Below are positions 1 through 64,000 of a stretch of DNA of 64,000 bases, piece after piece. Under the pieces are notes generated by a model. That model worked only from the letters and a program-made list of their open reading frames with translations, made no database searches and was not told the origin of the DNA. How positions within the stretch are numbered: the first letter of the stretch is position 1; each line of letters opens with the position of its first letter. The position numbers were made by a program, and so were the translations under genes. The stretch spans positions 15,810,001 to 15,874,000 of the forward strand of contig NC_079168.1 in the NCBI RefSeq assembly GCF_947568905.1, given 5' to 3'. The DNA is from Ostrea edulis. Taxonomy: Eukaryota.

Positions 1-93
1 AACACAAATATAAACACAAATATTATAAATGGGTTGGCACAAATTCACAAACCGATATATATATAATTCACTGAGTAAATTCTCTGTTCTTTG

Positions 94-3000
94 TTATCTA
101 CAAATCGCCACTGGCACGGGGGAATGATGGATTACAAAATCACTGACACTGCCAAGAAATGTTCGTCTGATTTTACCCAGCCCACGTGATCCCATAACGA
201 TCAATGTTGCGTTGACCTCACTGGCTTTGGTAATGATGGCGTTTCCAGGATTCCCCTCTAGTCGAATTACTTCCCCTTCCACCTGATGAGAAAAGACAAT
301 TCACCGTCATGTACTTCAAACTTTCTACATTGATTTTATTTTTAAATATCTTGTTGCCTTAACAGTGGAACCCCATCTCATCACAGTATCATAAAAAGAT
401 GAAAATAACGACCAGTGATCAATCTCATAACTCCTGTAAGGAATAAAAATTAAGTGTTGGCAAGCACGGACCCCTGCACACCAAATGCGGGATCAGGTAC
501 CTAGGAGGAATAAGCGGTCACATCCTCCATTAGCCCTATATCTCGATCAGGTAAACGGGGTAATCCGTAGTCAAATCAGGGTGTAAAGAACGGGCTAACA
601 ATTGGTATGAAACATGCCACACAGCATTTGACCCAGTGAAAGGATGTATTGACAAACTAGATTGTTATAACGACCACAACATTTGCGAAATACTGACTTT
701 AATTGTTCAAACCCCTGTAGCATCAACTTGTCAGTAGCCTGTCTCAATTTGAAAAGTGATCATACGCAAAACAAGCTCTTGTGCATAAAAGATATAAGCA
801 CCATAATATGCAGATGATAATGGAATATTACACATAACTAGGAGAAGTTGATGATGGAGAAACTGAATTCATAAAGTTCATTTGTTAGTATGCCGTATAA
901 CATCTATGTTCAATAAAATATTTAAGTACGAAGCAGATGTGGAAGATTGTGATGTGTTTTATTTCGATTTCATTGTGATATATGGAATCGCACATGAATG
1001 AAAATTAGTAATGTTAATAGATAAAACGTCGTCAATATATCTAAATGTCAAGTTGAAGGCCAAAACAAGATATTTGTTCTCCTTCAGAAACTAGTGAATA
1101 AATTCTGCCTTATAAGAATATAAAAACAGGTCAGCTAACAAAGGAGCACAATTCGTGTCCATAGAAATTCAACCAGACTGTTTGAAGATCTGATCATCAA
1201 AGACTACGAAGATATTGTCAATGAGAAACTCCAGAATATTTTTTATATCATCTGGGGACACTGTTCGTTATCTTCACCTTGCATTTGTAACTTTTCCGAT
1301 ATACTCAAAAATAACTTTTATGAACGAATTACATGTACTATGATGCATAGTCCTTTTTGGCTTTTATCAATGCAATTTGTATACCTGGTGGGACATAAGG
1401 AGAGTCTCTATATTGTCCAGTACAGACAAAATCCGCTTCTCATCTTCCGTTATCAATCCCTCGATGACGTCGAATCCAACTTGTGTAATTGATAGAACTA
1501 CAATTAAAGTAACACTGCAAATGTACCGGTATTTCAATGAAAGAATACGAATACAGTGTAAAGGAACTTACCGCCCATGTCAGCTTCAATGTATTCAGCG
1601 CAGTAGGCAGCTATTATATAATTGTTAGTAGTGTGTATTTTCTCCACATATTCTAGATGAAAAATAAATCAAATGAACTAATCAGTGGTAATTAGCACCT
1701 ACGATTAATGATAAATGCCATAAACAGTTAGTTTGATTTTGAATAATTATATATTCCTCGCTATGATTTCTTTCCACACATAAAAAACATGAAAACGTAA
1801 ATTTTCCTAGATGGTGAATACCGGGGTTCTACGAATTATATCATAATACTCGACATATATTTCTTTTTGCTATTGCAGTTGCAAATCGTTATACATTGTA
1901 TTTGTTATTTGGAGGGATACTTGTGGAGATGAGTATTTTTTATACAAGGGAGTACCAATTATACTCGAAATTATTTTGCTTGTTCTATTCTGTGGATCGA
2001 AGAATCAGATTTCGTGGTGCTCAACTTTCCTGTATTTCATGGCTACTCCTATCCCACAAAATTCAAAACACAACGAATAAACAATGTTTGATGTATCTTT
2101 CAATGTATAAAAACTATATAGATCTACAAAATCACATCCCTGCGAAACTGAAAACGCTTGGCACTCCACGACAATTGACTCCCACGAATTTAAATAAGAA
2201 AAAATAACAATGAACAAAAACTGTTAACAAATGTATTCGTTATAACATTTCATATTTCATAATCCATTAATGTTAACGTCCAATAACGTCAATTTCAACA
2301 CACTCGAAAGACACTGGTATTCGAACTTGAATTATCAAAGTTGATAACGCGTGTGACCACCATTTGCACTCACGCATGCTTGACAACGGTGCCTCATTGA
2401 TGCCACTAAAGTGTTCAGAAATGCTTGAGGGATGTTGTTCCAGATGTTGGTTAAAGCCTGGCCTAAATCAGCCAATGTCACTGGCTGATTTGGTAAACGG
2501 CGTGGACGTCGTTCCATTTCATCCCAGACGTGCTCGATCGGCGATAAATTGGGGGAAACAGCTGGCCAAGGCAAGACAGCGACATTCTGTTGAAGAAAAA
2601 AGTCCCTGACTACACGTGCAACATGTGGCTTTGCGTTGTCTTGCTACAGAGTGATGTGATTTTGCTGTCTCTGTATGTAGGATATCACATGGCGCTGAAT
2701 AATTTCGTCTCGATAGCGTACGCCGGTGAGATTTCCATTGACAATTGGTAGAGGGGTCCTTCCACGTGCTGTTATTTCAGCCCACACCATAACGCTACCT
2801 CCACCGAATTGTCGACGTTGCACAACACAAGCGTCCTTGTACCGTTCCCCAACGCGACGATAAACTCTACAACGACCGTCACTGCTATCCAAATGAAATC
2901 TGTATTCACCAGTGAACAGAATATTGGCCCAGTCCTGTATTCTGAATCGCAAATGTCGTCTGTACTACGCTAGTCTAGCGATACGATGACGTTGAAGCAG

Positions 3001-3882
3001 TATTGGGCGCACCGCTGGACGTCTTGGTCTGATGTTGTGCTCGCGCAGACGATTACACACAGTTCTTGGAATGATTGGTCGAAGTCCAAGAATGTTACGA
3101 GCAGTCAAACTTGCTGTCTGGAAACGATTTCTCAGGTGCACAAGTCTAATGTGGTTGTCGACGCGACGTCACACGAGGACGCCCAGAACGTGGTCGATGC
3201 CGAGTGTTACCAGATTGTTGGAAACGTCTCCATAATGACTGGATGGTGTTCCGATGAACTCCAAAGTGTCTTGCTACGATATTTCTGCCATTCCAGCTTG
3301 AAGCATCCCAACAGCACGATTACGTTGGTTTTCGCTGAGTCGTGGCATGACAGAAGGATAAATTTTGTCAAAACTAAAGTGCTTTCCTTAAGGAATGGTG
3401 TCCAAACAAACCTTTTACACTTCTAACTCCAAACAGTATTGGCCAGTAAAACTCGTGCGTACGAACACTTCAATAAACAACATGTATTCACTAACCATGA
3501 ACAAGTCAGTGCATCTGAGTCGTTTACAATCCGATATTGTTCAAAAACATCACCTTTGTCGATTGTTTAGATTTTATAAATATAAACAATGAATATAGAA
3601 AAATTATACTAAATTTTATAATGCAAAGTTTCTTTTTTCCGCTAGTATATATACTCTATCTATATAGTACATTGTTATTACTTTTTCTTTTTGATAAGTC
3701 AATGTTTGATTGAATTGCTTACACTTACAATATGATGAGTTATTACAGGCAAGGAAAATGCAGTGCAAGCTGTCTAGCATCGTAATCAGCTTACCGCTAA
3801 GAAGAACTTATAGCAAGTACTCACGCTTAAAAGCGAATACAGACTCTTTGCTGTCATCCATGGCTATCAGGACGTTCTTCAT
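94..3882 (-). CDS. Universal stress protein A-like (USP copy 1), 4 exons, 146 aa
   Basis: Exons 3882-3825, 1652-1572, 1497-1385, 282-94, all GT-AG, joined in frame (441 nt). MKNVLIAMDDSKES...; C-terminal G-2x-G-9x-GS ATP-binding motif GSRGLGKIRRTFLGSVS. Confidence 0.92.
400..1250 (-). mobile_element. Penelope-like retroelement RT/3' fragment, family A (degenerate, in USP1 intron 3)
   Basis: Same RT and 3' terminal sequence (...ggagttatgagattgatcactg...) as the copies at 6.6, 9.0 and 26 kb. A short inverted terminal piece lies at 1257-1290. Confidence 0.7.
2335..3348 (-). mobile_element. Tc1/mariner (DD34E) transposase remnant in USP1 intron 1
   Basis: MPRLSENQRNRAVGMLQAG N-terminus; WANILFTGEYRF..GGGSVMVWA and WPAVSPNLSPIEHVWD..GGHTRY motifs. 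Broken by stops, frameshift and catalytic D changes. TIRs not confidently seen. Confidence 0.88.
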
Positions 3883-4941
3883 TTTGATTTTGTAACTGAT
3901 GTAACACAGTGTAACACAGTTACGTGTTATCTATTGAAACATCAGAGTACACAACTTGTAGGATACCAGGTAATTACAGCCTATCTACATCTTATCTCAC
4001 GATCAGTGCTCTTTGTTGGTCAATTCCAGATTTAAAATAACTTTATCATTAAAACACACAGACTATTATAGTTAGAACTGATGCAAGTCAGTTAACCTTA
4101 AGTAAATCAATAGCCCAATATTTCAAAGTCCATGGCGCTGAATGTAGGTGAGAAGGGCTAGAAATACGAATTTAACTGTCTGACCAATGTTTTACAAAGG
4201 GACAAATCCAGAATTTTTCAAAAAGGGGGATCCAAGTTTTGTACCTCTTCCACCCAAAAGTACAATAGTAGAACCCATTTGAAAGGTAGACCATATACCA
4301 TATTTGGTAAAATCTTCAATCAAAGGATTGTTTAGATAAAACTCTTATGCTCTAAGTGTGTGTGTGCAATGAAATTCTTACACCATGGATGTTAAGTTAG
4401 TTGTTTAAAATGATGTGTTTTTCCTGATTTCTCTGTTCCAAAATCAGATATAAAGTATACTAGTTTGATAATAATCATCCATGCCAATTGCCTTCGCAGT
4501 TCTTTTGTGAAGTCAATACCAAATCGTTTTATATGGTATTTCCCGTTACGATGGAATATACTGCACTTCATGGTTGAATTTTTGAATTTGTAAAATAAAT
4601 GAGAATGCGAACGTCCTTGTTTTTTGTTTTGTTTTTTGTTTTTGCAATGAAATAAGCAAAACAGTAGATTTACCATATTTAATTCAATTTTAACAAATCT
4701 AACACAACCCAGTACAGCTTGTTGAATTGAAAAAATTGACACCTAATATTAGAATATTCAATTAACGACTTTCATGCAATAAATCACATACTACAATCCA
4801 CAATACTTTGAAATATATTGTACATTGCATGATATAAACAAAACAAATATCCAAAATGTTGCAATATTCATAACAAAAAAGCAATCTGTTTACTATTTTT
4901 GCAGAGGATAGTACATGTAACATGTTCAATTAAAAAGAATG

Positions 4942-6192
4942 TTATACAGAATCGCATCCCATTCTACAAATCATAACTGGTATGTGGGAATGGTGAAGTA
5001 TGAACTCACTGACGCTACCTAAAATAGTTCGCCTTATAGTACCTAAACCACGTGACCCCATCACAATCAGCGACGCACTTATTTCTTCTGCTTTTGATAT
5101 TATTGCGACTTCAGGTTTTCCCTCAAGTCTAATGACTTCACCGATCACCTTGTAAAGATAAAATAATGCACGTACTGTCGATATGATACGAAGAAAAAAC
5201 CTTAAAAAGTAACATATGCTAAATAGTTTCAACAATCTTGCCTTATTCAAAATCTGACAAAACGTGTCAGTTTCTATCGTTGTTTTGAATGTAAAAATAA
5301 CATACACCATACCTGATTTTCTGTTAGGAGAGTCTGCACTTTATCGAGAACAGACGTAATACACGCTTCGTCCTTTTGCATCATGGCTTTTACATCCTCT
5401 GCATCTTTTGCCGTGATTATCAATTCTGTTTAAGTAGCACAATATTTGTCTGTTAATCAATATACATTGTATTTAAATTTAATTTTGTGTGGAATGTGTT
5501 AATGGTAAGTGAATGATCTAGGAACCTTGAACTCTGTTGCAACTAAATTAGTTATGTATACTAATTCATTACACGTTCTTATTTGAGTTTTTTTTATCTG
5601 TGTAAATATATGCATTAAACACACAGTGAATCGTCTTATCGATGCCGAGAAACAATACCGTAACAAGCAACAGAGCAGCCATCTATACGATAGGCACAAC
5701 AATTCAAAAGGAAGGGTGTTGACGAATCTCGTCGATATTTGTCGCACGTGAATATAAGATAGTTTACAATACATGTACATAAAATCACAATGAAATTTTG
5801 TGTGTAAGTACTCTTGATTCGGCTTAAAATTACAAACCTCCCCCAACTGAATGAACTGAATTGTTCACCTTCAGGATCTGTTATACTGTAGTGGACACAA
5901 TAGACAGCTGTCACGTGTTTGTCGTGGTCGTGAATTTTCTCCACGTATTCTAGAAATAAGAAAAAGAAAAGAACATTGGAAGATAAAGAATTTAAAAAAA
6001 TTGCATGAATATGGTTATTCTGATAGTGTTCCCATTTTACACACTATATAATACAGCAAATCTGAAAGTGAAAAATGTTTTGGTTACAATAAAAATTCGA
6101 ATAATCATGAAGAACTCTTTGATCTTGTACTCACGTTTGAGGGCAAATAAAGATTCCTTACTACCATCCATAGCAATCAGAACTTTCTTCAT
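4942..6192 (-). CDS. Universal stress protein A-like (USP copy 2), 4 exons, 152 aa
   Basis: Exons 6192-6135, 5949-5869, 5425-5313, 5148-4942, GT-AG, in frame. MKKVLIAMDGSKES...; GSRGLGTIRRTILGSVSE motif. Confidence 0.93.
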
Positions 6193-6604
6193 TTCTGTTT
6201 AATTCAATTACGACTCACAAAAACGCTGTTTATCTGTTATCTTGTGACACAATTTGTTATGAATGTTATTTAGAACAAATCTTAACTGCAGTGACGCATA
6301 TTGTTTTGTATTCATTATCTGTAGTAATGTATCTCTGTTAACACCTCCAGTTTACGGGGGAGAAAAACAATTTCCGTCCAGAAACAGGGTCATTGATGAT
6401 GGCTGAAATTTTAGAGATCAAGAAATTTACATAGAGCGGTACCTGTTAGTTTAAATTTATTCTGTTATGGATCAGAATTAGCCTCGAAATGCCAGCAAAA
6501 ATCAATAACAACTATTCAAAGATTTAATGATTTATTTATAACTATTCACAGTAAAATATGTCAATAAAATAATACGAAGTTACAGTAATTAAAGTTCATA
6601 AAGC

Positions 6605-7365
6605 AGTGTCCATCCTTTGTTCTACAGCGGGGTTGATAACTCACTTGCTGTGGCCTTCAACTCGACATTTAGATATATCGACGACGTTTTATCTATTAAC
6701 TATATACCGGTACGTCAATTCGCTATATCCCAGTGAAATCGAAAGAAAAGACACCACAGAGTCCTCCACATCTGCTTCGTACTTAGATGTTATATTGAAA
6801 ATGGATATTAACGGCAAACTAACAACTCAACTTTATGACAAACAGTATGACTTCGGCTTCTCCATTGTTAATTTCCCATATTTATGTAGCAATATTCCAT
6901 TATCACCTGCATATGGTTTTTATGTCTCTCAACTGATTCGATACGCAAGAGCTTGTTCTTCGTACGGTCAGTTTTTAAATCATGACAGGCTACTGAAAAA
7001 CAAGTTGATGTTACAGGGGTTTCAACAGTCTTGTTTAAAGTCAGCATTTCGCCAATTCTATGGACGTTATAACGATCTAGTTTGCCAATACAACCTGTCA
7101 TTGGGTCAAATGCTGTCTGACGTGTTTCATACCGATTGTTAGGCCGTTCATGGCACACTGATTTTGACTGCGGATTACTCCGTTTGCCTGATCAGGATAT
7201 AAGACTTACAGCGGATGTGACCTGTCGACAGTGGATGCTTACTCCTCCTAGGCACCTGATCCCACCCCTGGTATATCCAGGAGTCCATCTTTGTCCAACT
7301 CTTTATTTTGTATTCCTTGTAGGAGTTATGAGATTGATCACTGTTCGTTATCTTCACCTTTCTTA
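6605..7365 (+). mobile_element. Penelope-like retroelement, family A, RT C-terminal part plus 3' end
   Basis: Frameshifted (RY)IDDV motif region, then YLDV..KLTTQLYDKQYDFGFSIVNFPYLCSNIPLSPAYG..SQLIRYARAC; conserved tail ending ttatcttcacctt. Confidence 0.8.
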
Positions 7366-7719
7366 TAACACTGTCTAAATCGCCGTTAAGTCTAATCCCC
7401 AGTAAAGTAATATCCAATGTAATTCTACAGAGTGCTGCTTACCACAGAATATTTATTTACAGTATAATTATGATAAAACAAACTTTTAGAAAATTGTATT
7501 TCTAGAAAGGACACGGTGATAGTAAACAGATTTATATGAAACTTCCAGAGGCGTAAAACCAGGTCAAATGTGTCAGTAAACTAAGCAAAGTACGCATGTA
7601 CTTCACAACATATATTTTGAAAGTTTGTTAATATTCAGTAATCAAGTTTACAGTGTCTGGAATGTACCACATGATTCATTAATTTCCTTGTGTAATGGAA
7701 TTAATAATAATAATAATGT

Positions 7720-8290
7720 CCTTTATCTAAACAGGATAGCACAATTAGTTTAAAACTAGTTTACATTGTGGTCCTGAAAACATATATACAGACAGCAGTA
7801 TTATACAGATACAATATAAAATAGTATATGAAGGTATGTTGTATACATACATGTATGCTATTTACATATTTAAAACTGAAAATAAAACAAAATAAATAAA
7901 TAAACAAATAAAACTGAAAATAATCAAAAACAAATCTATATGGTTTTAATTTCCCGAATGAATTTCAAAGATAAGTGGATTTAAAAGTTTCCAATGTTGG
8001 GTAATATTTTAAAAATTCTGGCATATTATTCCATAACTGCGAACCGTAAATTGTAAAAGATCTTCTAAAATATTGTGTCTTTGCTCTCTGGATATATAAT
8101 GAATTACTTTGACTTAATCTGGAAGATCTACTGCTAATTTCATGAACATACTGAAAAACATCTAAATAATCGGGGGTTAGATTATGTAAAACTTTGAAGA
8201 CAAGAATGATAGTTCTATATACAAAATAGTCTGATAGAGGCATCCATCTAAGTTGCTGCATCATTTCTGCATCAATTCGATCTCAATATT
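7720..8290 (-). mobile_element. L2/CR1-type LINE 3' fragment
   Basis: ORF 7965-8264 LRWMPL..VFKVLHNLTPDYL..RRSFTIYGSQLWNNMP is a typical ORF2 C-terminus, followed by a 3' UTR ending in an (att)n tail. Confidence 0.75.
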
Positions 8291-8629
8291 AATTGTCTAA
8301 TTTAACAAATATTTCGGTGTTCTCTAATTAGAGATATCCTTCTATCTCCTGTGTATTTCAGTAACTGACACATGTAATAACTGTGTATCAAGATCAGTGT
8401 CCTTACAGACCCCGGACAATCCATTTAAATAACACCTATGCTGAAAAGACCATGCCTACTTAACCGTACGGGAATTAAAATGAGTCTTCAAAGATTATGA
8501 AAAGGTTATTAAAGCAGTTTCCCCCAAATGCCGTTTAAGCTTTGACTTGGCTGCGGTGTTGTACAGGGGCCAAAAATCATAAATAAATAAAAAACTTTAT
8601 TGAAAAAAACTGAGTAACCGCATTATTTC

Positions 8630-8840
8630 AAACACGGATTTTGACGACGGATAACTCCGTTTACCTGATCAGGATATAGGGCTCACGCTGGGTGTGACCG
8701 GTCGATAGGGGATGCTTTCTCCTCCTAGGCGCCTAGTCCCGCTTCTGGTTTGTCCGGGGGTCCGCGTTTGCCCGGCTATCTATTTTGTATTGCTTGTAGG
8801 AGTTATGAGATTGATCACTGTTCGTTATCTTCACCTTTCA
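8630..8840 (+). mobile_element. Penelope-like family A 3' end
   Basis: actccgtttacctgatcagg...gttatgagattgatcactgttcgttatcttcacctt, matching 7170-7360. Confidence 0.7.
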
Positions 8841-8939
8841 TATACCGGTATGTAAACCATATCAAATATTAACATATATGATCAAATACTTTTTACTTAT
8901 TGATGGTATAATTCCAACAAAGAATACAGAGTTAAGAGT

Positions 8940-9780
8940 ATGGTAGACAGGTGGAATCGGGTGCCCGGGAGGAATAAGAATCCCCAGTCAGTTTGTCACA
9001 CCCACCTTGAGCCCTATATCTTGATCAGATAAACGGAGTAATCTGTAGTGAAAATCGGTATGTAACGAACGGTCTAACAATTGGTATGAAACACGTCAGA
9101 CAGCACTTGACCCAATGACAGATTACATTTGTACATTAGATCGTTATAACGACCATAGAAATTGCGAAATGATAACTTTAAACGAGACTGTACAAACTCA
9201 TATAATATCAACTTACTTGTCAGTAGCTTGCCTCGATATAAAAACGGTATAACGCAGAACATATTCTTGCATATCGAATCAGTTGAGAGACATAAACACC
9301 ATATGCAGGTGACAATGGATTATTGCTATAGTGTAGATAATTGATAAGGGAAGTTGACGATGGAGAAGACGAATTCATCCCGTTTGCCAAAAAGTTGAGT
9401 TGTCAGTTTGTCAGTTTGATATATCTAAATGTCGGGTTGAAGGGCACAGCAAGAGATGTTTTCTTTTTATGTAGAAGCTTTTGAATATATTCTGTCGCAT
9501 AAGAATATAAAAACAGGTCAGCTAAGAAAGGAGAACAACTCGTGCCCATGAGAATTCCAACAGACTGTTGGAAGACCTGATCACCAAAGGCTACGAAGAT
9601 ATTGTCAATGAGGAATTCCAGCATCTTTTTTATATCAACTTCAGAATACTCGTGCGTAAAATGAGAGTGGTGTTGAACAACGTAACTTTGATTTTTTTTT
9701 CATTTTTATTGAAGACGCAACTGTCTATGATGTCAAAAAGTCTAGTGTTTAATTTCCGTGTGGAATGCTCTTGTAAAGTG
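8940..9780 (-). mobile_element. Penelope-like family A RT fragment
   Basis: ORF 9403-9624 MLEFLIDNIFVAFGDQVFQQSVGILMGTSCSPFLADLFLYSY..FRYI, with downstream RT C-terminus and 3' end remnants. Confidence 0.8.
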
Positions 9781-9825
9781 TTGAAAAGTCATACATTTTA
9801 ATGTTGTTGATTTGAGAACAGGTTT

Positions 9826-11622
9826 TTAGGTCACCTGAATTCATTCAGGTGACCTATTGCTATCTGTTTTTGTCCGTCGTCGTTCGTCGTTCGTCGTGCG
9901 TCGTGCGTTAACATTTGAACATTTTTAGCTTCTTCTCTGAAACCCCTGAACCAATTTCAACCAATTTTGGCATATAGCATCTGTGGGTGAAGGGGAACAA
10001 AAAATGTGAAATTCGTGGTCCCTGTCCCCCTGGGGCCTGAGGGGTGGGGCAAAAACCATCAAAATGAGTGTAATTTTAAAAAATCTTCTTCTTTACTCCT
10101 GGACATCAAGAAGCCACACTGTGGGCATAATTATAATGAGCATTGAGCCCTCTACCAAAATTGTGAAATTCATGGCCCCTGGGGCAGAGGTTCTTGTGTT
10201 AGGGTGGGGCTCTATTGGTCATATAGTGAAAATGGCAAAAACCATCAAAATGAGTGTAATTTTAAAAAAATCTTCTTCTTTACTCCTGGACATCAAGAAG
10301 CCACACTGTGGGCATAATTATAATGAGCATTGAGCCCTCTACCAAAATTGTGAAATTCATGGCCCCTGGGGCAGGGGTTCTTGTGTTAGGGTGGGGCTCT
10401 ATTGGTCATATAGTGAAAATGTAGAAATTCTTTGAAAATCTTCTCTGTCTCTGGGTATTAAGTAGACAAACTAATAGCATGGTAATGATGAGCAAGGATG
10501 CCTCTTTATACCCCCCGCAACAAGTTGTGGGGGGGGGGGGTATACTGGAATCGAGTTGTCCGTCTGTCCGTCCGTCCGTCCGTCTGTAGACGCAATGGTT
10601 TCTGGGCTCTAAAGCATTATCCTTTCCACCTACCGTCACCATATCATATATATGGACTACCCATGGGATGAAGATGTTCCCTATCGATTTTGGGGTCAAA
10701 AGGTCAAAGGTCAAGCACACTGGACATCGAAGTAGCAATATGGTTTCCGGGCTCTAAAGTGTTATCCTTTCCACCTACAGTCACCATATCATACATATGG
10801 ACTACCCATAGGATGAAGATGTTCCCTATTGATTTTAGGGTCAAAAGGTCAAAGGTCAAGCGCACTGGACATTGAAGTAGCAATATGGTTTCCGGGCTCT
10901 AAAGCGTTATCCTTTCCACCTACAGTCACCATATCAAACATATGGACTACCCATGGGATGAAGATGTTCCCAATCGATTTTGGGGTCAAAAGGTCAAAGG
11001 TCAAGCGCACTGGACATTGAAGTAGCAATATGGTTTCCGGGCTCTAAAGTGTTATCCTTTCCACCTACAGTCACCATATCATATATATGGACTACTAATG
11101 GGATGAAGATGATCCCTATCGATTTTGGGGTCAAAAGGTCAAAGGTCAAGCGCACTGGACATTGAAGTAGCAATATGGTTTCCGGGCTCTAAAGCGTTAT
11201 CCTTTCCACCTACAGTCACCATATCATATATATGGACTACTAATGGGATGAAGATGATCCCTATCGATTTTGGGGTCAAAAGGTCAAAGGTCACGCGCAC
11301 TGGACATCGAAGTAGCAATATGGTTTCTGGGCTCTAAAGCGTTATCCTTTCCACCTACAGTCACCATATCATACATATGGACTACCCATGGGATGAAGAT
11401 GTTCCCTATCGACTTTGGGGTCAAAAGGTCAAAGGTCATGCGCACTGGACATCGAAGTAGCAACACTCAGAAAAGAGGTAGTTTATACCTATTACCAACA
11501 CCCTTTGGGAGATTGGGGTAAGCGGGGGGTATTCTTAGTGAGCATTGCTCACAGTACCTCTTGTTAAAAATTGTGAAATTCATGGCCCCTGGATCAGGGG
11601 TTCTGGTGCTAGGGTGGGGCTC

Positions 11623-11672
<50 letters not shown>

Positions 11673-12089
11673 GTCCTTGGGTATTAAGTAGACAAACCAA
11701 TAGCATGATTATGATGAGCAAGGATGCCTCTTTCAAAATTGTGAAATTTATGGCCCCTGGGTCAGGGGTTCTGGTATTAGGGTGGGGCCCTATTGATCAT
11801 ATAGTGAAAATGCATTTTATTTCTTTGAAAATCTTCTCCTCTGCTGCTGGGTATTAAGTAGACAAACTAATAGTATGATAATGATGATTAAGGATGCTTC
11901 TTTCAAAACTGAAATTTAATGGCCCCTGTGTCAGGGGTTCTGGTGCAAAGGCGGGGCTGACCACATAGCTATTCAATGTTTCTTCCATCCAAAAGTAAAA
12001 TTCTTATATTTAAACACAAACCTAATTCAAACATTGGAAGGTTGTTACATGATACTCAGGTGACCTATAAGGCCCCTGGGCCTCTTGTT
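9826..12089 (+). mobile_element. Helentron-type non-autonomous element (HINE) with about 167-bp Cg170-like tandem units (outer element)
   Basis: 5' hairpin taggtcacctga..tcaggtgaccta and (cgt)n microsatellite; internal tandem units (ttgtgaaattcatggcccctgg); 3' end caggtgaccta..aggcccctgggcctcttgtt. Confidence 0.8.
10506..11565 (+). mobile_element. Second HINE family nested in the first, about six 145-bp tandem units
   Basis: 5' hairpin ataccccccgcaacaagttgtgggg..gtat and (gtcc)n; 145-bp period (ORF starts 10690/10980/11125/11270); 3' hairpin gtgagcattgctcac..ctcttgtt. Interrupts an outer unit at a T run. Confidence 0.82.
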
Positions 12090-12479
12090 TATTTCAAATT
12101 TACTGAAAGATCTTTAGAATTTTTTAGAGGTTAATAAAAAAGATGAATTCCAGTCAATAGGAAAATTACCATCATCTCTTATTTTGTTGAATAGTTTAAC
12201 TAACGGTAACACAAATGTAAATGATCCATATTTCAGAAATTCATCACATATAATGTACATTGGAGCATTTCTTTCAGATTTCTTTAAATAACCATTACCT
12301 TGACGTAATTGGTGCTTTCATTAATGTATCATTATATGGTTTGTAGGAAGAATCAAAATGGTTTGCTCATATTTAAATAGAAGGTTTTGAAAACATTTCC
12401 ATTGAATTTGGATTATTCGTGCGTGACCTCTCTTTACGAATAAGAAAGTGAAGATTGGTCATTTGTTTATTTTACGTTC

Positions 12480-12690
12480 TGTCGAGAATTTTTCAGCAGC
12501 TGTTGGCGAAGTACCACAAATTTAGATTTATGTTTATCGCTCAGGGTCGTAGGAGTGAGGGTTCTATAACATATCAACTGTCTGCCACGACACAGACCCC
12601 CATTTTTAAACTGAAAGACCCGTGATTCTTACTTCTAAATGCCGGGAGTTTGACGAAAGATACATCGCTACCTACGTCTCAAGTTTGACA
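12480..12690 (-). mobile_element. Degenerate tRNA-SINE (MetaSINE-like)
   Basis: Diverged similarity to the SINE at 50967-51300. Confidence 0.5.
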
Positions 12691-12704
12691 CTGCCAAACC
12701 ACTA

Positions 12705-13050
12705 GCGGGGCGCAAAATAATAGTGATCAAATTCATAAATGCTCTGCCAAATACATGATTAGAGTAGGACAAACACGGACCCCTGGACACACCAGACGTG
12801 CCTAGGAAGAGTGAGAATCCCCTGTCGATCGATCACACCGGCCATAAACCTTGTATCTTCATCAGAGAAACGAAGTAATTTGTAGTGAAAATAGGTATGT
12901 AAAGAACGACCGAATAATTGGTATGAAGCACGTGTCACATAGAATTCAACCTAATGATTGGTTGTATTTGCACATTACATCATTATAACGACCATAGAAT
13001 TTGCTGACTTTTAACGAGGCTGTTGAAACCCCAGGAACATCAACTTTATA
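12705..13050 (-). mobile_element. Penelope-like family A 3' fragment
   Basis: ggacaaacacggacccctggac..cctaggaagagtgag..ataacgaccatagaatttgc, shared with the other family A copies. Confidence 0.65.
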
Positions 13051-14031
13051 TCGTTCTTTTCCAACAACACTCTACTAATTTAGAAACTTTCTCTATGCAA
13101 AGTGAAGATAACGAACAGTCTATCTCTCTCCTTCTCTCTCTTTCGATGCTGTTATATGATTGAAGCAATATCGTTGTTAGCTTAAAATTCTAAATAAGAT
13201 TTTCGGATCTTTACGGTAAAACCCACTCATGGCTATGAAGTATGAACTCAGATTGACAAATCTATTCATAGCTGTTTAGAGTTACTAGTAATTTACCAAA
13301 CTGTTTAGCCTTGATGACAAGGATTTTATGAATAGTTACAATCTGCATTGTGTGGCTCCATACATTCATTTCCAGTGGAAGGTGAGGGAGGTCGGTACAG
13401 TTTGAATTGAAGTGAATCTAACCAATATAAGGATGTGTATGTGTGTACATTGTACCCTTTCGTTCGGATGATTTTCTATATTAGTGTTGTAACCCCGTCA
13501 TGATTAAGTAAATCTGAATCTTGCTTTGGCACTGATTGTTCTTGAGAAGACGACTTTCCGTCTATATATTCATTATACAAAACATTAAACATTTTCGTTC
13601 AAGTGAGCTCAAGTTGAAACATCCCCAAAAGATGACTTTAGTTGCAAGGAAAGCGCCACAGGTTGCCGACCTTCTGCGATATGACATCAACATGAAGCAA
13701 AAGGGCACATTGACCTACCTATGATATTTGTCTTAAACAAAAGCTAAGTACAAAATCAAGTGAGAGATAATTCTATACATAGATGGATTAGAAGTATCCG
13801 CTATATGTGTAAAATCAGAAGATGCAAATGAAACAAGATGGCTCCTATGATTGTTTATGATTTACGCTTCTCGCATAATTCACCATTGCAGTAAAAGAAA
13901 TATATTCACTTCAACACGAAAGACTTGAAAACAGTTCAGTGAAACAATAAACAGGTCGAATCAAAACATGGTCCTTTAATCAACAAAACATACAACACAA
14001 CATTTACTCTTACAAAAACCAATTGTGGCAT

Positions 14032-16641
14032 TCACTGATGTTTACCATGTTCGTGTTTATCGTGTTTATAGACGAGAACTGGCACGTGAGAGTGATGAAC
14101 CAAATAATCACTGACGCTGCCCATCAAGGTCCGTCTCAATGTTCCCAGACCACGTGACCCCGTGACGATCAGGTCTGCTTTCTTCTCATTGGCTTTGTTG
14201 ATGATCCCATGACCCGGACTACCACCTTGTATGCGAACTACTTCTCCAGTCATCTAGAATATCACAAGAATAAGTCAGAATTTTTTTTAATTTTAATTGT
14301 TAAACAAATATTAAACACGACTGTAAGGGTTAAAAATTGAAAGTTGTTACACAACCATGTTTACCACCTGTTGGATGATGGATGTGAAAATTATAAGCAT
14401 AAAGGCTTTTCAATTTGCATATAACAGACATCAAAATACATGTTGCATCATCATGCAAGAATGATGAATGCTCAAAATATAGGGCCTCAGCATTAAGTAA
14501 CTTTAAAATAAACTATTACAACAATATAATACCAAAAACAAGATTGCTAGACGTAGCCATATGTCCCCTGCCACCGCAAAAGAAGTTGAAGCGCAAAATT
14601 CCATAACTCTTGTGAAATTTGTCGAATCAAAATCACGATATAATATTATCACCAACGTATGTTGACTAACAATCCTACAAAATTTGAACAAAATCCGTTG
14701 AGTGGTTTCTGATGAGTTGCGTCCATAAACTGTTCCTATATAGTGTAGCATGTACAAATTCAACAAAGTCCAATAAGTTCTGTAAAATTTGTCAAATCAA
14801 AACGGCGTAATATGATCAACGACATATGGTGACTAACAGTCCTACCAAATTTGAACAAAATTCGTTAATGGTTTCCGAGGAGATGCGTCCACAAAGCCAA
14901 GTGTAAAGGACGGACGGACAAACAGACACCGGTGTTTCTATATCCCCTTCCGTGTTGCGGCGGGGGGGGGGGGGGGGTAATAATGCCATATCACAATATT
15001 GACAACAATTTAAAAGATGTCTTAATTTCGATTGGGTACTCGTATGGAGCTCAGATGTCTTCATTTATCTTTTATCTTGATAAACTTTTTCTTACAATGG
15101 TAGAACAATGCGAAACTGGTGCCAAAAATGTTAATAGAGACTCGTACATCTTTCTGGCTGATGAAATATTTCGTATCTTCACTTACTGATCTAGAGCTCT
15201 GAATATCAAAGAAATTGCAGTGGAGAATGCTTTGATGTTATTGATGAAAAACAACTCACATTATGGGATTCCAATACTTTGTTCAATTGTTCGATAAGAG
15301 CTTGAATTCGTTGTTCTTCCTCCTTTATGGTTCTCTCTACTACTGTGGGGTCTGCCTGTGACAACGAAACCACTGAAAAATATGAATTTATAACACCATA
15401 ACTACATTTTCAATTTTGTAAACTTTACTATGCATTTGCTACTTTTGGTATCAAAATAAAAGTTCTGCAAACATCCATATTTCTTTCCATTGCGGGTTTA
15501 CTTTTTCTCACTGAGGTCAAAGAATACAATCCTTGCGAGACTTTAAGTGTAATAATTTTTTTAAATGCATTCATACTGTCAAATGTACATTACACCACCG
15601 CGTCATAAAACATACAAAGCACAGTGTAAGTCATGAAGAAGCGCTTGTACAGAAACATTTAGATTCAGTACACAATTATGATAATGCATATTCACCATAG
15701 ACAGTTATAGTACTATATATTGACCATCAGGTATAATAATATTGACCAGCAGATAAAGTTATAGACCTGATTATTGCCCAATAAATACGATACTGTATAT
15801 TGCCCAAAAGACACAATAATGTATACATGTGTATTCACCAGAAGGTAGGGGTTCTACTGAATACTGACCAACTAATACAATTACAACACTCTATATTAAC
15901 CAACAGGTACAATTATATCACTGTATATTGACCAACAGGTACAATTATATCACTGTATATTGACCAACAGGTACAATTACATCATTGTATATTGACCAAC
16001 AGGTACAATTATATCACTGTATATTGACCAACAGGTACAATTATATCATTGTATATTGACCAACAGGTACAATTATATCACTGTATATTGACCAACAGGT
16101 ACAATTATATCACTGTATATTGACCCAAAGATACAATACTGTACTGTATATTGACCAACAGGTACAATACTGTACTATATATTGACCAACAGGTACAATG
16201 CTGTACTGTATATTGACCAACAGGTACAATGCTGTACTGTATATTGACCAACAGTTACAATGCTGTACTGTATATTGACCAACAGGTACAATGCTGTACT
16301 GTATATTGACCAACAGGTACAATACTGTACTGTATATTGACCAACAGGTACAATACTGTACTGTATATTGACCAACACGTACAGTTATAGTACTGAATAC
16401 TGTCCAAAATATAGAGCTATTTATCATACGTTCTAACAATAAATTTCTTTTGAAAATCATCACGGGATATACATACTTCCAAAATTAACATTGAGGTATT
16501 CTGCACAATGTGCCAAAATGACGTAGTTTCTAGATCGGTGAATGTTTTCTGCATAATCTGAAAAAAAAATCATATAATTATTAAAGGAACAAGTATAACC
16601 ATAATTTTGACAGTAAAGTGTGTTCATGTTTTATGTCGGTC

Positions 16642-16689
<48 letters not shown>

Positions 16690-19600
16690 AACTCATATAA
16701 CTTCGTTTCGACCTTGAGTTTTGAAATCATACCATTATTGTGTCGTCCCAGATTCTTTCGCGTAGTTTTGTCTTCCGGGGCAGTAGTTCATTCAGGTCCC
16801 TTATTGGTTGACTCGCTTAAATCTAATATAAAGACAAATTTTAACAGAGGCTCAACGACAGCTCTCGCACTATCGCTTTTACAAAATGTTACGGTCTTAT
16901 CTCCACCAAAGAGTTCTCTGTCAAGATCACTGAAACCCTCCAGATATTGTACGACAAGGGTGAGTTACAACGACTGTAGACCAGTACAATTTTATCTACT
17001 GTGTAAATGTTACAGAGAAGACATGCCGGATCGTCTAGTAGTCATTGCCATATCGAACATCCCACGTAGAAAATCTCTGTATAATTGATTTACATATTCG
17101 TCGGCATATAGAGGATTTACTGACACTCCTGAAGGATACGATTGATACCCTCCTTGGTACCATGGATGTTACTTCTCTTTACACTAACATTCCGTGGTTT
17201 GGAATAATTAGGTCATTCAATATCCTTCAACCGAATCACTCATTGACCTTGAACATGTCCTCAAGTTTAATAAATTCATGTTCAACGGTGAATACTACCT
17301 GCAAATCAGTGTCATGGCTATGGGAACTAAAATGGCACCATCTTATAACAACTTCTTTATAGGGAGACTGGAACGTAGCCTCCTATACTATTCATCAGTT
17401 AAACATTTTTGTTGGCTATGTCTCATTGATGACATTAAGATGAAGTGGGTTGACGGTCGTGAAAGTCTCAACGGCTTTATCACAATTGTACTTACCAGCC
17501 CGCCCTCAAGTACCTCAATAGTATTCTGAGAAAATACCTGCCTATTCTGTAGATCAATACACGAATGGCTGATTTTTTCTAAGAACCCTCCTATGGTATC
17601 CTTCAGTCGCCCCAGAAACCTGAAGGACATGGTGCATGTGGTAAGGATTAGATTGCATAATCCTTTACCTAATGGGGGTGTTACAAAACATGTTTATACC
17701 CCAGATGTCAATTATACAAATATAGCCCAGACACTGAGAGTTTACAGTCCTGTCACAGGTCGCAGTTACAAAGCATTGGGAAATTTTTCCTACGAAGCTA
17801 ATAACAGGATTTATCTCATTAGTTGCGATGATGTAAGAAACGGTATGTAGGAGAAACAAGATATCTCGGCCAACAACCACTGGCCCTTAGTCAAAATCAT
17901 GAAAGATTGTCTAGTAACTGCACATTTCAATGAAAGTAATCAAAAATGGAAAGGCATGACAATAGTTGTTATAGTTTAAAGAATGTATTGAGGCACACAC
18001 AACGAAGTAAATAGATATATTAGAAATGTAAGTAATGATTTATTTTATTTCTAATTTGTCAATGATTTCAATTCAGTTAGCTTTGTTAGAAAATAAATGG
18101 TGAATTAAACTGAGGAGGAATAACTCACCAGAGAAAGTTGAAAAGGAAATGTACAGTAATATTTTGAAATTGAAAACTTTCAAATTCGCTTTATTTAATA
18201 AAAATGCGGTTTTGATAGAAAGCAGTTTAAAACATTTTCAAAGCCTCTGCTGAACCATCGTCGGAAACCCACGATTGATTACGCTTCATTCCTCTCTCCA
18301 TCACCCATGGGTCCATTCATTCCTACTCGCTCGTTCTCATGAATAAATAGTTTAAAATATCGTCCAATCAAAGTAATCGTTATAGTAACGAAACTCTTCT
18401 GTTTTAAAGGTAGTATTAACTTAACTTTGCTATCACAACAATGGACTGAAAGCGTCTTGTTGATTGGACAAATTCGCTCAGGGTGTTCCATGAGCGCCCA
18501 ATCAAATTGCCTCATTAATTATTCATGAGAACGAGAGAGTAGGAATGAATGGACCCACGGGTGATGGAGAGAGGAACAAAGCGTAATCAACCCTGGGTTT
18601 CCGACGATACTGCCGGATTCGAACCTGCGATCTACAGTTCGGCAGTCGACAACGCTAACCTACGGTACTGAGCAACCCAGTTAGTCAATCAAATTCCAGA
18701 AAAATATAAAAAGGACAACTCTTTATCGATGAAACAATTGGGAAAGATTAAAGTCCTATTAGGAATTGTAGAAAAAAATACTTCCGTTCGGAATGAAGGG
18801 GAAGCAACACGATTTTAGAAATGTGAGGAACAGAATAGTTATGCATCCTTTCTGCTAGTCCTGAAATCACTTACATATCTGAGTGAGAACATTTTTAAAT
18901 CTACAATTCCTAATAGGGATGTTGCTGCGACTTCCGTAACTCCTTTAGATCTGCCACTTGTTATCAAAACTAATTCTGAAATGGTTACGAGTAGTACAAA
19001 TGTATTTTAACACCAGTTTTGAAAGGAGTACCTGTGGCGGGGATAGGTAGCAGGTAATCACTTCGCGATGGGAACGCGGTTTATCCAAGTTACCACGCCA
19101 AATACCCCGTTGATGCAGAATCCGCGCTAACCATACTGTGTTAAATCAATATCATTGTCCCCTATATATTTTCAACTTTATACAAGTGTAATTCTACTAT
19201 CCCAGTAAGAATTTGAATGTGTTCACACTGTTTTGTCACTGTGAGGATTTATAAAATAGATTCCCGTGTGAGTATATCTATGGTTTTGTGTGCATAAAAT
19301 AACCTTGTGTTTCCGTCATTGCAGTGGATTGTATGATGTTTTGTAGAGGTAATTGAACGTGACAGTAATGAACATCTACAAATGTTGAGGATGTCAGACA
19401 CTGATACTATTTATAACTCCAGGTTGATTTTCACAACACAAAATGCGCATGTAAAACCAGAAGTTGGTTTATTGTTTATCATCTTTTAGTATTGCAGGAA
19501 TTCAAATCTTACGAATTATAAAAAGGTTCAAACCTTCTACTCGGAATACGATCAGAATGGAAAAAAATGTTAATGTGAGTGTATGTTTTCCCCAACGATA

Positions 19601-19762
19601 TGCATGCCATTACCGAGTCACTACTGTGCAAACTAATTTTAAAACGTAAATTTCTAGAAAATATAATGTGAAAATTAATCAAGAATACATGTACTCACAC
19701 TTAAGTGCCATCGCAGAGTTTTCACTACCATCTACAGCTATGAGAATTCTCGATTCCGACAT
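14032..19762 (-). CDS. Universal stress protein A-like (USP copy 3), 4 exons, 159 aa
   Basis: Exons 19762-19699, 16557-16477, 15372-15260, 14253-14032, GT-AG, in frame. [16 protein letters not shown]...; [19 protein letters not shown] motif; His-rich C-terminal tail. Confidence 0.92.
14537..14982 (-). mobile_element. HINE (third family) in USP3 intron 3
   Basis: Ends in aacaag (reverse of cttgtt); about two internal units; ggacggacggac microsatellite; terminal hairpin ccccttccgtgttgcggcgggg..taat. Confidence 0.65.
15890..16385. repeat. Minisatellite with 32-bp then 31-bp units (tatattgaccaacaggtacaat...)
   Basis: About 7 units tatattgaccaacaggtacaattatatcactg, then about 8 units tatattgaccaacaggtacaat(a/g)ctgtactg. 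Degenerate copies extend to about 15710. Confidence 0.95.
16645..16686. repeat. (GT)n microsatellite
   Basis: Direct reading. Confidence 0.97.
16830..17970 (+). mobile_element. Degenerate Penelope-like element, family B (RT plus GIY-YIG remnants)
   Basis: [62 protein letters not shown], and GIY-YIG-type NRIYLISC. Confidence 0.78.
18257..18609. mobile_element. MITE with about 95-bp imperfect TIRs
   Basis: atcgtcggaaaccc..ttcattcctctctccatcacccatgggtccattcattcctactc..ttctcatgaata is mirrored at 18520-18609. TSD unclear. Confidence 0.75.
18610..18682 (-). mobile_element. tRNA-derived head (SINE-like), abutting the MITE
   Basis: Minus strand gttgctcagtaccgtagg..GGTTCGAATCCggcag (B box). Confidence 0.5.
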
Positions 19763-20451
19763 TTTGATTGCCGATGATGTCCTATGAGTGTAACTGTTTT
19801 TGCTATACTAGTTGCCCACTAAATATATGCACCTAGTGATAACGTAGGTGACATTTGTTTTCAGAGTACGATAAAAACGCCCCTTATCTCTCACAAGTTC
19901 AAGGTTAAAATCCACGATTTGAACAGCACATTATGCATAAACACAGGATATCGGTGCGGTGTAGTACGACGCAATTGTCATGTGTAAGAACTTAGAACGC
20001 TTGTTCGAGAAAGGAAGTACTGTCTTAAATTCCTCTTCGTCAGTTTATCAATGAATTTTCAATTCTGTTGTGGCCAATTGCAATTCAATATCATATTTCA
20101 TATGGATGCTAATGGTGACAATAAATTACGCAAAATGAAGAACTCATCGGCTCTATAACTTTTCTCCCAAAGCTTTTAAAATTTCATATACACTTCCAGT
20201 AGATAAATACTGCAGCTGCATGATATTAAAATATAAAAAACTACCACAAATTTTGTTCTGGTTTGAAATGTTCAGGTTCGTGGATAACGCGTTTGATAAA
20301 TGCCAACAAGAATTGGAAATAAACATGAAAAATAATGCATGACTTATCCCTTGTCTGAGCAATTTGAGCGTCCAATGTCATTACATTGATAGTGAGTATT
20401 TTGATAATAACCTACCATTAATTCGAGTACAGGAGTCTGCAGTGTTATTAA

Positions 20452-21122
20452 AGAGACACTACAGCTTATTTTCCACATTTTAAGCAGGCGTATGGATAAA
20501 ATGATAAAAACCATGCATGTTTCGATACTGACAATTTATAACAAAATTTGAATGCATCAATTTGCTCTCATCTGCACTTTGAATATCATCCGAAATTCAA
20601 CGGTCTCTTCATGACAACTCGGACATTTTACATCACGTGATTTACAAGAAACTTATTCAGATACCATTATGGGGTCTACATTCGCTTTTCAAGAATGGGA
20701 GTATTCCTTGCTTTTTATAATTAAGTAATTATAAATCATCATTCTACCGAAAACCCTTCTATGCATGTCCCTATTGACCAAACAATGCACGTGACGTGTT
20801 CAGATAAATTGTATCCGTAGGAGCTGTATCTCGTTCTATTTTAACCCCTTTTTTCGCATAATATGTCCAAATTTTGGGTTTATCCATGCTGTACTGTTTA
20901 CCGTCTGTGCGCATGCGTCTGCAGACAAATAAGGAGGAGTCTCAATGTATTTAAAGGGCCGTCAAAAAGTATTAATTTTTGCGTTTAAATGATTATTTTC
21001 AACTTTAGAAATGTTATTTTCGCAAAGTTTATGCATTCAACTATGCCACAAAATTTGAGAAAGCCCTGGGAAAATTGTCATTTTATGATTTTTGCGCAAA
21101 ATGAGCTGTATATAGTGTCTCT
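20452..21122. mobile_element. Non-autonomous DNA transposon with TTAA TSD (Kolobok-like)
   Basis: ttaa|agagacacta..cagct ... agctgtatatagtgtctct|ttaa. Confidence 0.75.
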
Positions 21123-21123
21123 T

Positions 21124-21241
21124 TAATCAAATTGAAATAAAAATCCGGGAAAAAATTATCCACCGTCTTCTATATAAAACACCAGGATGTTATAGAAGAC
21201 GTTGGATATTTTTTTCCAGATTTATATTTCAATTTGATTAA
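21124..21241. repeat. Imperfect hairpin/palindrome (about 50-bp arms)
   Basis: aatcaaattgaaata..tatccaccgtcttctata pairs with tatagaagacgttggata..tatttcaatttgatt. Confidence 0.85.
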
Positions 21242-21420
21242 TAAAACCTCGAACTCCTGTGATTTGAGAACTAAATATTTAATACTGTAAAGATAAGCAG
21301 TTCGTTACTAATTTACATTTGTTGCAATAATAAAGAATGGGAATCAGTGGCCATCTACAACCGGAATGTAAGGATGTTTTGTGTTCTTTTTCAAAACATA
21401 TCTGTGCTTCCTTTCTCCAT

Positions 21421-21426
<6 letters not shown>

Positions 21427-21471
<45 letters not shown>
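21427..21471. repeat. (AT)n microsatellite
   Basis: Direct reading. Confidence 0.97.
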
Positions 21472-21472
<1 letters not shown>

Positions 21473-23104
21473 GGTTTTTAAAGTATGCTTGGGTGTACGA
21501 TACCTGATTATTCCCCTTATCATAAACATTGGGGAAAGTATCACACTACAAGCCATGCTGAGAATGGAAAGTTGCTATCTAGAAAAACACAGTGCCAGAC
21601 TGGTTGTAAAAAGAATATTCAAACAGACATGGCATCTTTGACATTACAAAACCACGTCCACAAGAAGCAACAATAAATCTTCCTTGTTTAATCTATGACA
21701 GGGATCAAAACCACGCCTTTTGTGCAGCTCCTTGGTTGATAGTGACGCAAACAGACAATCGATTGTGATAGAATACAATGCAAGAGTAGTTTTTCATGAC
21801 TGAACAATGCTATACTGGCATTCTTACAGCCACTGCATCAATTGAATTCATTTTGCATTTCAATGTGATTTCTTTCATAAAACCTATAAAATACTTTTTT
21901 CCAAGATCTTTTTTTTTTTTTTTACCCCAAAACTCTTTCCGAAATAAAAGAATAATGCACCAGTTGAGTTGCTGATGTACAATTCACAGCAACTTTTAAT
22001 ACAGGAGGACGATTTCAAGCTGTAAATTACACTTTCGGTTTATCCAGAATTAAATCCAGTCTTTATCGTAGTAATATTGCCCTTGATCTCTTATTTAGTA
22101 AACCAGAAGTTGAGATCAACTGGGTCCAATGTTTTAAGAATTTCTGTAAAGGTCACACTTATCACTTTCAACTATTTTTTAATATGGATTTCAGAAACAA
22201 TAGTGCTCTTTCTCACTTGGATTTGTTTCGATTGGACGCAAACTGTTTGAAATCTCTCGTTTTAAGACTAGATATTATAGCCTCTGTTTTATAATAATCT
22301 TTGAATGTATAGCTTAGTGACTCTAAAATCAACCGTGACCATTCTCCCAGAATTTATGACCATGTTTCTAGGGGTTTTCTTATAAATCAGGTTTAAGGCA
22401 TTATTTGCAAAATAACGATGTCCATTCAACACAACTTCAAGATCATAACAAAATATACAGTAGGTTATATCAGTTATTTATTTTCAAAATATGATAAAGG
22501 GCGTATCATACATACCAATGCGATCTTATATTTACATATAAATACATACATACATCAATGAGAAATCCGACAGAATGGAATAGGTTAAAAATTATTAAAA
22601 ATATCTCTCACCATTGATACAATACTTATAATGTTTTTCAGTGGACTGATGATACATATAAAATGATTACAATGACCTTGATTGAGAGTACTGTAATGAA
22701 ATGAATATTGGAAGACATTCAATCATCGAGGTAATATCTATCATGGATATATTTGTCTATCTGAACATATAAAGGAAAGTATGTATATATGTACAAATAT
22801 TTTTTTTTTTAAAAACTCTTACGTATACTAGTATTAAGAAAACTAAAATGACACAACAGTGATCCTCAAACACTATGGACACATGTTTAGATTGATATCC
22901 GAATGAATGCTGTGAATGTGTGCTTCTAACTCGCATCTAAATCATCGTATATATACGTTTGCTACATGTCTTTACATTTCCAATGTTTTTGTCTTCGGTA
23001 TATTTACCAACTGTAATGCTATCATCTCATGAATGCGCTGCAAATGTGCGTATGCATCTTGGTAAATATAATACTCTATGTTGATGCCTGGGAATTCAAA
23101 CAGA

Positions 23105-23510
23105 AACAAGAGGTACTGTGAGCAATGCTCACTAAGAATACCCCCCGCTTACCCCAATCTCCCAAAGGGTGTTGGTAATAGGCAAAACTTCAGTATTATG
23201 ATCCAAAAGGTATCTAGGAACACAACATCTCCATGCGATGAAAAAAGCCATTAAAGAATTTAAATGGAAACCATATTGCTACTTCGATGTCCAGTGCGCG
23301 TGACCTTTGCACCCCAAAATCGATAGGGAACATCTTCATCCCATGGTTAGTCCATATACATAATATGGTGACGGTAGGTGGAAAGGATAATGCTTTAGAG
23401 CCCGGAAACCATTGCGTCTATAGACGGACGGACAGACGGACGGACGGACAGACAGACGGACAACCCGATTCCAGTATACCCCCCCCCACAACTTGTTGCG
23501 GGGGGTATAA
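23105..23510 (-). mobile_element. Short copy of the 145-bp-unit HINE family (about one unit)
   Basis: Both termini near-identical to the reverse complement of 10506-11565. Confidence 0.85.
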
Positions 23511-24625
23511 TAAACGTAAATATAAAAATTGAATTCATACATAAGGGGATGAACTGCTTCACGGGTACATACTTTTCATGAAACGTTCACGCTAACACGC
23601 CTTGTGAATTATGCTGGTGTGGAGCGTCACAGTTCATTTTGTCATGTATTTTCTAAAAACGAAATTCACGTCATAATTGAAACGTTTTAGTATTCATGAA
23701 CCTCTACATATCAAACAGGGAAAAGGCGCACGACTTCAAATATCACCTAGCGGATAACAAGGGAGATTACTAGTAAGTGTGTAAAAATGATGTTCACAGT
23801 TGGCTTCATCATTTGTTTTGCAAAAGTAGGGACGAAATATCAGACGTATGGCACTTAAGGAATATATTTGTGAAATTAGAAATGCTAATGATGTGATATA
23901 AACATTATAAATAATGTTAAAGATATCGACAAAATCAAATATGGAACATGACATCGATGAGAGACAGCTTGACTTTCTCCTGATTTATCTGAAAAGAATG
24001 AAAATATATTGTGAATATAATTAGACTAGGATTATCAAAGCAGAATTTTAAGATTTTCACTTATAGAATTATTATTTCCACTTTTTTCCTTTCAAAGATT
24101 TTTAAAAGACTGGAATTTACTTAAGAATCTTTCTTTCCTACACTTTTAAATTTCAGAAATAAAATGTAATTTCTACTAATCTTATTTGATATAAGGTACA
24201 TGTACGCTGAGGCAGATTACGCATTATAAAGCGCGAAAAAGAGTGCAAACTGTCCCAAATTACTTTATATCGTATCAAATAAATAGAATTTACTTTCATT
24301 CCTTAAGATTGAAAAAAAAACCCGATTTGATGTAATTTGATGAATAATCTAAAAAGGAAATATGAATCATATATGATATGAAGCATTATTGCCGTAGCAA
24401 CAAACTGAAAACAGAGGAGTCAACAGTATTGTGACAGCATTCCTATAACATCATATGGTGTGACTTGATTAATGACAAAAAACTTACTTTCTATATCAAA
24501 TGAACCAATCAAATTGCATTTTACGAGTAAAATTAATCTATGAGACTCAAAAAAGAATACAATAGAAGATGTATGCGATAAAGTTGAAAATGACACATGA
24601 AGTTTTTGACTGCATTGCTGCCATA

Positions 24626-24688
24626 CTAGTGTATGACTGAAGAAAAATAAAGAACCAGTCCGACACCAGCGACTGTAGGCGATGAATT

Positions 24689-24763
<75 letters not shown>

Positions 24764-27700
24764 ACTTTCTATACATACGTACATTTCTTCTATGCAGAAA
24801 TATTGCGTGCAATTGCTATTTAGGAAAGAGACAGTGTTGTTTATGAAATTATCATTTACTTAGATGTCCAGTAAAATGTTTACAACACTTAATGCATGAC
24901 AGAGATTGTCACTTACCTTCAGCTACAGGAGATGTACTACTTTTTCTAGATTGTTCCGCTGTTGGTCTCACTGTTAGAGATTGGAACTTACCTTCAGCTA
25001 CAGGAGATGTACTGCTTTCCCTAGATTGCTCCGCTGTTGGTCTCCCTGTTAGAGATTGGAACTTACCTTCAGCTACAGGAGACATACTACTTTTTCTAGA
25101 TTGTTCCGCTGTTGGTCTCCCTGTTAGAGATTGGAACTTACCTTCAGCTACAGGAGACGTACTACTTTTTCTAAATTGTTCCGCTGTTGGTCTCCCTGTT
25201 AGAGATTGGCACTTACCTTCAGCTACAGGAGACGTACTACTATCTCTAGATTGTTCCGCTGTTGGTCTCCCTGTTAGAGATTGGAACTTACCTTCAGCTA
25301 CAGGAGACGTACTACTATCTCTAGATTGCTCCGCTGTTGGTCTTCTTGCTTGTGTTGTGGCTATTGTGGAAGTTACATCTGAGGACCCTGTTGTCGACAC
25401 TGGCTTGCCATAATCTAAAGCGAGATGAAATTATTCCTATATACATACCAGTGTCATTTCAGTCACATTATTCATATTGACAGTTGTCCTTACAAAGACT
25501 ACAAATACATCTACATGCATTTTTAGGATGAATTTTGCTTCATTTGAAAATATGAACTCAAACAATGCTGCATTTGTTTGTCATTTCCATGTTTCTGGTG
25601 TTACAAATTATCATCACTTGACAAACAATCCCTTTTCAGCATGGTAAGTTATAAATGCCATGCTAACATAACCAATCAATCCTGCACAATAATTTCTATC
25701 CCAGAATCGCATCGTTTTGCGGCGTATGAACATATGATAGCAGAGTGATGTTCCGGGACCAGCACGGTGATCCTTTCGTTTTATTCAATCTAATTGTAAG
25801 GTGTGTTTAAGATCCTGCTGTTGACACTGACTTGTCATAGTGCATGATAATGCGGCGGATCTCTATGACAATCGTACAAAGGCTTTCTTATTACACACCA
25901 ATTGCAAGGTTTTCTCAACCCTAAATCAGACTAGTTACGTCGATATATCTAAATCGAGTTGAAGGCCACAGCAAGAGAATTTTTTCTTCTCATGAATGTA
26001 GAAGCTTTTGAATAAATTCTGCCTCGTAAGAGTATAAAAACAGGTCAGCAAACAAAGGAGCACAATTCGTGCCCATAGGAATTCCAACAGACTGTTGGAT
26101 TGATTGATTGATGTTTTCCGCCACACTGAACAATTTTTCAGTTATCTGGTGGCGACCAGTTTTTATTGGTGGAAGAGAGAATCCAGATACAATGTACCTG
26201 GGAAGAGACCACCGACCTTCCGAAAGTAAACTAGGAAACTTTCTCACTTACCAGCGCGAGCGGGATTCAAACCCGCTCCGACAAAGACTACGAAGATTTT
26301 GTCGATGAGGAACTCTAGCATCTTTTTTGTATCAACTTCAGAGTATTTTTGCGTAGAATCAGAGTGGTGTTTAACAAAGTAATTTTTTGAATGACTGATC
26401 ACTAGATATAATAATATATAAATAGGTTGATGCTACAGGGGTTTCAACAGTAAGGTGAAGATAACGAACAGTGATCAATCTCATAACTCCTACAAGCAAT
26501 ACAAAATAGATAGTTGGGCAAACACGGACCCCTGGACATACGAGAGGTGGGATCAGGTGCCTAGGAGGAGTAAGCATCCCCTGTTGACCGGTCATACAGT
26601 CTCGTTTAAAGTCAGTATATGATCATTATAACGATCTAATTTACAAATACAATTCAACATGTCATTCGGACGAATGTTGTCTAACGTGTTTCATACCAAT
26701 TGTTCATCGTACTCCGTTTACCTGATCAAGATAGAGGGCTCATGGCAGGTGTTACCAGTTAACAAGGAATGCTTAATCCTCCTAGGCTCCTGATCCCACC
26801 TCTGGTATTCGTGTTTGTCCTACTCTTAATTTGTATTCTCTATAGGAATTATGAGATTGATTACTGTTCGGTATTTTCGCTTTTTCAAGCAATTAAAAAC
26901 TTTAAACTCTGAGAGCGTTCAATAGTAATACTAAATAGGGACAGCCAGTAACCTAAGAGAAATAGAAGAATAGGACGATCAAATCAACAAGCTGGACTAG
27001 TAATGACTATAGCCGGAATTATCTGGGACAGATGATTTTCTAGATCTGATTGAATCAGATTTACTAACGGTTGTCACAAGATAGCTTAAGTATCGCGTCT
27101 GCACAACAGTGTGAAAAGTGAGAAATATTGGCATCATCTCCAAACTGCCATGATTAATTTCTGTCTGTCCATTTGTTTTTTCTGTATATACGAGCAGTTG
27201 TAAAGAATCACTTTCTTAGTCAAAATCTACATTTTTCTGATTCAATCGTCGTTTCATCTTATTCATTATTGGTATGAAAATCGGTTTATGGATTTTACCA
27301 AGATGGGAAGGAGGTAAATCTCTTTTACCTCCCAACCCCTAACCCTATTTGCTCGACTTTTATTTCATTCCACCAGATATGTACAAAGTAAAACTTGTGC
27401 CCTTTTCAAGGGTAAAAATGTTTAATTCTTTTACCACAAGGAATTCATAAATATCTCGTAGGCTGGAGCATCGTTTCAAACTCTTTCTATTCTGACCATG
27501 CGACGATAAATTTGATATTCCTTGAAAATGAAAGAAACATTTTGTGTCTCGATACTGTGTATAGATTGTCAGAATAAAATGAGATGATACCAAGCCTGAA
27601 AATAGCCATATATTGAACACGAATCATTCCAGGGTCACTGGCATCGCTCTGAAACGGCGTTTCTCTGAGTTTGACGACTGATGATATACATCACAGTATC

Positions 27701-28921
27701 CAAAACTTCATTACATTCAGTCAAATGTGCAAAAGAATTTGTATGGACCAGTGTTTTTTTTAAATATCGAGGAAAAGTGTATTGTTGACAAATTAAACGA
27801 CGTTTCGGCTTTGTTGTGACATGTTTTGAACGACGGCCATCAATTTTATTAAATCAGTGGTTCAAAACGATAACAGTGATTTAATGGCTCCTTAATTTTC
27901 AATGGATGTATTCCTTGGCTGGCGATCTAGTGGCAGACAGTAATCAGACCAATCTGAACATGACATGAAATCGAATCTAGTGCGTACATTGTCTGTGGTT
28001 CACAAAAAGAGAATATCAACATATACAATATATTAAAGTACTTACCTTTGATTGTTGTTACTCCAACATCATTTCCTAAAATATTGAACGCTGAACAAGT
28101 ATATTCTCCTAAGTCAATTTCACTCATATTTGTTATCTTTAATGTATAGGAATACGAGTATTTGCTATGCATTTCTCGTCCAATTTTAAGTTCAATGTTG
28201 TTTTTGGTCCAAGAAACAACTGGAGGTGGATTTCCTAAAACATCACACTTAAGTCCCATGTCTAATCCGGTCATCAATGCCACCTCTGCTTGGACTAGAA
28301 CTTTTGGAGCAACTGAAAAACAAATCACAGATCGTTTGATTGTCGGGTTTGGATACGACTTCCAGACAGGGTCGAATTTATGGAAAACTGAAAAAAATCT
28401 TTAAAATTAGGTCATGCCGTGGTTGTTCTAACGGACAGTGGTTTTCATACCTTGTCGTTCGAGTCAACGCAAAGTTTAACTTTGAGGTAACGTAAAATGT
28501 TTTATTGGTCATAAACCCGTGTACTCGTCGTACACAGAATCGCAAAACCACCGCACGGGTGCACGTGCATATAATACATTCAAAGTTTTATGACCAGAGT
28601 GTTTCACCTCTCCAATCGTCCCGAGCTCACTTTGTATTTATCATAGTCATTATCGCACGGATTTTTACAATATACTAGTATTTAAGATGTTAAGGTTTGT
28701 ATGGGTATCTTTCGGAAAAAGTCCAATTGCTGTGTTGTGTGCAGCACGTCCTGTCGTGACTCGTGATGCACTCACGGCCGTATTTTTCCTCGTGGTAATT
28801 GTATTAGAATATAAATTGGAAAGAATTCTAAGGAAGGAACTCATTCAATGTCTATCTTGGAGAGCGATAAATTCAAATGTTTTATTTTCAATTACTATCA
28901 AGATTGTTTATTTGTATCTTT

Positions 28922-28994
<73 letters not shown>

Positions 28995-31900
28995 CTAATC
29001 GTGGAGGCCAGACCCATCATAAGTAATAAAAAGAACAGACACATCAGTATTTAGTGAAAGCTACAAAACAAAGAGAAGCACTATCTGTTAAGGTAACTCA
29101 GTGCTCGCAGTTTTATCTGATACAAGTTCAAAATGTGCATTTATTTCCATTCATTAGAGTTAAAACTAACAAATTGTCAAATAAAATACATAGGTCATCA
29201 CACTTTTTAAGATGTGAGACGTACATGAACAGACTCATATATCACCGTCAGAAAATTGCAATTTTCCATAAACAGTGATATTAAAATTCCATACAAACTG
29301 GTTATGACGATATAGTAGCATTCATAACAATTTCATGAAACTGTATCTTCACAAAAATATATAAAATGTCTTTAAAAAATAAAGGAAATCATCGCATAAT
29401 AGACTTGATAAAGAAAGCAATGGAAACAGAGTTCTTGCCCTTGGATTCAATATTTTGAAATGCATTATTGATTATTCATCTATAACTTAGACTTTTGAAA
29501 TATTTTATTCTTAACAGGATTTTTTACAATAACTATAGGAAAAGACTACAACAAAATTTATGTTCCTAACATGCATAAATCTAAATAAATCATTGATTTT
29601 GCAAAATCTGATGACATCACAGGAGGGTGGAATTACTTTAACTGTCATTAATGAGGTTTCTTTTGTCATTGCTTAGATTTATTAGTTTCTAAACTTATTT
29701 GTCTGATAATATATGTTTACATATTGTAATAATTCTGAATCCTCTGCCATTTGCCTGTATTGTACACAGTGTACCTATGAGCCACAGGGCTCCTTTGGTC
29801 AATAAACAATAAATAAACCCAATCATCAGACAATTAAAATTATTATATTGGTTATATTATACTAATTTCAGCTCGATGGTTCTTCTTTTCTCGGACAATA
29901 ACTACTAACACAACAACCTAAATATCACAAAGCGACGACACCGTCTCCTTACGTGCATGAAGGTCCTTCAATCACTTGAATCTTGTCACAGAAAATGTTA
30001 TGTACAAGAAGGGTATATGTATGTCACATCATAGACATTAGTGCAATGGACATATTCTTATGTTCTTGCGTGAAACTGAATGATGGGATTGTTATCAATG
30101 GAGGAAAGAACGATAATTCACAATTTCGTCTCTATGTTAAGTTGGGGAATTTTGCTAAATCTTACATTCTACGTCGACTGTAATGTTCCTGGAATCCATC
30201 ACTCCATTCTCATTCGTCGCCTCACAAACGTATAATCCTGCGTCATCACGATTTATGCTCTCTATTATATAATTCATGCCGTTTCCCACTGAAAATGATA
30301 AGGATTGTTGATTTTAGGACCAATTTATGCAAAATGTATACAAACTGTCTTGAATATCTGTCTGTGTTGTATTGTGATAGGATATCTTTAAACACAGATA
30401 AATGAATTCTCGATTGTTGGCAGAAGAGGGTTAACAAAACAGCTTTATATCTCAGAATAGATGAAAACAGTTACCTTCAGATTTTTCCGGTCGTGAAATA
30501 TATGACGTTTTGCTAATCTTATACCACTTGATGTGATATCCACTGTTAGCTAGGGCTTTGCAGTATAATGTTAATTTTTCTTCCTCCAGCAGATTTTGAT
30601 CATCGCTTGATTCAGTAATTTTTATAAAGGAAGCTGAAAAAGTTAGAATTTCTTGTATTGCATAATACTTAACGGAGTCATCTCGCTCGTTTTCTTTTTT
30701 CTTTCTAAAATACAGAAACTCACCATAGTTTGCCTTAACAGATGGACCACCATAATCCGGAAAAAAAATTGACAATCTGTAACTCATGCAGGACAACCAC
30801 CTGCTTATAAGTTTTACAATACAGAAGAAAGTTTATAAATGTTTTCTTTTTCATATTTCCTTGGTTACATTGCTTATATAAAAAAATTACAATAAATTTC
30901 TTCTACCGCCCAAGATCTGATAATTTTCATTAGCTAAATTTTAATATGATGTCAAAATTGATAATGTTATTTGAAATGTGCAGTCTTCATTTTAAACTTC
31001 AATATGTTTCCTCTGTGAAACTTAGGAGTATGATAACAAACATAATTATACCATGAGGAGGAATATGCCTGTATGACTATTTGAAATTCTGGACCGTCAT
31101 TCTCGATCCCCTTATCCAAGTTATAAATGCTTACCTACTTTCTCTATGCCACTTGTTCCAACACACACAGAGCTTCCATTGAGTCTATGGTAGAAGTCTA
31201 TACACGTAAAGGGCCATTCAAAGTCTAAATTGTTTAATGCAGAGGCACATCCACCCTGACTCTGTTCACAAAGGTACGGACACACGGGATAGACAGTGTC
31301 ATTAACACACGGCGGAAAATATGTTCCGCAGAGAAATGGCAGCATGTATTTACTACATTGAATTACTGGATAGAATTGGCTGAACTCCAGAGATGCATCC
31401 TCCTGTTTCCTGTGCCCTTTACTGTTTGGAAGCAATGTGAAATTTGACTGTAAAACTCCTTGACACTTCCGAACACTCATCTTCTCACACCGTGACTCTT
31501 TGATCTCTAAAATTGAAACTAGATACTGATAATGTATAGAACCTAGAAGTGTACTTGGTGCTATACAACAAAACTACAAGAGTATACACAACATTTTGTT
31601 ATTGTTATTGCAAATAAAACCCAGTAATTGAACTTCATCTTCATTCTTTATTTTCGTAAAATTACAGATGTAATTTTATTTCATTATGAATTTAGTGATG
31701 TGTGTTACATTATCGATCTAAAATTGTTCCACCGTTTGAATTTGAAATTTGAATATTATTTTGAGAAATTGTCACGTAATGTTTTTCTTTGATACGGAAT
31801 GCAGTATTTCAAATATATTTTATTATCGTTGATTTAAAAATGAGTCTTCGACAATGGACAGTTTATGAGATTTCAATAGAATTTTCAACGTTGAAAACTT

Positions 31901-34900
31901 GGTCTGAGAACTATACATGATAAGTCTATTTACCTCCACCCCCAATTGACGGCCAGCTTTTACGTCAAAATCAAATGCTTCTTGTGCAAACGTTTGACCG
32001 AAATGACTTAGATAGCACTAATTATGACACAATAAAGATGACATTTAATTTTCTAACCGTTGTCGATAGTCCGCATGAAAAATGTGTATTTTTCACACAA
32101 GTTATCTAACGCAGCTTGAACATAATTCATATAAAAATTATATCTAGAATGATTTATCATTGTAGCATATATAAGTGACATTTTCTGTGTTTGTTGTTAA
32201 AAACTGTCTAGAACAAATTGAGTTAATTTATACTCCATTTACTTCAACATAAGATTAACGTTGAATTACGGTTGTTGAATGTTGCAACCATTATCCAACA
32301 CTGTGAGCCCACTAGCGCAGGGTCTAAACTTCTACACGTACCTGAGAGTATTTGAGAGAGTTCTATCTGACCCTGAGTTGTTCCGGCATTGTTGGAGGCC
32401 TTGCAAGTGTACACTCCAAAGTCATAAGACTCCAGAGCACTGATGATTAATGAGTATCTGGCGGTATGGGAAGTAGAATCATAGACGCTGAAAGTGGTTC
32501 GGTAGTCTTTTGTGAGTTGCTTCCCTTTATACCACCACGTGACGTTTCCACGTGGATATCCCTCCACAATGCACTGCAGTCGCACCTCTTTACCACGCTC
32601 TTGTTCTACCCGTTTTGGGGCTGTTATTATTGGCATCACTGTGAGAAGTTAAGGCATGAAGATTAACACAGTCATTTTACACTGTACACTTTGATATTGT
32701 CGCTCGTGTTATTCTGACCCGACATCACTTTACTTGAAATCTATCATGATAATTTGCTTAAAGAAATCGAAAATAATGCAATACATACTGGTATATTACA
32801 AAAATTCTCAAAACTTATGGAGAGGACTTGCATAGGAAATACCTGTCGTTCAATCCATATATCTTGATACATAATGAATTTTTATTTTAAAGTCTCAAAA
32901 CAATTCATTTTATTATATGATTGAATAATTCCTAGCTCTCTAATTGGCTGAGATCCAACAATGTAGAAATCATACTACGTTATGTTTACCTGCACGTGAC
33001 CTTCCAGGTGAACATAAGGAATTATTTTTTCCACATAGGACCAAAAATAGACCTTCCAGGTGAACATAAGGAATTATTTTTTCCACATAGGACCAAAAAT
33101 AGGTCGTTGGAACTTACAATTAAAGCAAAGAACAATCTTGAAGAGTTTTTTAATCATTTAATCATATAATAAAACAATTATTGCTGTTTTTGAGGTCAAT
33201 ACGATGATTTAGACACCTGAGGAGTACAATATTCACCGAGCCCGAAGGGCCCTTCGGGCTCGGTGAATATTGTACTCCTCAGGTGTCTAAATCATCGTAT
33301 TGACCTCAAAAACAGCAATAATTGTATATTGTTTTATTTTTTTAAAAAAATGATCATACGTTGAACATTAACACGGAAGTATCTGTCTGCATGGGGTGAA
33401 ATTCCGTTGTCGGCCCGACATGTGTAGATCCCCCCGGAATCACGTGTTACATTTAGTGAAAAATAAGAGCCTGTTGTTCCTAGGTCTACAAAATACAAAT
33501 ACAACTTGAAAAATTGTCCAAAATTCTAGGAGATCGTTAGTACATACATATGCTTTAGAATTGAACATAGAAATTGTTTAAAGTTAAATTTCATTTTAAG
33601 CTATTATTAAAATATACTAGATGAGTAGTTCCGGTACGAAATAATTATGACTTGAATTTTCCAGACCTTCAAGTAGTCGAACTCCATTATCTAATATCTC
33701 CTTGTACCATTTGACGGTTGGAAGAGGAGTTCCCGTAACTTGGCAGCGAATCATGAGCTTGTCCCCAAGAAACGTGTTCACTGTCCTGTTCTGGTTCAGG
33801 ATACGAGGCGGTGCTATAAAACAACGCACCTGTTTTATTTCAATGAAAAGACAAATTATCATCTCTACCTCTTTTCTTCTTCTTCAGTTCATATTTGGGT
33901 TCTGTTTACGTTGGGGGATCACTTTGATAGTTGTGCCAACCGTTGTTTGAACATGAAAAGGTTACTGACATATAAAAGTACACAGTTTTCGCTCTTTCAC
34001 AGAGTATACTATCAATCATAAACATTCTTTGTAATTTAATACCAATAATCATTTTCTTAAATCCCGTGGGGATTCCGGGTTAGAATAGGTCCTCAGTACT
34101 CCTTGCTTGTCGTACGAGGCGACTAAATGGGGCGGTCCTTCGAACGAGACCGCGAAAACCGAGGTCCCGTGTCACAGCAGGTGTGGCACGATAAGCACAC
34201 CCCCCCCCCCCGCTCAAAGGCCATAATCACCGAGCATAGGCCTAATTTTTGCAGCCCTTCACCGGCAATGGTGACGTCTCCACATGAGTGAAATATTTTC
34301 GAGAGGGACGTTAAACAATATTCAATCATTTTCTCACACACACACACGCCTACACCCACATAAAACCTTTAATCGGAGGGCATGTTTTACCTTTAACCCA
34401 AAAATTAACAGTTGGTTCTGCGATGGTAGTATTTTCTTACCTTTAATTCAAAGATTAACATTTGGTCTGTGACCGGATGCATTTTTTTCCTCTTAATCCG
34501 AAGATTAAGATTTATGCTGTAATCGGATGGTATAACCCCAAAATTAACATTTGATTTGTAATCTGGTGGCAATTCTTACTTATGATCATGAGACTTTTTT
34601 TTTTTTTTTTTACCTTTAACCCAAAGATAAACATTTGATCTATGATCTGGTGGCATTCTATTACCTTTAATCCAAAGATTAACGATCTGGACAAGCGTGG
34701 CCCCTTTCATGCATCGGTACTCTGCCTGATCCGAGGACTTGAGATTTGAAATAGTCAAACCCCAATCGTCAGCGTACTCTTGCTTGAGCTTATATCTGTT
34801 CCGGTCACTGGCCACCACATTAATGCCGTGGGAGATCGTCTCTTGGTAAGGCCCTTGCCATAGGACCTGGTAAAGAAAGGTATTTCAATTTGGACCACAA

Positions 34901-37900
34901 TAGTGCTTCAAATTACAAAATAAGTTCATGTATGAAATCAAATTAATTGATGTTTTGATTTCAGATATCAGATCACGATAGCTGTATAACTGGCGGTTCT
35001 ATATGTGTTACATGTACATACCTTAAGAAACCAGTATATGTAATTTATAAAACTATCCATTGGTAGCATGTATACTTACAGTTTCATACAGACCGATATT
35101 TTTCACAGAACATGGCAGGTGAGCCTGGCCCCCAGCGGTCCCTGTGACGTTAACAGCAGGGCTTAACTGTGCTGTGAAAAGTAAAACTATGGCTTTACAA
35201 AACTGACAGAACGTTAAGGGTTGATCATTTGGAAAAGTTGCTATCAAACTTCAAATACCAACCTCGCTTAGACTTGATTTGTGGATTGTCATGTGGTATT
35301 TTTTATCGTATTATCATTCATAGAAAGAACAGTTTCTCCCCGGAATGGAAGGGGGATACAGTGTATGATAGTCTTGCTAAATGATCATGGTATACATATG
35401 AAGCGTTTCTGTGAAATAATCCGAATTTTCTTAATTTGAAGTATCTATGATGCGATAGTCGAAAAAATATTGGATACAGTTTCGCAAAAGCTGACAATAC
35501 CCGTCAGTTATTGATTTAAACTGACAGGCAGGAATTAGCAATCAAGCTGAGGAGAATATTCTAAGAAATTTCTTTAACATGCACAGATTGTTGGATAAGA
35601 TAATGTGAAGGATGTATTTGCTCTTTCTCTCTCTCTCTCGATAACATTTCAGTGAAGAAAACACATTTCATGTATTATATGATAATTTGTTTACTTAATT
35701 GAATATATGCAACATTAATCATATCATATAGGCCTATATGTCATAACGAATTCAAAATGGGAGTTTCATATTCTCAATAAAATATCACACCCATCATGCA
35801 GTTGTTGATAATGGCCATTTTGGCAATTTCTGTTTTCCGTAACCAATAAGCAAACAGAAAACCACATACTTACCAAATAAAAAAATAAGTAGATAGACCA
35901 ATTACGTAGTCATACCAATTTTGTAAACAGAACTTGCATGCTCAGAAATCGGTCTCAAATGATTGACACAATTGTGTACTGAATTCCACGCCCCTCTCTT
36001 CCTCATCATTCCATTCGTTTGCGCTCTTGGTCGAGAAAACGTGTCTGGTGTTATATAAAAAAATAAACGTATAATGCATGCCCCTCTTTCCCATGTTATT
36101 ATTTAAAGAGTTTTCATGCCCATCACTAATTCAAACACATTAATTCTTATCAGAGAATCCTAAAACTGTCGACTATTTAGATATTGCACGAAGGTTTTCT
36201 GCAATGAACTTTGTGCATGTGAGAAAAAGGAAATGCCTCTGAACTCTGATCAAAATTTACACCACATTACGCAAATATTTGTCTGGAGATTAATGCTAAG
36301 ATAAAAGACCTCTTGTACACTAAATCAATGGGATTGAATTATTTTTCAAAAACGTAATAAAGAAAACCATATTTTTTTCTTCCGTTAAACTTTAAATTGT
36401 TTTTAGTCCCAGAAATAGATTCTCTGACTTCAGCGGGAAACCGAAGTGTATACGCCTTGCTGTTTGGAGGCCTCTGATGTCGGAATATGACCCTAAAACA
36501 CCACGTAGGTTAATATTATCCAACCGCGATTTAAATAACATCATAACATTTGATTTGAAGGATGCATTGGCGGATCTAATGGGGGAGTATGGGGATGCAA
36601 CCTTCCCCCTTGGTTGGAGGGAAATAAGGTCATTTCGTGCCTTTTGGGGTCTGCAACCCCTTCCCTCCCCTTTCGGACGTAAAAAAGTACCATCTTCGAT
36701 GACAATCCCCTTTGAAAATTTTCTGTATCCTCCTCCTGGATGACGGGTATAATTATGAAGATTTTGAGAGACGTGATAAGAAAAGTACACATTCTGGAAG
36801 TACGTGTTTGCAGTTTAATTGGCTCTTGTACAAGATACGGTGTATAAGATTATAAGAAAAAGAGCACATCAACTTCTAAGTCTGTCTTGAAATTTAGAAA
36901 AGATTTCCTTCAAATACTGGTAAGTCGCTACGTATTTAATCTGTCTGCCCAACCTAACGTGCGAACATGATGACGAATGAGCATTTATCATCACTATATG
37001 AACAGAGTGGCAAATTCTTGAAAGGGGTTTGCTATCTTTGAAACATTCAAACACAAAGCACCTGCTCCCCACTATTTTTCGTTTTATTGCAAGGTTTGTT
37101 CTTAGATGAAAGATACGAAAATAGATTGATTTTGTGAACTATTTTACCTCTAAAATGTCATGCCAAACCAAAATATTCTTTCCACTGTTAGATGTTTCAA
37201 AGTAATTTGGATAGAGAATATACATTGCTTTTAACATTATTTAATTACATGTTGGGCTGATTGACATTTAGTTAGCCTCGTTCAACCAAACACTCTACTA
37301 TTTCTGTAAACTGCAACGAGCAAGATTGACAATGCTCAGAGATCTTATACATGTATTATATATGGCCCTTAATTACCAATTAAAATATATGTCAATGACA
37401 GAGGAGTCATACTTCCAACAAATGGTCTCCCATGATAATTTTGTAAAAATGGTGTACAGGACAGTCTTTCCATATCCTGTTGGCGGTACGGCAAAACATA
37501 TTTCCCCGACAACTAAATTTGTCGAAACATTTGATCTACACGTCTTGGAGTTTGATTCATTCCTTTAAACGTCTTAGTCAATCAGATTCAATACAAATAT
37601 TTTGGTAAGTCTCGTTCTGGCATTACAACGGTACCAGACTTTCGCTCGTTGGAGCTTGCGGAAACAGCCGGATGTCCGGTCATTTAGTTTGTTAACTAGC
37701 TACAGACCTAAAGCTCTCGGGGAGAAAAACTGTATGTCTTTAATATTCTTTTTTTTTCTAGAGAGCTAGAAATGTCTGCATCTATTTTTTTTTTTTTTTT
37801 TACATAGATAAGGATTTATACATTCTTCAAATGATCACTCTTTCACCATATACAGATTCCGATCCTTATAAACACGTGACAAATATTACACGTGTATCTC

Positions 37901-40900
37901 CTGTTTTACATTCCCTCTCACACGGAATCCGACAAAACATGACATGATTTCTAAAACAATAACGATTCTATCATACCCAAAACACCGCGTGTGGAGGAAA
38001 AACATTAGGCTAATCTTTATTGCATATGACGGGGTCTAGATGATCTCTTCACACCTAAACGGTGGTTAAATAGTAAAACCATCTGCCAAGGGCTTAAGTC
38101 TAGCAAACGTGAGCCAGATCCAGTAGTAGAATGCCACCAGGCACATCCCTTCAATCTTAATTCAAAACATTCAGAACTTGCTTTGTCTGTTAAAACTAAC
38201 GCCATACCTTATATATATCCTGAATTCGCGCGTTTTAAAATTGCGGTTCTCAAAAGTTTTTATCAAATTACAGAAAAGGATGAATTGAAATACACAAACC
38301 AGATATTCTTAAGTTTGTCGTATCACATAAGGATCCTTGTTTCATGACTTAAATGCATGGTTGGTTTGTCAAAGTTATACAAAGAGCATGTCTACGATAA
38401 AACCATAAAAATTTGAAAAATGTCCATAAAATTTAACTCGTCTACGAAGAACAACGAGTTACACTCCTTGGAAACCAAGAATATTCCAATCGCTATAAAC
38501 TAGGTTGAATTTCCTTTTTGACTCCTAGCTTCTACGATGCTAGTTAGTGGCTGCTAGCTTCAGTTTATTATTATTTTTAAGAATATAAGTAATTAATTAC
38601 ACGACGCAAAATATCTGTTGGTTTTGATAATGTAAACTTCGAACATTTATTGCTAATTCTTGCGAAAATGTTCAGTCGAAATTGCCCTATGCTTCTTCTT
38701 GACCAATACTAACAATCATGGATATGAATTAGAGACAATAGCACACAGTCAAGATCTAATTTCCCTGAGTTATTGTGTATTGTTAATTTAGTGTGCATTA
38801 TTGATTATTTCAGACTCTAAAAGAACTATTTCAAGTACGATGCACAATGTATTTTCATAATTCTGACATATATGATACAATGTCGCCCAATGTATAATTC
38901 TGATAGTATGATATAATGTCGCCTATTTAGTGTGCATTATAGATTTATTTCAGACTCTCCACAGAATACTTTAAAAGAACTATTTCAAGTACGATGCACA
39001 AAACATAAGTCTGACATGTATGATATAATGTCGCATTTATACAGTGTACATTAATTGCATACTATCCAACCTTCCCAATAATTTTTATATAAGCAAAGTC
39101 TGCTTTTCACATTATCGGTAAATTTTCCGTAGATCAATTTCAATATTTGTTTGGCTATTTTCATAAGTTAATTATCTATAATATCAAAAACATGGTGAAT
39201 GTCTGCCGACTGCGGTAATGACATCAATTTTATGAGCAAGATTTTGTAATAAAGATGGAGGAATATTGTATATTATGACCAGACGTGGGGTGTCGAGATC
39301 AGATATAATTTTCCAATATTCCCGAAGCAGCATCAATTGTACATGTAATAAAGTCAGTTTACGATTCTGGGTTAAACTAAGCCAATGTGCAGTATACAGC
39401 TTTCAAGAAGCCAAATAGTTTTTGACAAGAGCACAAAGCAAGATTTGTACAAATGAACAACATGCCCCTCTCTACTGCACGGCATATATTCCCATGTTAT
39501 GACGGGGGTGGTAATAAAATTTGGTAGTAAATATTGCAAGTGCACTATATCCGTTTTGCTGCATGCAATTAGTTCTCTAATAATCCTGGGCCAATTAATA
39601 CGACAAGTACCATGATACGTTCCTCTCATTTTGTTGCATAGCTAATTATGCATCGCATCAAAGGGAGCGAGTTTTACTGAATTAACACACATATACTGGA
39701 AATAATAAGGTGATGACTAAGAGAGAACCGAATTTCGAAAACGCCCAACAGTTAAAGGAAATTAGGTCTGTTGTTCTCCGAGGATTCTTGCTATATATAT
39801 GATAAATTGGATAATAAAAAATACATTGACGAATAGTTATAACGCTAAATTATTTCCAACATCTTGCAGTCTAACAACGAGGCTACGCTTCTGTTTTAAA
39901 CGAAAATGAAAATTAGGTAAATTTACGAGACGTGGGTGTTGAAATATGTCAATTAGAAAAAGTTCAAGAGCAAAAGTCAAATATACAGAATAATATGGTA
40001 AACTTATCAGATAAAAACTAGACATTTATAGTTTTTTGTATTAAAGCTTATCAGTGAGGAATTTAGTTTATTCGGTTCAGCAAATAAGTATTTTTATGTC
40101 TCGGTACTCATGGGTAAACATTATTCAATGATCTCTGTGATGTACATGTACCTTCTGTTTTTCGCCCCAACAAGTCTTATCTATAAATTTTCTTGCACAT
40201 AATAACTGTTGCATAATAATGGAAACCATGCATAAATATCTCTACACAAGTTGTACACGCTTTGGGGCCTAGACGCGTCTAGAAATGGTATATTCTAAAT
40301 ATTAATGATATAAAGTTCCGACACTTTTTCTCTCATTGATACAATCTAGATATTATAAGACCGCATACAGCGACCTTCAGCAATCGTCAGTGTTTTGGTT
40401 TTTGCGTTCAGTACAGGTCAATAGGGTCTGTGGGAATCATGAAAGAGAAAAACACGTCTCAAGTCCATCGATATGCCAAAATTCGTAACAAACGTGCGAA
40501 TTCCATGATCAGAACCACGTGTAATGATCTGGTGGTAGAAAGGCTCGTTATGTCATACTTAGCCTGGGTTACTGCTGCTGTACGTTGATTATGAATACCT
40601 TTGAATAGATACAAGTGGGTTCACAAAATAAAATTTGGTTTCACTATCATCAATAACAGATGAAAATCTCAGCCTTCACTGGAAACCAATAATGAAGGTA
40701 TAAAAAAAATCAGATAGCATTCTTTTCACCAACCGCAAAATATGCCCCGTCTTACCGGGGAAAGTGCATCAGAAACGGATACCTCCTTCATCAATGAGTC
40801 GTCATTTAAACTTTTGAACCCCAGTTTCAAAAAGAAAACCAATTATAAATAACATGGTACAACATATTCCAAATACATTTAACATAGGGGTAGCTGTGAG

Positions 40901-40961
40901 TGTACTTACCCCGTACATGTAGTACTCCCACAAAATGAACAGTGAGTAGCAGGCGATACAT
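24626..40961 (-). CDS. Secreted/cell-surface protein: signal peptide - Ig x3 - Frizzled CRD - Ig x2 - S/T-rich repeats - possible GPI signal (about 790 aa)
   Basis: GT-AG exons in frame: 40961-40910 (MYRLLLTVHFVGVLHVR), 35171-35080, 34866-34665, 33813-33667, 33485-33360, 32638-32342, 31506-31135 (10-Cys Fz CRD), 30633-30475, 30288-30166, 28312-28046, 25414-24917. Terminal exon uncertain (candidate 24672-24626, VAGVGLVLYFSSVIH*). Ig motifs C..W and DxGxYxC are present. Confidence 0.82.
24692..24762. repeat. (CT)n microsatellite
   Basis: Direct reading. Confidence 0.97.
24905..25345 (-). repeat. 75-bp coding tandem repeat, six copies of an exon-end plus donor site
   Basis: acttaccttc at 24911, 24986, 25061, 25136, 25211, 25286; unit translates as GRPTAEQSRESSTSPVAEGKFQSLT. 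Confidence 0.95.
25935..26890. mobile_element. Penelope-like family A cluster (RT fragment minus, upstream 3'-end copy minus, inverted 3' copy plus)
   Basis: QQSVGIPMGTNCAPLFADLFLYSYEAEFIQKLL; tail ORF MLTPPRHLIPPLVCPGVRV at 26371-26595 (-); plus-strand tail 26600-26885. Confidence 0.75.
26099..26275 (-). mobile_element. tRNA-SINE (V-SINE-like) inserted in the PLE RT
   Basis: B box GGTTTGAATCC, ggtcggtggtctcttcccaggtac..ccaccaataaaaactgg core, (caat)n tail. Splits gactgttgga from ..aaagactacgaagat (compare uninterrupted 9560-9600). Confidence 0.7.
28925..28993. repeat. Compound (AT)n(GT)n microsatellite
   Basis: Direct reading. Confidence 0.97.
29246..29642. mobile_element. Partial Kolobok-like MITE related to 42376-42903
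   Basis: Clear similarity to 42532-42903; ends ggagggtggaattact|ttaa. Confidence 0.6.
32999..33102. repeat. Exact 52-bp tandem duplication
   Basis: accttccaggtgaacataaggaattattttttccacataggaccaaaaatag x2. Confidence 0.95.
33174..33325. repeat. Perfect 152-bp spacerless palindrome
   Basis: Two 76-bp arms symmetric about 33249/33250 (gcccgaaggg|cccttcgggc). Confidence 0.95.
34063..34330 (+). mobile_element. MetaSINE-like SINE
   Basis: ggtcccgtgtcacagcaggtgtggcacgata central domain; tail gagggacgttaaacaatattcaatc. Confidence 0.75.
34380..34690 (-). repeat. Degenerate about 50-bp tandem repeat of an exon end plus donor
   Basis: ttacctttaa(c/t)(c/t)caaa recurs at about 34388, 34438, 34610 and 34661. 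Confidence 0.8.
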
Positions 40962-42375
40962 GGCTGAAAGGAGTGAGTTTGCTTTGCGGCAGAAAGTTAA
41001 AAAATGTTGATACACTCAGGCCGATCCGAAAAAGATGAGGTGAACAAAACTTCCCGGATGTTCGAGCGGTGATAATCCAAACACAGCAAGCTATTTACAT
41101 GTTTCATTGAGGAACATGGTCATTACCTAACAACGGTGCATGATGCTTTGAGACGAATGATAAGAGGAAGCCCCCTTATTTATTTACCAAAATAATGGCC
41201 AATCCCGATTAACGATAGCCTAGCACACTCTAGCGACGATGTCGGCTTCAAGAGCTGATTTCCTAAGCATTAGTCAAAAGTTTATCAATTACACTCTAAA
41301 ACATTTCAGTGCGGTACATGCGCTAAATCACCGAATTCCTCGCCATTGATTAAGAGGATCAGGTCTTACATCGAGTTTGATAAATGAAAGATCTAGGAAA
41401 AAGCAATCCGGACTTTATCATCGGAGCTGAAAGAGGATGCAATATGAAATGTTTGATCTCTACTATACGATTAACAGAAGGTTATGAATCTTCATTGTGA
41501 AAACTAATTTTGAAGAATGGCTTTACATTCATTAAACTCAAAGCCTGCGATCAAAGTCAGCGAGGTACAAACAATACTGAAACAATATGGCTTCAGTGTG
41601 TCTGTAGTTGTATTTGTTGTACGGTGTTGATTTAAGCTTAATATTATAGATATCAACCTGTGATCTATTTGCTGGCTTTGCGGCTATATTTCTTTTTGTT
41701 TGGCTATCATTACTTAATAATGAGTAAAATAGCATTGCAATACTAAAATATCACCTGTCATATTAGAAAATGGTTATTTGTTGCAATTGTCACAAGAAAA
41801 TTTTATTCTATTCTCATAAAATTAAATCAAGGATTGATCTTTTTCGAATTAGGAATGTACATGTGTTTTTACGTTCCAGCATCATGGTCATGAATTTAAA
41901 ATATTTTACTCCCAAATTGACAGCTTTAATTATTCTAAAAAATATATATATACATTCTCTCCGGCTTTATATATTGGGTGAGTTTTGTATATTTTAGGAT
42001 AAGAAAAGAATAGATAATGGTGTGTATACAAAGATATTTTCACAACTTTTTTTTTATTAATACAACAAACTCGGTTTGCAGCCATAACCATTATTTATAA
42101 TTGACCCCTACGGTAGCGATTGCCAAGCTATCTTAGGAGTACGACTCCCCGCTGAAAAAACCCTGAGCCCCTAACGAGAAATGTATTATTATGCCTACTG
42201 GAAGCACTTTCAAAGCCGGGAGGGGGTGAACATACGGTGCCTTCCCTCTCGGACTACGGACAAAAGAATTAAACTACGGGTAGGCTATAGTCTGTTTCAA
42301 TTAGTGCCAATGGAATTATAATTATTTGGTCAGATAACAGAGTATATGTTGTAAGCGAAGTAAAAATAATCTGAA

Positions 42376-42903
42376 GGTAATTCCACCCCATTAGAATTAT
42401 AGGTTCAATCTTATATTTGATTGTTGATTTTTCAAATAATAATTCTTAGTAACAAATAAAAGTCATAAAATAAGCATGTTGAGGTATTCATAAATTTTTT
42501 ATCAATTAGCATACTATACCTGTTATCAACGTCAGAAAATTGCAATTTTCATTAAACAGCATCATCCAAATTTCACAAAAATGTAATGATATATTAGTAT
42601 TCATAACAATTTCATGAAACTGTTTCTTTAAAAATTATACACAGTTTTTGTGAAAAATAAAGGAAATCTATCGCAAAATAGACTTGATAAATAATTTAAT
42701 GAAAACAGAGTCATTGCCCTTGGATTCAATATTTTGAAACACATCATTGATTATTCATTTTTGAAATATTTTACTGTTAACAAGATTTTTTTTACAATAA
42801 CCATTGAAAAAGATTCCGACAAAATTTACATGTCTGTCATGCATAAATCTTGTTATATCATTGACTTGCAAATCTTATGACGTTATAGGAGGGTGGAAAT
42901 ACC
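42376..42903. mobile_element. Kolobok-like MITE with 4-bp TSD (tgaa)
   Basis: tgaa|ggtaattccaccc ... gggtggaaatacc|tgaa. Confidence 0.65.
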
Positions 42904-43119
42904 TGAAGAAGAAAAAAAAAAGCGCTGATTGAAATATTGATATCATAATTTACTTTTTACCACCTTAACAGATTTAAATTAATCAAATTCTTCAAGATTT
43001 TTCAAACTAAACTCAAAGGTCTGCACTAGGACCTATCTTATTTCTGTTATACATAAATCAGTAAATCATATAAGGCATTTTGCAAATGACACATCTCGTT
43101 TTGTTATACTGAATGATGG

Positions 43120-43452
43120 TGTAAAACTTATACGGTACCAAGTTTGATGCACCAGATGCACATTTCGACAAATAATGCCTCTTCAATGATGCTCAAGGCG
43201 AAATATTGGAAATCCGAAATAACAATAAATTTGTAAAAACTAAAAAGAAAAAAACAGAGTGCCAAAGACGAGTCAAATTCGTCTAAGGATCAGAGCTAAG
43301 CACAAGGGAGATAATCCTTAATTTTGAAATGAATTTCTAAATTTTATCCCAGCAATTAAATATACATCCGTATTTTCAATCTAGTAACGAATTACTTGGC
43401 TACTGGGCTGTAGAGACCCTCAGGGACTAACAGTCCACCATCAGAGGCCTCG
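43120..43452 (-). mobile_element. Retrozyme-like or PLE pLTR-like unit carrying a hammerhead motif
   Basis: About 330-bp unit containing the hammerhead motif below. Boundaries are approximate and inferred. Confidence 0.45.
43149..43192 (-). ncRNA. Minimal type I hammerhead ribozyme motif (C3U variant)
   Basis: GCAUCA-UUGAAGA-GGCA(UUAUU)UGUC-GAAA-UGUGCA-UC-UGGUGC: stems I and II pair, near-palindromic stem III, cleavage triplet AUC. Confidence 0.7.
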
Positions 43453-43499
43453 ATGTAATTAATTCGACAGAATCATTTACATCTGATTAAAAGTAGTAG

Positions 43500-46262
43500 A
43501 CGGTGATGTACAGGAGGAGTGAGCGTGACGTCAGAGGGGTGGTTGGTGTGCAAGATTGGCTCTCAAGAAAAACTTGTCTAAATCTACAATTTCGTCTCGG
43601 TTAGTACCCAAATTTCTTTTGGATCATCAAAATCGAATTTCAAAAACAACAGTGTGAAATGGAATGTGTGAAACTCGGTGAGTTTAAAAGATATTCTACA
43701 ATTTCTTCTGTCGGGATATGTGACCAGCGAACAATATTCATTCAAGACGGGGCTTATCCAGTGACGGCATTTAAGTTACTAGTGTTTCTAACAGTGTAAC
43801 AGTATAATATCGCAACTTTTTGTAGTACCATATGTAAATTCCTGGTTATGGCAGAGGCGACAGTTTCAGAGATTTTATCTGAAAGCCATTCAGTTATTTA
43901 TGGTAATTCTGAAGGTAATCTTGAAAGTACTCAGGCCAAGGAAGTTTCGCTCGGGACAATTCATGAAGATTTCTAGACGTTCCGTCCCATAATCAATCCG
44001 TCCTTTAGTCGATTCGTCCCTAGACTATGCGTACCATAGTCGATCCGGCCCTGAAAAAATAATATTTTTCCAAGTACTATTTACAGTTGAAATGCTTGTG
44101 CGAATTGATATCAGACTTACAAATATAGAATCAAGCAATGCATCATTTGAAAAACGATTTAGTGTGATTGAAAACAAAATGTCTGGTTTAAACAAACTCA
44201 CCGAAAATGTGACAAACTTAGAAACCAAAGTGAATCGTTTTAATAGAGAGATGCACCAATGCAACAAACTGTGCAAGAAGTCGAAAACAGTGCCAGATCG
44301 ATAAGCGAAATGTTTGATGATGTGTCGTTAAGTGCTAAGAAAGATTTGAAGAGCTTAAAAGAGGAATCTCTGAAATTGGAAGAGAAATTCACTAAAAGTA
44401 TGGACGCTGTAATAAAGAAACAGGAAGAAATTCAGAGCTCGGTGACTGACTTGAAAAGCAGATCCATGCGAGATAACTTAATCTTCAGTGGCATAGCGGA
44501 AGACAGAAACGAAGATTGTGAGAAGGTACTCAGAGACTTTCTGCAAAGAAAACTCCACGTTGATTAGGACATATCATTCGAAAGAGTACACAGAATGGGA
44601 AAGTATAGAGAATACGCTGAGAGATTTCGAAACATAGTGGCAAAATTCTCATTCTATAAGGACAGGGAACATGTCCGACTCTTGGCTCCGCGCCGACTGA
44701 AAGGATCCCGGTATTGGGTGAACGAGCAGTACCCTGCGGAGGTGGAAGAACGGCGGAAGAAACTCTATCCAGTCATGAGGCAGGCCAGGGCCGACCACTG
44801 ACGCGTCAAATTGGTGAGGGATGTCCTGTACATAGACGGCGAGATGTACGTACCGGAGACGCAGTCGGAGCGCCGCGATGGGAATTCTGATAATCCTGCG
44901 AGTAATTCGACCCACGAAGCATCGAACCCTGGATCCTCCTGGAACAACCGTCCATCGGAGATGAGACAATCAGCAAAGCGTGCGCGTCAAAGCTCGACCC
45001 CTGACCGTCGCTAGGATCACGCCAGAGATCAGACAACCTCAAAACTGAAATGCCTTTCTCTGAATGTGTGCGGCTTGAAAAATAAACTGAACTATGCTGA
45101 ATTCAACGAGCTTATTAACAGTTATGATATAATTGGAGTTACTGAAACGAAGACCGGTGACTCGGACACTTCAAATACCCGGACTTGTTACCTTCTTTAA
45201 AATCGAAGGAAATTATCCAACATTAGATCGGGAGGTATTATGATTGCATTTAAAGATGAAATTGTAAAATATGTTAATATTATTGATACTGATTGTAAAT
45301 ATGTTTTCTGGTTCAAAGTAAACAAAGTAGTCCTCAATACTAATGAGGGTGCTTTATTTGGTGTGGTTTACATTCCCCCTGAGGGAAGTAAATATTCTTC
45401 AAACGATTGTTTTCTAGAAATAGAGCAAGAATTAATCACATTGTCAAATGATATGAAATATGTATGTCTTCTTGGTGATTTTAATTCTCGAACAGGTCAT
45501 TTAGATGATTTCTTTATCCCAGATAATTATTTATCAAATGCTAGACAATATGCTGATTCTTTCAAACATGATGTTGAAACCCGCTCACTCATTTTTGAGA
45601 AATTGCAAATTCCTTTAAAAAGATCCGTTAAGGACGCTGCTGTAAAACAAAGTCTTATGGATTAGTTTGTCCAGACTTGGTCAAGTGATGTTTTTAGCTC
45701 TTCCAAGGGTACAATGTACACAATTTTTAAAACAAGTTTTGGTCTGGAAACTTATCTTGAAAATCTACCTAAGAAACTCAGTAGCATCTTTTTGAAATTT
45801 CGTACCACGAACCATCGCCTCCCAGTAGAGACTGGCCGATGGTTTAGTATACCATATAACGAAAGGTTATGAGTTTTATGTAATGAAACAAAAATTGCAG
45901 ATGAATATCATTTTGTATTAGAGTGTAGTGCTTTATCCAGTATAAGAAAAGAATATCTACATAGAAAATATTGTACGAGACCAAATGTAATGAAATTTTA
46001 TGAAATCATGTCAACGAATAATGTTAAAAACCTTAAAAACTTGTGCACGTTTATTTTAAAGATATACGAATTAGTCTGTTCTCCTAACACTTAACTTCAA
46101 ATTTTTGTACATATTTATGTATATATTTCACTTTGTTTATTTGCATACCTATATACATTCCTCTGACGTTACTTGTATTGATACATGAAATTTCTGTATT
46201 GTACCTCATGTACCATTTCCATTGTGGTTTGAGCGGATAAAATGAATGAATGAATGAATGAA
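43500..46262 (+). mobile_element. CR1/L2-superclade LINE, near full length but with the RT deleted; degenerate
   Basis: ORF1 fragments from 43848 (RSMRDNLIFSGI..FERVHRMG..VNEQYP); APE domain (LNVCGL, GVTET, VYIPP, GDFNSRTG); directly followed by the C-terminal domain (FRTTNHRLPVETGRW..DEYHFVLEC); (atga)n tail. 5' boundary approximate. Confidence 0.85.
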
Positions 46263-46489
46263 CACAGTGGACAATAAACTTTAATCCAAATAAAGCAGTA
46301 AATGTTGAGTTTACCTGAAAATCAATCCATCCTCGATAATCTATTTTGGTATTCAAGGTGAATTGTGAAACCTGACAAGCATACTCATCTAAGGTTTCAT
46401 TTCCATTGAAATGGAAGTTGGTCATCAAATATCAAAGGGATTTACGAAAAAGAATACAATAATACAAATATTAGAATTAGGTAATATAT

Positions 46490-46840
46490 CACATCATAAT
46501 TACAATCTTAGGAATACTGTAAATCTTATTCTGTTTCTCATATTAGAACAACATCATATGTGAATAGTTTTCTATCTGCAACAATAAAACTCTGGAACAA
46601 TCTTCCCAAAGACGAAGCAAAATCACCTTCTATTACAACTCTTAAAACCCACAAGAAATGCTTATGTATTAAATTATACAATTATGGTAAATATCATACA
46701 TTGCCAGCTCCGAAATCGGACTAGCAATCTCAATGCGCATATTTCTTTAATCATTGTTTTTATGAGTAACCTTTGTTGTATTCCATTTGAGGATAGACAC
46801 CACATCTTCATCGAATGTACATATTACATTACTCTATTAC
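46490..46840 (+). mobile_element. CR1-type LINE 3' fragment, interrupted by the foldback element
   Basis: YNLRN..NSFLSATIKLWNNLP..HCQLRNRTSNLNAH..EDRHHIFIEC. Confidence 0.65.
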
Positions 46841-48005
46841 CACAGGGGCTAAGCCCGTTTTGGGCCCGAACTCTGTGATACCATAAATATAGAAAGGGGT
46901 CTAACTCTGACACAGATAAAAAACTAACCACTCGCTTCAAATGCCTAAAAAATCTTAAACTAGGTCAGGTATGCGTAGTTTGTCGTTTTCCTTGCATAGA
47001 TTAATGTTTTAACTACTTGCATGCCAAATCTCAAGTCACTGGTTCTTAAAATAACAAAGATATACGTCATCGTTCTCTCGATTTCACTTGTTTATTTTCA
47101 CTAGGACATTTACCGGTCCAGGTCACGGAGTCGTTTCTCGCCTATGACAGCAGCGAATTCAGACTAGTATGAAAGATTTCGGACCTGTCAATTAAAATTT
47201 CACATCAATTATACGCTACTTTCTTCCTCATATTTTAATAATGTTCTTCGTGTAGACGTTACACGACTCATTTTTCCTCAGCCGCATCAACTGTTGACAA
47301 GAGCTGCCGTTTTAATGAACGCACTAAATACCCGATAGACTTAAAATCTCAAATACCTAAAACTGATCAAAACATTATTCTTGTGATATTGCACTTAGAG
47401 AAAAAAATTGAACATTATTTCTTGGCTTTTTTAATTTTTTGTTTTTGTTTATTCTATTTCATTTAGATTATCAACACCCATTTTCCCCTTCTTTAAAGTT
47501 TTAGACATTTCGGGTATTTAGTGTATTCATTAAAATGGCAGATCTTGTCAACAGTTGATGTTGCTGAGGAAAAATAAGTCGTGTAACGTCTACACGAAGA
47601 ACATTATTAAAATATGAGGAAGTAAGTAGTGTATAATTGATGTGAAATTTTAATTGACAGGTCCGAAATCTTTCATACTAGTCTGAATTTCGCTGCTGTC
47701 ATAGGCGAGAAACGACTCCGTGACCTGGACCGGTAAATGTCCTAGTGAAAATAAACAAGTGAAATCGAGAGAACGATGACGTATATCTTTGTTATTTTAA
47801 GAACCAGTGACTTGAGATTTGGCATGCAAGTAGTTAAAACATTAATCTATGCAAGGAAAACGACAAACTACGCATACCTGACCTAGTTTAAGATTTTTTA
47901 GGCATTTGAAGCGAGTGGTTAGTTTTTTATCTGTGTCAGAGTTAGACCCCTTTCTATATTTATGGTATCACAGAGTTCGGGCCCAAAACGGGCTTAGCCC
48001 CTGTG
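46841..48005. mobile_element. Foldback DNA transposon, about 500-bp inverted arms, 8-bp TSD
   Basis: tctattac|cacaggggctaagccc ... gggcttagcccctgtg|tctattac; about 150-bp AT-rich spacer. Confidence 0.92.
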
Positions 48006-49482
48006 TCTATTACCAATGTCCCTGTAACAGTCAAAATATTGTTGTATGGTGTCAATGGTGACTGTTTAGTGTTAATTTTTTTTTAAATGATCCATTAAAT
48101 ATTTAATGAATACTGTTGTTTAAAAATGTATGAGCAGATTTACTTACTCAATACTTCACTGTAGAGCGAAACATACATGTATTTCTTAGTATACATCATT
48201 GTATGTATTTGTTATATTCTTATAGAACCGGCACCTGTAGCCCCTTTCATGTATAATTATGAATTCTTTTAATTTCCCCCCCCCCCCCCCCAATCTATTT
48301 CCTTTTCCCCCAATCATTTTGCTATTCATTGTTATAACTGACCTGTGACCAATGGGGTCTTCTATAGGCACTGCGCCTGCTGCCCAATGTATTTATGTGC
48401 AATGTATGTATTTACTGTGTATATACATGAATAAAATACTGTTAGAATTAAATGTAAACATAAAAAGCTAATACCGAGAGCTTGACAAAGGAACCGTCGA
48501 GAAGACACCCATTAGAACGCCGCGAATCTAGACCTAAGACCTTCTGAATATTAACGAATACAATTATGCTACATACCTATTAGATATATATTTCATTCTA
48601 AATCATAAACACCATTGCTAAATGAAAGGAGTAAAGTTTAAACTCTACATCTTAAAGTGCGTGACTGCTGAGTAACGTTGTATGGGTCTTATGATGTATG
48701 ACGACAGAAAATGGGGTCGATTCCTCAAGTGTAAGATACACATGGCGCATTCGCTCTTTGGAAACCTGTAGATCCGTTCAAACGATTAAATATCCTCCAC
48801 CTAGTAGTTTTCAAAGAGTTGTTTTTATAATATCACTACGCGTACATAACTTTGAAAGGCATTGAAATCTACCATCTATTCTACGGTAACCTTGCCTTTT
48901 TACCTCGAAAGAAACGAGTTGTGCTCTTTCAGCTATTTAAGGTAGCTCCACCCTCATGTGAGTTATCAAATTTAATGGTTGAAAGTAAAAACAACTGTAT
49001 TGATTTCCACTCAATATAGTTTAATTTGATTTATAACCAAAGAAAATGTGTATGTTGCCAACTTTTCTAAGATGCCTGACATACCAACACAGAAGTATTG
49101 GACTAAATAAAAAATCTCATATTTTCGTAAAACAGAATGATAAAAATAGATAAAAACTTGTTAAAATTGCAATTAGCAATGTACCAAATATCATATGAAT
49201 ATCTGCAAGCACAACCAAAAAAAGTCCGGAAAACTGATAATTCATGCTATTTTTCTAAGTCTGAAGACCATAACTAAGTGAAAAATCAACGGACCGAGAC
49301 GAAATTTGAAGTTGATCTGTAACTTGTTATGGCAAAGCAATGTACTAAATATCACTTTGAAAACGACACATGCACATCTTCAATGTGTTCATAACAACTG
49401 TACCAAGTTTGAGGAATGTCAAGTTAGAGGTGTGAAAGGAGGTGATTACACAAAATAAGTACCGTCTATTCCAGACATGCTT

Positions 49483-50403
49483 AACAAGAGTACCGCAAAC
49501 GGTACAACATACGCCCGTCGGACAGTGAAATTCAACAAACGGTACAACATACACCCGTCGGACAGTGAAATTCAACAAACGGTACAACATACGCCCGTCG
49601 GACAGTGAAATTCAACAAACGGTACAACATACACCCGTCGGACAGTGAAATTCAACAAACGGTACAACATACGCCCGTCGGACAGTGAAATTCAACCTGG
49701 AAGCATGATATGCACTCTGAATTGATACAGCACACATTCTGAATAGAAAAGCCTTAAAGTTGGTCGTGGTGCACCAATCCATCTGACATGATGTGAACTG
49801 CTTATGTTTTTCTCTGAGAGGGAGGTTGTGACAAAATGTCAATGTAATATCTGCATCTATGACGAGAAAAAGTCCAGGAAACCAATTGATCTACTTTTAA
49901 CCCTAAAGTAGGTCATAGTGCACCAATTAAGTTGAAATGTTTGAAATGTGAATTGATTATGTATTTCTCTGAGAGGGAGTTTGTGACAAAACTTCAGAGT
50001 AATTTCTGTGACCATACCGAAAAAAATCTGGAAACTGTTTCACCTACTTCTACCCCTAACGTAGGTCATAAAGCACCAATCCAGGTGAAATCCTCTGTGA
50101 TGAAGACCCAAGTTTGACTACATATCAGGGCAATGTCTGTATTCGTAATGAAAAAAACCTGGAGAACTGTTTGGCCTATTTTAGCCCAAAAGTAGGTCAA
50201 GAACGGACCATTCCAGCTGAAATGCAAACTCACTCTAGTCTTATGCTTCCCGAAGGAGAAATTGTGACCAAATATCAAAGTTGTAAATGCATCCGTTACG
50301 GAAAAAAGTACATAAAAGATTACCTCGGACGGACGGACAGCCAGCCAGACGCACGGACAGCAACATGATATAATACGGGACGTCTAATGTTGGGCGTATA
50401 ATA
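49483..50403 (-). mobile_element. HINE with a tandemly amplified 3' subterminus
   Basis: Terminal aacaagagtaccgcaaacggtac hairpin; ggacggacggacag microsatellite; ..gggcgtataataa at the other end. Confidence 0.75.
49497..49696. repeat. 5 x 40-bp tandem repeat with alternating variants
   Basis: aaacggtacaacatac(g/a)cccgtcggacagtgaaattcaac; G,A,G,A,G alternation. Confidence 0.95.
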
Positions 50404-50966
50404 ATGACACCGTTAAACTACATATAAAGTTTTCGAAAAATGTTTAATCAGTTCAAAATGACATATGCACATTTTCAATGTGCCCATAGTAACTGTACAA
50501 AGTTGAAGAATGTCAAGTTAGAGGTGTGAAAGGAGTACACAAAATAGGTACCGTCTATTCAAGACATTCTTAAAAATGACAAAGTTCAACTACGTGTAAA
50601 TATTTTTTAAAAATGTCTAATCACTTTCAAAAAGACACATGCACATCTTTAATGTGTCCATAACAACTGTACAAAGTTTGAGGAATGTCAAATTAGGTGT
50701 GAAAGGTGTTGATTACACAAATGTAATAGGTACCCATTCACCATGCTACATGTTATATAATGTATATTTCAAAGTAGGTGTTACATTAAATAATGACCCC
50801 GATAAAAACCAACCCCAGGAGTCATTTTTCAACGAATGTTTGATCGATTTTCAACGCTGAAAATTGACCCCGACCATTAATTAGCTACCCTCCCAAGCGT
50901 GAAATTTTGACCCTTGCTAAAGAATGACCCTTAGGGATCATTTCAGGTAAGACCAATGTTCAACAT

Positions 50967-51300
50967 TGATTGTATGATTGATTGATTGTATCTTGTTTTT
51001 AAAACGTCTCTTTCGAGAATTTTTCACTCATATGGAGATGTCACTAAGACCGGTGAAGGGCTTCAAATTCAGGCCTATGCTCAGCATTTAGCAGTGAGGG
51101 TTCTTTAGCGTGCCACATTTACTGTGGTACGGGACATCCGTTTTTCAGGTCATCTCCGAAGACCCGTGACATTCACACCTGATGCCGAACGTTTGGCGAT
51201 GGAACTGTCACTACCTGTTTAAACGACTCAGGTCTGTCGCGGCCGGGATTCGTACCCCGACCTTCCGCATGCGGGGCGAACGCTCTACCTCTAGACCATC
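50967..51300 (-). mobile_element. Full-length tRNA-SINE (MetaSINE-like)
   Basis: tRNA head (gtctagaggtagagcg..GGTACGAATCC), gtcccgtaccacagtaaatgtggcacgctaaagaaccc core, (caat)n tail. Confidence 0.8.
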
Positions 51301-52200
51301 CCTAAATGTACAAAATGTTTTCTGTACAGTCCATATGTCAAGTGGTGGGGTCATATTTCAATATTGCAAAAAATGACCCCAGATATGCACATGTTTCTTT
51401 GCAACGATATCTCAGTCAAGAAGAAGCGGTCATATTTCAACATTGGAAGAATACCCAAAAATATTAAATGTTTTAAGTAAAACTTCTCGAAATGCTTGTT
51501 ATGAGCATGCTGCCTTCGTTGAAGCTTGTTCTTTGCTCAAACAACAGAACACAAGTTTTATTTTTTCCAAAATTGTCATTTATTGAAAAAAAAATGACGT
51601 AATAAAACTGTGGTATGAAAAACTGGGAGTCCAATCACATTACACATTATACAATAACCATCTGGGCCAAACTCGCCTTATTGCAAACATATTTCAAAAT
51701 CATCACAAACATAAAAGGAAAGAATGCCTCCCAGTACTAGATTATAAAACCGAAGCAAAAAAGGTGGCCAAAAATTCTCCCACAAAACAAGGTGAAATAC
51801 ATACATGTATGAAACCTTGTAGGCCAAGGGGCCCAAAATGGGATAAAGTATATACATAAATGTTATACTTCAACGAACCTTACTTCAAACAATTTATTAA
51901 TATAAATTTATATTTATGTACAGTCCATATTTTGGACAAGTGGTGGAGTCATATTTCAACATTGAAAAATGATCCCAAATATACACAGTCAGGCAGTAGA
52001 GTATGGCACGTCAAACGTTGCAATGTATGATCTTTTCCATTTGTATTGTACATTTTTTCATTTGTAATGTATAATTTTTCAGTAAATTTTGTATTCCATA
52101 TTTTCCATTTGTATCGTATATTTTCCATTTGTATTGTATATTTTCCATTTCTATTTTATGGTTTCCATTTGCATTTTATATTTTCCATTTCTATTATTAT

Positions 52201-52338
52201 AAAGATCCCTTCCTGCTCAATGGCCATAAACGCCGAGCATAGGCCTAAATTTTACAGCCCTTCACCGGCAATAGTGACGTCTCCATATGAGTGAAATATT
52301 CTCGAGGAGGACGTTAAACAATATTTAATCAATCAATC
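52201..52338 (+). mobile_element. MetaSINE-like 3' fragment
   Basis: Matches 34190-34330. Confidence 0.75.
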
Positions 52339-52567
52339 TATATTTTCCACTTGTAGTATTTGATTTTGTCATTGGGAATTGTATGATTTCCATTTGTATT
52401 GATTTTTAAAAAAAATTGTTATTATAAACGAGGGATTGTTTATTTTTGTTTGTTACAAAGGATTTGATTGGATTAATCTTACGTTATCGTTTATCAAATC
52501 GTATTTATGTGTGCCCGGCGCTGGATTTGTCATTGCTAGCTACGTGTTCAACTAGCCCTACATGGAA

Positions 52568-52915
52568 CCGGTCGCAGTAGCTCAGTGATATATCCTTTGG
52601 TTCATGACTGTTAGGTCGTGAGTTCGAGCCCCGCTCGTGCCATGGCTGCATCAAACATAGGTAGTAATTACCCCTTCGCCAAACACTCGGCATTTCAATG
52701 TGAGAAGCATGGGTCTCTCGGATATGACCTTAAAAGCAGAGACCCCCGTGTTGCGGCACGTGTTGGCATGTTAAAGAACCCCAACTGCTATAACACTTTG
52801 CGCTAAGGAAAAGTCTATTTGTGGTACTGCACCTACAGCTGGTGACGTCTCAGTATGGGTGAGTGAACAATTCTGGAAGTGACGTTGACTAATTAAATCC
52901 TTCGTAACAAATCAA
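52568..52915 (+). mobile_element. tRNA-SINE (MetaSINE-like subfamily)
   Basis: gtagctcagtg A box, gagttcgagccc B box, ccccgtgttgcggcacgtgttggcatgttaaagaaccc core. Confidence 0.75.
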
Positions 52916-53609
52916 AATAAACAATCCCTAGGATGCAATACAAATAAAAAAAAATTACAATACAAATGGAAATTATACTATGCAAATGAAAAATTATATA
53001 ATACAAATGGAAACTATATAATACAAATGAAAAATTATACAATTCAAATGGAAAATATAGAATACAAATGGAAAATTATACAATACAAATAAAACTTCAT
53101 ATAATACCAGTGAAAAATTATGCAATACAAATAGAAAAGATCAAATATTGCAACGTTTGACATTCCATGCCGTAGTAGGTATCAATATTTCAACATTGAA
53201 AGAATTCCCTCAGTAGTATAAGGCGTCCCGATAGGGGGTTCAACTGAGTGCACTTTTTATGCAAATGAGGTCAAGTAAGGGCGTTTTTGATTGGTCAAGC
53301 GGTGTCGGGGTCAACGGAGTGCACTAGGACGGGGTCAACCCCAGCAGGGGTTGTAGAGCGGGTGAATAGGCTGGCCTATGGTCCTAATTTTAGCATGCGG
53401 TACTTTCGCTTTGAGTTCCTGGAATGAGTTCCTGCTATTTTTCTGAAAATCCAGTGAAATCCTGTGTATTAAATCTAAAAGAATAACAGTGTATTAAATC
53501 TAAAAGAATAACACAAGGTTTTAAGTTGACATGTTTATTAAAGAACAATAGTACAATCCCCAGAGCTGGCACGGTCCCTAGTTTTACCCAGCGCTGTCTA
53601 CAGGTAATA

Positions 53610-53644
53610 TATATAAAGCGGCGCGCGGTGCATTGGGTGTCACT
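53610..53644 (+). promoter_or_regulatory. TATA plus Inr promoter of polB
   Basis: TATATAAA (53610) and TCACT (53640), then gacatcATG. Confidence 0.55.
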
Positions 53645-53653
53645 TTCGACATC

Positions 53654-56600
53654 ATGTCAGACAAGTTACCTACTGGACTTCCACGGAGTTATATTGAACA
53701 GCGATTGAGATTTTTGAATGATCAGCTGAACAGACAACGGCAGCGTGAATTACAACTCCGCAGAGAGAATCAACGACGACTACAGTATTTACAGCGGGGA
53801 GGGGGAAAAAAGAAACTCATTTCGGATTATTACAAAATTCAACTGGAACGAGGACGTCAATCACGGAAATTTAAAGTCAAGGAAAATGTCTACAATGTTG
53901 CTTTCAAACCTATTCCAGAGAAAGAAAATACAGCCTTCATTCGTCGGCTCTTCCGGGATATGTTAAAAAATGTGAAACAGGAAATGCAGTGCAATCCCAA
54001 TGATTATCTACGTTTAAATATTCGGCACCCGTCTCTGGATTCAGCTATTTGGTACGAATTTACGCAGTCCAATCAGCTCAACGAGGACAAAATTCTGAAC
54101 AAAATAGAATCCGTCCAGCAATCTAAAAAGGAATTCCTAATCACCGACGGGGCAGTGCAGATGGATTTTTTCCATGTCAAATATCCACAAGGCAGCGGGT
54201 GCACTAAGAAAAAACATCTACACGTGGATAAGGAAAAATTCAAAACCTCCAAGAGAGCGATCGTTCGCATTCAAAATCCTGAGGATTCTCTCTGCTTGTC
54301 CCGGGCTATTGTGGTAGCACGTCTACACAGCCAGAAATCAAACGACCCGGCATGGGAAACGAAATGGTTACGCATGAGAAAAGGGGATAAAGATTCTCTC
54401 GATCAGAAACGAGAAGCGATAGCCTTGATGGAACAAGCTGGGTGTGTTATGAACCAGCCGTGTGGGCCACGTGAATGGGAGCAATTACAGCACGCGCTCG
54501 CCCCACAGTATCGATTGAAAATATTTCAATTCAAAACGAATACAACTCGTTTACGACTGGAACCTATTTACAAAGGACCGGGGTACGGGACTTGTTTGAA
54601 TATCCTGCTGGATAACGAGCATTACGATGCCATTGTGTCTATGCCTGGAGTGACGGAAAACGGATACTATTGCGATTATTGCGATGTTGGTTACAGTCAC
54701 ATTGAAGATCATCGGACCGTCTGTCCTCATCGATGCTCATTTTGTTTAGCCGATACCCCCTGTACCCCGGACGGGACTCAGACGAATTGCCCTCATTGTA
54801 AGGGATTTTTCAGAAATGCAGCTTGTTACCAGAACCATTTAAAACCCTACAGCAGTAATACAACGACCACGGTCTGCAGTTTAATGGGGCGTTGTAACCA
54901 GTGTCAGAAATGGATGTCCAAGAAATTATTAAAACGCCACGCGTGTGGGGGTCAAACCGAATGCCGCATCTGTCACAAAGTCGTCACCATGCCTCATCAC
55001 TGCTTTGTACAGACGAAACCCAAACCTAAGAAAGAAAAAGAAGAAGAAGAGGAGTTGAAAATATACATTTATTACGATTTCGAATGCAGTCAGGAAAACG
55101 GTATTCACATTCCCAATTTATGCGTGGCAGAACGTGTGTGTCAACATTGCGACAGTGTGGATATCGACAAGCCCTGTTCTCATTGTGAAGGATTCGGATC
55201 ACAACGCCGCTTCCTATTTCAAGGACCCGACACGTTAAAACAGTTTATGGAATGGCTCTTACAGAGCGAGACCGATGAGCAAGGCCATGTGGAACTCAAA
55301 CACGATGAAGCCACCATCATTGCCCACAATTTCAAAGGATACGATGGGCAGTTTATTTTGAATTACCTGGTTCACACGGCGTGTATCAAACCCACCGTCA
55401 TCCTGAACGGCAGTAAAATCTTATCCATGCAAGTCTTGGGGTTGAGATTCATCGATTCTTACAACTTTCTACCCTTTGCTCTTGCCAAGATGCCCTCTGC
55501 TTTCGGATTAACGGAATTGAAAAAAGGATATTTCCCGCACTTTTTCAACACGACAGAGAACCAGCAGTATGTGGGTCCTTACCCGGCCGCTCATTTCTAC
55601 AATCCTGACGATATGTCCACCGCCAATCGTGAAGCCTTCTATACTTGGTACCATCAACAAGAGGGCAAAGTCTTTGATTTCCAGAAAGAATTCTTAGCTT
55701 ACTGCATCTCGGATGTGGATATTTTACGCCGGTGTTGTGCCCATTTCAAGTCCACCCTGTTTGATCTGGTGGAAGTAGACCCCTTTCAAGAATCCATCAC
55801 GTTTGCCAGCACGGCTAATTTAGCCTACCGACGAGGATTCATGGTTGAAAATACCATCGCCATCATTCCCAATATGGGCTACCGGCCAGCACGACGATAT
55901 TCAGCTAAAGCTTGTCGATGGTTCGCCTGGCTAGAACATCAACATCACTGCATACGACATGCTAGAAATGGGGGCGAAGTCACGCTTGGACCCTATACAG
56001 TAGATGGGTATGATGAGGAATCTCGTATCGTGTACGAATTCTATGGCTGTTACTGGCACGGCTGTCCCACCTGTTTCCCGAATCTGTTGACTGACATGCA
56101 TCCTCATCGTGTTCAGCATACGTATCAAGACCTCTACCTGGACACCTTAAAACGAGCCAGTGCTTTAGAAGACCAAGGCTATACAGTCGTGAGCATATGG
56201 GAACACGAGTTTGATCGTCAGACCCAGACCAATCCCGACTTACAGGAATTTTTACAAGGAGTCGATATACAAGATCCTTTGAATCCCCGTGACGCTTTGT
56301 ACGGAGGCCGGACCAATGCTACACGACTGTATTGTGAGGAGGGTGACATGCGATACGTGGATGTCTGTTCCCTGTACCCGTACGTGTTGAAATACAAGCC
56401 ATTTCCCGTCCAACATCCCCAAGTCATCACCAGCCATTTCACCGATGTCAGAGACTATTTCGGGCTCATTCGTTGTCGTGTCCTCCCACCCCGAGAGCTG
56501 TATCACCCCGTATTACCTTACAAGACCGGGGGTAAATTACTCTTTCCCTTATGCCGCACCTGTGCGGAACAGCGCAACTTAGGACCCGACGAGCGGTGCC

Positions 56601-57616
56601 AGCACACCGATTCTGAACGCAGTCTCACGGGCACCTGGGTGACCACCGAACTTCACAAAGCATTAGATCTAGGCTATCGTCTCGACCGCATTTACGAAGT
56701 TTGGCATTTTGAGAAAACCAGTGACCACTTATTTCGAGCGTATATCAACACCTTTTTGAAAATTAAACAAGAAGCTTCCGGATTCCCCGAGGATTGTCAA
56801 ACAGCCCAACAGCAGCAACATTACATTGAGGAAATTCAGCAACGAGAAGGCATTGCCATGAATCCGGCCGACATCCAGAAAAATCCGGTCCGAAGAACCA
56901 TTGCCAAACTCTTTTTAAATTGTTTGTGGGGAAAATTTGCTCAACGATTACAATTACCCAAATCCCTGTATCTCACGGAAGAAGAAGAATTACATCAGAA
57001 ATTACAAGATGCCACTTTAGAAGTCAAAGGCATCGAACTCTTAGAAAATCGTGAACGCCCCGAATGTGATATGATGCTGATCAATTATCAGGAGAAAGAA
57101 GAATTTTTAGAAGACTGTCCCTTTGGAAACGTGGTGCTGGCGTGTTTTACAACAGCTCATGCTCGTTTACATTTGTACGAGACGTTACAGCCTTTGGGAG
57201 AGCGTGTCTTATACTTTGACACGGATAGTATCATCTATCAGCACGACGAGACCCAGTTCAACCCGACCATTATCAACAGTTTAGGCGGCTGGACCGATGA
57301 ATTGGGTGGAGATCGTATCATCAAGTACATGTCGGGCGGGCCCAAAAATTATGCATACGAGACCCAGGGGGGAAAATCTGTCTGCAAAGTCAAAGGATTG
57401 ACACTCAATTATCGTGCCTCTAGAGTCGTGTCTCTCGATACGTTGGAAAAAATGTTGAAAGGAGAAGAAGAAGAAGTCCATGTCCGCTATCCGCACTTTA
57501 TTCAACGAACCCGCCAACATGATGTGCGAACCATTCCTCTGGTGAAGAAATACCGCATGGTGTATGATAAACGTCAACGTATTCATAACTATGACACGCT
57601 GCCTTACGGGTATTAA
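53654..57616 (+). CDS. polB: Protein-primed DNA polymerase B (1320 aa)
   Basis: Exo I YYDFE, Exo II HNFKGYDGQF, Exo III YCISDVDIL; Pol motifs YVDVCSLYP, KLFLNCLWGKF, YFDTDS; no stops. First ATG 53654. Confidence 0.97.
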   Translation: MSDKLPTGLPRSYIEQRLRFLNDQLNRQRQRELQLRRENQRRLQYLQRGGGKKKLISDYYKIQLERGRQSRKFKVKENVYNVAFKPIPEKENTAFIRRLFRDMLKNVKQEMQCNPNDYLRLNIRHPSLDSAIWYEFTQSNQLNEDKILNKIESVQQSKKEFLITDGAVQMDFFHVKYPQGSGCTKKKHLHVDKEKFKTSKRAIVRIQNPEDSLCLSRAIVVARLHSQKSNDPAWETKWLRMRKGDKDSLDQKREAIALMEQAGCVMNQPCGPREWEQLQHALAPQYRLKIFQFKTNTTRLRLEPIYKGPGYGTCLNILLDNEHYDAIVSMPGVTENGYYCDYCDVGYSHIEDHRTVCPHRCSFCLADTPCTPDGTQTNCPHCKGFFRNAACYQNHLKPYSSNTTTTVCSLMGRCNQCQKWMSKKLLKRHACGGQTECRICHKVVTMPHHCFVQTKPKPKKEKEEEEELKIYIYYDFECSQENGIHIPNLCVAERVCQHCDSVDIDKPCSHCEGFGSQRRFLFQGPDTLKQFMEWLLQSETDEQGHVELKHDEATIIAHNFKGYDGQFILNYLVHTACIKPTVILNGSKILSMQVLGLRFIDSYNFLPFALAKMPSAFGLTELKKGYFPHFFNTTENQQYVGPYPAAHFYNPDDMSTANREAFYTWYHQQEGKVFDFQKEFLAYCISDVDILRRCCAHFKSTLFDLVEVDPFQESITFASTANLAYRRGFMVENTIAIIPNMGYRPARRYSAKACRWFAWLEHQHHCIRHARNGGEVTLGPYTVDGYDEESRIVYEFYGCYWHGCPTCFPNLLTDMHPHRVQHTYQDLYLDTLKRASALEDQGYTVVSIWEHEFDRQTQTNPDLQEFLQGVDIQDPLNPRDALYGGRTNATRLYCEEGDMRYVDVCSLYPYVLKYKPFPVQHPQVITSHFTDVRDYFGLIRCRVLPPRELYHPVLPYKTGGKLLFPLCRTCAEQRNLGPDERCQHTDSERSLTGTWVTTELHKALDLGYRLDRIYEVWHFEKTSDHLFRAYINTFLKIKQEASGFPEDCQTAQQQQHYIEEIQQREGIAMNPADIQKNPVRRTIAKLFLNCLWGKFAQRLQLPKSLYLTEEEELHQKLQDATLEVKGIELLENRERPECDMMLINYQEKEEFLEDCPFGNVVLACFTTAHARLHLYETLQPLGERVLYFDTDSIIYQHDETQFNPTIINSLGGWTDELGGDRIIKYMSGGPKNYAYETQGGKSVCKVKGLTLNYRASRVVSLDTLEKMLKGEEEEVHVRYPHFIQRTRQHDVRTIPLVKKYRMVYDKRQRIHNYDTLPYGY

Positions 57617-57644
57617 AAAGGACATGCTAGAGAAAACCATCAGT
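57611..57644 (+). promoter_or_regulatory. TATA plus Inr promoter of iap
   Basis: TATTAAAA (57611, overlapping the polB stop) and TCAGT at 57640. Confidence 0.55.
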
Positions 57645-57651
57645 CGGCAAA

Positions 57652-58179
57652 ATGACGGACTACGAATCACTACATAACCCGGGTACACCACGTTATGCTC
57701 TACTGTCAGATCGAGTAACGTCGTTTGAAAATGCTCCCGAACACTTGCAGAACCTATTACCTACCATTGCAGAAGCGGGATACTTTTACAAAGGGTACGG
57801 GGATAACACGTGCTGTTTTTATTGCAACTTTGGACTTCACCATTGGGGAGCTGTCGACAATCCTTGGATACAACATGCTTATTGGTATCCTCACTGTCCT
57901 TACCTGAAGTGTAATAAGGGTAAACAATGGGTACGACAAGCCTTCAATGCCTATGCCCGCGCTAAAGACAGTGGTTGCGATTGGGAAGGCTTACCCTTAG
58001 ACGCGGCAGGGAATCCAATGTGTACCCAGAAATGTCACATTTGTTTAGAACGAGACTTGAGAATTGCTTTTTTACCTTGTGGTCATTTATGTACTTGTGC
58101 TATATGTGCTACGGGACTGAAACAATGTCCTATTTGTAGACATGGTGTTGAGCAAGCTGTACGTATTTTTATTTGTTAA
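57652..58179 (+). CDS. iap: Inhibitor of apoptosis, one BIR plus C-terminal RING (175 aa)
   Basis: BIR: RVTSF..AEAGYFYKG..CFYC-x16-H-x6-C; RING: CHIC..FLPCGHLCTCAIC..CPICR. Intronless. Confidence 0.95.
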   Translation: MTDYESLHNPGTPRYALLSDRVTSFENAPEHLQNLLPTIAEAGYFYKGYGDNTCCFYCNFGLHHWGAVDNPWIQHAYWYPHCPYLKCNKGKQWVRQAFNAYARAKDSGCDWEGLPLDAAGNPMCTQKCHICLERDLRIAFLPCGHLCTCAICATGLKQCPICRHGVEQAVRIFIC

Positions 58180-58219
58180 TAAATATGTATGATCCCATGA
58201 ACTTGTGTCATTTATCAAG

Positions 58220-58858
58220 ATGTATACCTACGAGACACTTGAACCTTTTCAGTTGAAACATGAATTTACCATGGTGGTGGCTGGACCCTCTAAATCGGGT
58301 AAAACAGAATTTGTCAAGCAACTGGTGCAAAATACACAGTGGATTGCACCGCCTCCCGAAAAGATAGTATGGTGTTATCGAGAATGGCAGTCCGCGTACG
58401 AATCCTTACAGGACAAGGTCACTTTTATCCGCAATATACCTCAAGACGATGAGCAGATAGTGGCGGATCTCAGTACGCGTCATCTACTCATTTTTGATGA
58501 TATGATGGGAGGTAAAGCCATCGAATCGATTGTCGACTGGTTTACGCGCAAAGCGCATCATCGCAATACCAGTGTCATTTATATCACACAAAATCTGTTT
58601 GATCGAGCAGTACAACATCGTACCATCAGTCTGAATGCTCACTATCTTGTGCTGTTTAAAAATCCTCGAGATAAATCTCAGATTGGGGTGTTAAGTCGGC
58701 AATTACAAATGCCACATTTACTTCCAGCCTATGAGGACGCCACCCGTGTACCTCACGGGTATTTACTAGTGGACTTGAGTCCTCAGACGTCGGACGATTT
58801 AAGATTAAGAAGTCAACTCTTTACCAACTTGGCTGTTCACATGCCCCCGAGAGTATAA
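58220..58858 (+). CDS. A32/FtsK-like genome packaging ATPase (212 aa)
   Basis: Walker A GPSKSGKT, Walker B LLIFDD, HRNTSVIYITQNLF, RTISLNAHYLVLF. Confidence 0.95.
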   Translation: MYTYETLEPFQLKHEFTMVVAGPSKSGKTEFVKQLVQNTQWIAPPPEKIVWCYREWQSAYESLQDKVTFIRNIPQDDEQIVADLSTRHLLIFDDMMGGKAIESIVDWFTRKAHHRNTSVIYITQNLFDRAVQHRTISLNAHYLVLFKNPRDKSQIGVLSRQLQMPHLLPAYEDATRVPHGYLLVDLSPQTSDDLRLRSQLFTNLAVHMPPRV

Positions 58859-58871
58859 ATAATGTCACATC

Positions 58872-59780
58872 ATGGGCAGGTGTATCATTCGAAAGACAGT
58901 CTTCATCATGGGTAGACCTTCCGCGAAGAGTAAATTAGTCAAAACGTTACGCCGTTTACAACGGGAACGGGATCCCGTTCAACGGAGCCATCTCATTGAA
59001 TTAGGACGTAGAGCCTTACTCAACTGGTTTGCGATGGGCGCTCGAAATTTATTGCGAGGCGTCTTACCAGGCAATAAAATCACTCAGCGGTTCATTCAAT
59101 CCCATCGCCAAGACTTGAGTGTCATTGCCGATAAGAAGTCCAATGAAGAAGAGCGTAAAAAAGCCATTTTGAAACGAGGAGGCGCCGGATTCTTAGGAGG
59201 GACCATTATCCGTCATTTATTCAAATGGGAAACAGGCCGTAAGCCCCGTGGGGGACAACCCAAGAAAACCAAGAAACCACGGGCTAAGAAAGCTAAAAAA
59301 TCACCTCAGAGAATTCCTAAACTCATTATTCGCTTACCTAAGAAGACACCTAAGAAGTCCCCTAAGAAATCCCCTAAGAAGACACCTCTCAGGATGAAGA
59401 ATCCGTTTCCCAATTGGGCTCCAAAGAAAACCCCTCTCATTGTGAAGATGCCGTTTCCCAAGGCCACTCCCCCCAAGGCCACTAAAACGTTAGCCAATCT
59501 GAAAGCCGGATTAGCTCAAAAGAAAATGGAACGACCCATGCATGGGCCTATAGGAAGTTCCAGAACCAGTGATACTGCTCTACCGAGTTTTGCTCATACC
59601 TTTGGAAGCATGAAATTTCAACCCTTAACCACCTCAACACCGGTTCAGGTGCAAAAGAAATATAAATGTAAATTTTGCCCTCTGGTCTTCAATGCGAGAG
59701 AGAACCGCAATCGTCACGAAGAGACCGTCCATCACAAGCGTTTTGATCCTAAACATCCGAGTGCCGTTGTCCTGGACTAG
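58872..59780 (+). CDS. Basic core-like protein with S/TPKK repeats and a C-terminal C2H2 finger (302 aa; likely start 58908)
   Basis: KKTPKKSPKKSPKKTP; CKFCPLVFNARENRNRHEETVH. N-terminal half resembles the neighbouring 109-aa ORF (NLLRGVLP vs NLLKGVIP). Confidence 0.8.
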   Translation: MGRCIIRKTVFIMGRPSAKSKLVKTLRRLQRERDPVQRSHLIELGRRALLNWFAMGARNLLRGVLPGNKITQRFIQSHRQDLSVIADKKSNEEERKKAILKRGGAGFLGGTIIRHLFKWETGRKPRGGQPKKTKKPRAKKAKKSPQRIPKLIIRLPKKTPKKSPKKSPKKTPLRMKNPFPNWAPKKTPLIVKMPFPKATPPKATKTLANLKAGLAQKKMERPMHGPIGSSRTSDTALPSFAHTFGSMKFQPLTTSTPVQVQKKYKCKFCPLVFNARENRNRHEETVHHKRFDPKHPSAVVLD

Positions 59781-59820
59781 GTATAAAAAGGAGGGGTAAG
59801 GTGCCCCACCCTTCATTACC

Positions 59821-60150
59821 ATGGCTCATACGAAGAAGTGTGAATGTCGATTACGACCTCATTTACCGCTCTTGCAGACGTTAGCGGCTCCTCACTATTC
59901 CAGCAAATTAAAGACAGAGGTGTTGAAACATTGTTCCAATGACTGCATTTTAAAGATTTGTGAGATTGTGTACAATCTATTAAAAGGGGTGATTCCTCTC
60001 AATCCTACTCAGAAGCGACAACTGGGTCGAAAGAAACACATCTTAAGACGCTTAGTCCGGACTCAACCCGTGAAAAAACGACGAGGTATACTCATCCACC
60101 AAAAAGGATTGGGTTCGTTTGTGTGTGGCAAGATTTGTAAGAAATCATGA
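59821..60150 (+). CDS. Conserved small basic Polinton protein (core-like, 109 aa)
   Basis: ICEIVYNLLKGVIPLNPTQKRQL..HILRRL..QKG pattern recurrent in Polintons (recognised from memory); own TATA/Inr. Confidence 0.8.
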   Translation: MAHTKKCECRLRPHLPLLQTLAAPHYSSKLKTEVLKHCSNDCILKICEIVYNLLKGVIPLNPTQKRQLGRKKHILRRLVRTQPVKKRRGILIHQKGLGSFVCGKICKKS

Positions 60151-60914
60151 GTCGAAAAATGGTATTGGTACCGGAAGCGATGCTCAACGAATTAAAAGGC
60201 AAATTACCTAAACCTCCCGAATTTACCTCGACTATTGGTTTACGCAGTGATTTGGACGAGATTGAACATCGAGATGATTTAACCGAGAAAGAAAAAGTGG
60301 GGTTGTACGGGCATCAACTTCATCGCTATCGTCAATATTTACAACAAGCTCGACATCCCACCCCAGCGACTCTATCCTCCCCAACCACTGCAACCAGTGC
60401 CGCCTCACCACCCACAGCCGCCTCAGCATCCGATGACTTGGAGGAACAGATTATCAAAAGCGTCAATAAACCGGGTCGAAAGAAAGCAGGTTTATTACTC
60501 GATCATCTCAAGAAATCCAAAGTGGTGACTTGGAATAAAGAAGGAGAAATCAGCTATAGAGGACGCAGGGTTCCCGATTCCAATATTGTGGATTTAATGA
60601 CCGAAGCCCAACGACAAAGACCCTTAAGACATCGTGATCCCCCCGCGGGATTAGAGGAATTTGCTCAAGCGTTAAAAGAGACTCATGCTCCCAAAGGATA
60701 TGTGAACAATCGGGATGTTATAAAAGCCATGGACAAACCAGGGAAAATCAGTACGCCTAGACCTCTAGAGGAAGAGGAGAGCGGATTTCAAGAAATCTCT
60801 GGTTTTGACCAATCGTTCTATGAAACTCCCAGACGAATGATGACCCCTAAAAATATCTGGGAGGCCAGTAAAAAGACATCACGTGAAATTGGAAAATGGT
60901 TAAATCTACCATGA
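60147..60914 (+). CDS. Conserved uncharacterised Polinton protein (255 aa)
   Basis: MSRKMVLVP start; TWNKEGEI..PDSNIVDL motif typical of the ORF upstream of Polinton integrases; ATGA overlaps at both ends. Confidence 0.8.
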   Translation: MSRKMVLVPEAMLNELKGKLPKPPEFTSTIGLRSDLDEIEHRDDLTEKEKVGLYGHQLHRYRQYLQQARHPTPATLSSPTTATSAASPPTAASASDDLEEQIIKSVNKPGRKKAGLLLDHLKKSKVVTWNKEGEISYRGRRVPDSNIVDLMTEAQRQRPLRHRDPPAGLEEFAQALKETHAPKGYVNNRDVIKAMDKPGKISTPRPLEEEESGFQEISGFDQSFYETPRRMMTPKNIWEASKKTSREIGKWLNLP

Positions 60915-61981
60915 AAGCAGAACAGATCTTACAGCGACTGTATTACGATCCCAAGACAGGGTATGGGGGAGTCCAGGCGTTGTATCGTCAAGTGCGTCAA
61001 TTAGGACACAAGATTACCCTGTCTCAAATTCGAGAATGGGTGAAAGCTCAAGATACCTATACCTTGCATAAACCGATACGGAGGAAATTCAAGCGACGAC
61101 AAACACGCGTGACGGATATGGATGAACAATGGCAATTAGATTTAGCCGATGTCTCCAGCTTGAAACAAGACAATAATGGGTATACGTTTTTATTATGTGC
61201 CATTGACGTGCTGTCTAAATATGCCTGGGTCGTGCCTTTAAAACAGAAAACGGGGAAAGAAATGATACGAGGCTTACGACGGATTTTTCGAGAGGGACGT
61301 CGCCCCGTGCGCATTCAGTCCGATCAAGGAAAAGAATTTACCAATAAAGAATTTCGTCAAGCCTTCAAATCCATTCATTTCTTTACGACCCGTAATGCCG
61401 AAACCAAAGCCAGTATTGTGGAACGTTTTCAACGCACGCTGAAAGCACGCATGTGGCGGTATTTTACACGTCATAAAACACGACGGTATGTCGATGTCTT
61501 GGGGGATCTGGTGTATGGTTACAATCATACCTATCATCGCAGTATCCGGCGAGCTCCTGCTCAAGTCAATGCCAAGAATGTCTTGACCGTATGGAAAACC
61601 TTGTATGGAAAACAGAGTGCCGATACCACGAGTCGCTTGCAAGTGGGGGATCGTGTACGCATTAGTAAAGCCAAACGTACGTTTGAAAAAGGATATTTAC
61701 CGAATTGGACCAAAGAACTGTTTACCATCTCTAGAAAAGTGCCAGGACGAAACGTCTATCGTATTCAAGATGATCACGGGGAAGAATTAGAAGGAACGTT
61801 TTACGAGAAGGAATTACAACAAGTGATTAAAGACGATGATGTCTATGAAGTGGAAGAAATCTTAGGGTATAAAAAGCGGCGTGTGGGAAAAAAAGTCATT
61901 TCAGAAGTCAAAGTGCGTTGGAAAGGATATCCTCCCAGTTTTGATTCATGGATTCCGCAAGCGGATCTCATTCGGCCATGA
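60911..61981 (+). CDS. int: Retroviral-like (RVE) integrase with C-terminal chromodomain (356 aa)
   Basis: WQLDLAD, IQSDQGKEF, KASIVERFQRTLK (DDE); YEVEEIL..VRWKGYPPSFDSWIP. Confidence 0.96.
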   Translation: MKAEQILQRLYYDPKTGYGGVQALYRQVRQLGHKITLSQIREWVKAQDTYTLHKPIRRKFKRRQTRVTDMDEQWQLDLADVSSLKQDNNGYTFLLCAIDVLSKYAWVVPLKQKTGKEMIRGLRRIFREGRRPVRIQSDQGKEFTNKEFRQAFKSIHFFTTRNAETKASIVERFQRTLKARMWRYFTRHKTRRYVDVLGDLVYGYNHTYHRSIRRAPAQVNAKNVLTVWKTLYGKQSADTTSRLQVGDRVRISKAKRTFEKGYLPNWTKELFTISRKVPGRNVYRIQDDHGEELEGTFYEKELQQVIKDDDVYEVEEILGYKKRRVGKKVISEVKVRWKGYPPSFDSWIPQADLIRP

Positions 61982-62235
61982 CCAACCAGTGGACTTTCTT
62001 GGGTGAAAAAGTCCCTCGAGCAGAAATTGTGTATTTTGCACAATTATTCCTGTGTTTAACCATCATTATCACTTCGGTCGTCATGTTAGCCTTAGGCGAT
62101 CCCAATCGCGATTTTTGGATGGTGACCTTAAGTTCTTTGGTGGGCTACGTCATGCCTAGTCCACAAATGACGTTAGCGAGCCCGAGTATAAAACAGGAAC
62201 GATCTTCTTCAGATTCATCAGTTCACCATGGCTAA
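61978..62235 (+). CDS. Small two-transmembrane-helix protein (85 aa)
   Basis: ATG overlaps the integrase stop (ATGA); hydrophobic IVYFAQLFLCLTIIITSVVMLAL and FWMVTLSSLVGYVMPSP. Confidence 0.75.
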   Translation: MTNQWTFLGEKVPRAEIVYFAQLFLCLTIIITSVVMLALGDPNRDFWMVTLSSLVGYVMPSPQMTLASPSIKQERSSSDSSVHHG

Positions 62236-62680
62236 CACACAGTACGCCTGGAAACAAGAGGGAAAGAAAACGGCATGGTTTGCGGATAAGCAGATGTGTT
62301 TGATGCATTGTAAACAACACAAAACGTCCACGCATCCTGTGTACTTGTACAAACGTATACTGATACCTCACGGATGGTCAGCCTTTATCATGAAGACCAA
62401 GTATCAAGAGTTTCGCTGGAAAGTCAAAGCCTTCTGGGGATTGATTGGACGACAAGACGAATCCGATTGGACCTTAAATGAGAGTCCTTGGTTTGACCAT
62501 TCCGAGGACTGTCTCCGACATTTCAAAGACATGATCAATGAAGGTTATGATGTAGCCGATTGCTGGGGAACCCGACACTATCTGGTGATGCGACGACGCT
62601 TAGTCCCGAGACGAACACTAGAGTTGGAAGACTCGGATGCGTTGATGTGGGGTGGTGGTGGCCGCGATCAAGAAGAATGA
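62228..62680 (+). CDS. Hypothetical Trp-rich protein (150 aa)
   Basis: Open ORF with good Kozak (caccATGG), packed between neighbours, followed by AATAAA at about 62723; no motif recognised. Confidence 0.65.
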   Translation: MANTQYAWKQEGKKTAWFADKQMCLMHCKQHKTSTHPVYLYKRILIPHGWSAFIMKTKYQEFRWKVKAFWGLIGRQDESDWTLNESPWFDHSEDCLRHFKDMINEGYDVADCWGTRHYLVMRRRLVPRRTLELEDSDALMWGGGGRDQEE

Positions 62681-62757
62681 CATGTAAAATTGTGTATTAA
62701 CATTATGTTGTATGTTGTTTCAAATAAAAAATTGTGAAAAAACAAAACGGTGTTGTG

Positions 62758-62793
62758 TATAAATAGAGAAGGAAACAGAGACAGGGGCTCATT
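62758..62793 (+). promoter_or_regulatory. TATA plus Inr promoter of the minor capsid gene
   Basis: TATAAAT (62758) and TCATT (62789), then gacatcATG. Confidence 0.6.
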
Positions 62794-62802
62794 TAAGACA
62801 TC

Positions 62803-63798
62803 ATGGCTGGAGGAGAAGGGTTTTACATGACTCTGTTGAGTGATGGGTCGATGGAATCGTTTCCGACGAATACGACTGCTCAATTTAAAACGTTATTGCC
62901 ACACACCATGGACTTAACGGATGGAGCATGGGAAGTCGGATTGACCGAAATGATGTACTCGGCCAACTTACAAAACGTATCGGATAGCGAGGCTTATGTG
63001 GACGTTCTCATTCCAGATCCGTATACGAAACATGTCCAAGATCCCAACACTTATAAATGGGAAAGATTTAAGACAGAGAATATGGGCAAAGTCACGATGG
63101 CCAGGTGTGAGGTGGTGGTCCCCTGGGATCTGACGCCATGGTCCCATCTCTTTGCGGGAGGGGATAGTTTATTTCCCTTCGATATCATTCGCATTCACTT
63201 CCGACCCGGAGCTTATACACAACCTTTGGCGTTAATCAATGAAATCAACGCAGCCTTAAGGAGAACCCTGTGGAAAGTATGGAGTGAGTTAGGGAATCCT
63301 AACGACGAGGGGAACAACCAGATCTTAGTGTATCACCCCGAGTACGATCGTGTCGAGTATCAGTTTAATGGGAAAGCACTGAGAACCACCCCCATGTGCA
63401 TTCGTTTCCCTACACCCTTAGCGTACAAGCTAGGTCTGGATAGTGACAAAATGATCCTGGGCGATGAAACCATGACGAAATGGATCAACGTGAATTACTT
63501 GGGGAACACGACCATGGATGTCTACGACAATCTGAAAGCCATGTATGTGTATTGTGACATTGTGGATCCTCAAGTGGTGGGCACCAACAAATTGAAATTA
63601 TTGAGAGTCGTCCCCTGTACGGGTCAATACGACGATCGACAACAAGCCCGTTGGGAACCGATTCGAGCCGAATATTTGAAACTGAGTAAGAAATATTTCG
63701 ATACCATTGAGGTACACATCATGAATTCTTTAGGGCGTCCTATGGGGTTTTTAAATGGGCGCTCCTTAGTCAAACTTCATTTCCGCAAAGTGTATTGA
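62803..63798 (+). CDS. Minor capsid protein (penton, single jelly roll; 331 aa)
   Basis: FYMTLLSDGSMESFPTNTTAQFKTLLP..WEVGLTE; MYVYCDIVDPQVVG..LLRVV; FDTIEVHI..G..LVKLHFR. Confidence 0.9.
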   Translation: MAGGEGFYMTLLSDGSMESFPTNTTAQFKTLLPHTMDLTDGAWEVGLTEMMYSANLQNVSDSEAYVDVLIPDPYTKHVQDPNTYKWERFKTENMGKVTMARCEVVVPWDLTPWSHLFAGGDSLFPFDIIRIHFRPGAYTQPLALINEINAALRRTLWKVWSELGNPNDEGNNQILVYHPEYDRVEYQFNGKALRTTPMCIRFPTPLAYKLGLDSDKMILGDETMTKWINVNYLGNTTMDVYDNLKAMYVYCDIVDPQVVGTNKLKLLRVVPCTGQYDDRQQARWEPIRAEYLKLSKKYFDTIEVHIMNSLGRPMGFLNGRSLVKLHFRKVY

Positions 63799-63801
63799 AA
63801 G

Positions 63802-63945
63802 ATGAAGTACCATCGAGGAGTCAGACGCCAGAAAGGACACGGAATCTGGTTTCTCATTCCGTGGATTGCCAATGCCATTGTGGGTCAAGCGGGCCAAGGA
63901 AAGAAGAGAAAGAGACGGCGTAAAAAGTATAAAAAGCGGGTGTAA
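63802..63945 (+). CDS. 47-aa basic micro-ORF (core/mu-like), absent from the ORF track
   Basis: MKYHRGVRRQKGHGIWFLIPWIANAIVGQAGQGKKRKRRRKKYKKRV*; starts 3 nt after the minor capsid stop. Confidence 0.7.
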   Translation: MKYHRGVRRQKGHGIWFLIPWIANAIVGQAGQGKKRKRRRKKYKKRV

Positions 63946-63972
63946 CCCCTAACGAAGTTCATTTACATCAAG

Positions 63973-64000
63973 ATGCACTACCATAAAGGTTTAATACGGC
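63973..64000 (+). CDS. Start of the next Polinton ORF (truncated by window end)
   Basis: MHYHKGLIR.. resembles MKYHRGVRR; preceded by TATAAAA (63928) and TCATT (63959). Confidence 0.5.

Follow-up and report, generated by a model that had tools for sequence, protein, structure and literature searches.

Is the element that begins at position 53212 and runs off the right edge of the analysed DNA an intact, recently inserted Maverick/Polinton, as a preliminary description of its left part had supposed, and does it come from a family that may still spread as a virus? The window, i.e. the whole stretch of DNA analysed, comprises 64,000 nucleotides of the Ostrea edulis genome (C5:15810001-15874000); the analysis was extended to the right half of the element, given below in L001 coordinates, and to its sister copies. 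The locus carries a complete and young copy of a Maverick/Polinton family that is present in the oyster in high copy number, and we regard it as probable that this family spreads as an integrating virus.

Termini and gene content

The left terminus was as sharp as had been claimed: AGTAGT begins at 53212, with TCCCTC immediately before it. The right end anticipated beyond the window was found at C5:15883003-15883347, where the terminal inverted repeat (TIR) ends with ACTACT and is followed by a perfect TCCCTC. In total the copy measures 20,136 bp. Its 345-bp TIRs are identical over 338 bp, the single mismatch being at position 339; a mismatch at 339-340 recurs in 11 of 20 sister copies. The size and the long TIRs fall within the range of Polintons/Mavericks (13-25 kb) given in the available text of PMC8097293, and the 6-bp target-site duplication (TSD) of these elements is present on both sides of the window copy and, in perfect form, in 24 of 25 sisters. 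Within the window, ORFs longer than 100 aa occupy 90% of the element versus 10% of the flank, and the GC content is 45% versus 36%, so the described contrast with decayed flanks was borne out. The reported lack of nested transposon insertions also held, since the copy could be aligned in colinear order with each of the 20 close sisters, the differences being small indels and deletions.

In the flank at 51950-53170 a 20-21-bp AT-rich repeat forms inverted arrays, and short high-copy repeats are also present there, with a read depth of approx. 5,000 at 52205-52305; the Maverick was inserted in repeat-rich DNA. The TSDs of 20 target sites (the window copy and 19 sisters) have 57% GC compared with 36% in the flank, and TGTGTG was seen twice among them.

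The features of the element are the following.

53206..53211, no strand: left TSD TCCCTC, 6 bp; same hexamer after the right end
53212..53556, +: left TIR, 345 bp, begins with AGTAGT, contains 2 x 25-bp tandem repeat
53654..57616, +: protein-primed DNA polymerase B (pPolB), 1320 aa; PF03175 E 3e-57; exonuclease and Pol A/B/C motifs
57652..58179, +: IAP-like protein, BIR and RING, 175 aa; PF00653 E 2e-15, PF13920 E 2e-11
58220..58858, +: A32/FtsK-like packaging ATPase, 212 aa; PF04665 E 5e-7; Walker A and B
58872..59780, +: basic ORF, 302 aa, weak C2H2 finger, no firm family
59821..60150, +: conserved ORF, 109 aa, no family match
60147..60914, +: conserved ORF, 255 aa, no firm family; ATGA overlap with the 109-aa ORF
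60896..61981, +: RVE integrase with chromodomain, 361 aa; PF00665 E 2e-11, PF00385 E 4e-8; DDE motifs
61948..62235, +: 95-aa ORF, two hydrophobic stretches (by eye); 95-96% identical in the second subfamily
62228..62680, +: conserved ORF, 150 aa, no family match
62803..63798, +: likely minor capsid (penton), 331 aa; named after position and look-alikes
63802..63945, +: 47-aa basic ORF with QxGxG motif, likely a virion core peptide (presumed role)
63973..64000 in the window (L001:473-1165), +: 230-aa basic ORF, runs past the window end
L001:1245-2648, +: likely major capsid (MCP), 467 aa; from position, size and conservation
L001:2656-3153, +: adenain-like protease; 1avp E 4e-4; His, Asp and Cys motifs
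L001:3393-3689, -: 98-aa ORF
L001:3865-4266, +: Cys-rich 133-aa ORF
L001:4257-4445, +: macrodomain-like remnant, 62 aa
L001:4596-5387, -: 263-aa ORF
L001:5951-6298, -: predicted DP71L/GADD34-like PP1-binding ORF, 115 aa
L001:6133-7524, -: four Bcl-2-like ORFs
L001:7664-8170, +: 168-aa ORF
L001:8491-9408, +: zinc-knuckle ORF
L001:9503-9847: right TIR, ends with ACTACT
L001:9848-9853: right TSD TCCCTC, directly after the right TIR

Ten plus-strand ORFs of 95-1320 aa were counted within 53654-63798, followed by the 47-aa ORF, and none of these window ORFs contains a stop or a frameshift; this agrees with the preliminary description, which had reported at least ten packed same-strand ORFs and unbroken polB, ATPase, integrase and minor capsid genes. 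The ATGA-type overlaps that it mentioned could be seen at one of the 11 gene junctions (60147-60150), while the rest are three longer overlaps (8, 19 and 34 bp) and seven gaps of 3-122 bp. The expected right half is present, with the adenain-like protease and the likely major capsid gene both open. Of the features by which Polintons/Mavericks are recognised, the following are found here: pPolB motifs, the DDE triad of an RVE integrase, an A32/FtsK ATPase and an adenain-like cysteine protease. A vOTU domain is predicted in pPolB from the layout in the available part of PMC11161782, and its Cys and His motifs are present. A Viral_Rep match was below the cut-off and was not accepted. Motifs resembling QxGxG recur in the pPolB N-terminus and in the 109-aa, 47-aa and 230-aa ORFs (window 53654-64000 and L001:473-1165), and we take them to be candidate maturation-protease sites.

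The claim of an intact element held for the core genes, which are all open, but not for the macrodomain-like gene beyond the window (weak matches). A 309-bp internal deletion in this gene is common to the window copy and 16 of the 20 close sisters (17 of 21 copies); thus the window copy is intact in its core and not in all of its genes. The other 4 of 20 close sisters have the gene at 165 aa, and each of the 8 copies that are more distant retains nearly all of it, split in one case and with a stop in another. Since it was lost in most of the closest copies, the gene is likely dispensable for spread within the genome.

Position, size and homologues make it likely that the 467-aa and 331-aa proteins are the major and the minor capsid. 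The latter had an Atlas score of 0.98 to unnamed, largely viral clusters, and the gene order around it is as in the available part of PMC4028283. The MCP gene adjoins the protease gene, and a protein search returned 503 homologues of its product at E 1e-10 or better. Sequence searches with the MCP gave nothing meaningful in Pfam, PDB or PHROG, a motif look-up against the supplements of PMC4028283 gave no match, and a search for free virus found no capsid relative in the viral contig collection. MCP homologues with up to 73% identity along the full length occur in the related Mavericks of other oysters (Crassostrea and Saccostrea), labelled as host 'F54H12.2-like', and capsid proteins 97% identical carry Ostrea edulis annotation. 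Databases thus list capsid-like proteins of oyster and clam Mavericks as a host 'uncharacterized protein F54H12.2-like', and counts of oyster IAP genes may be inflated by Maverick IAPs in a similar manner.

Sister copies, age and exchange between copies

When the oyster assembly was searched with the capsid gene, at least 78 matches at 96-100% identity were obtained, 76 of them stop-free, together with 13 matches at 87-88% identity (12 stop-free) which form a second subfamily; 91 of 269 candidates were scored. Read depth over polB corresponded to 82, 134 and 129 copies per haploid genome (runs X21, X22 and X23), counts that derive from three 2026 runs of one study with differing library types and take all reads as host DNA. 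Element DNA was also present in runs labelled oyster metagenome.

For comparison we used 20 close sisters, picked for the similarity of their TIRs, as well as the 5 copies among the 78 that are most distant and 3 members of the second subfamily. Perfect TSDs were present in 19 of the 20 close and in all 5 distant sisters. Six core genes (pPolB, ATPase, integrase, protease, likely minor and major capsid) were open in 14/20 close sisters, one further close sister had an altered minor-capsid end, and all 13 conserved-module ORFs were open in 12/20. In the distant copies polB, ATPase, integrase and protease, the genes fully covered, were unbroken in only 2 of 5. By extrapolation 30-55 of the at least 78 copies would be intact.

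Some of the insertions are unusual in their arrangement. At 68.18-68.23 Mb of C4 in the assembly (G000) two full copies face each other across approx. 3.6 kb, and both have a TSD of their own (L019, L020, L025, L026). Within a few kb of second-subfamily copies there are more Maverick termini and capsid-region fragments (L046:2441-7688, L049:8937), which may reflect clustering or internally deleted derivatives. The only sister without a matching TSD (L037/L038, C3:91.08-91.10 Mb) has related but shifted hexamers at its ends.

The insertion was described as recent, and this is supported. Only 14 of the 17,003 positions compared are private to the window copy, an upper bound of 0.08% for change since insertion; the copy is therefore young. 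Singleton variants in the core genes have a dN/dS of 0.26, thus most of them predate the insertion, and the neutral-like share of change after insertion is approx. 0.03% per site. Substitution rates are in the order of 0.5-1e-8 per site and generation, and at this assumed rate the age is estimated at tens of thousands of generations, so that the insertion is not necessarily of the present day. The identity of the TIRs was rejected as a clock, because the two ends look re-matched (see below). None of the 20 sampled sisters is identical to the window copy. One sister junction is common to the assembly and to run X6, a sample from another study, therefore at least some copies are simply inherited. 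A loose end in the same run, considered as a new insertion site, mapped to the sister at C6:86.87 Mb. As to presence or absence of the insertion at the window locus itself, the raw reads amounted to approx. 1.5-fold coverage of the genome, and among the contigs listed from four studies none spans the junction and none is an empty-site end; only X13 reaches the last 40 bp of the flank.

The copies are near-freely recombined mosaics. In 21 copies r2 decays from 0.76 at less than 100 bp to 0.06 beyond 8 kb (equilibrium 0.05), while four-gamete incompatibility is 0.05 for sites less than 100 bp apart and reaches 0.44-0.47 at distances over 3 kb. None of 500 position shuffles gave a short-range incompatibility as low, and the minimum number of recombination events is 126. 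The TIRs have a pattern of their own: at positions 1-70 every one of the 38 minor states seen at one end of a copy is also present at its other end, and at positions 151-338 they occur on both ends in 66 and on one end in 92 cases. At position 11 alone the match would arise by chance with a probability of 7e-7 if the ends were independent. We read the pattern as exchange during replication with the ends re-matched, although the TIR gradient is equally what ectopic conversion between integrated copies would produce. Deep module mosaicism is known in this virus group (bioRxiv 10.64898/2026.10.13.758929, PMC10748475), and the available parts of these two sources hold no within-genome recombination measurement of this kind.

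Selection and host-facing genes

The virion-module genes are under purifying selection. From simple counts of shared variants on recombining sequences, which are no demonstration of positive selection at any gene, the dN/dS values were 0.17 for polB, 0.06 for the integrase, 0.03 for the ATPase, 0.04 for the protease, 0.16 for MCP and 0.18 for the minor capsid. Pooled over the virion module (ATPase, protease, likely major and minor capsid), 17 non-synonymous and 39 synonymous shared variants gave a dN/dS of 0.12; if sites are treated as independent, P is 3e-9 even when the neutral expectation is set as low as 0.6. Between the subfamilies the MCP value was 0.09. The host-facing genes are looser, with 0.73 for the IAP and 0.5-0.9 for three of the four Bcl-2-like genes, one of which overlaps the PP1-binding ORF, and 7 of the 20 sisters carry a 7%-divergent allele block in the host-facing genes.

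Among these genes the IAP assignment is firm on the basis of its BIR and RING sequences. The 115-aa ORF is likely a DP71L/GADD34-like PP1 regulator, as predicted from a PF10488 (PP1c-binding) match of 28 bits against a cut-off of 26.1 and from similarity to ASFV DP71L (E 5e-5) and PPP1R15B (E 7e-5). Like DP71L and GADD34/CReP (PPP1R15A/B), it has an RVxF motif (KRVTF) followed by the conserved W..A.DR.RF.RRI segment; the oyster version is Maverick-encoded and lies in an overlapping frame. HSV ICP34.5 belongs to the same family. The ORF has its full length in all but one of the 20 sisters (106 aa in the truncated one), occurs in the second subfamily too and has two N-terminal allele types; the protein search gave one homologue. 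No paper joining Polintons with DP71L, GADD34 or PP1 was among the literature matches listed, and a prior mention is possible.

The four small paralogues (three in 2 of the 20 sisters and in the second subfamily) are weakly Bcl-2-like. The Pfam match had an E of 0.007, below the cut-off. The structural model had a pLDDT of 85 (57 with a single-sequence fold), and its Foldseek matches were mostly Bcl-2 proteins, weak ones with E 0.36-2. The top VIA matches of the model were F1L (Z 6.5, rmsd 4.8, 100 aligned) and A179L (Z 6.3, rmsd 3.5, 98 aligned), with which unrelated helical proteins tie. An Atlas search with one of the paralogues gave no usable match.

Mode of spread and relation to known elements

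In the mechanism that we propose, the linear genome would be copied by the protein-primed polymerase and packaged by the predicted capsid module of the element itself, and the integrase would insert it with formation of the 6-bp duplication. Replicating genomes may exchange segments among themselves or with copies resident in the genome, after which TIR pairing would re-match the two ends. Survival of the host cell and continued translation in it are likely promoted by the IAP, Bcl-2-like and PP1-binding proteins. Since the virion module is under selection, we infer that the copies mostly spread via particles that they encode themselves; PMC8097293 read purifying selection on morphogenesis genes in this way. 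Capsid proteins could also be supplied in trans among the approx. 100 resident copies, and capsid-like proteins might have an intracellular use.

The same data can be explained without infection, by a self-synthesising transposon multiplying in the germline within the cell, with a capsid module kept for an intracellular role or by recent viral descent and with mosaics due to ectopic gene conversion. We consider this unlikely. It is in line with the fact that no particles have been seen, with the sister insertion common to different samples and with the TIR gradient, which gene conversion fits as well, and the loss of the macrodomain-like gene in 17 of 21 copies would fit a relaxed need for viral functions. 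However, within a young burst the purifying selection on the ATPase, the protease and both capsid-like genes equals that on polB and integrase, and the small change after insertion leaves a short time for at least 126 exchanges, some of which conversion may nevertheless have produced. A finished burst appears less probable still; here the family would have entered as a virus some tens of thousands of generations back and since fallen silent, its open frames reflecting youth. In its favour, core genes are broken in 5-6 of the 20 close and 3 of the 5 distant sisters, 0/20 sampled copies match the window copy exactly and one insertion is shared; on the other hand, the continuum of divergence and the second subfamily at 88% (capsid stop-free in 12/13) point to repeated activity, and the depth-based copy number varies by run, 82 versus approx. 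130 (the library type differs too). That an assembly artefact or segmental duplication inflates the copy number is hardly credible and is refuted by the different flanks and own perfect TSDs of 24 of 25 sisters and by the agreement of independent read depth.

Spread as an integrating virus, the reading preferred here, also has a stronger form, which we put forward tentatively as possible but doubtful: the oyster would carry a circulating autonomous polintovirus, dozens of intact proviruses feeding a freely recombining pool of linear genomes that are packaged and reinfect the germline. Their defence would be a kit in the style of poxviruses and ASFV, made up of the IAP, the Bcl-2-like array and a recruiter of eIF2-alpha phosphatase, and pressure from the host would drive the swapping of its alleles.

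The family resembles the adintoviruses (Starrett et al. 2021, PMC8502044) in pPolB, RVE integrase, FtsK-like ATPase, adenain and the integrase-penton-hexon order, and Bcl2 and IAP homologues are already known there. In contrast, the searched portions of that text and supplement mention neither a DP71L/GADD34-like PP1-binding gene nor a macrodomain-like gene, and they hold no oyster entry. With the intact vertebrate Mavericks of Barreat and Katzourakis (2021, PMC8097293) it shares length (12.7-24.6 kb there), TIRs (approx. 400 bp), 6-bp TSD, open core genes and purifying selection on morphogenesis genes. The maximum there is 38 intact copies per genome, whereas the extrapolation for the oyster is 30-55. 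All core genes of the oyster element lie on one strand, an arrangement reported there for Xenopus tropicalis, and its accessory genes form a single large region at the right; the near-free recombination among copies is absent from the available part of that account. Among the literature matches listed there was no earlier description of this oyster family; one of them, PMC9679248, has a single mention of Mavericks. Maverick particles had never been observed as of 2021 (PMC8097293), and no later particle structure was among the matches listed in a weak check.

A single intact copy is ordinary; the interest lies in the family, with its copy number, mostly open genes, selection on the virion module, recombination and likely counter-defence kit. 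At approx. 1.6-2.6 Mb it is a source of structural variation and of mis-annotated 'host' genes (such as the capsids labelled F54H12.2-like) in oyster genomics. The near-free recombination and the matched termini provide a measurable clue to the replication of the element, and the PP1-binding gene, if active, would give Mavericks a way round translation shut-off that is not among their known tools. A farmed oyster with approx. 80-130 young copies, many of them open in the core, offers ample material for finding natural particles, transcripts and new insertions, and makes the family a good host for asking if animal Mavericks make particles. If a circulating polintovirus does exist in the oyster, it would be a direct route to seeing a native animal Maverick virion.

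What the first reader, a model, noticed from the sequence alone, without database searches (positions are those of the whole stretch)
57611..58185. A Polinton carries an intact BIR-RING inhibitor of apoptosis between polB and the packaging ATPase
Seen: an intronless 175-aa ORF with a canonical BIR (C-x2-C-x16-H-x6-C) and an IAP-type RING, with its own TATA/Inr and a polyA signal, inside the core replication/packaging module. Known: IAPs are anti-apoptotic cargo of baculoviruses and of the oyster herpesvirus OsHV-1, are not among the core Polinton genes, and bivalves have strongly expanded IAP families with many intronless members. Inference: this endogenous virus encodes its own host-death suppressor, and Polinton copies may be an unrecognised source of, or contaminant in, bivalve IAP expansion counts.
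Basis: partly seen in the sequence, partly recalled or inferred. Interest (0 to 1): 0.85.

Follow-up and report, generated by a model that had tools for sequence, protein, structure and literature searches.

The report
Oyster Polinton carries its own IAP
A virus-like mobile element in the flat oyster genome carries an intact cell-death-inhibitor (IAP) gene as one of its own long-standing genes, and genome annotation miscounts its many copies as oyster IAP genes.

Summary
Window 57652-58179 (+) is an open 175-aa ORF with a BIR domain (Pfam E 1.7e-15) and an IAP-type RING (E 1.5e-11). It lies between a protein-primed PolB and an A32-like ATPase in a Polinton/adintovirus-like element that starts at window 53212 and runs off the window end.

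The window is Ostrea edulis chromosome OX387708.1. Eight other O. edulis copies and two of three Saccostrea copies looked up show the IAP between the polymerase and ATPase genes; the third has lost the ATPase block. The gene has the same TATA-plus-initiator module as other genes of the element. Nothing outside its own family exceeds 45% identity, so it is a long-resident gene of the element, not a retrocopy.

New here:
- Core genes of the O. edulis copies are 98-100% identical, but the IAP is 71-91% identical in two copies.
- Synonymous divergence in patches of the IAP is 5-20 times that of the flanks, with dN/dS of 0.3-0.6. This points to recombination among old IAP alleles under purifying selection.
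- RefSeq names these ORFs as host IAPs, and some models are BIR-ATPase chimeras.

IAP homologues in adintoviruses were noted in 2021, so this is a new member of a known kind. Anti-apoptotic function is inferred, not shown.

The parts
53212..64000 (+). Polinton/adintovirus-like element, left part. It runs off the window end, so the right end is not in the window.
   Evidence: Similarity to eight other O. edulis copies starts at 53210-53212. Four loci have unrelated upstream DNA and identical sequence from 53212 onward, beginning 5'-AG. GC is 0.449 against 0.359 in the host part.
53212..53653 (+). Left terminal non-coding region, length-variable between copies, with a perfect 25-bp tandem duplication at 53464-53513
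53633..57616 (+). Protein-primed family B DNA polymerase (first in-frame ATG at 53654)
   Evidence: Pfam DNA_pol_B_2, E 3.1e-57; ATG position
57611..57644 (+). Candidate IAP core promoter: TATA-like TATTAAA (57611-57617) and initiator-like TCAGT (57640-57644)
   Evidence: A module of the same kind and similar spacing (TATA at -37 to -44 from the ATG) is kept in the five other elements checked, including Saccostrea elements whose spacer is otherwise unalignable.
57652..58179 (+). IAP gene, 175 aa, no intron, intact
57712..57906 (+). BIR domain (aa 21-85), type II-like
   Evidence: Pfam BIR, E 1.7e-15. The model superposes on DIAP1 BIR2, XIAP BIR3, cIAP1 BIR3 and ML-IAP with target-normalised TM 0.80-0.93; rmsd is 1.3-2.5 A for most chains.
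58027..58155 (+). IAP-type C3HC4 RING (aa 126-168), followed by a hydrophobic C-terminal tail to aa 175
   Evidence: Pfam zf-C3HC4_3, E 1.5e-11; aligned end to end with the cIAP1, cIAP2, XIAP and ML-IAP RINGs
58178..58183 (+). AATAAA polyadenylation signal overlapping the IAP stop codon
   Evidence: The 25-nt spacer that follows is 100% identical in the four copies aligned.
58205..58858 (+). A32/FtsK-like packaging ATPase (first ATG at 58220)
   Evidence: Pfam Pox_A32, 29.8 bits against a cut-off of 22.8; ATG position
58872..59780 (+). orf302, no family assigned (sub-threshold C2H2 zinc-finger hint)
   Evidence: conserved in all copies
59821..60150 (+). orf109, no family assigned
60147..60914 (+). 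orf255, no family assigned; second most variable gene between copies
60896..61981 (+). Retrovirus-like integrase (rve core plus C-terminal chromodomain)
   Evidence: Pfam rve E 1.6e-11 and Chromo E 4.1e-08
61948..62235 (+). orf95, no family assigned
62228..62680 (+). orf150, no family assigned; fastest-evolving gene between Ostrea and Saccostrea elements
62803..63798 (+). orf331, no family assigned (possible virion protein, untested)

Best explanation
The ORF is a genuine, long-resident accessory gene of an oyster Polinton/adintovirus-like element.

Shown:
- It is transcriptionally packaged like the element's other genes: a TATA box plus an initiator a few bases before the ATG, and AATAAA at the stop.
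- It encodes a minimal IAP: one type II-like BIR, a short helical linker and an IAP-type RING with its C-terminal tail.
- The gene pool holds old, recombining IAP alleles kept under purifying selection, while the core genes are nearly uniform.

Inferred mechanism: when the element is expressed in an oyster cell, the BIR groove binds the exposed N-terminal IAP-binding motif of processed caspases, or of Reaper/Smac-like IAP antagonists. The RING dimer then recruits a charged E2 enzyme to ubiquitinate them, or pairs with and stabilises host IAPs. Either route delays apoptosis long enough for replication and packaging.

For the host genome record, the practical consequence is that every copy adds a false host IAP gene model.
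For: Identity:
- Pfam finds BIR and RING above the curated cut-offs.
- By PDB sequence search the BIR's best single-domain matches are NAIP BIR2, cIAP1 BIR3, DIAP1 BIR2, cIAP2 and ML-IAP. The RING aligns end to end with the cIAP1, cIAP2, XIAP and ML-IAP RINGs.
- An AlphaFold model built on 106 sequences has pLDDT 92. Its BIR superposes on peptide-bound DIAP1 BIR2, XIAP BIR3, cIAP1 BIR3 and ML-IAP, with target-normalised TM 0.80-0.93.
- Every invariant or near-invariant column of 106 BIR-RING proteins, including W65 and D69, is listed with the window protein's residue.

Residency:
- The IAP lies between the polymerase and ATPase genes in nine O. edulis copies on seven chromosomes. Insertion sites are independent wherever the upstream DNA was compared.
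- The same slot is occupied in two of the three Saccostrea elements looked up, whose core proteins are 66-82% identical to the window's. The third has lost the ATPase block.
- Ostrea-type and Saccostrea IAPs form one clade in 38 of 40 NJ bootstraps, apart from host bivalve IAPs, insect IAPs and a baculovirus IAP-3.
- Nothing outside the family exceeds 45% identity among 1.84 billion representatives and a profile search.

Regulation: the TATA-initiator module is conserved before the IAP ATG across the two genera. Modules of this kind are about 13 times denser in the element than in host DNA, and five of the eight end 4-48 nt before an ORF start.

Selection:
- Within the divergent patches dN/dS is 0.33-0.59.
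- Synonymous divergence there is 0.31-0.97, against 0.01-0.06 in polB and the ATPase.
- All zinc ligands are invariant in the family.
- The IAP reading frame is open in eight of the nine O. edulis copies.

Precedent: viral BIR-RING IAPs are the top structural matches in BFVD, and adintovirus IAP homologues are on record.
Against: - No expression or biochemical data could be obtained, so both the anti-apoptotic role and the choice of target (caspase, antagonist or host IAP) are inference.
- The integrated copies may be silenced.
- dN/dS of 0.3-0.6 is more relaxed than in the core genes (0.03-0.2), and one member of the family lacks the acidic groove residue.
- IAP-type BIR-RING proteins also act in innate immune signalling, which the data cannot separate from death control.
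- The element's right end, terminal repeats and capsid genes were not verified from the window.
Confidence: 0.7

Rival explanations
1. The ORF is a processed retrocopy of a host IAP that landed by chance inside one Polinton copy.
For: The ORF has no intron, and the literature ascribes intronless bivalve IAPs to retroposition (PMC8917759).
Against: - The gene is present at the same slot in all nine O. edulis copies, which have unrelated flanks wherever these were compared, and in Saccostrea elements.
- There is no A-run and no duplicated target around it. The 25-nt spacer to the ATPase is 100% conserved in the four copies aligned.
- It has the same promoter module as the element's other genes.
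- No host parent above 45% identity was found.
Confidence: 0.02
2. The gene belongs to the element, but the protein acts mainly as an E3 ligase in innate immune or NF-kB-type signalling, or against a host restriction factor, rather than as a block to caspase-dependent death.
For: - The BIR-RING architecture is shared with cIAP- and DIAP2-type signalling ligases. RefSeq names several copies DIAP2-like.
- The RING and its tail are the best-conserved part of the family.
- The linker and BIR surface vary strongly, as expected for a changing target.
Against: - The closest solved structures are the caspase- and antagonist-binding BIRs: DIAP1 BIR2 with Hid, Grim or Dronc, and XIAP BIR3 with Smac or caspase-9.
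- The single-BIR-plus-RING viral relatives are annotated as apoptosis inhibitors.
- The protein has none of the extra domains that sit between the BIR and RING of cIAP1.
Confidence: 0.2
3. The copies are inert genomic fossils. The open IAP frame reflects only the youth of the insertions, and the apparent constraint was acquired before integration.
For: - Seven copies are 99-100% identical, too similar to measure selection after integration.
- The two copies with divergent alleles also carry disabling changes elsewhere.
- Mavericks make up only 0.28% of the O. edulis genome (PMC9679248).
Against: - Six of the nine copies have all ten sampled genes open.
- Relatives at 54-73% identity turn up repeatedly in ENA, JGI and Logan assemblies.
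- dN/dS below 1 between deep alleles shows the gene was functional in the lineage that produced the copies.
- This rival concerns present activity, not what the gene is.
Confidence: 0.25
4. The IAP was acquired from, or shared with, the oyster herpesvirus OsHV-1.
For: OsHV-1 encodes BIR and RING proteins and infects oysters. OsHV-1 entries do appear among the structural hits.
Against: - The best OsHV-1 hit is rank 14 at 24% identity. That is no better than the entomopoxvirus, baculovirus and iridovirus IAPs at 24-31%.
- No OsHV-1 protein appears among the listed top 120 sequence hits.
Confidence: 0.03

Closest known systems
IAP homologues of adintoviruses/Polintons (Starrett et al. 2021, PMC8502044; leafhopper adintoviruses, bioRxiv 10.64898/2026.07.28.741253)
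   Same: An anti-apoptosis-type accessory gene carried by an animal PolB-integrase-ATPase element. The element here also has an adenain-like ORF in a sister copy.
   Different: - Those reports are a single sentence and a figure legend, and concern mainly arthropod and vertebrate datasets.
- No bivalve case, no fixed slot between PolB and the ATPase, no allele mosaicism and no host mis-annotation were found described in the library searched.
BIR-RING IAPs of insect DNA viruses (entomopoxvirus MSV248, baculovirus IAP-3, iridovirus 193R)
   Same: They are the top structural matches in BFVD, at 24-31% identity. MSV248 (150 aa) and the Neodiprion sertifer nucleopolyhedrovirus IAP (181 aa) are equally short targets. 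A granulovirus IAP-3 is a full-length sequence hit at 34% identity.
   Different: - Different virus realm and different host phylum.
- Baculovirus IAP-3 usually has two BIRs (from my own knowledge).
- The oyster clade is separate from them in the NJ tree.
Cellular type II BIR-RING IAPs: DIAP1 (BIR2), XIAP (BIR3), cIAP1 (BIR3), ML-IAP/BIRC7
   Same: The fold and the conserved groove columns match. The RING carries the C-terminal tail.
   Different: - At 175 aa, it is shorter than every named cellular BIR-RING hit outside its own family, except a 169-aa Mya arenaria protein.
- There is no UBA or CARD domain and no second BIR.
- It is encoded by a mobile, multi-copy, virus-like element.
- Identity to any cellular IAP outside its own family is 45% or less.
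OsHV-1 (Malacoherpesviridae) BIR and RING proteins
   Same: Same host group and the same domain types.
   Different: Only 24-33% identity, ranked 14th or lower, with no sign of shared ancestry beyond the domain family. No OsHV-1 sequence was fetched.

Membership tests
IAP family (BIR-containing proteins) | A BIR domain with the C-x2-C-x16-H-x6-C zinc site | tested here: met
   Pfam BIR scores 57.7 bits against a cut-off of 22.9. The ligands C55, C58, H75 and C82 are invariant in the family.
IAP family (BIR-containing proteins) | A type II BIR fold with the peptide (IBM) groove columns | tested here: met
   The model (pLDDT 92) superposes on DIAP1 BIR2, XIAP BIR3, cIAP1 BIR3 and ML-IAP peptide complexes. 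The near-invariant W65, D69 and W72 are present. Which columns line the groove comes from my own knowledge.
IAP family (BIR-containing proteins) | A C-terminal IAP-type C3HC4 RING with a hydrophobic tail | tested here: met
   zf-C3HC4_3 scores 44.3 bits against a cut-off of 27. The RING aligns to the last residues of the cIAP1, cIAP2, XIAP and ML-IAP RING chains.
IAP family (BIR-containing proteins) | Binding or ubiquitination of caspases or IAP antagonists; suppression of cell death | not testable with these tools
   No biochemical or expression data are available.
Polinton/Maverick (adintovirus-like element) | A protein-primed family B DNA polymerase | tested here: met
   DNA_pol_B_2, E 3.1e-57
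Polinton/Maverick (adintovirus-like element) | A retrovirus-like (rve) integrase | tested here: met
   rve E 1.6e-11 plus a chromodomain
Polinton/Maverick (adintovirus-like element) | An FtsK/A32-like packaging ATPase | tested here: met
   Pox_A32 scores 29.8 bits against a cut-off of 22.8.
Polinton/Maverick (adintovirus-like element) | An adenain/Ulp1-like cysteine protease | tested here: inconclusive
   None lies in the window part. In sister copy L003, beyond the point where the window ends, a 165-aa ORF hits Peptidase_C5 at 21.0 bits against a cut-off of 21.3, E 2.9e-4.
Polinton/Maverick (adintovirus-like element) | Double and single jelly-roll capsid proteins | tested here: inconclusive
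   The candidate ORFs orf331 (window) and the 467-aa and 230-aa ORFs of L003 have no Pfam hit, and orf331 has no PDB sequence hit.
Polinton/Maverick (adintovirus-like element) | Terminal inverted repeats and a target-site duplication | not testable with these tools
   The right end is outside the window and outside the DNA held for the copies. No inverted match to the left end was found. The left terminus is defined at 53212 and begins 5'-AG.
Polinton/Maverick (adintovirus-like element) | Multiple dispersed copies with independent insertion sites | tested here: met
   Nine O. edulis copies on seven chromosomes share the same left end. The upstream DNA is unrelated in the copies where it was compared.
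Processed retrocopy of a host gene | A poly(A) tract and target-site duplication around the ORF, a close intron-bearing parent gene, and absence from sister elements | tested here: not met
   There is no A-run, and the spacer is 100% conserved. No relative outside the family exceeds 45% identity. The gene is present in every element examined.
Malacoherpesvirus (OsHV-1) BIR proteins | Closer to OsHV-1 BIR proteins than to other IAPs | tested here: not met
   The best OsHV-1 structural hit is rank 14 at 24% identity. None appears among the listed top 120 sequence hits.

The most novel reading that the evidence does not exclude
The IAP slot is the main arena of an ongoing conflict between a currently or very recently active oyster adintovirus and the host's cell-death machinery. 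On this reading, several old IAP alleles are kept in the virus population and shuffled by recombination at domain scale (BIR, linker, RING tail), while the replication and packaging genes sweep as one nearly uniform backbone. That would make this the first Polinton-type element with a balanced or diversifying counter-defence cassette. It would also make the many near-identical, fully open copies in O. edulis a record of recent germline invasion.
Probability: 0.3. Interest if true: 0.7.

Novelty: new member of a known kind. Interest (0 to 1): 0.5.

Why it matters
- It shows that an animal Polinton lineage has kept a host-death regulator as a stable gene across at least two oyster genera. This supports the view that these elements behave as viruses that must manage the infected cell, not as plain transposons.
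- It exposes a concrete annotation error. Dozens of RefSeq 'IAP' models in Ostrea and Saccostrea belong to this family, and some are chimeras of two viral genes. They inflate IAP gene-family counts and can be misread as retrogenes or as immune-response genes in expression studies.
- The sharp contrast between a uniform backbone and mosaic IAP alleles gives a sequence-only handle on virus-host conflict in bivalves, where few viruses are known.

Tried and rejected
- AlphaFold with the nine-sequence family alignment gave a poor model (pLDDT 53). It was replaced by a 106-sequence alignment.
- The search for the right terminal repeat failed. No inverted match to the left end lies within the DNA held for L001-L003, so TIR and TSD remain untested.
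- No donors were found for the swapped IAP patches. No sampled family member exceeds 61% identity to the L002-type BIR or 55% to the L001-type linker. The donor alleles are unsampled.
- I tested for the same hypervariability in S. cucullata (L005 against L013). The pair is about 86% identical throughout and both copies are degraded, so the test was uninformative.
- Pfam gave nothing above threshold for orf302, orf109, orf255, orf95, orf150, orf331 or the 230-, 467- and 140-aa ORFs of L003. PDB sequence search gave nothing for orf331.
- My first NJ clade test failed because my group list left out fragmentary family members. This was corrected.
- Literature searches for a bivalve Polinton IAP found none. 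The supplement of PMC8502044 is not held.
- Hypotheses rejected: a retrocopy, OsHV-1 origin, and recent capture from a host IAP.
- The Mya arenaria short BIR-RING protein is a spliced, host-like gene with no Polinton genes nearby. Not every short bivalve IAP is Polinton-borne.
Full report
**1. The observation**

The window holds an ATG-initiated ORF of 175 aa on the + strand at 57652-58179.

- Pfam finds a BIR domain (aa 21-85, 57.7 bits, cut-off 22.9, E 1.7e-15).
- Pfam also finds an IAP-type C3HC4 RING (aa 126-168, 44.3 bits, cut-off 27, E 1.5e-11).
The eight RING ligands are all present.
- The ORF lies 35 nt after the stop of a 1327-aa protein-primed PolB ORF (DNA_pol_B_2, E 3e-57). It ends 25 nt before an A32-like ATPase ORF (Pox_A32, above the cut-off).
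- An rve integrase with a chromodomain follows at 60896-61981.
- All ORFs of the block are on the + strand. GC rises from 0.36 to 0.45 at the block's start.

**2. Where the window comes from, and the element's limits**

A look-up of a database protein returned a locus, L009, that is 100% identical to window 51652-64000, host flank included. The window is therefore Ostrea edulis assembly GCA_947568905.1, chromosome OX387708.1, near 15.86 Mb.

Similarity to eight other O. edulis copies begins at window 53210-53212. Four loci have unrelated upstream DNA and identical sequence from 53212 onward, beginning 5'-AG. This is the left terminus.

The element runs off the window end. In sister copies it continues for at least another 4 kb. 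There it has 230-, 467-, 165- and 140-aa ORFs, and the 165-aa ORF is a borderline adenovirus-protease hit. I found no inverted copy of the left end in the DNA held, so terminal repeats and the target duplication are untested.

**3. The IAP is a gene of the element, not a passenger**

- Nine O. edulis copies on seven chromosomes all have the order PolB-IAP-ATPase-orf302-orf109-orf255-integrase-orf95-orf150-orf331.
- Elements in Saccostrea echinata (L004) and S. cucullata (L005) have the same order, though L004 shows no match to orf109. Their PolB is 66-71%, their ATPase 68-79% and their integrase 79-82% identical to the window's. Their IAP is 41-45% identical.
- A third Saccostrea copy (L013) keeps PolB-IAP but has lost the following block.
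- In an NJ tree of 116 BIR-RING proteins, the Ostrea-type family and the Saccostrea proteins form one clade in 38 of 40 bootstraps. This count allows for the fragment P0270, which joins the clade in the best tree. The clade excludes O. edulis, Magallana, Saccostrea, Mytilus, Pinctada and Mya host-type IAPs, insect IAPs and a granulovirus IAP-3.
- In an exhaustive HMMER search of 1.84 billion representatives, nothing outside the family exceeds 43% identity. In the profile search the ceiling is 45%, reached only by the Saccostrea Polinton proteins.
- There is no A-tract or duplication around the ORF. The 25-nt spacer to the ATPase is 100% identical in the four copies aligned.

The retrocopy reading, which is how the literature explains intronless oyster IAPs (PMC8917759), does not apply here.

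**4. Regulatory signals**

- A TATA-like heptamer lies 37-44 nt before the IAP ATG.
- An initiator-like TCAGT or TCATT starts 6-12 nt before the ATG.
- Both are kept in all six elements checked, although the Saccostrea spacers are otherwise unalignable to the Ostrea ones.
- Modules of this form occur 8 times on the + strand of the 10.8-kb element, against 3 times in 53.2 kb of host DNA.
- Five of the eight end 4-48 nt before an ORF start: IAP, orf109, orf95, orf150 and orf331.
- AATAAA overlaps the IAP stop in the O. edulis copies checked and follows the stop closely in S. echinata, but not in S. cucullata.

The IAP thus looks like an ordinary transcription unit of the element. This is sequence evidence only.

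**5. What the protein looks like**

- Sequence search of the PDB matches the BIR best to NAIP BIR2, cIAP1 BIR3, DIAP1 BIR2, cIAP2 and ML-IAP. It matches the RING, to its last residues, to the cIAP1, cIAP2, XIAP and ML-IAP RINGs.
- An AlphaFold model from a 106-sequence alignment has mean pLDDT 92 and pTM 0.87. It shows a BIR, a long helix (aa 91-105), a short loop of lower confidence, and the RING.
- Foldseek against the PDB puts DIAP1 BIR2 (Hid, Grim and Dronc complexes), XIAP BIR3 (Smac, caspase-9), cIAP1 BIR3 and ML-IAP on top. Target-normalised TM is 0.80-0.93, and rmsd is 1.3-2.5 A for most chains.
- Against predicted viral structures the best hits are entomopoxvirus MSV248, baculovirus IAP-3, a filamentous virus of a parasitoid wasp, and iridovirus 193R. 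The best OsHV-1 protein is rank 14 at 24% identity.
- Every invariant or near-invariant column of the 106 proteins is listed with the window protein's residue.

The reading that these columns form the peptide groove, and that IAP RINGs need the C-terminal tail for dimer-dependent E2 activation, rests on established knowledge of IAPs and not on a test here.

**6. A backbone that is uniform and an IAP that is not**

Among the window, L001, L002 and L003:

- PolB, ATPase, orf302, orf109, integrase and orf331 are 97.3-99.8% identical in DNA.
- The IAP is 99.1% (L003), 90.5% (L001) and 79.0% (L002) identical to the window, and 71.0% between L001 and L002.
- A 60-nt identity profile shows sharply bounded patches. 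L002 differs over the BIR-coding part and again at the RING's 3' end. L001 differs over the linker. Identity returns to 100% in the spacer before the ATPase.
- Synonymous divergence is 0.81-0.97 in the BIR half when L002 is compared with the window or L001. It is 0.31 in the linker-RING half for the window against L001. In PolB and the ATPase it is 0.01-0.06.
- dN/dS in these patches is 0.33-0.59.

Raised synonymous divergence with sharp, copy-specific borders points to recombination with old, diverged IAP alleles rather than to faster change in place. dN/dS below 1 shows those alleles evolved as coding genes.

No sampled relative is a close donor for either patch. A weaker second variable zone covers orf255 and the region from orf95 to the spacer before orf331.

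The other six O. edulis loci (L007-L012, of which L009 is the window itself) carry the window's IAP allele at 99.6% DNA identity or more, with open frames.

**7. State of the copies (counts only)**

Over the ten genes sampled:

- Six O. edulis copies, the window among them, have no stop or frameshift.
- One copy has one stop, in orf109.
- L001 has two stops, one in PolB and one in the IAP.
- L002 has four stops and two frameshifts: PolB has two stops and one frameshift, orf109 has one stop, and orf255 has one stop and one frameshift. Its IAP is open.
- The Saccostrea copies are more degraded:
  - L004: one stop and one frameshift in the ATPase, a large part of orf302 unmatched, and no match to orf109.
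  - L005: five stops in three genes (PolB, orf302 and orf255), frame changes in three genes (ATPase, orf302 and orf331) and one insertion in PolB.
  - L013: one large deletion.

**8. Annotation consequences**

RefSeq names these ORFs as host genes:

- In O. edulis they are called 'baculoviral IAP repeat-containing protein 7-like', '7-B-like', 'death-associated inhibitor of apoptosis 1-like', '2-like' or 'E3 ubiquitin-protein ligase XIAP-like'. There are at least 11 accessions.
- S. echinata has at least 13 accessions and S. cucullata at least 16.
- Only the thirteen loci I looked up were checked for context (one of them the Mya control). The rest are assigned by membership of clusters at 90% identity.
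- The 209-aa O. edulis models, including the one at the window's own locus, join the BIR part of the IAP to two pieces of the ATPase and drop the RING.
- No Crassostrea or Magallana member of the family appeared among the listed hits.
- A short Mya arenaria BIR-RING protein is a spliced gene with no Polinton genes nearby.

The contamination is therefore real but specific to certain lineages.

**9. Comparison with what is known, and novelty**

Viral BIR-RING IAPs are classical. [quoted passage not shown] A 2026 preprint draws an IAP in leafhopper adintovirus maps.

I found no paper in the library that describes any of the following:

- a bivalve Polinton IAP;
- its fixed slot;
- its allele mosaicism;
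- its effect on oyster IAP counts.

The oyster IAP study does not mention Polintons. I therefore rate it a new member of a known kind, with one feature, the mosaic IAP on a uniform backbone, that could prove more interesting.

**10. Limits and disclosures**

Limits:

- Function, expression and present activity are untested.
- The tree covers only proteins of 150-317 aa, which the search tool returned for a query of this length.
- Relatives at 54-73% identity come from short ENA, JGI and Logan contigs. I did not fetch those contigs because I could not tell whether they are free genomes of an animal virus. The step is referred.
- The loci L001-L013 are chromosomal or scaffold stretches of host assemblies (Ostrea, Saccostrea, Mya). 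I reached them through host-annotated proteins in order to compare the copies as they stand.

Slips:

- I stopped and used only tool alignments, and none of it entered a call or this report.
- In my reasoning I named the place of one copy's premature stop.
- The output printed alignment-piece bounds that bracket a deletion and an insertion in two Saccostrea copies. These places are not repeated here.
I removed the row and did not send that sequence to another remote tool.

Noticed in passing
window 57652-58858 (= L009 6001-7207): The RefSeq gene model at this very locus is a 209-aa 'death-associated inhibitor of apoptosis 1-like' protein. It joins the BIR part of the IAP to two pieces of the ATPase and omits the RING. 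The identical model is called at six O. edulis loci, this one included. Whether transcript data support the splice is unknown.
   Followed up: partly
window 52088-52195 and 52936-53138: Two arrays of a 20-21-bp tandem repeat lie in opposite orientation just upstream of the element's left end. A related repeat (71-91% identical) also lies directly upstream of the copy in L003, but no match was seen upstream of L001 or L002. This may be a preferred target or another mobile element.
   Followed up: partly
window 53212-64000, + strand: There are eight TATA-(18-26 nt)-TCA[G/T]T modules in the element, against three in the 53 kb of host DNA. Five of them end 4-48 nt before ORF starts, which implies very short 5' leaders and gene-by-gene promoters.
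   Followed up: partly
window 60147-60914 and 61948-62802: A second, weaker variable zone between copies covers orf255, orf95, orf150 and the spacer before orf331. DNA identity there is 87.6-98% in L001 and L002, and synonymous divergence reaches 0.15. Between Ostrea and Saccostrea, orf150 is the fastest-evolving gene (28-29% identity).
   Followed up: partly
window 53212-53653: The left non-coding end is the most length-variable part between copies (47-99 gap columns). It holds a perfect 25-bp tandem duplication at 53464-53513.
   Followed up: no
window 57652-58179: The IAP has the lowest third-position GC of the element's genes (0.34 against 0.38-0.54), although its overall GC (0.44) matches the element.
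   Followed up: no
proteins P0002, P0004, P0006-P0009, P0200 and their clusters: Relatives of the IAP at 54-73% identity recur on many short contigs of ENA, JGI/IMG and Logan assemblies. The source could be oyster DNA in environmental samples or free particles. The contigs were not fetched.
   Followed up: no
L006 (Mya arenaria CP111017.1): A 169-aa BIR-RING protein of similar size is encoded by a spliced gene with no Polinton genes within 8 kb. It is a host-type counterpart of the viral architecture.
   Followed up: partly
window 24892-25413, both strands: Two overlapping ORFs of 173 and 163 aa lie on opposite strands with no family match above threshold, in host DNA far from the element.
   Followed up: no
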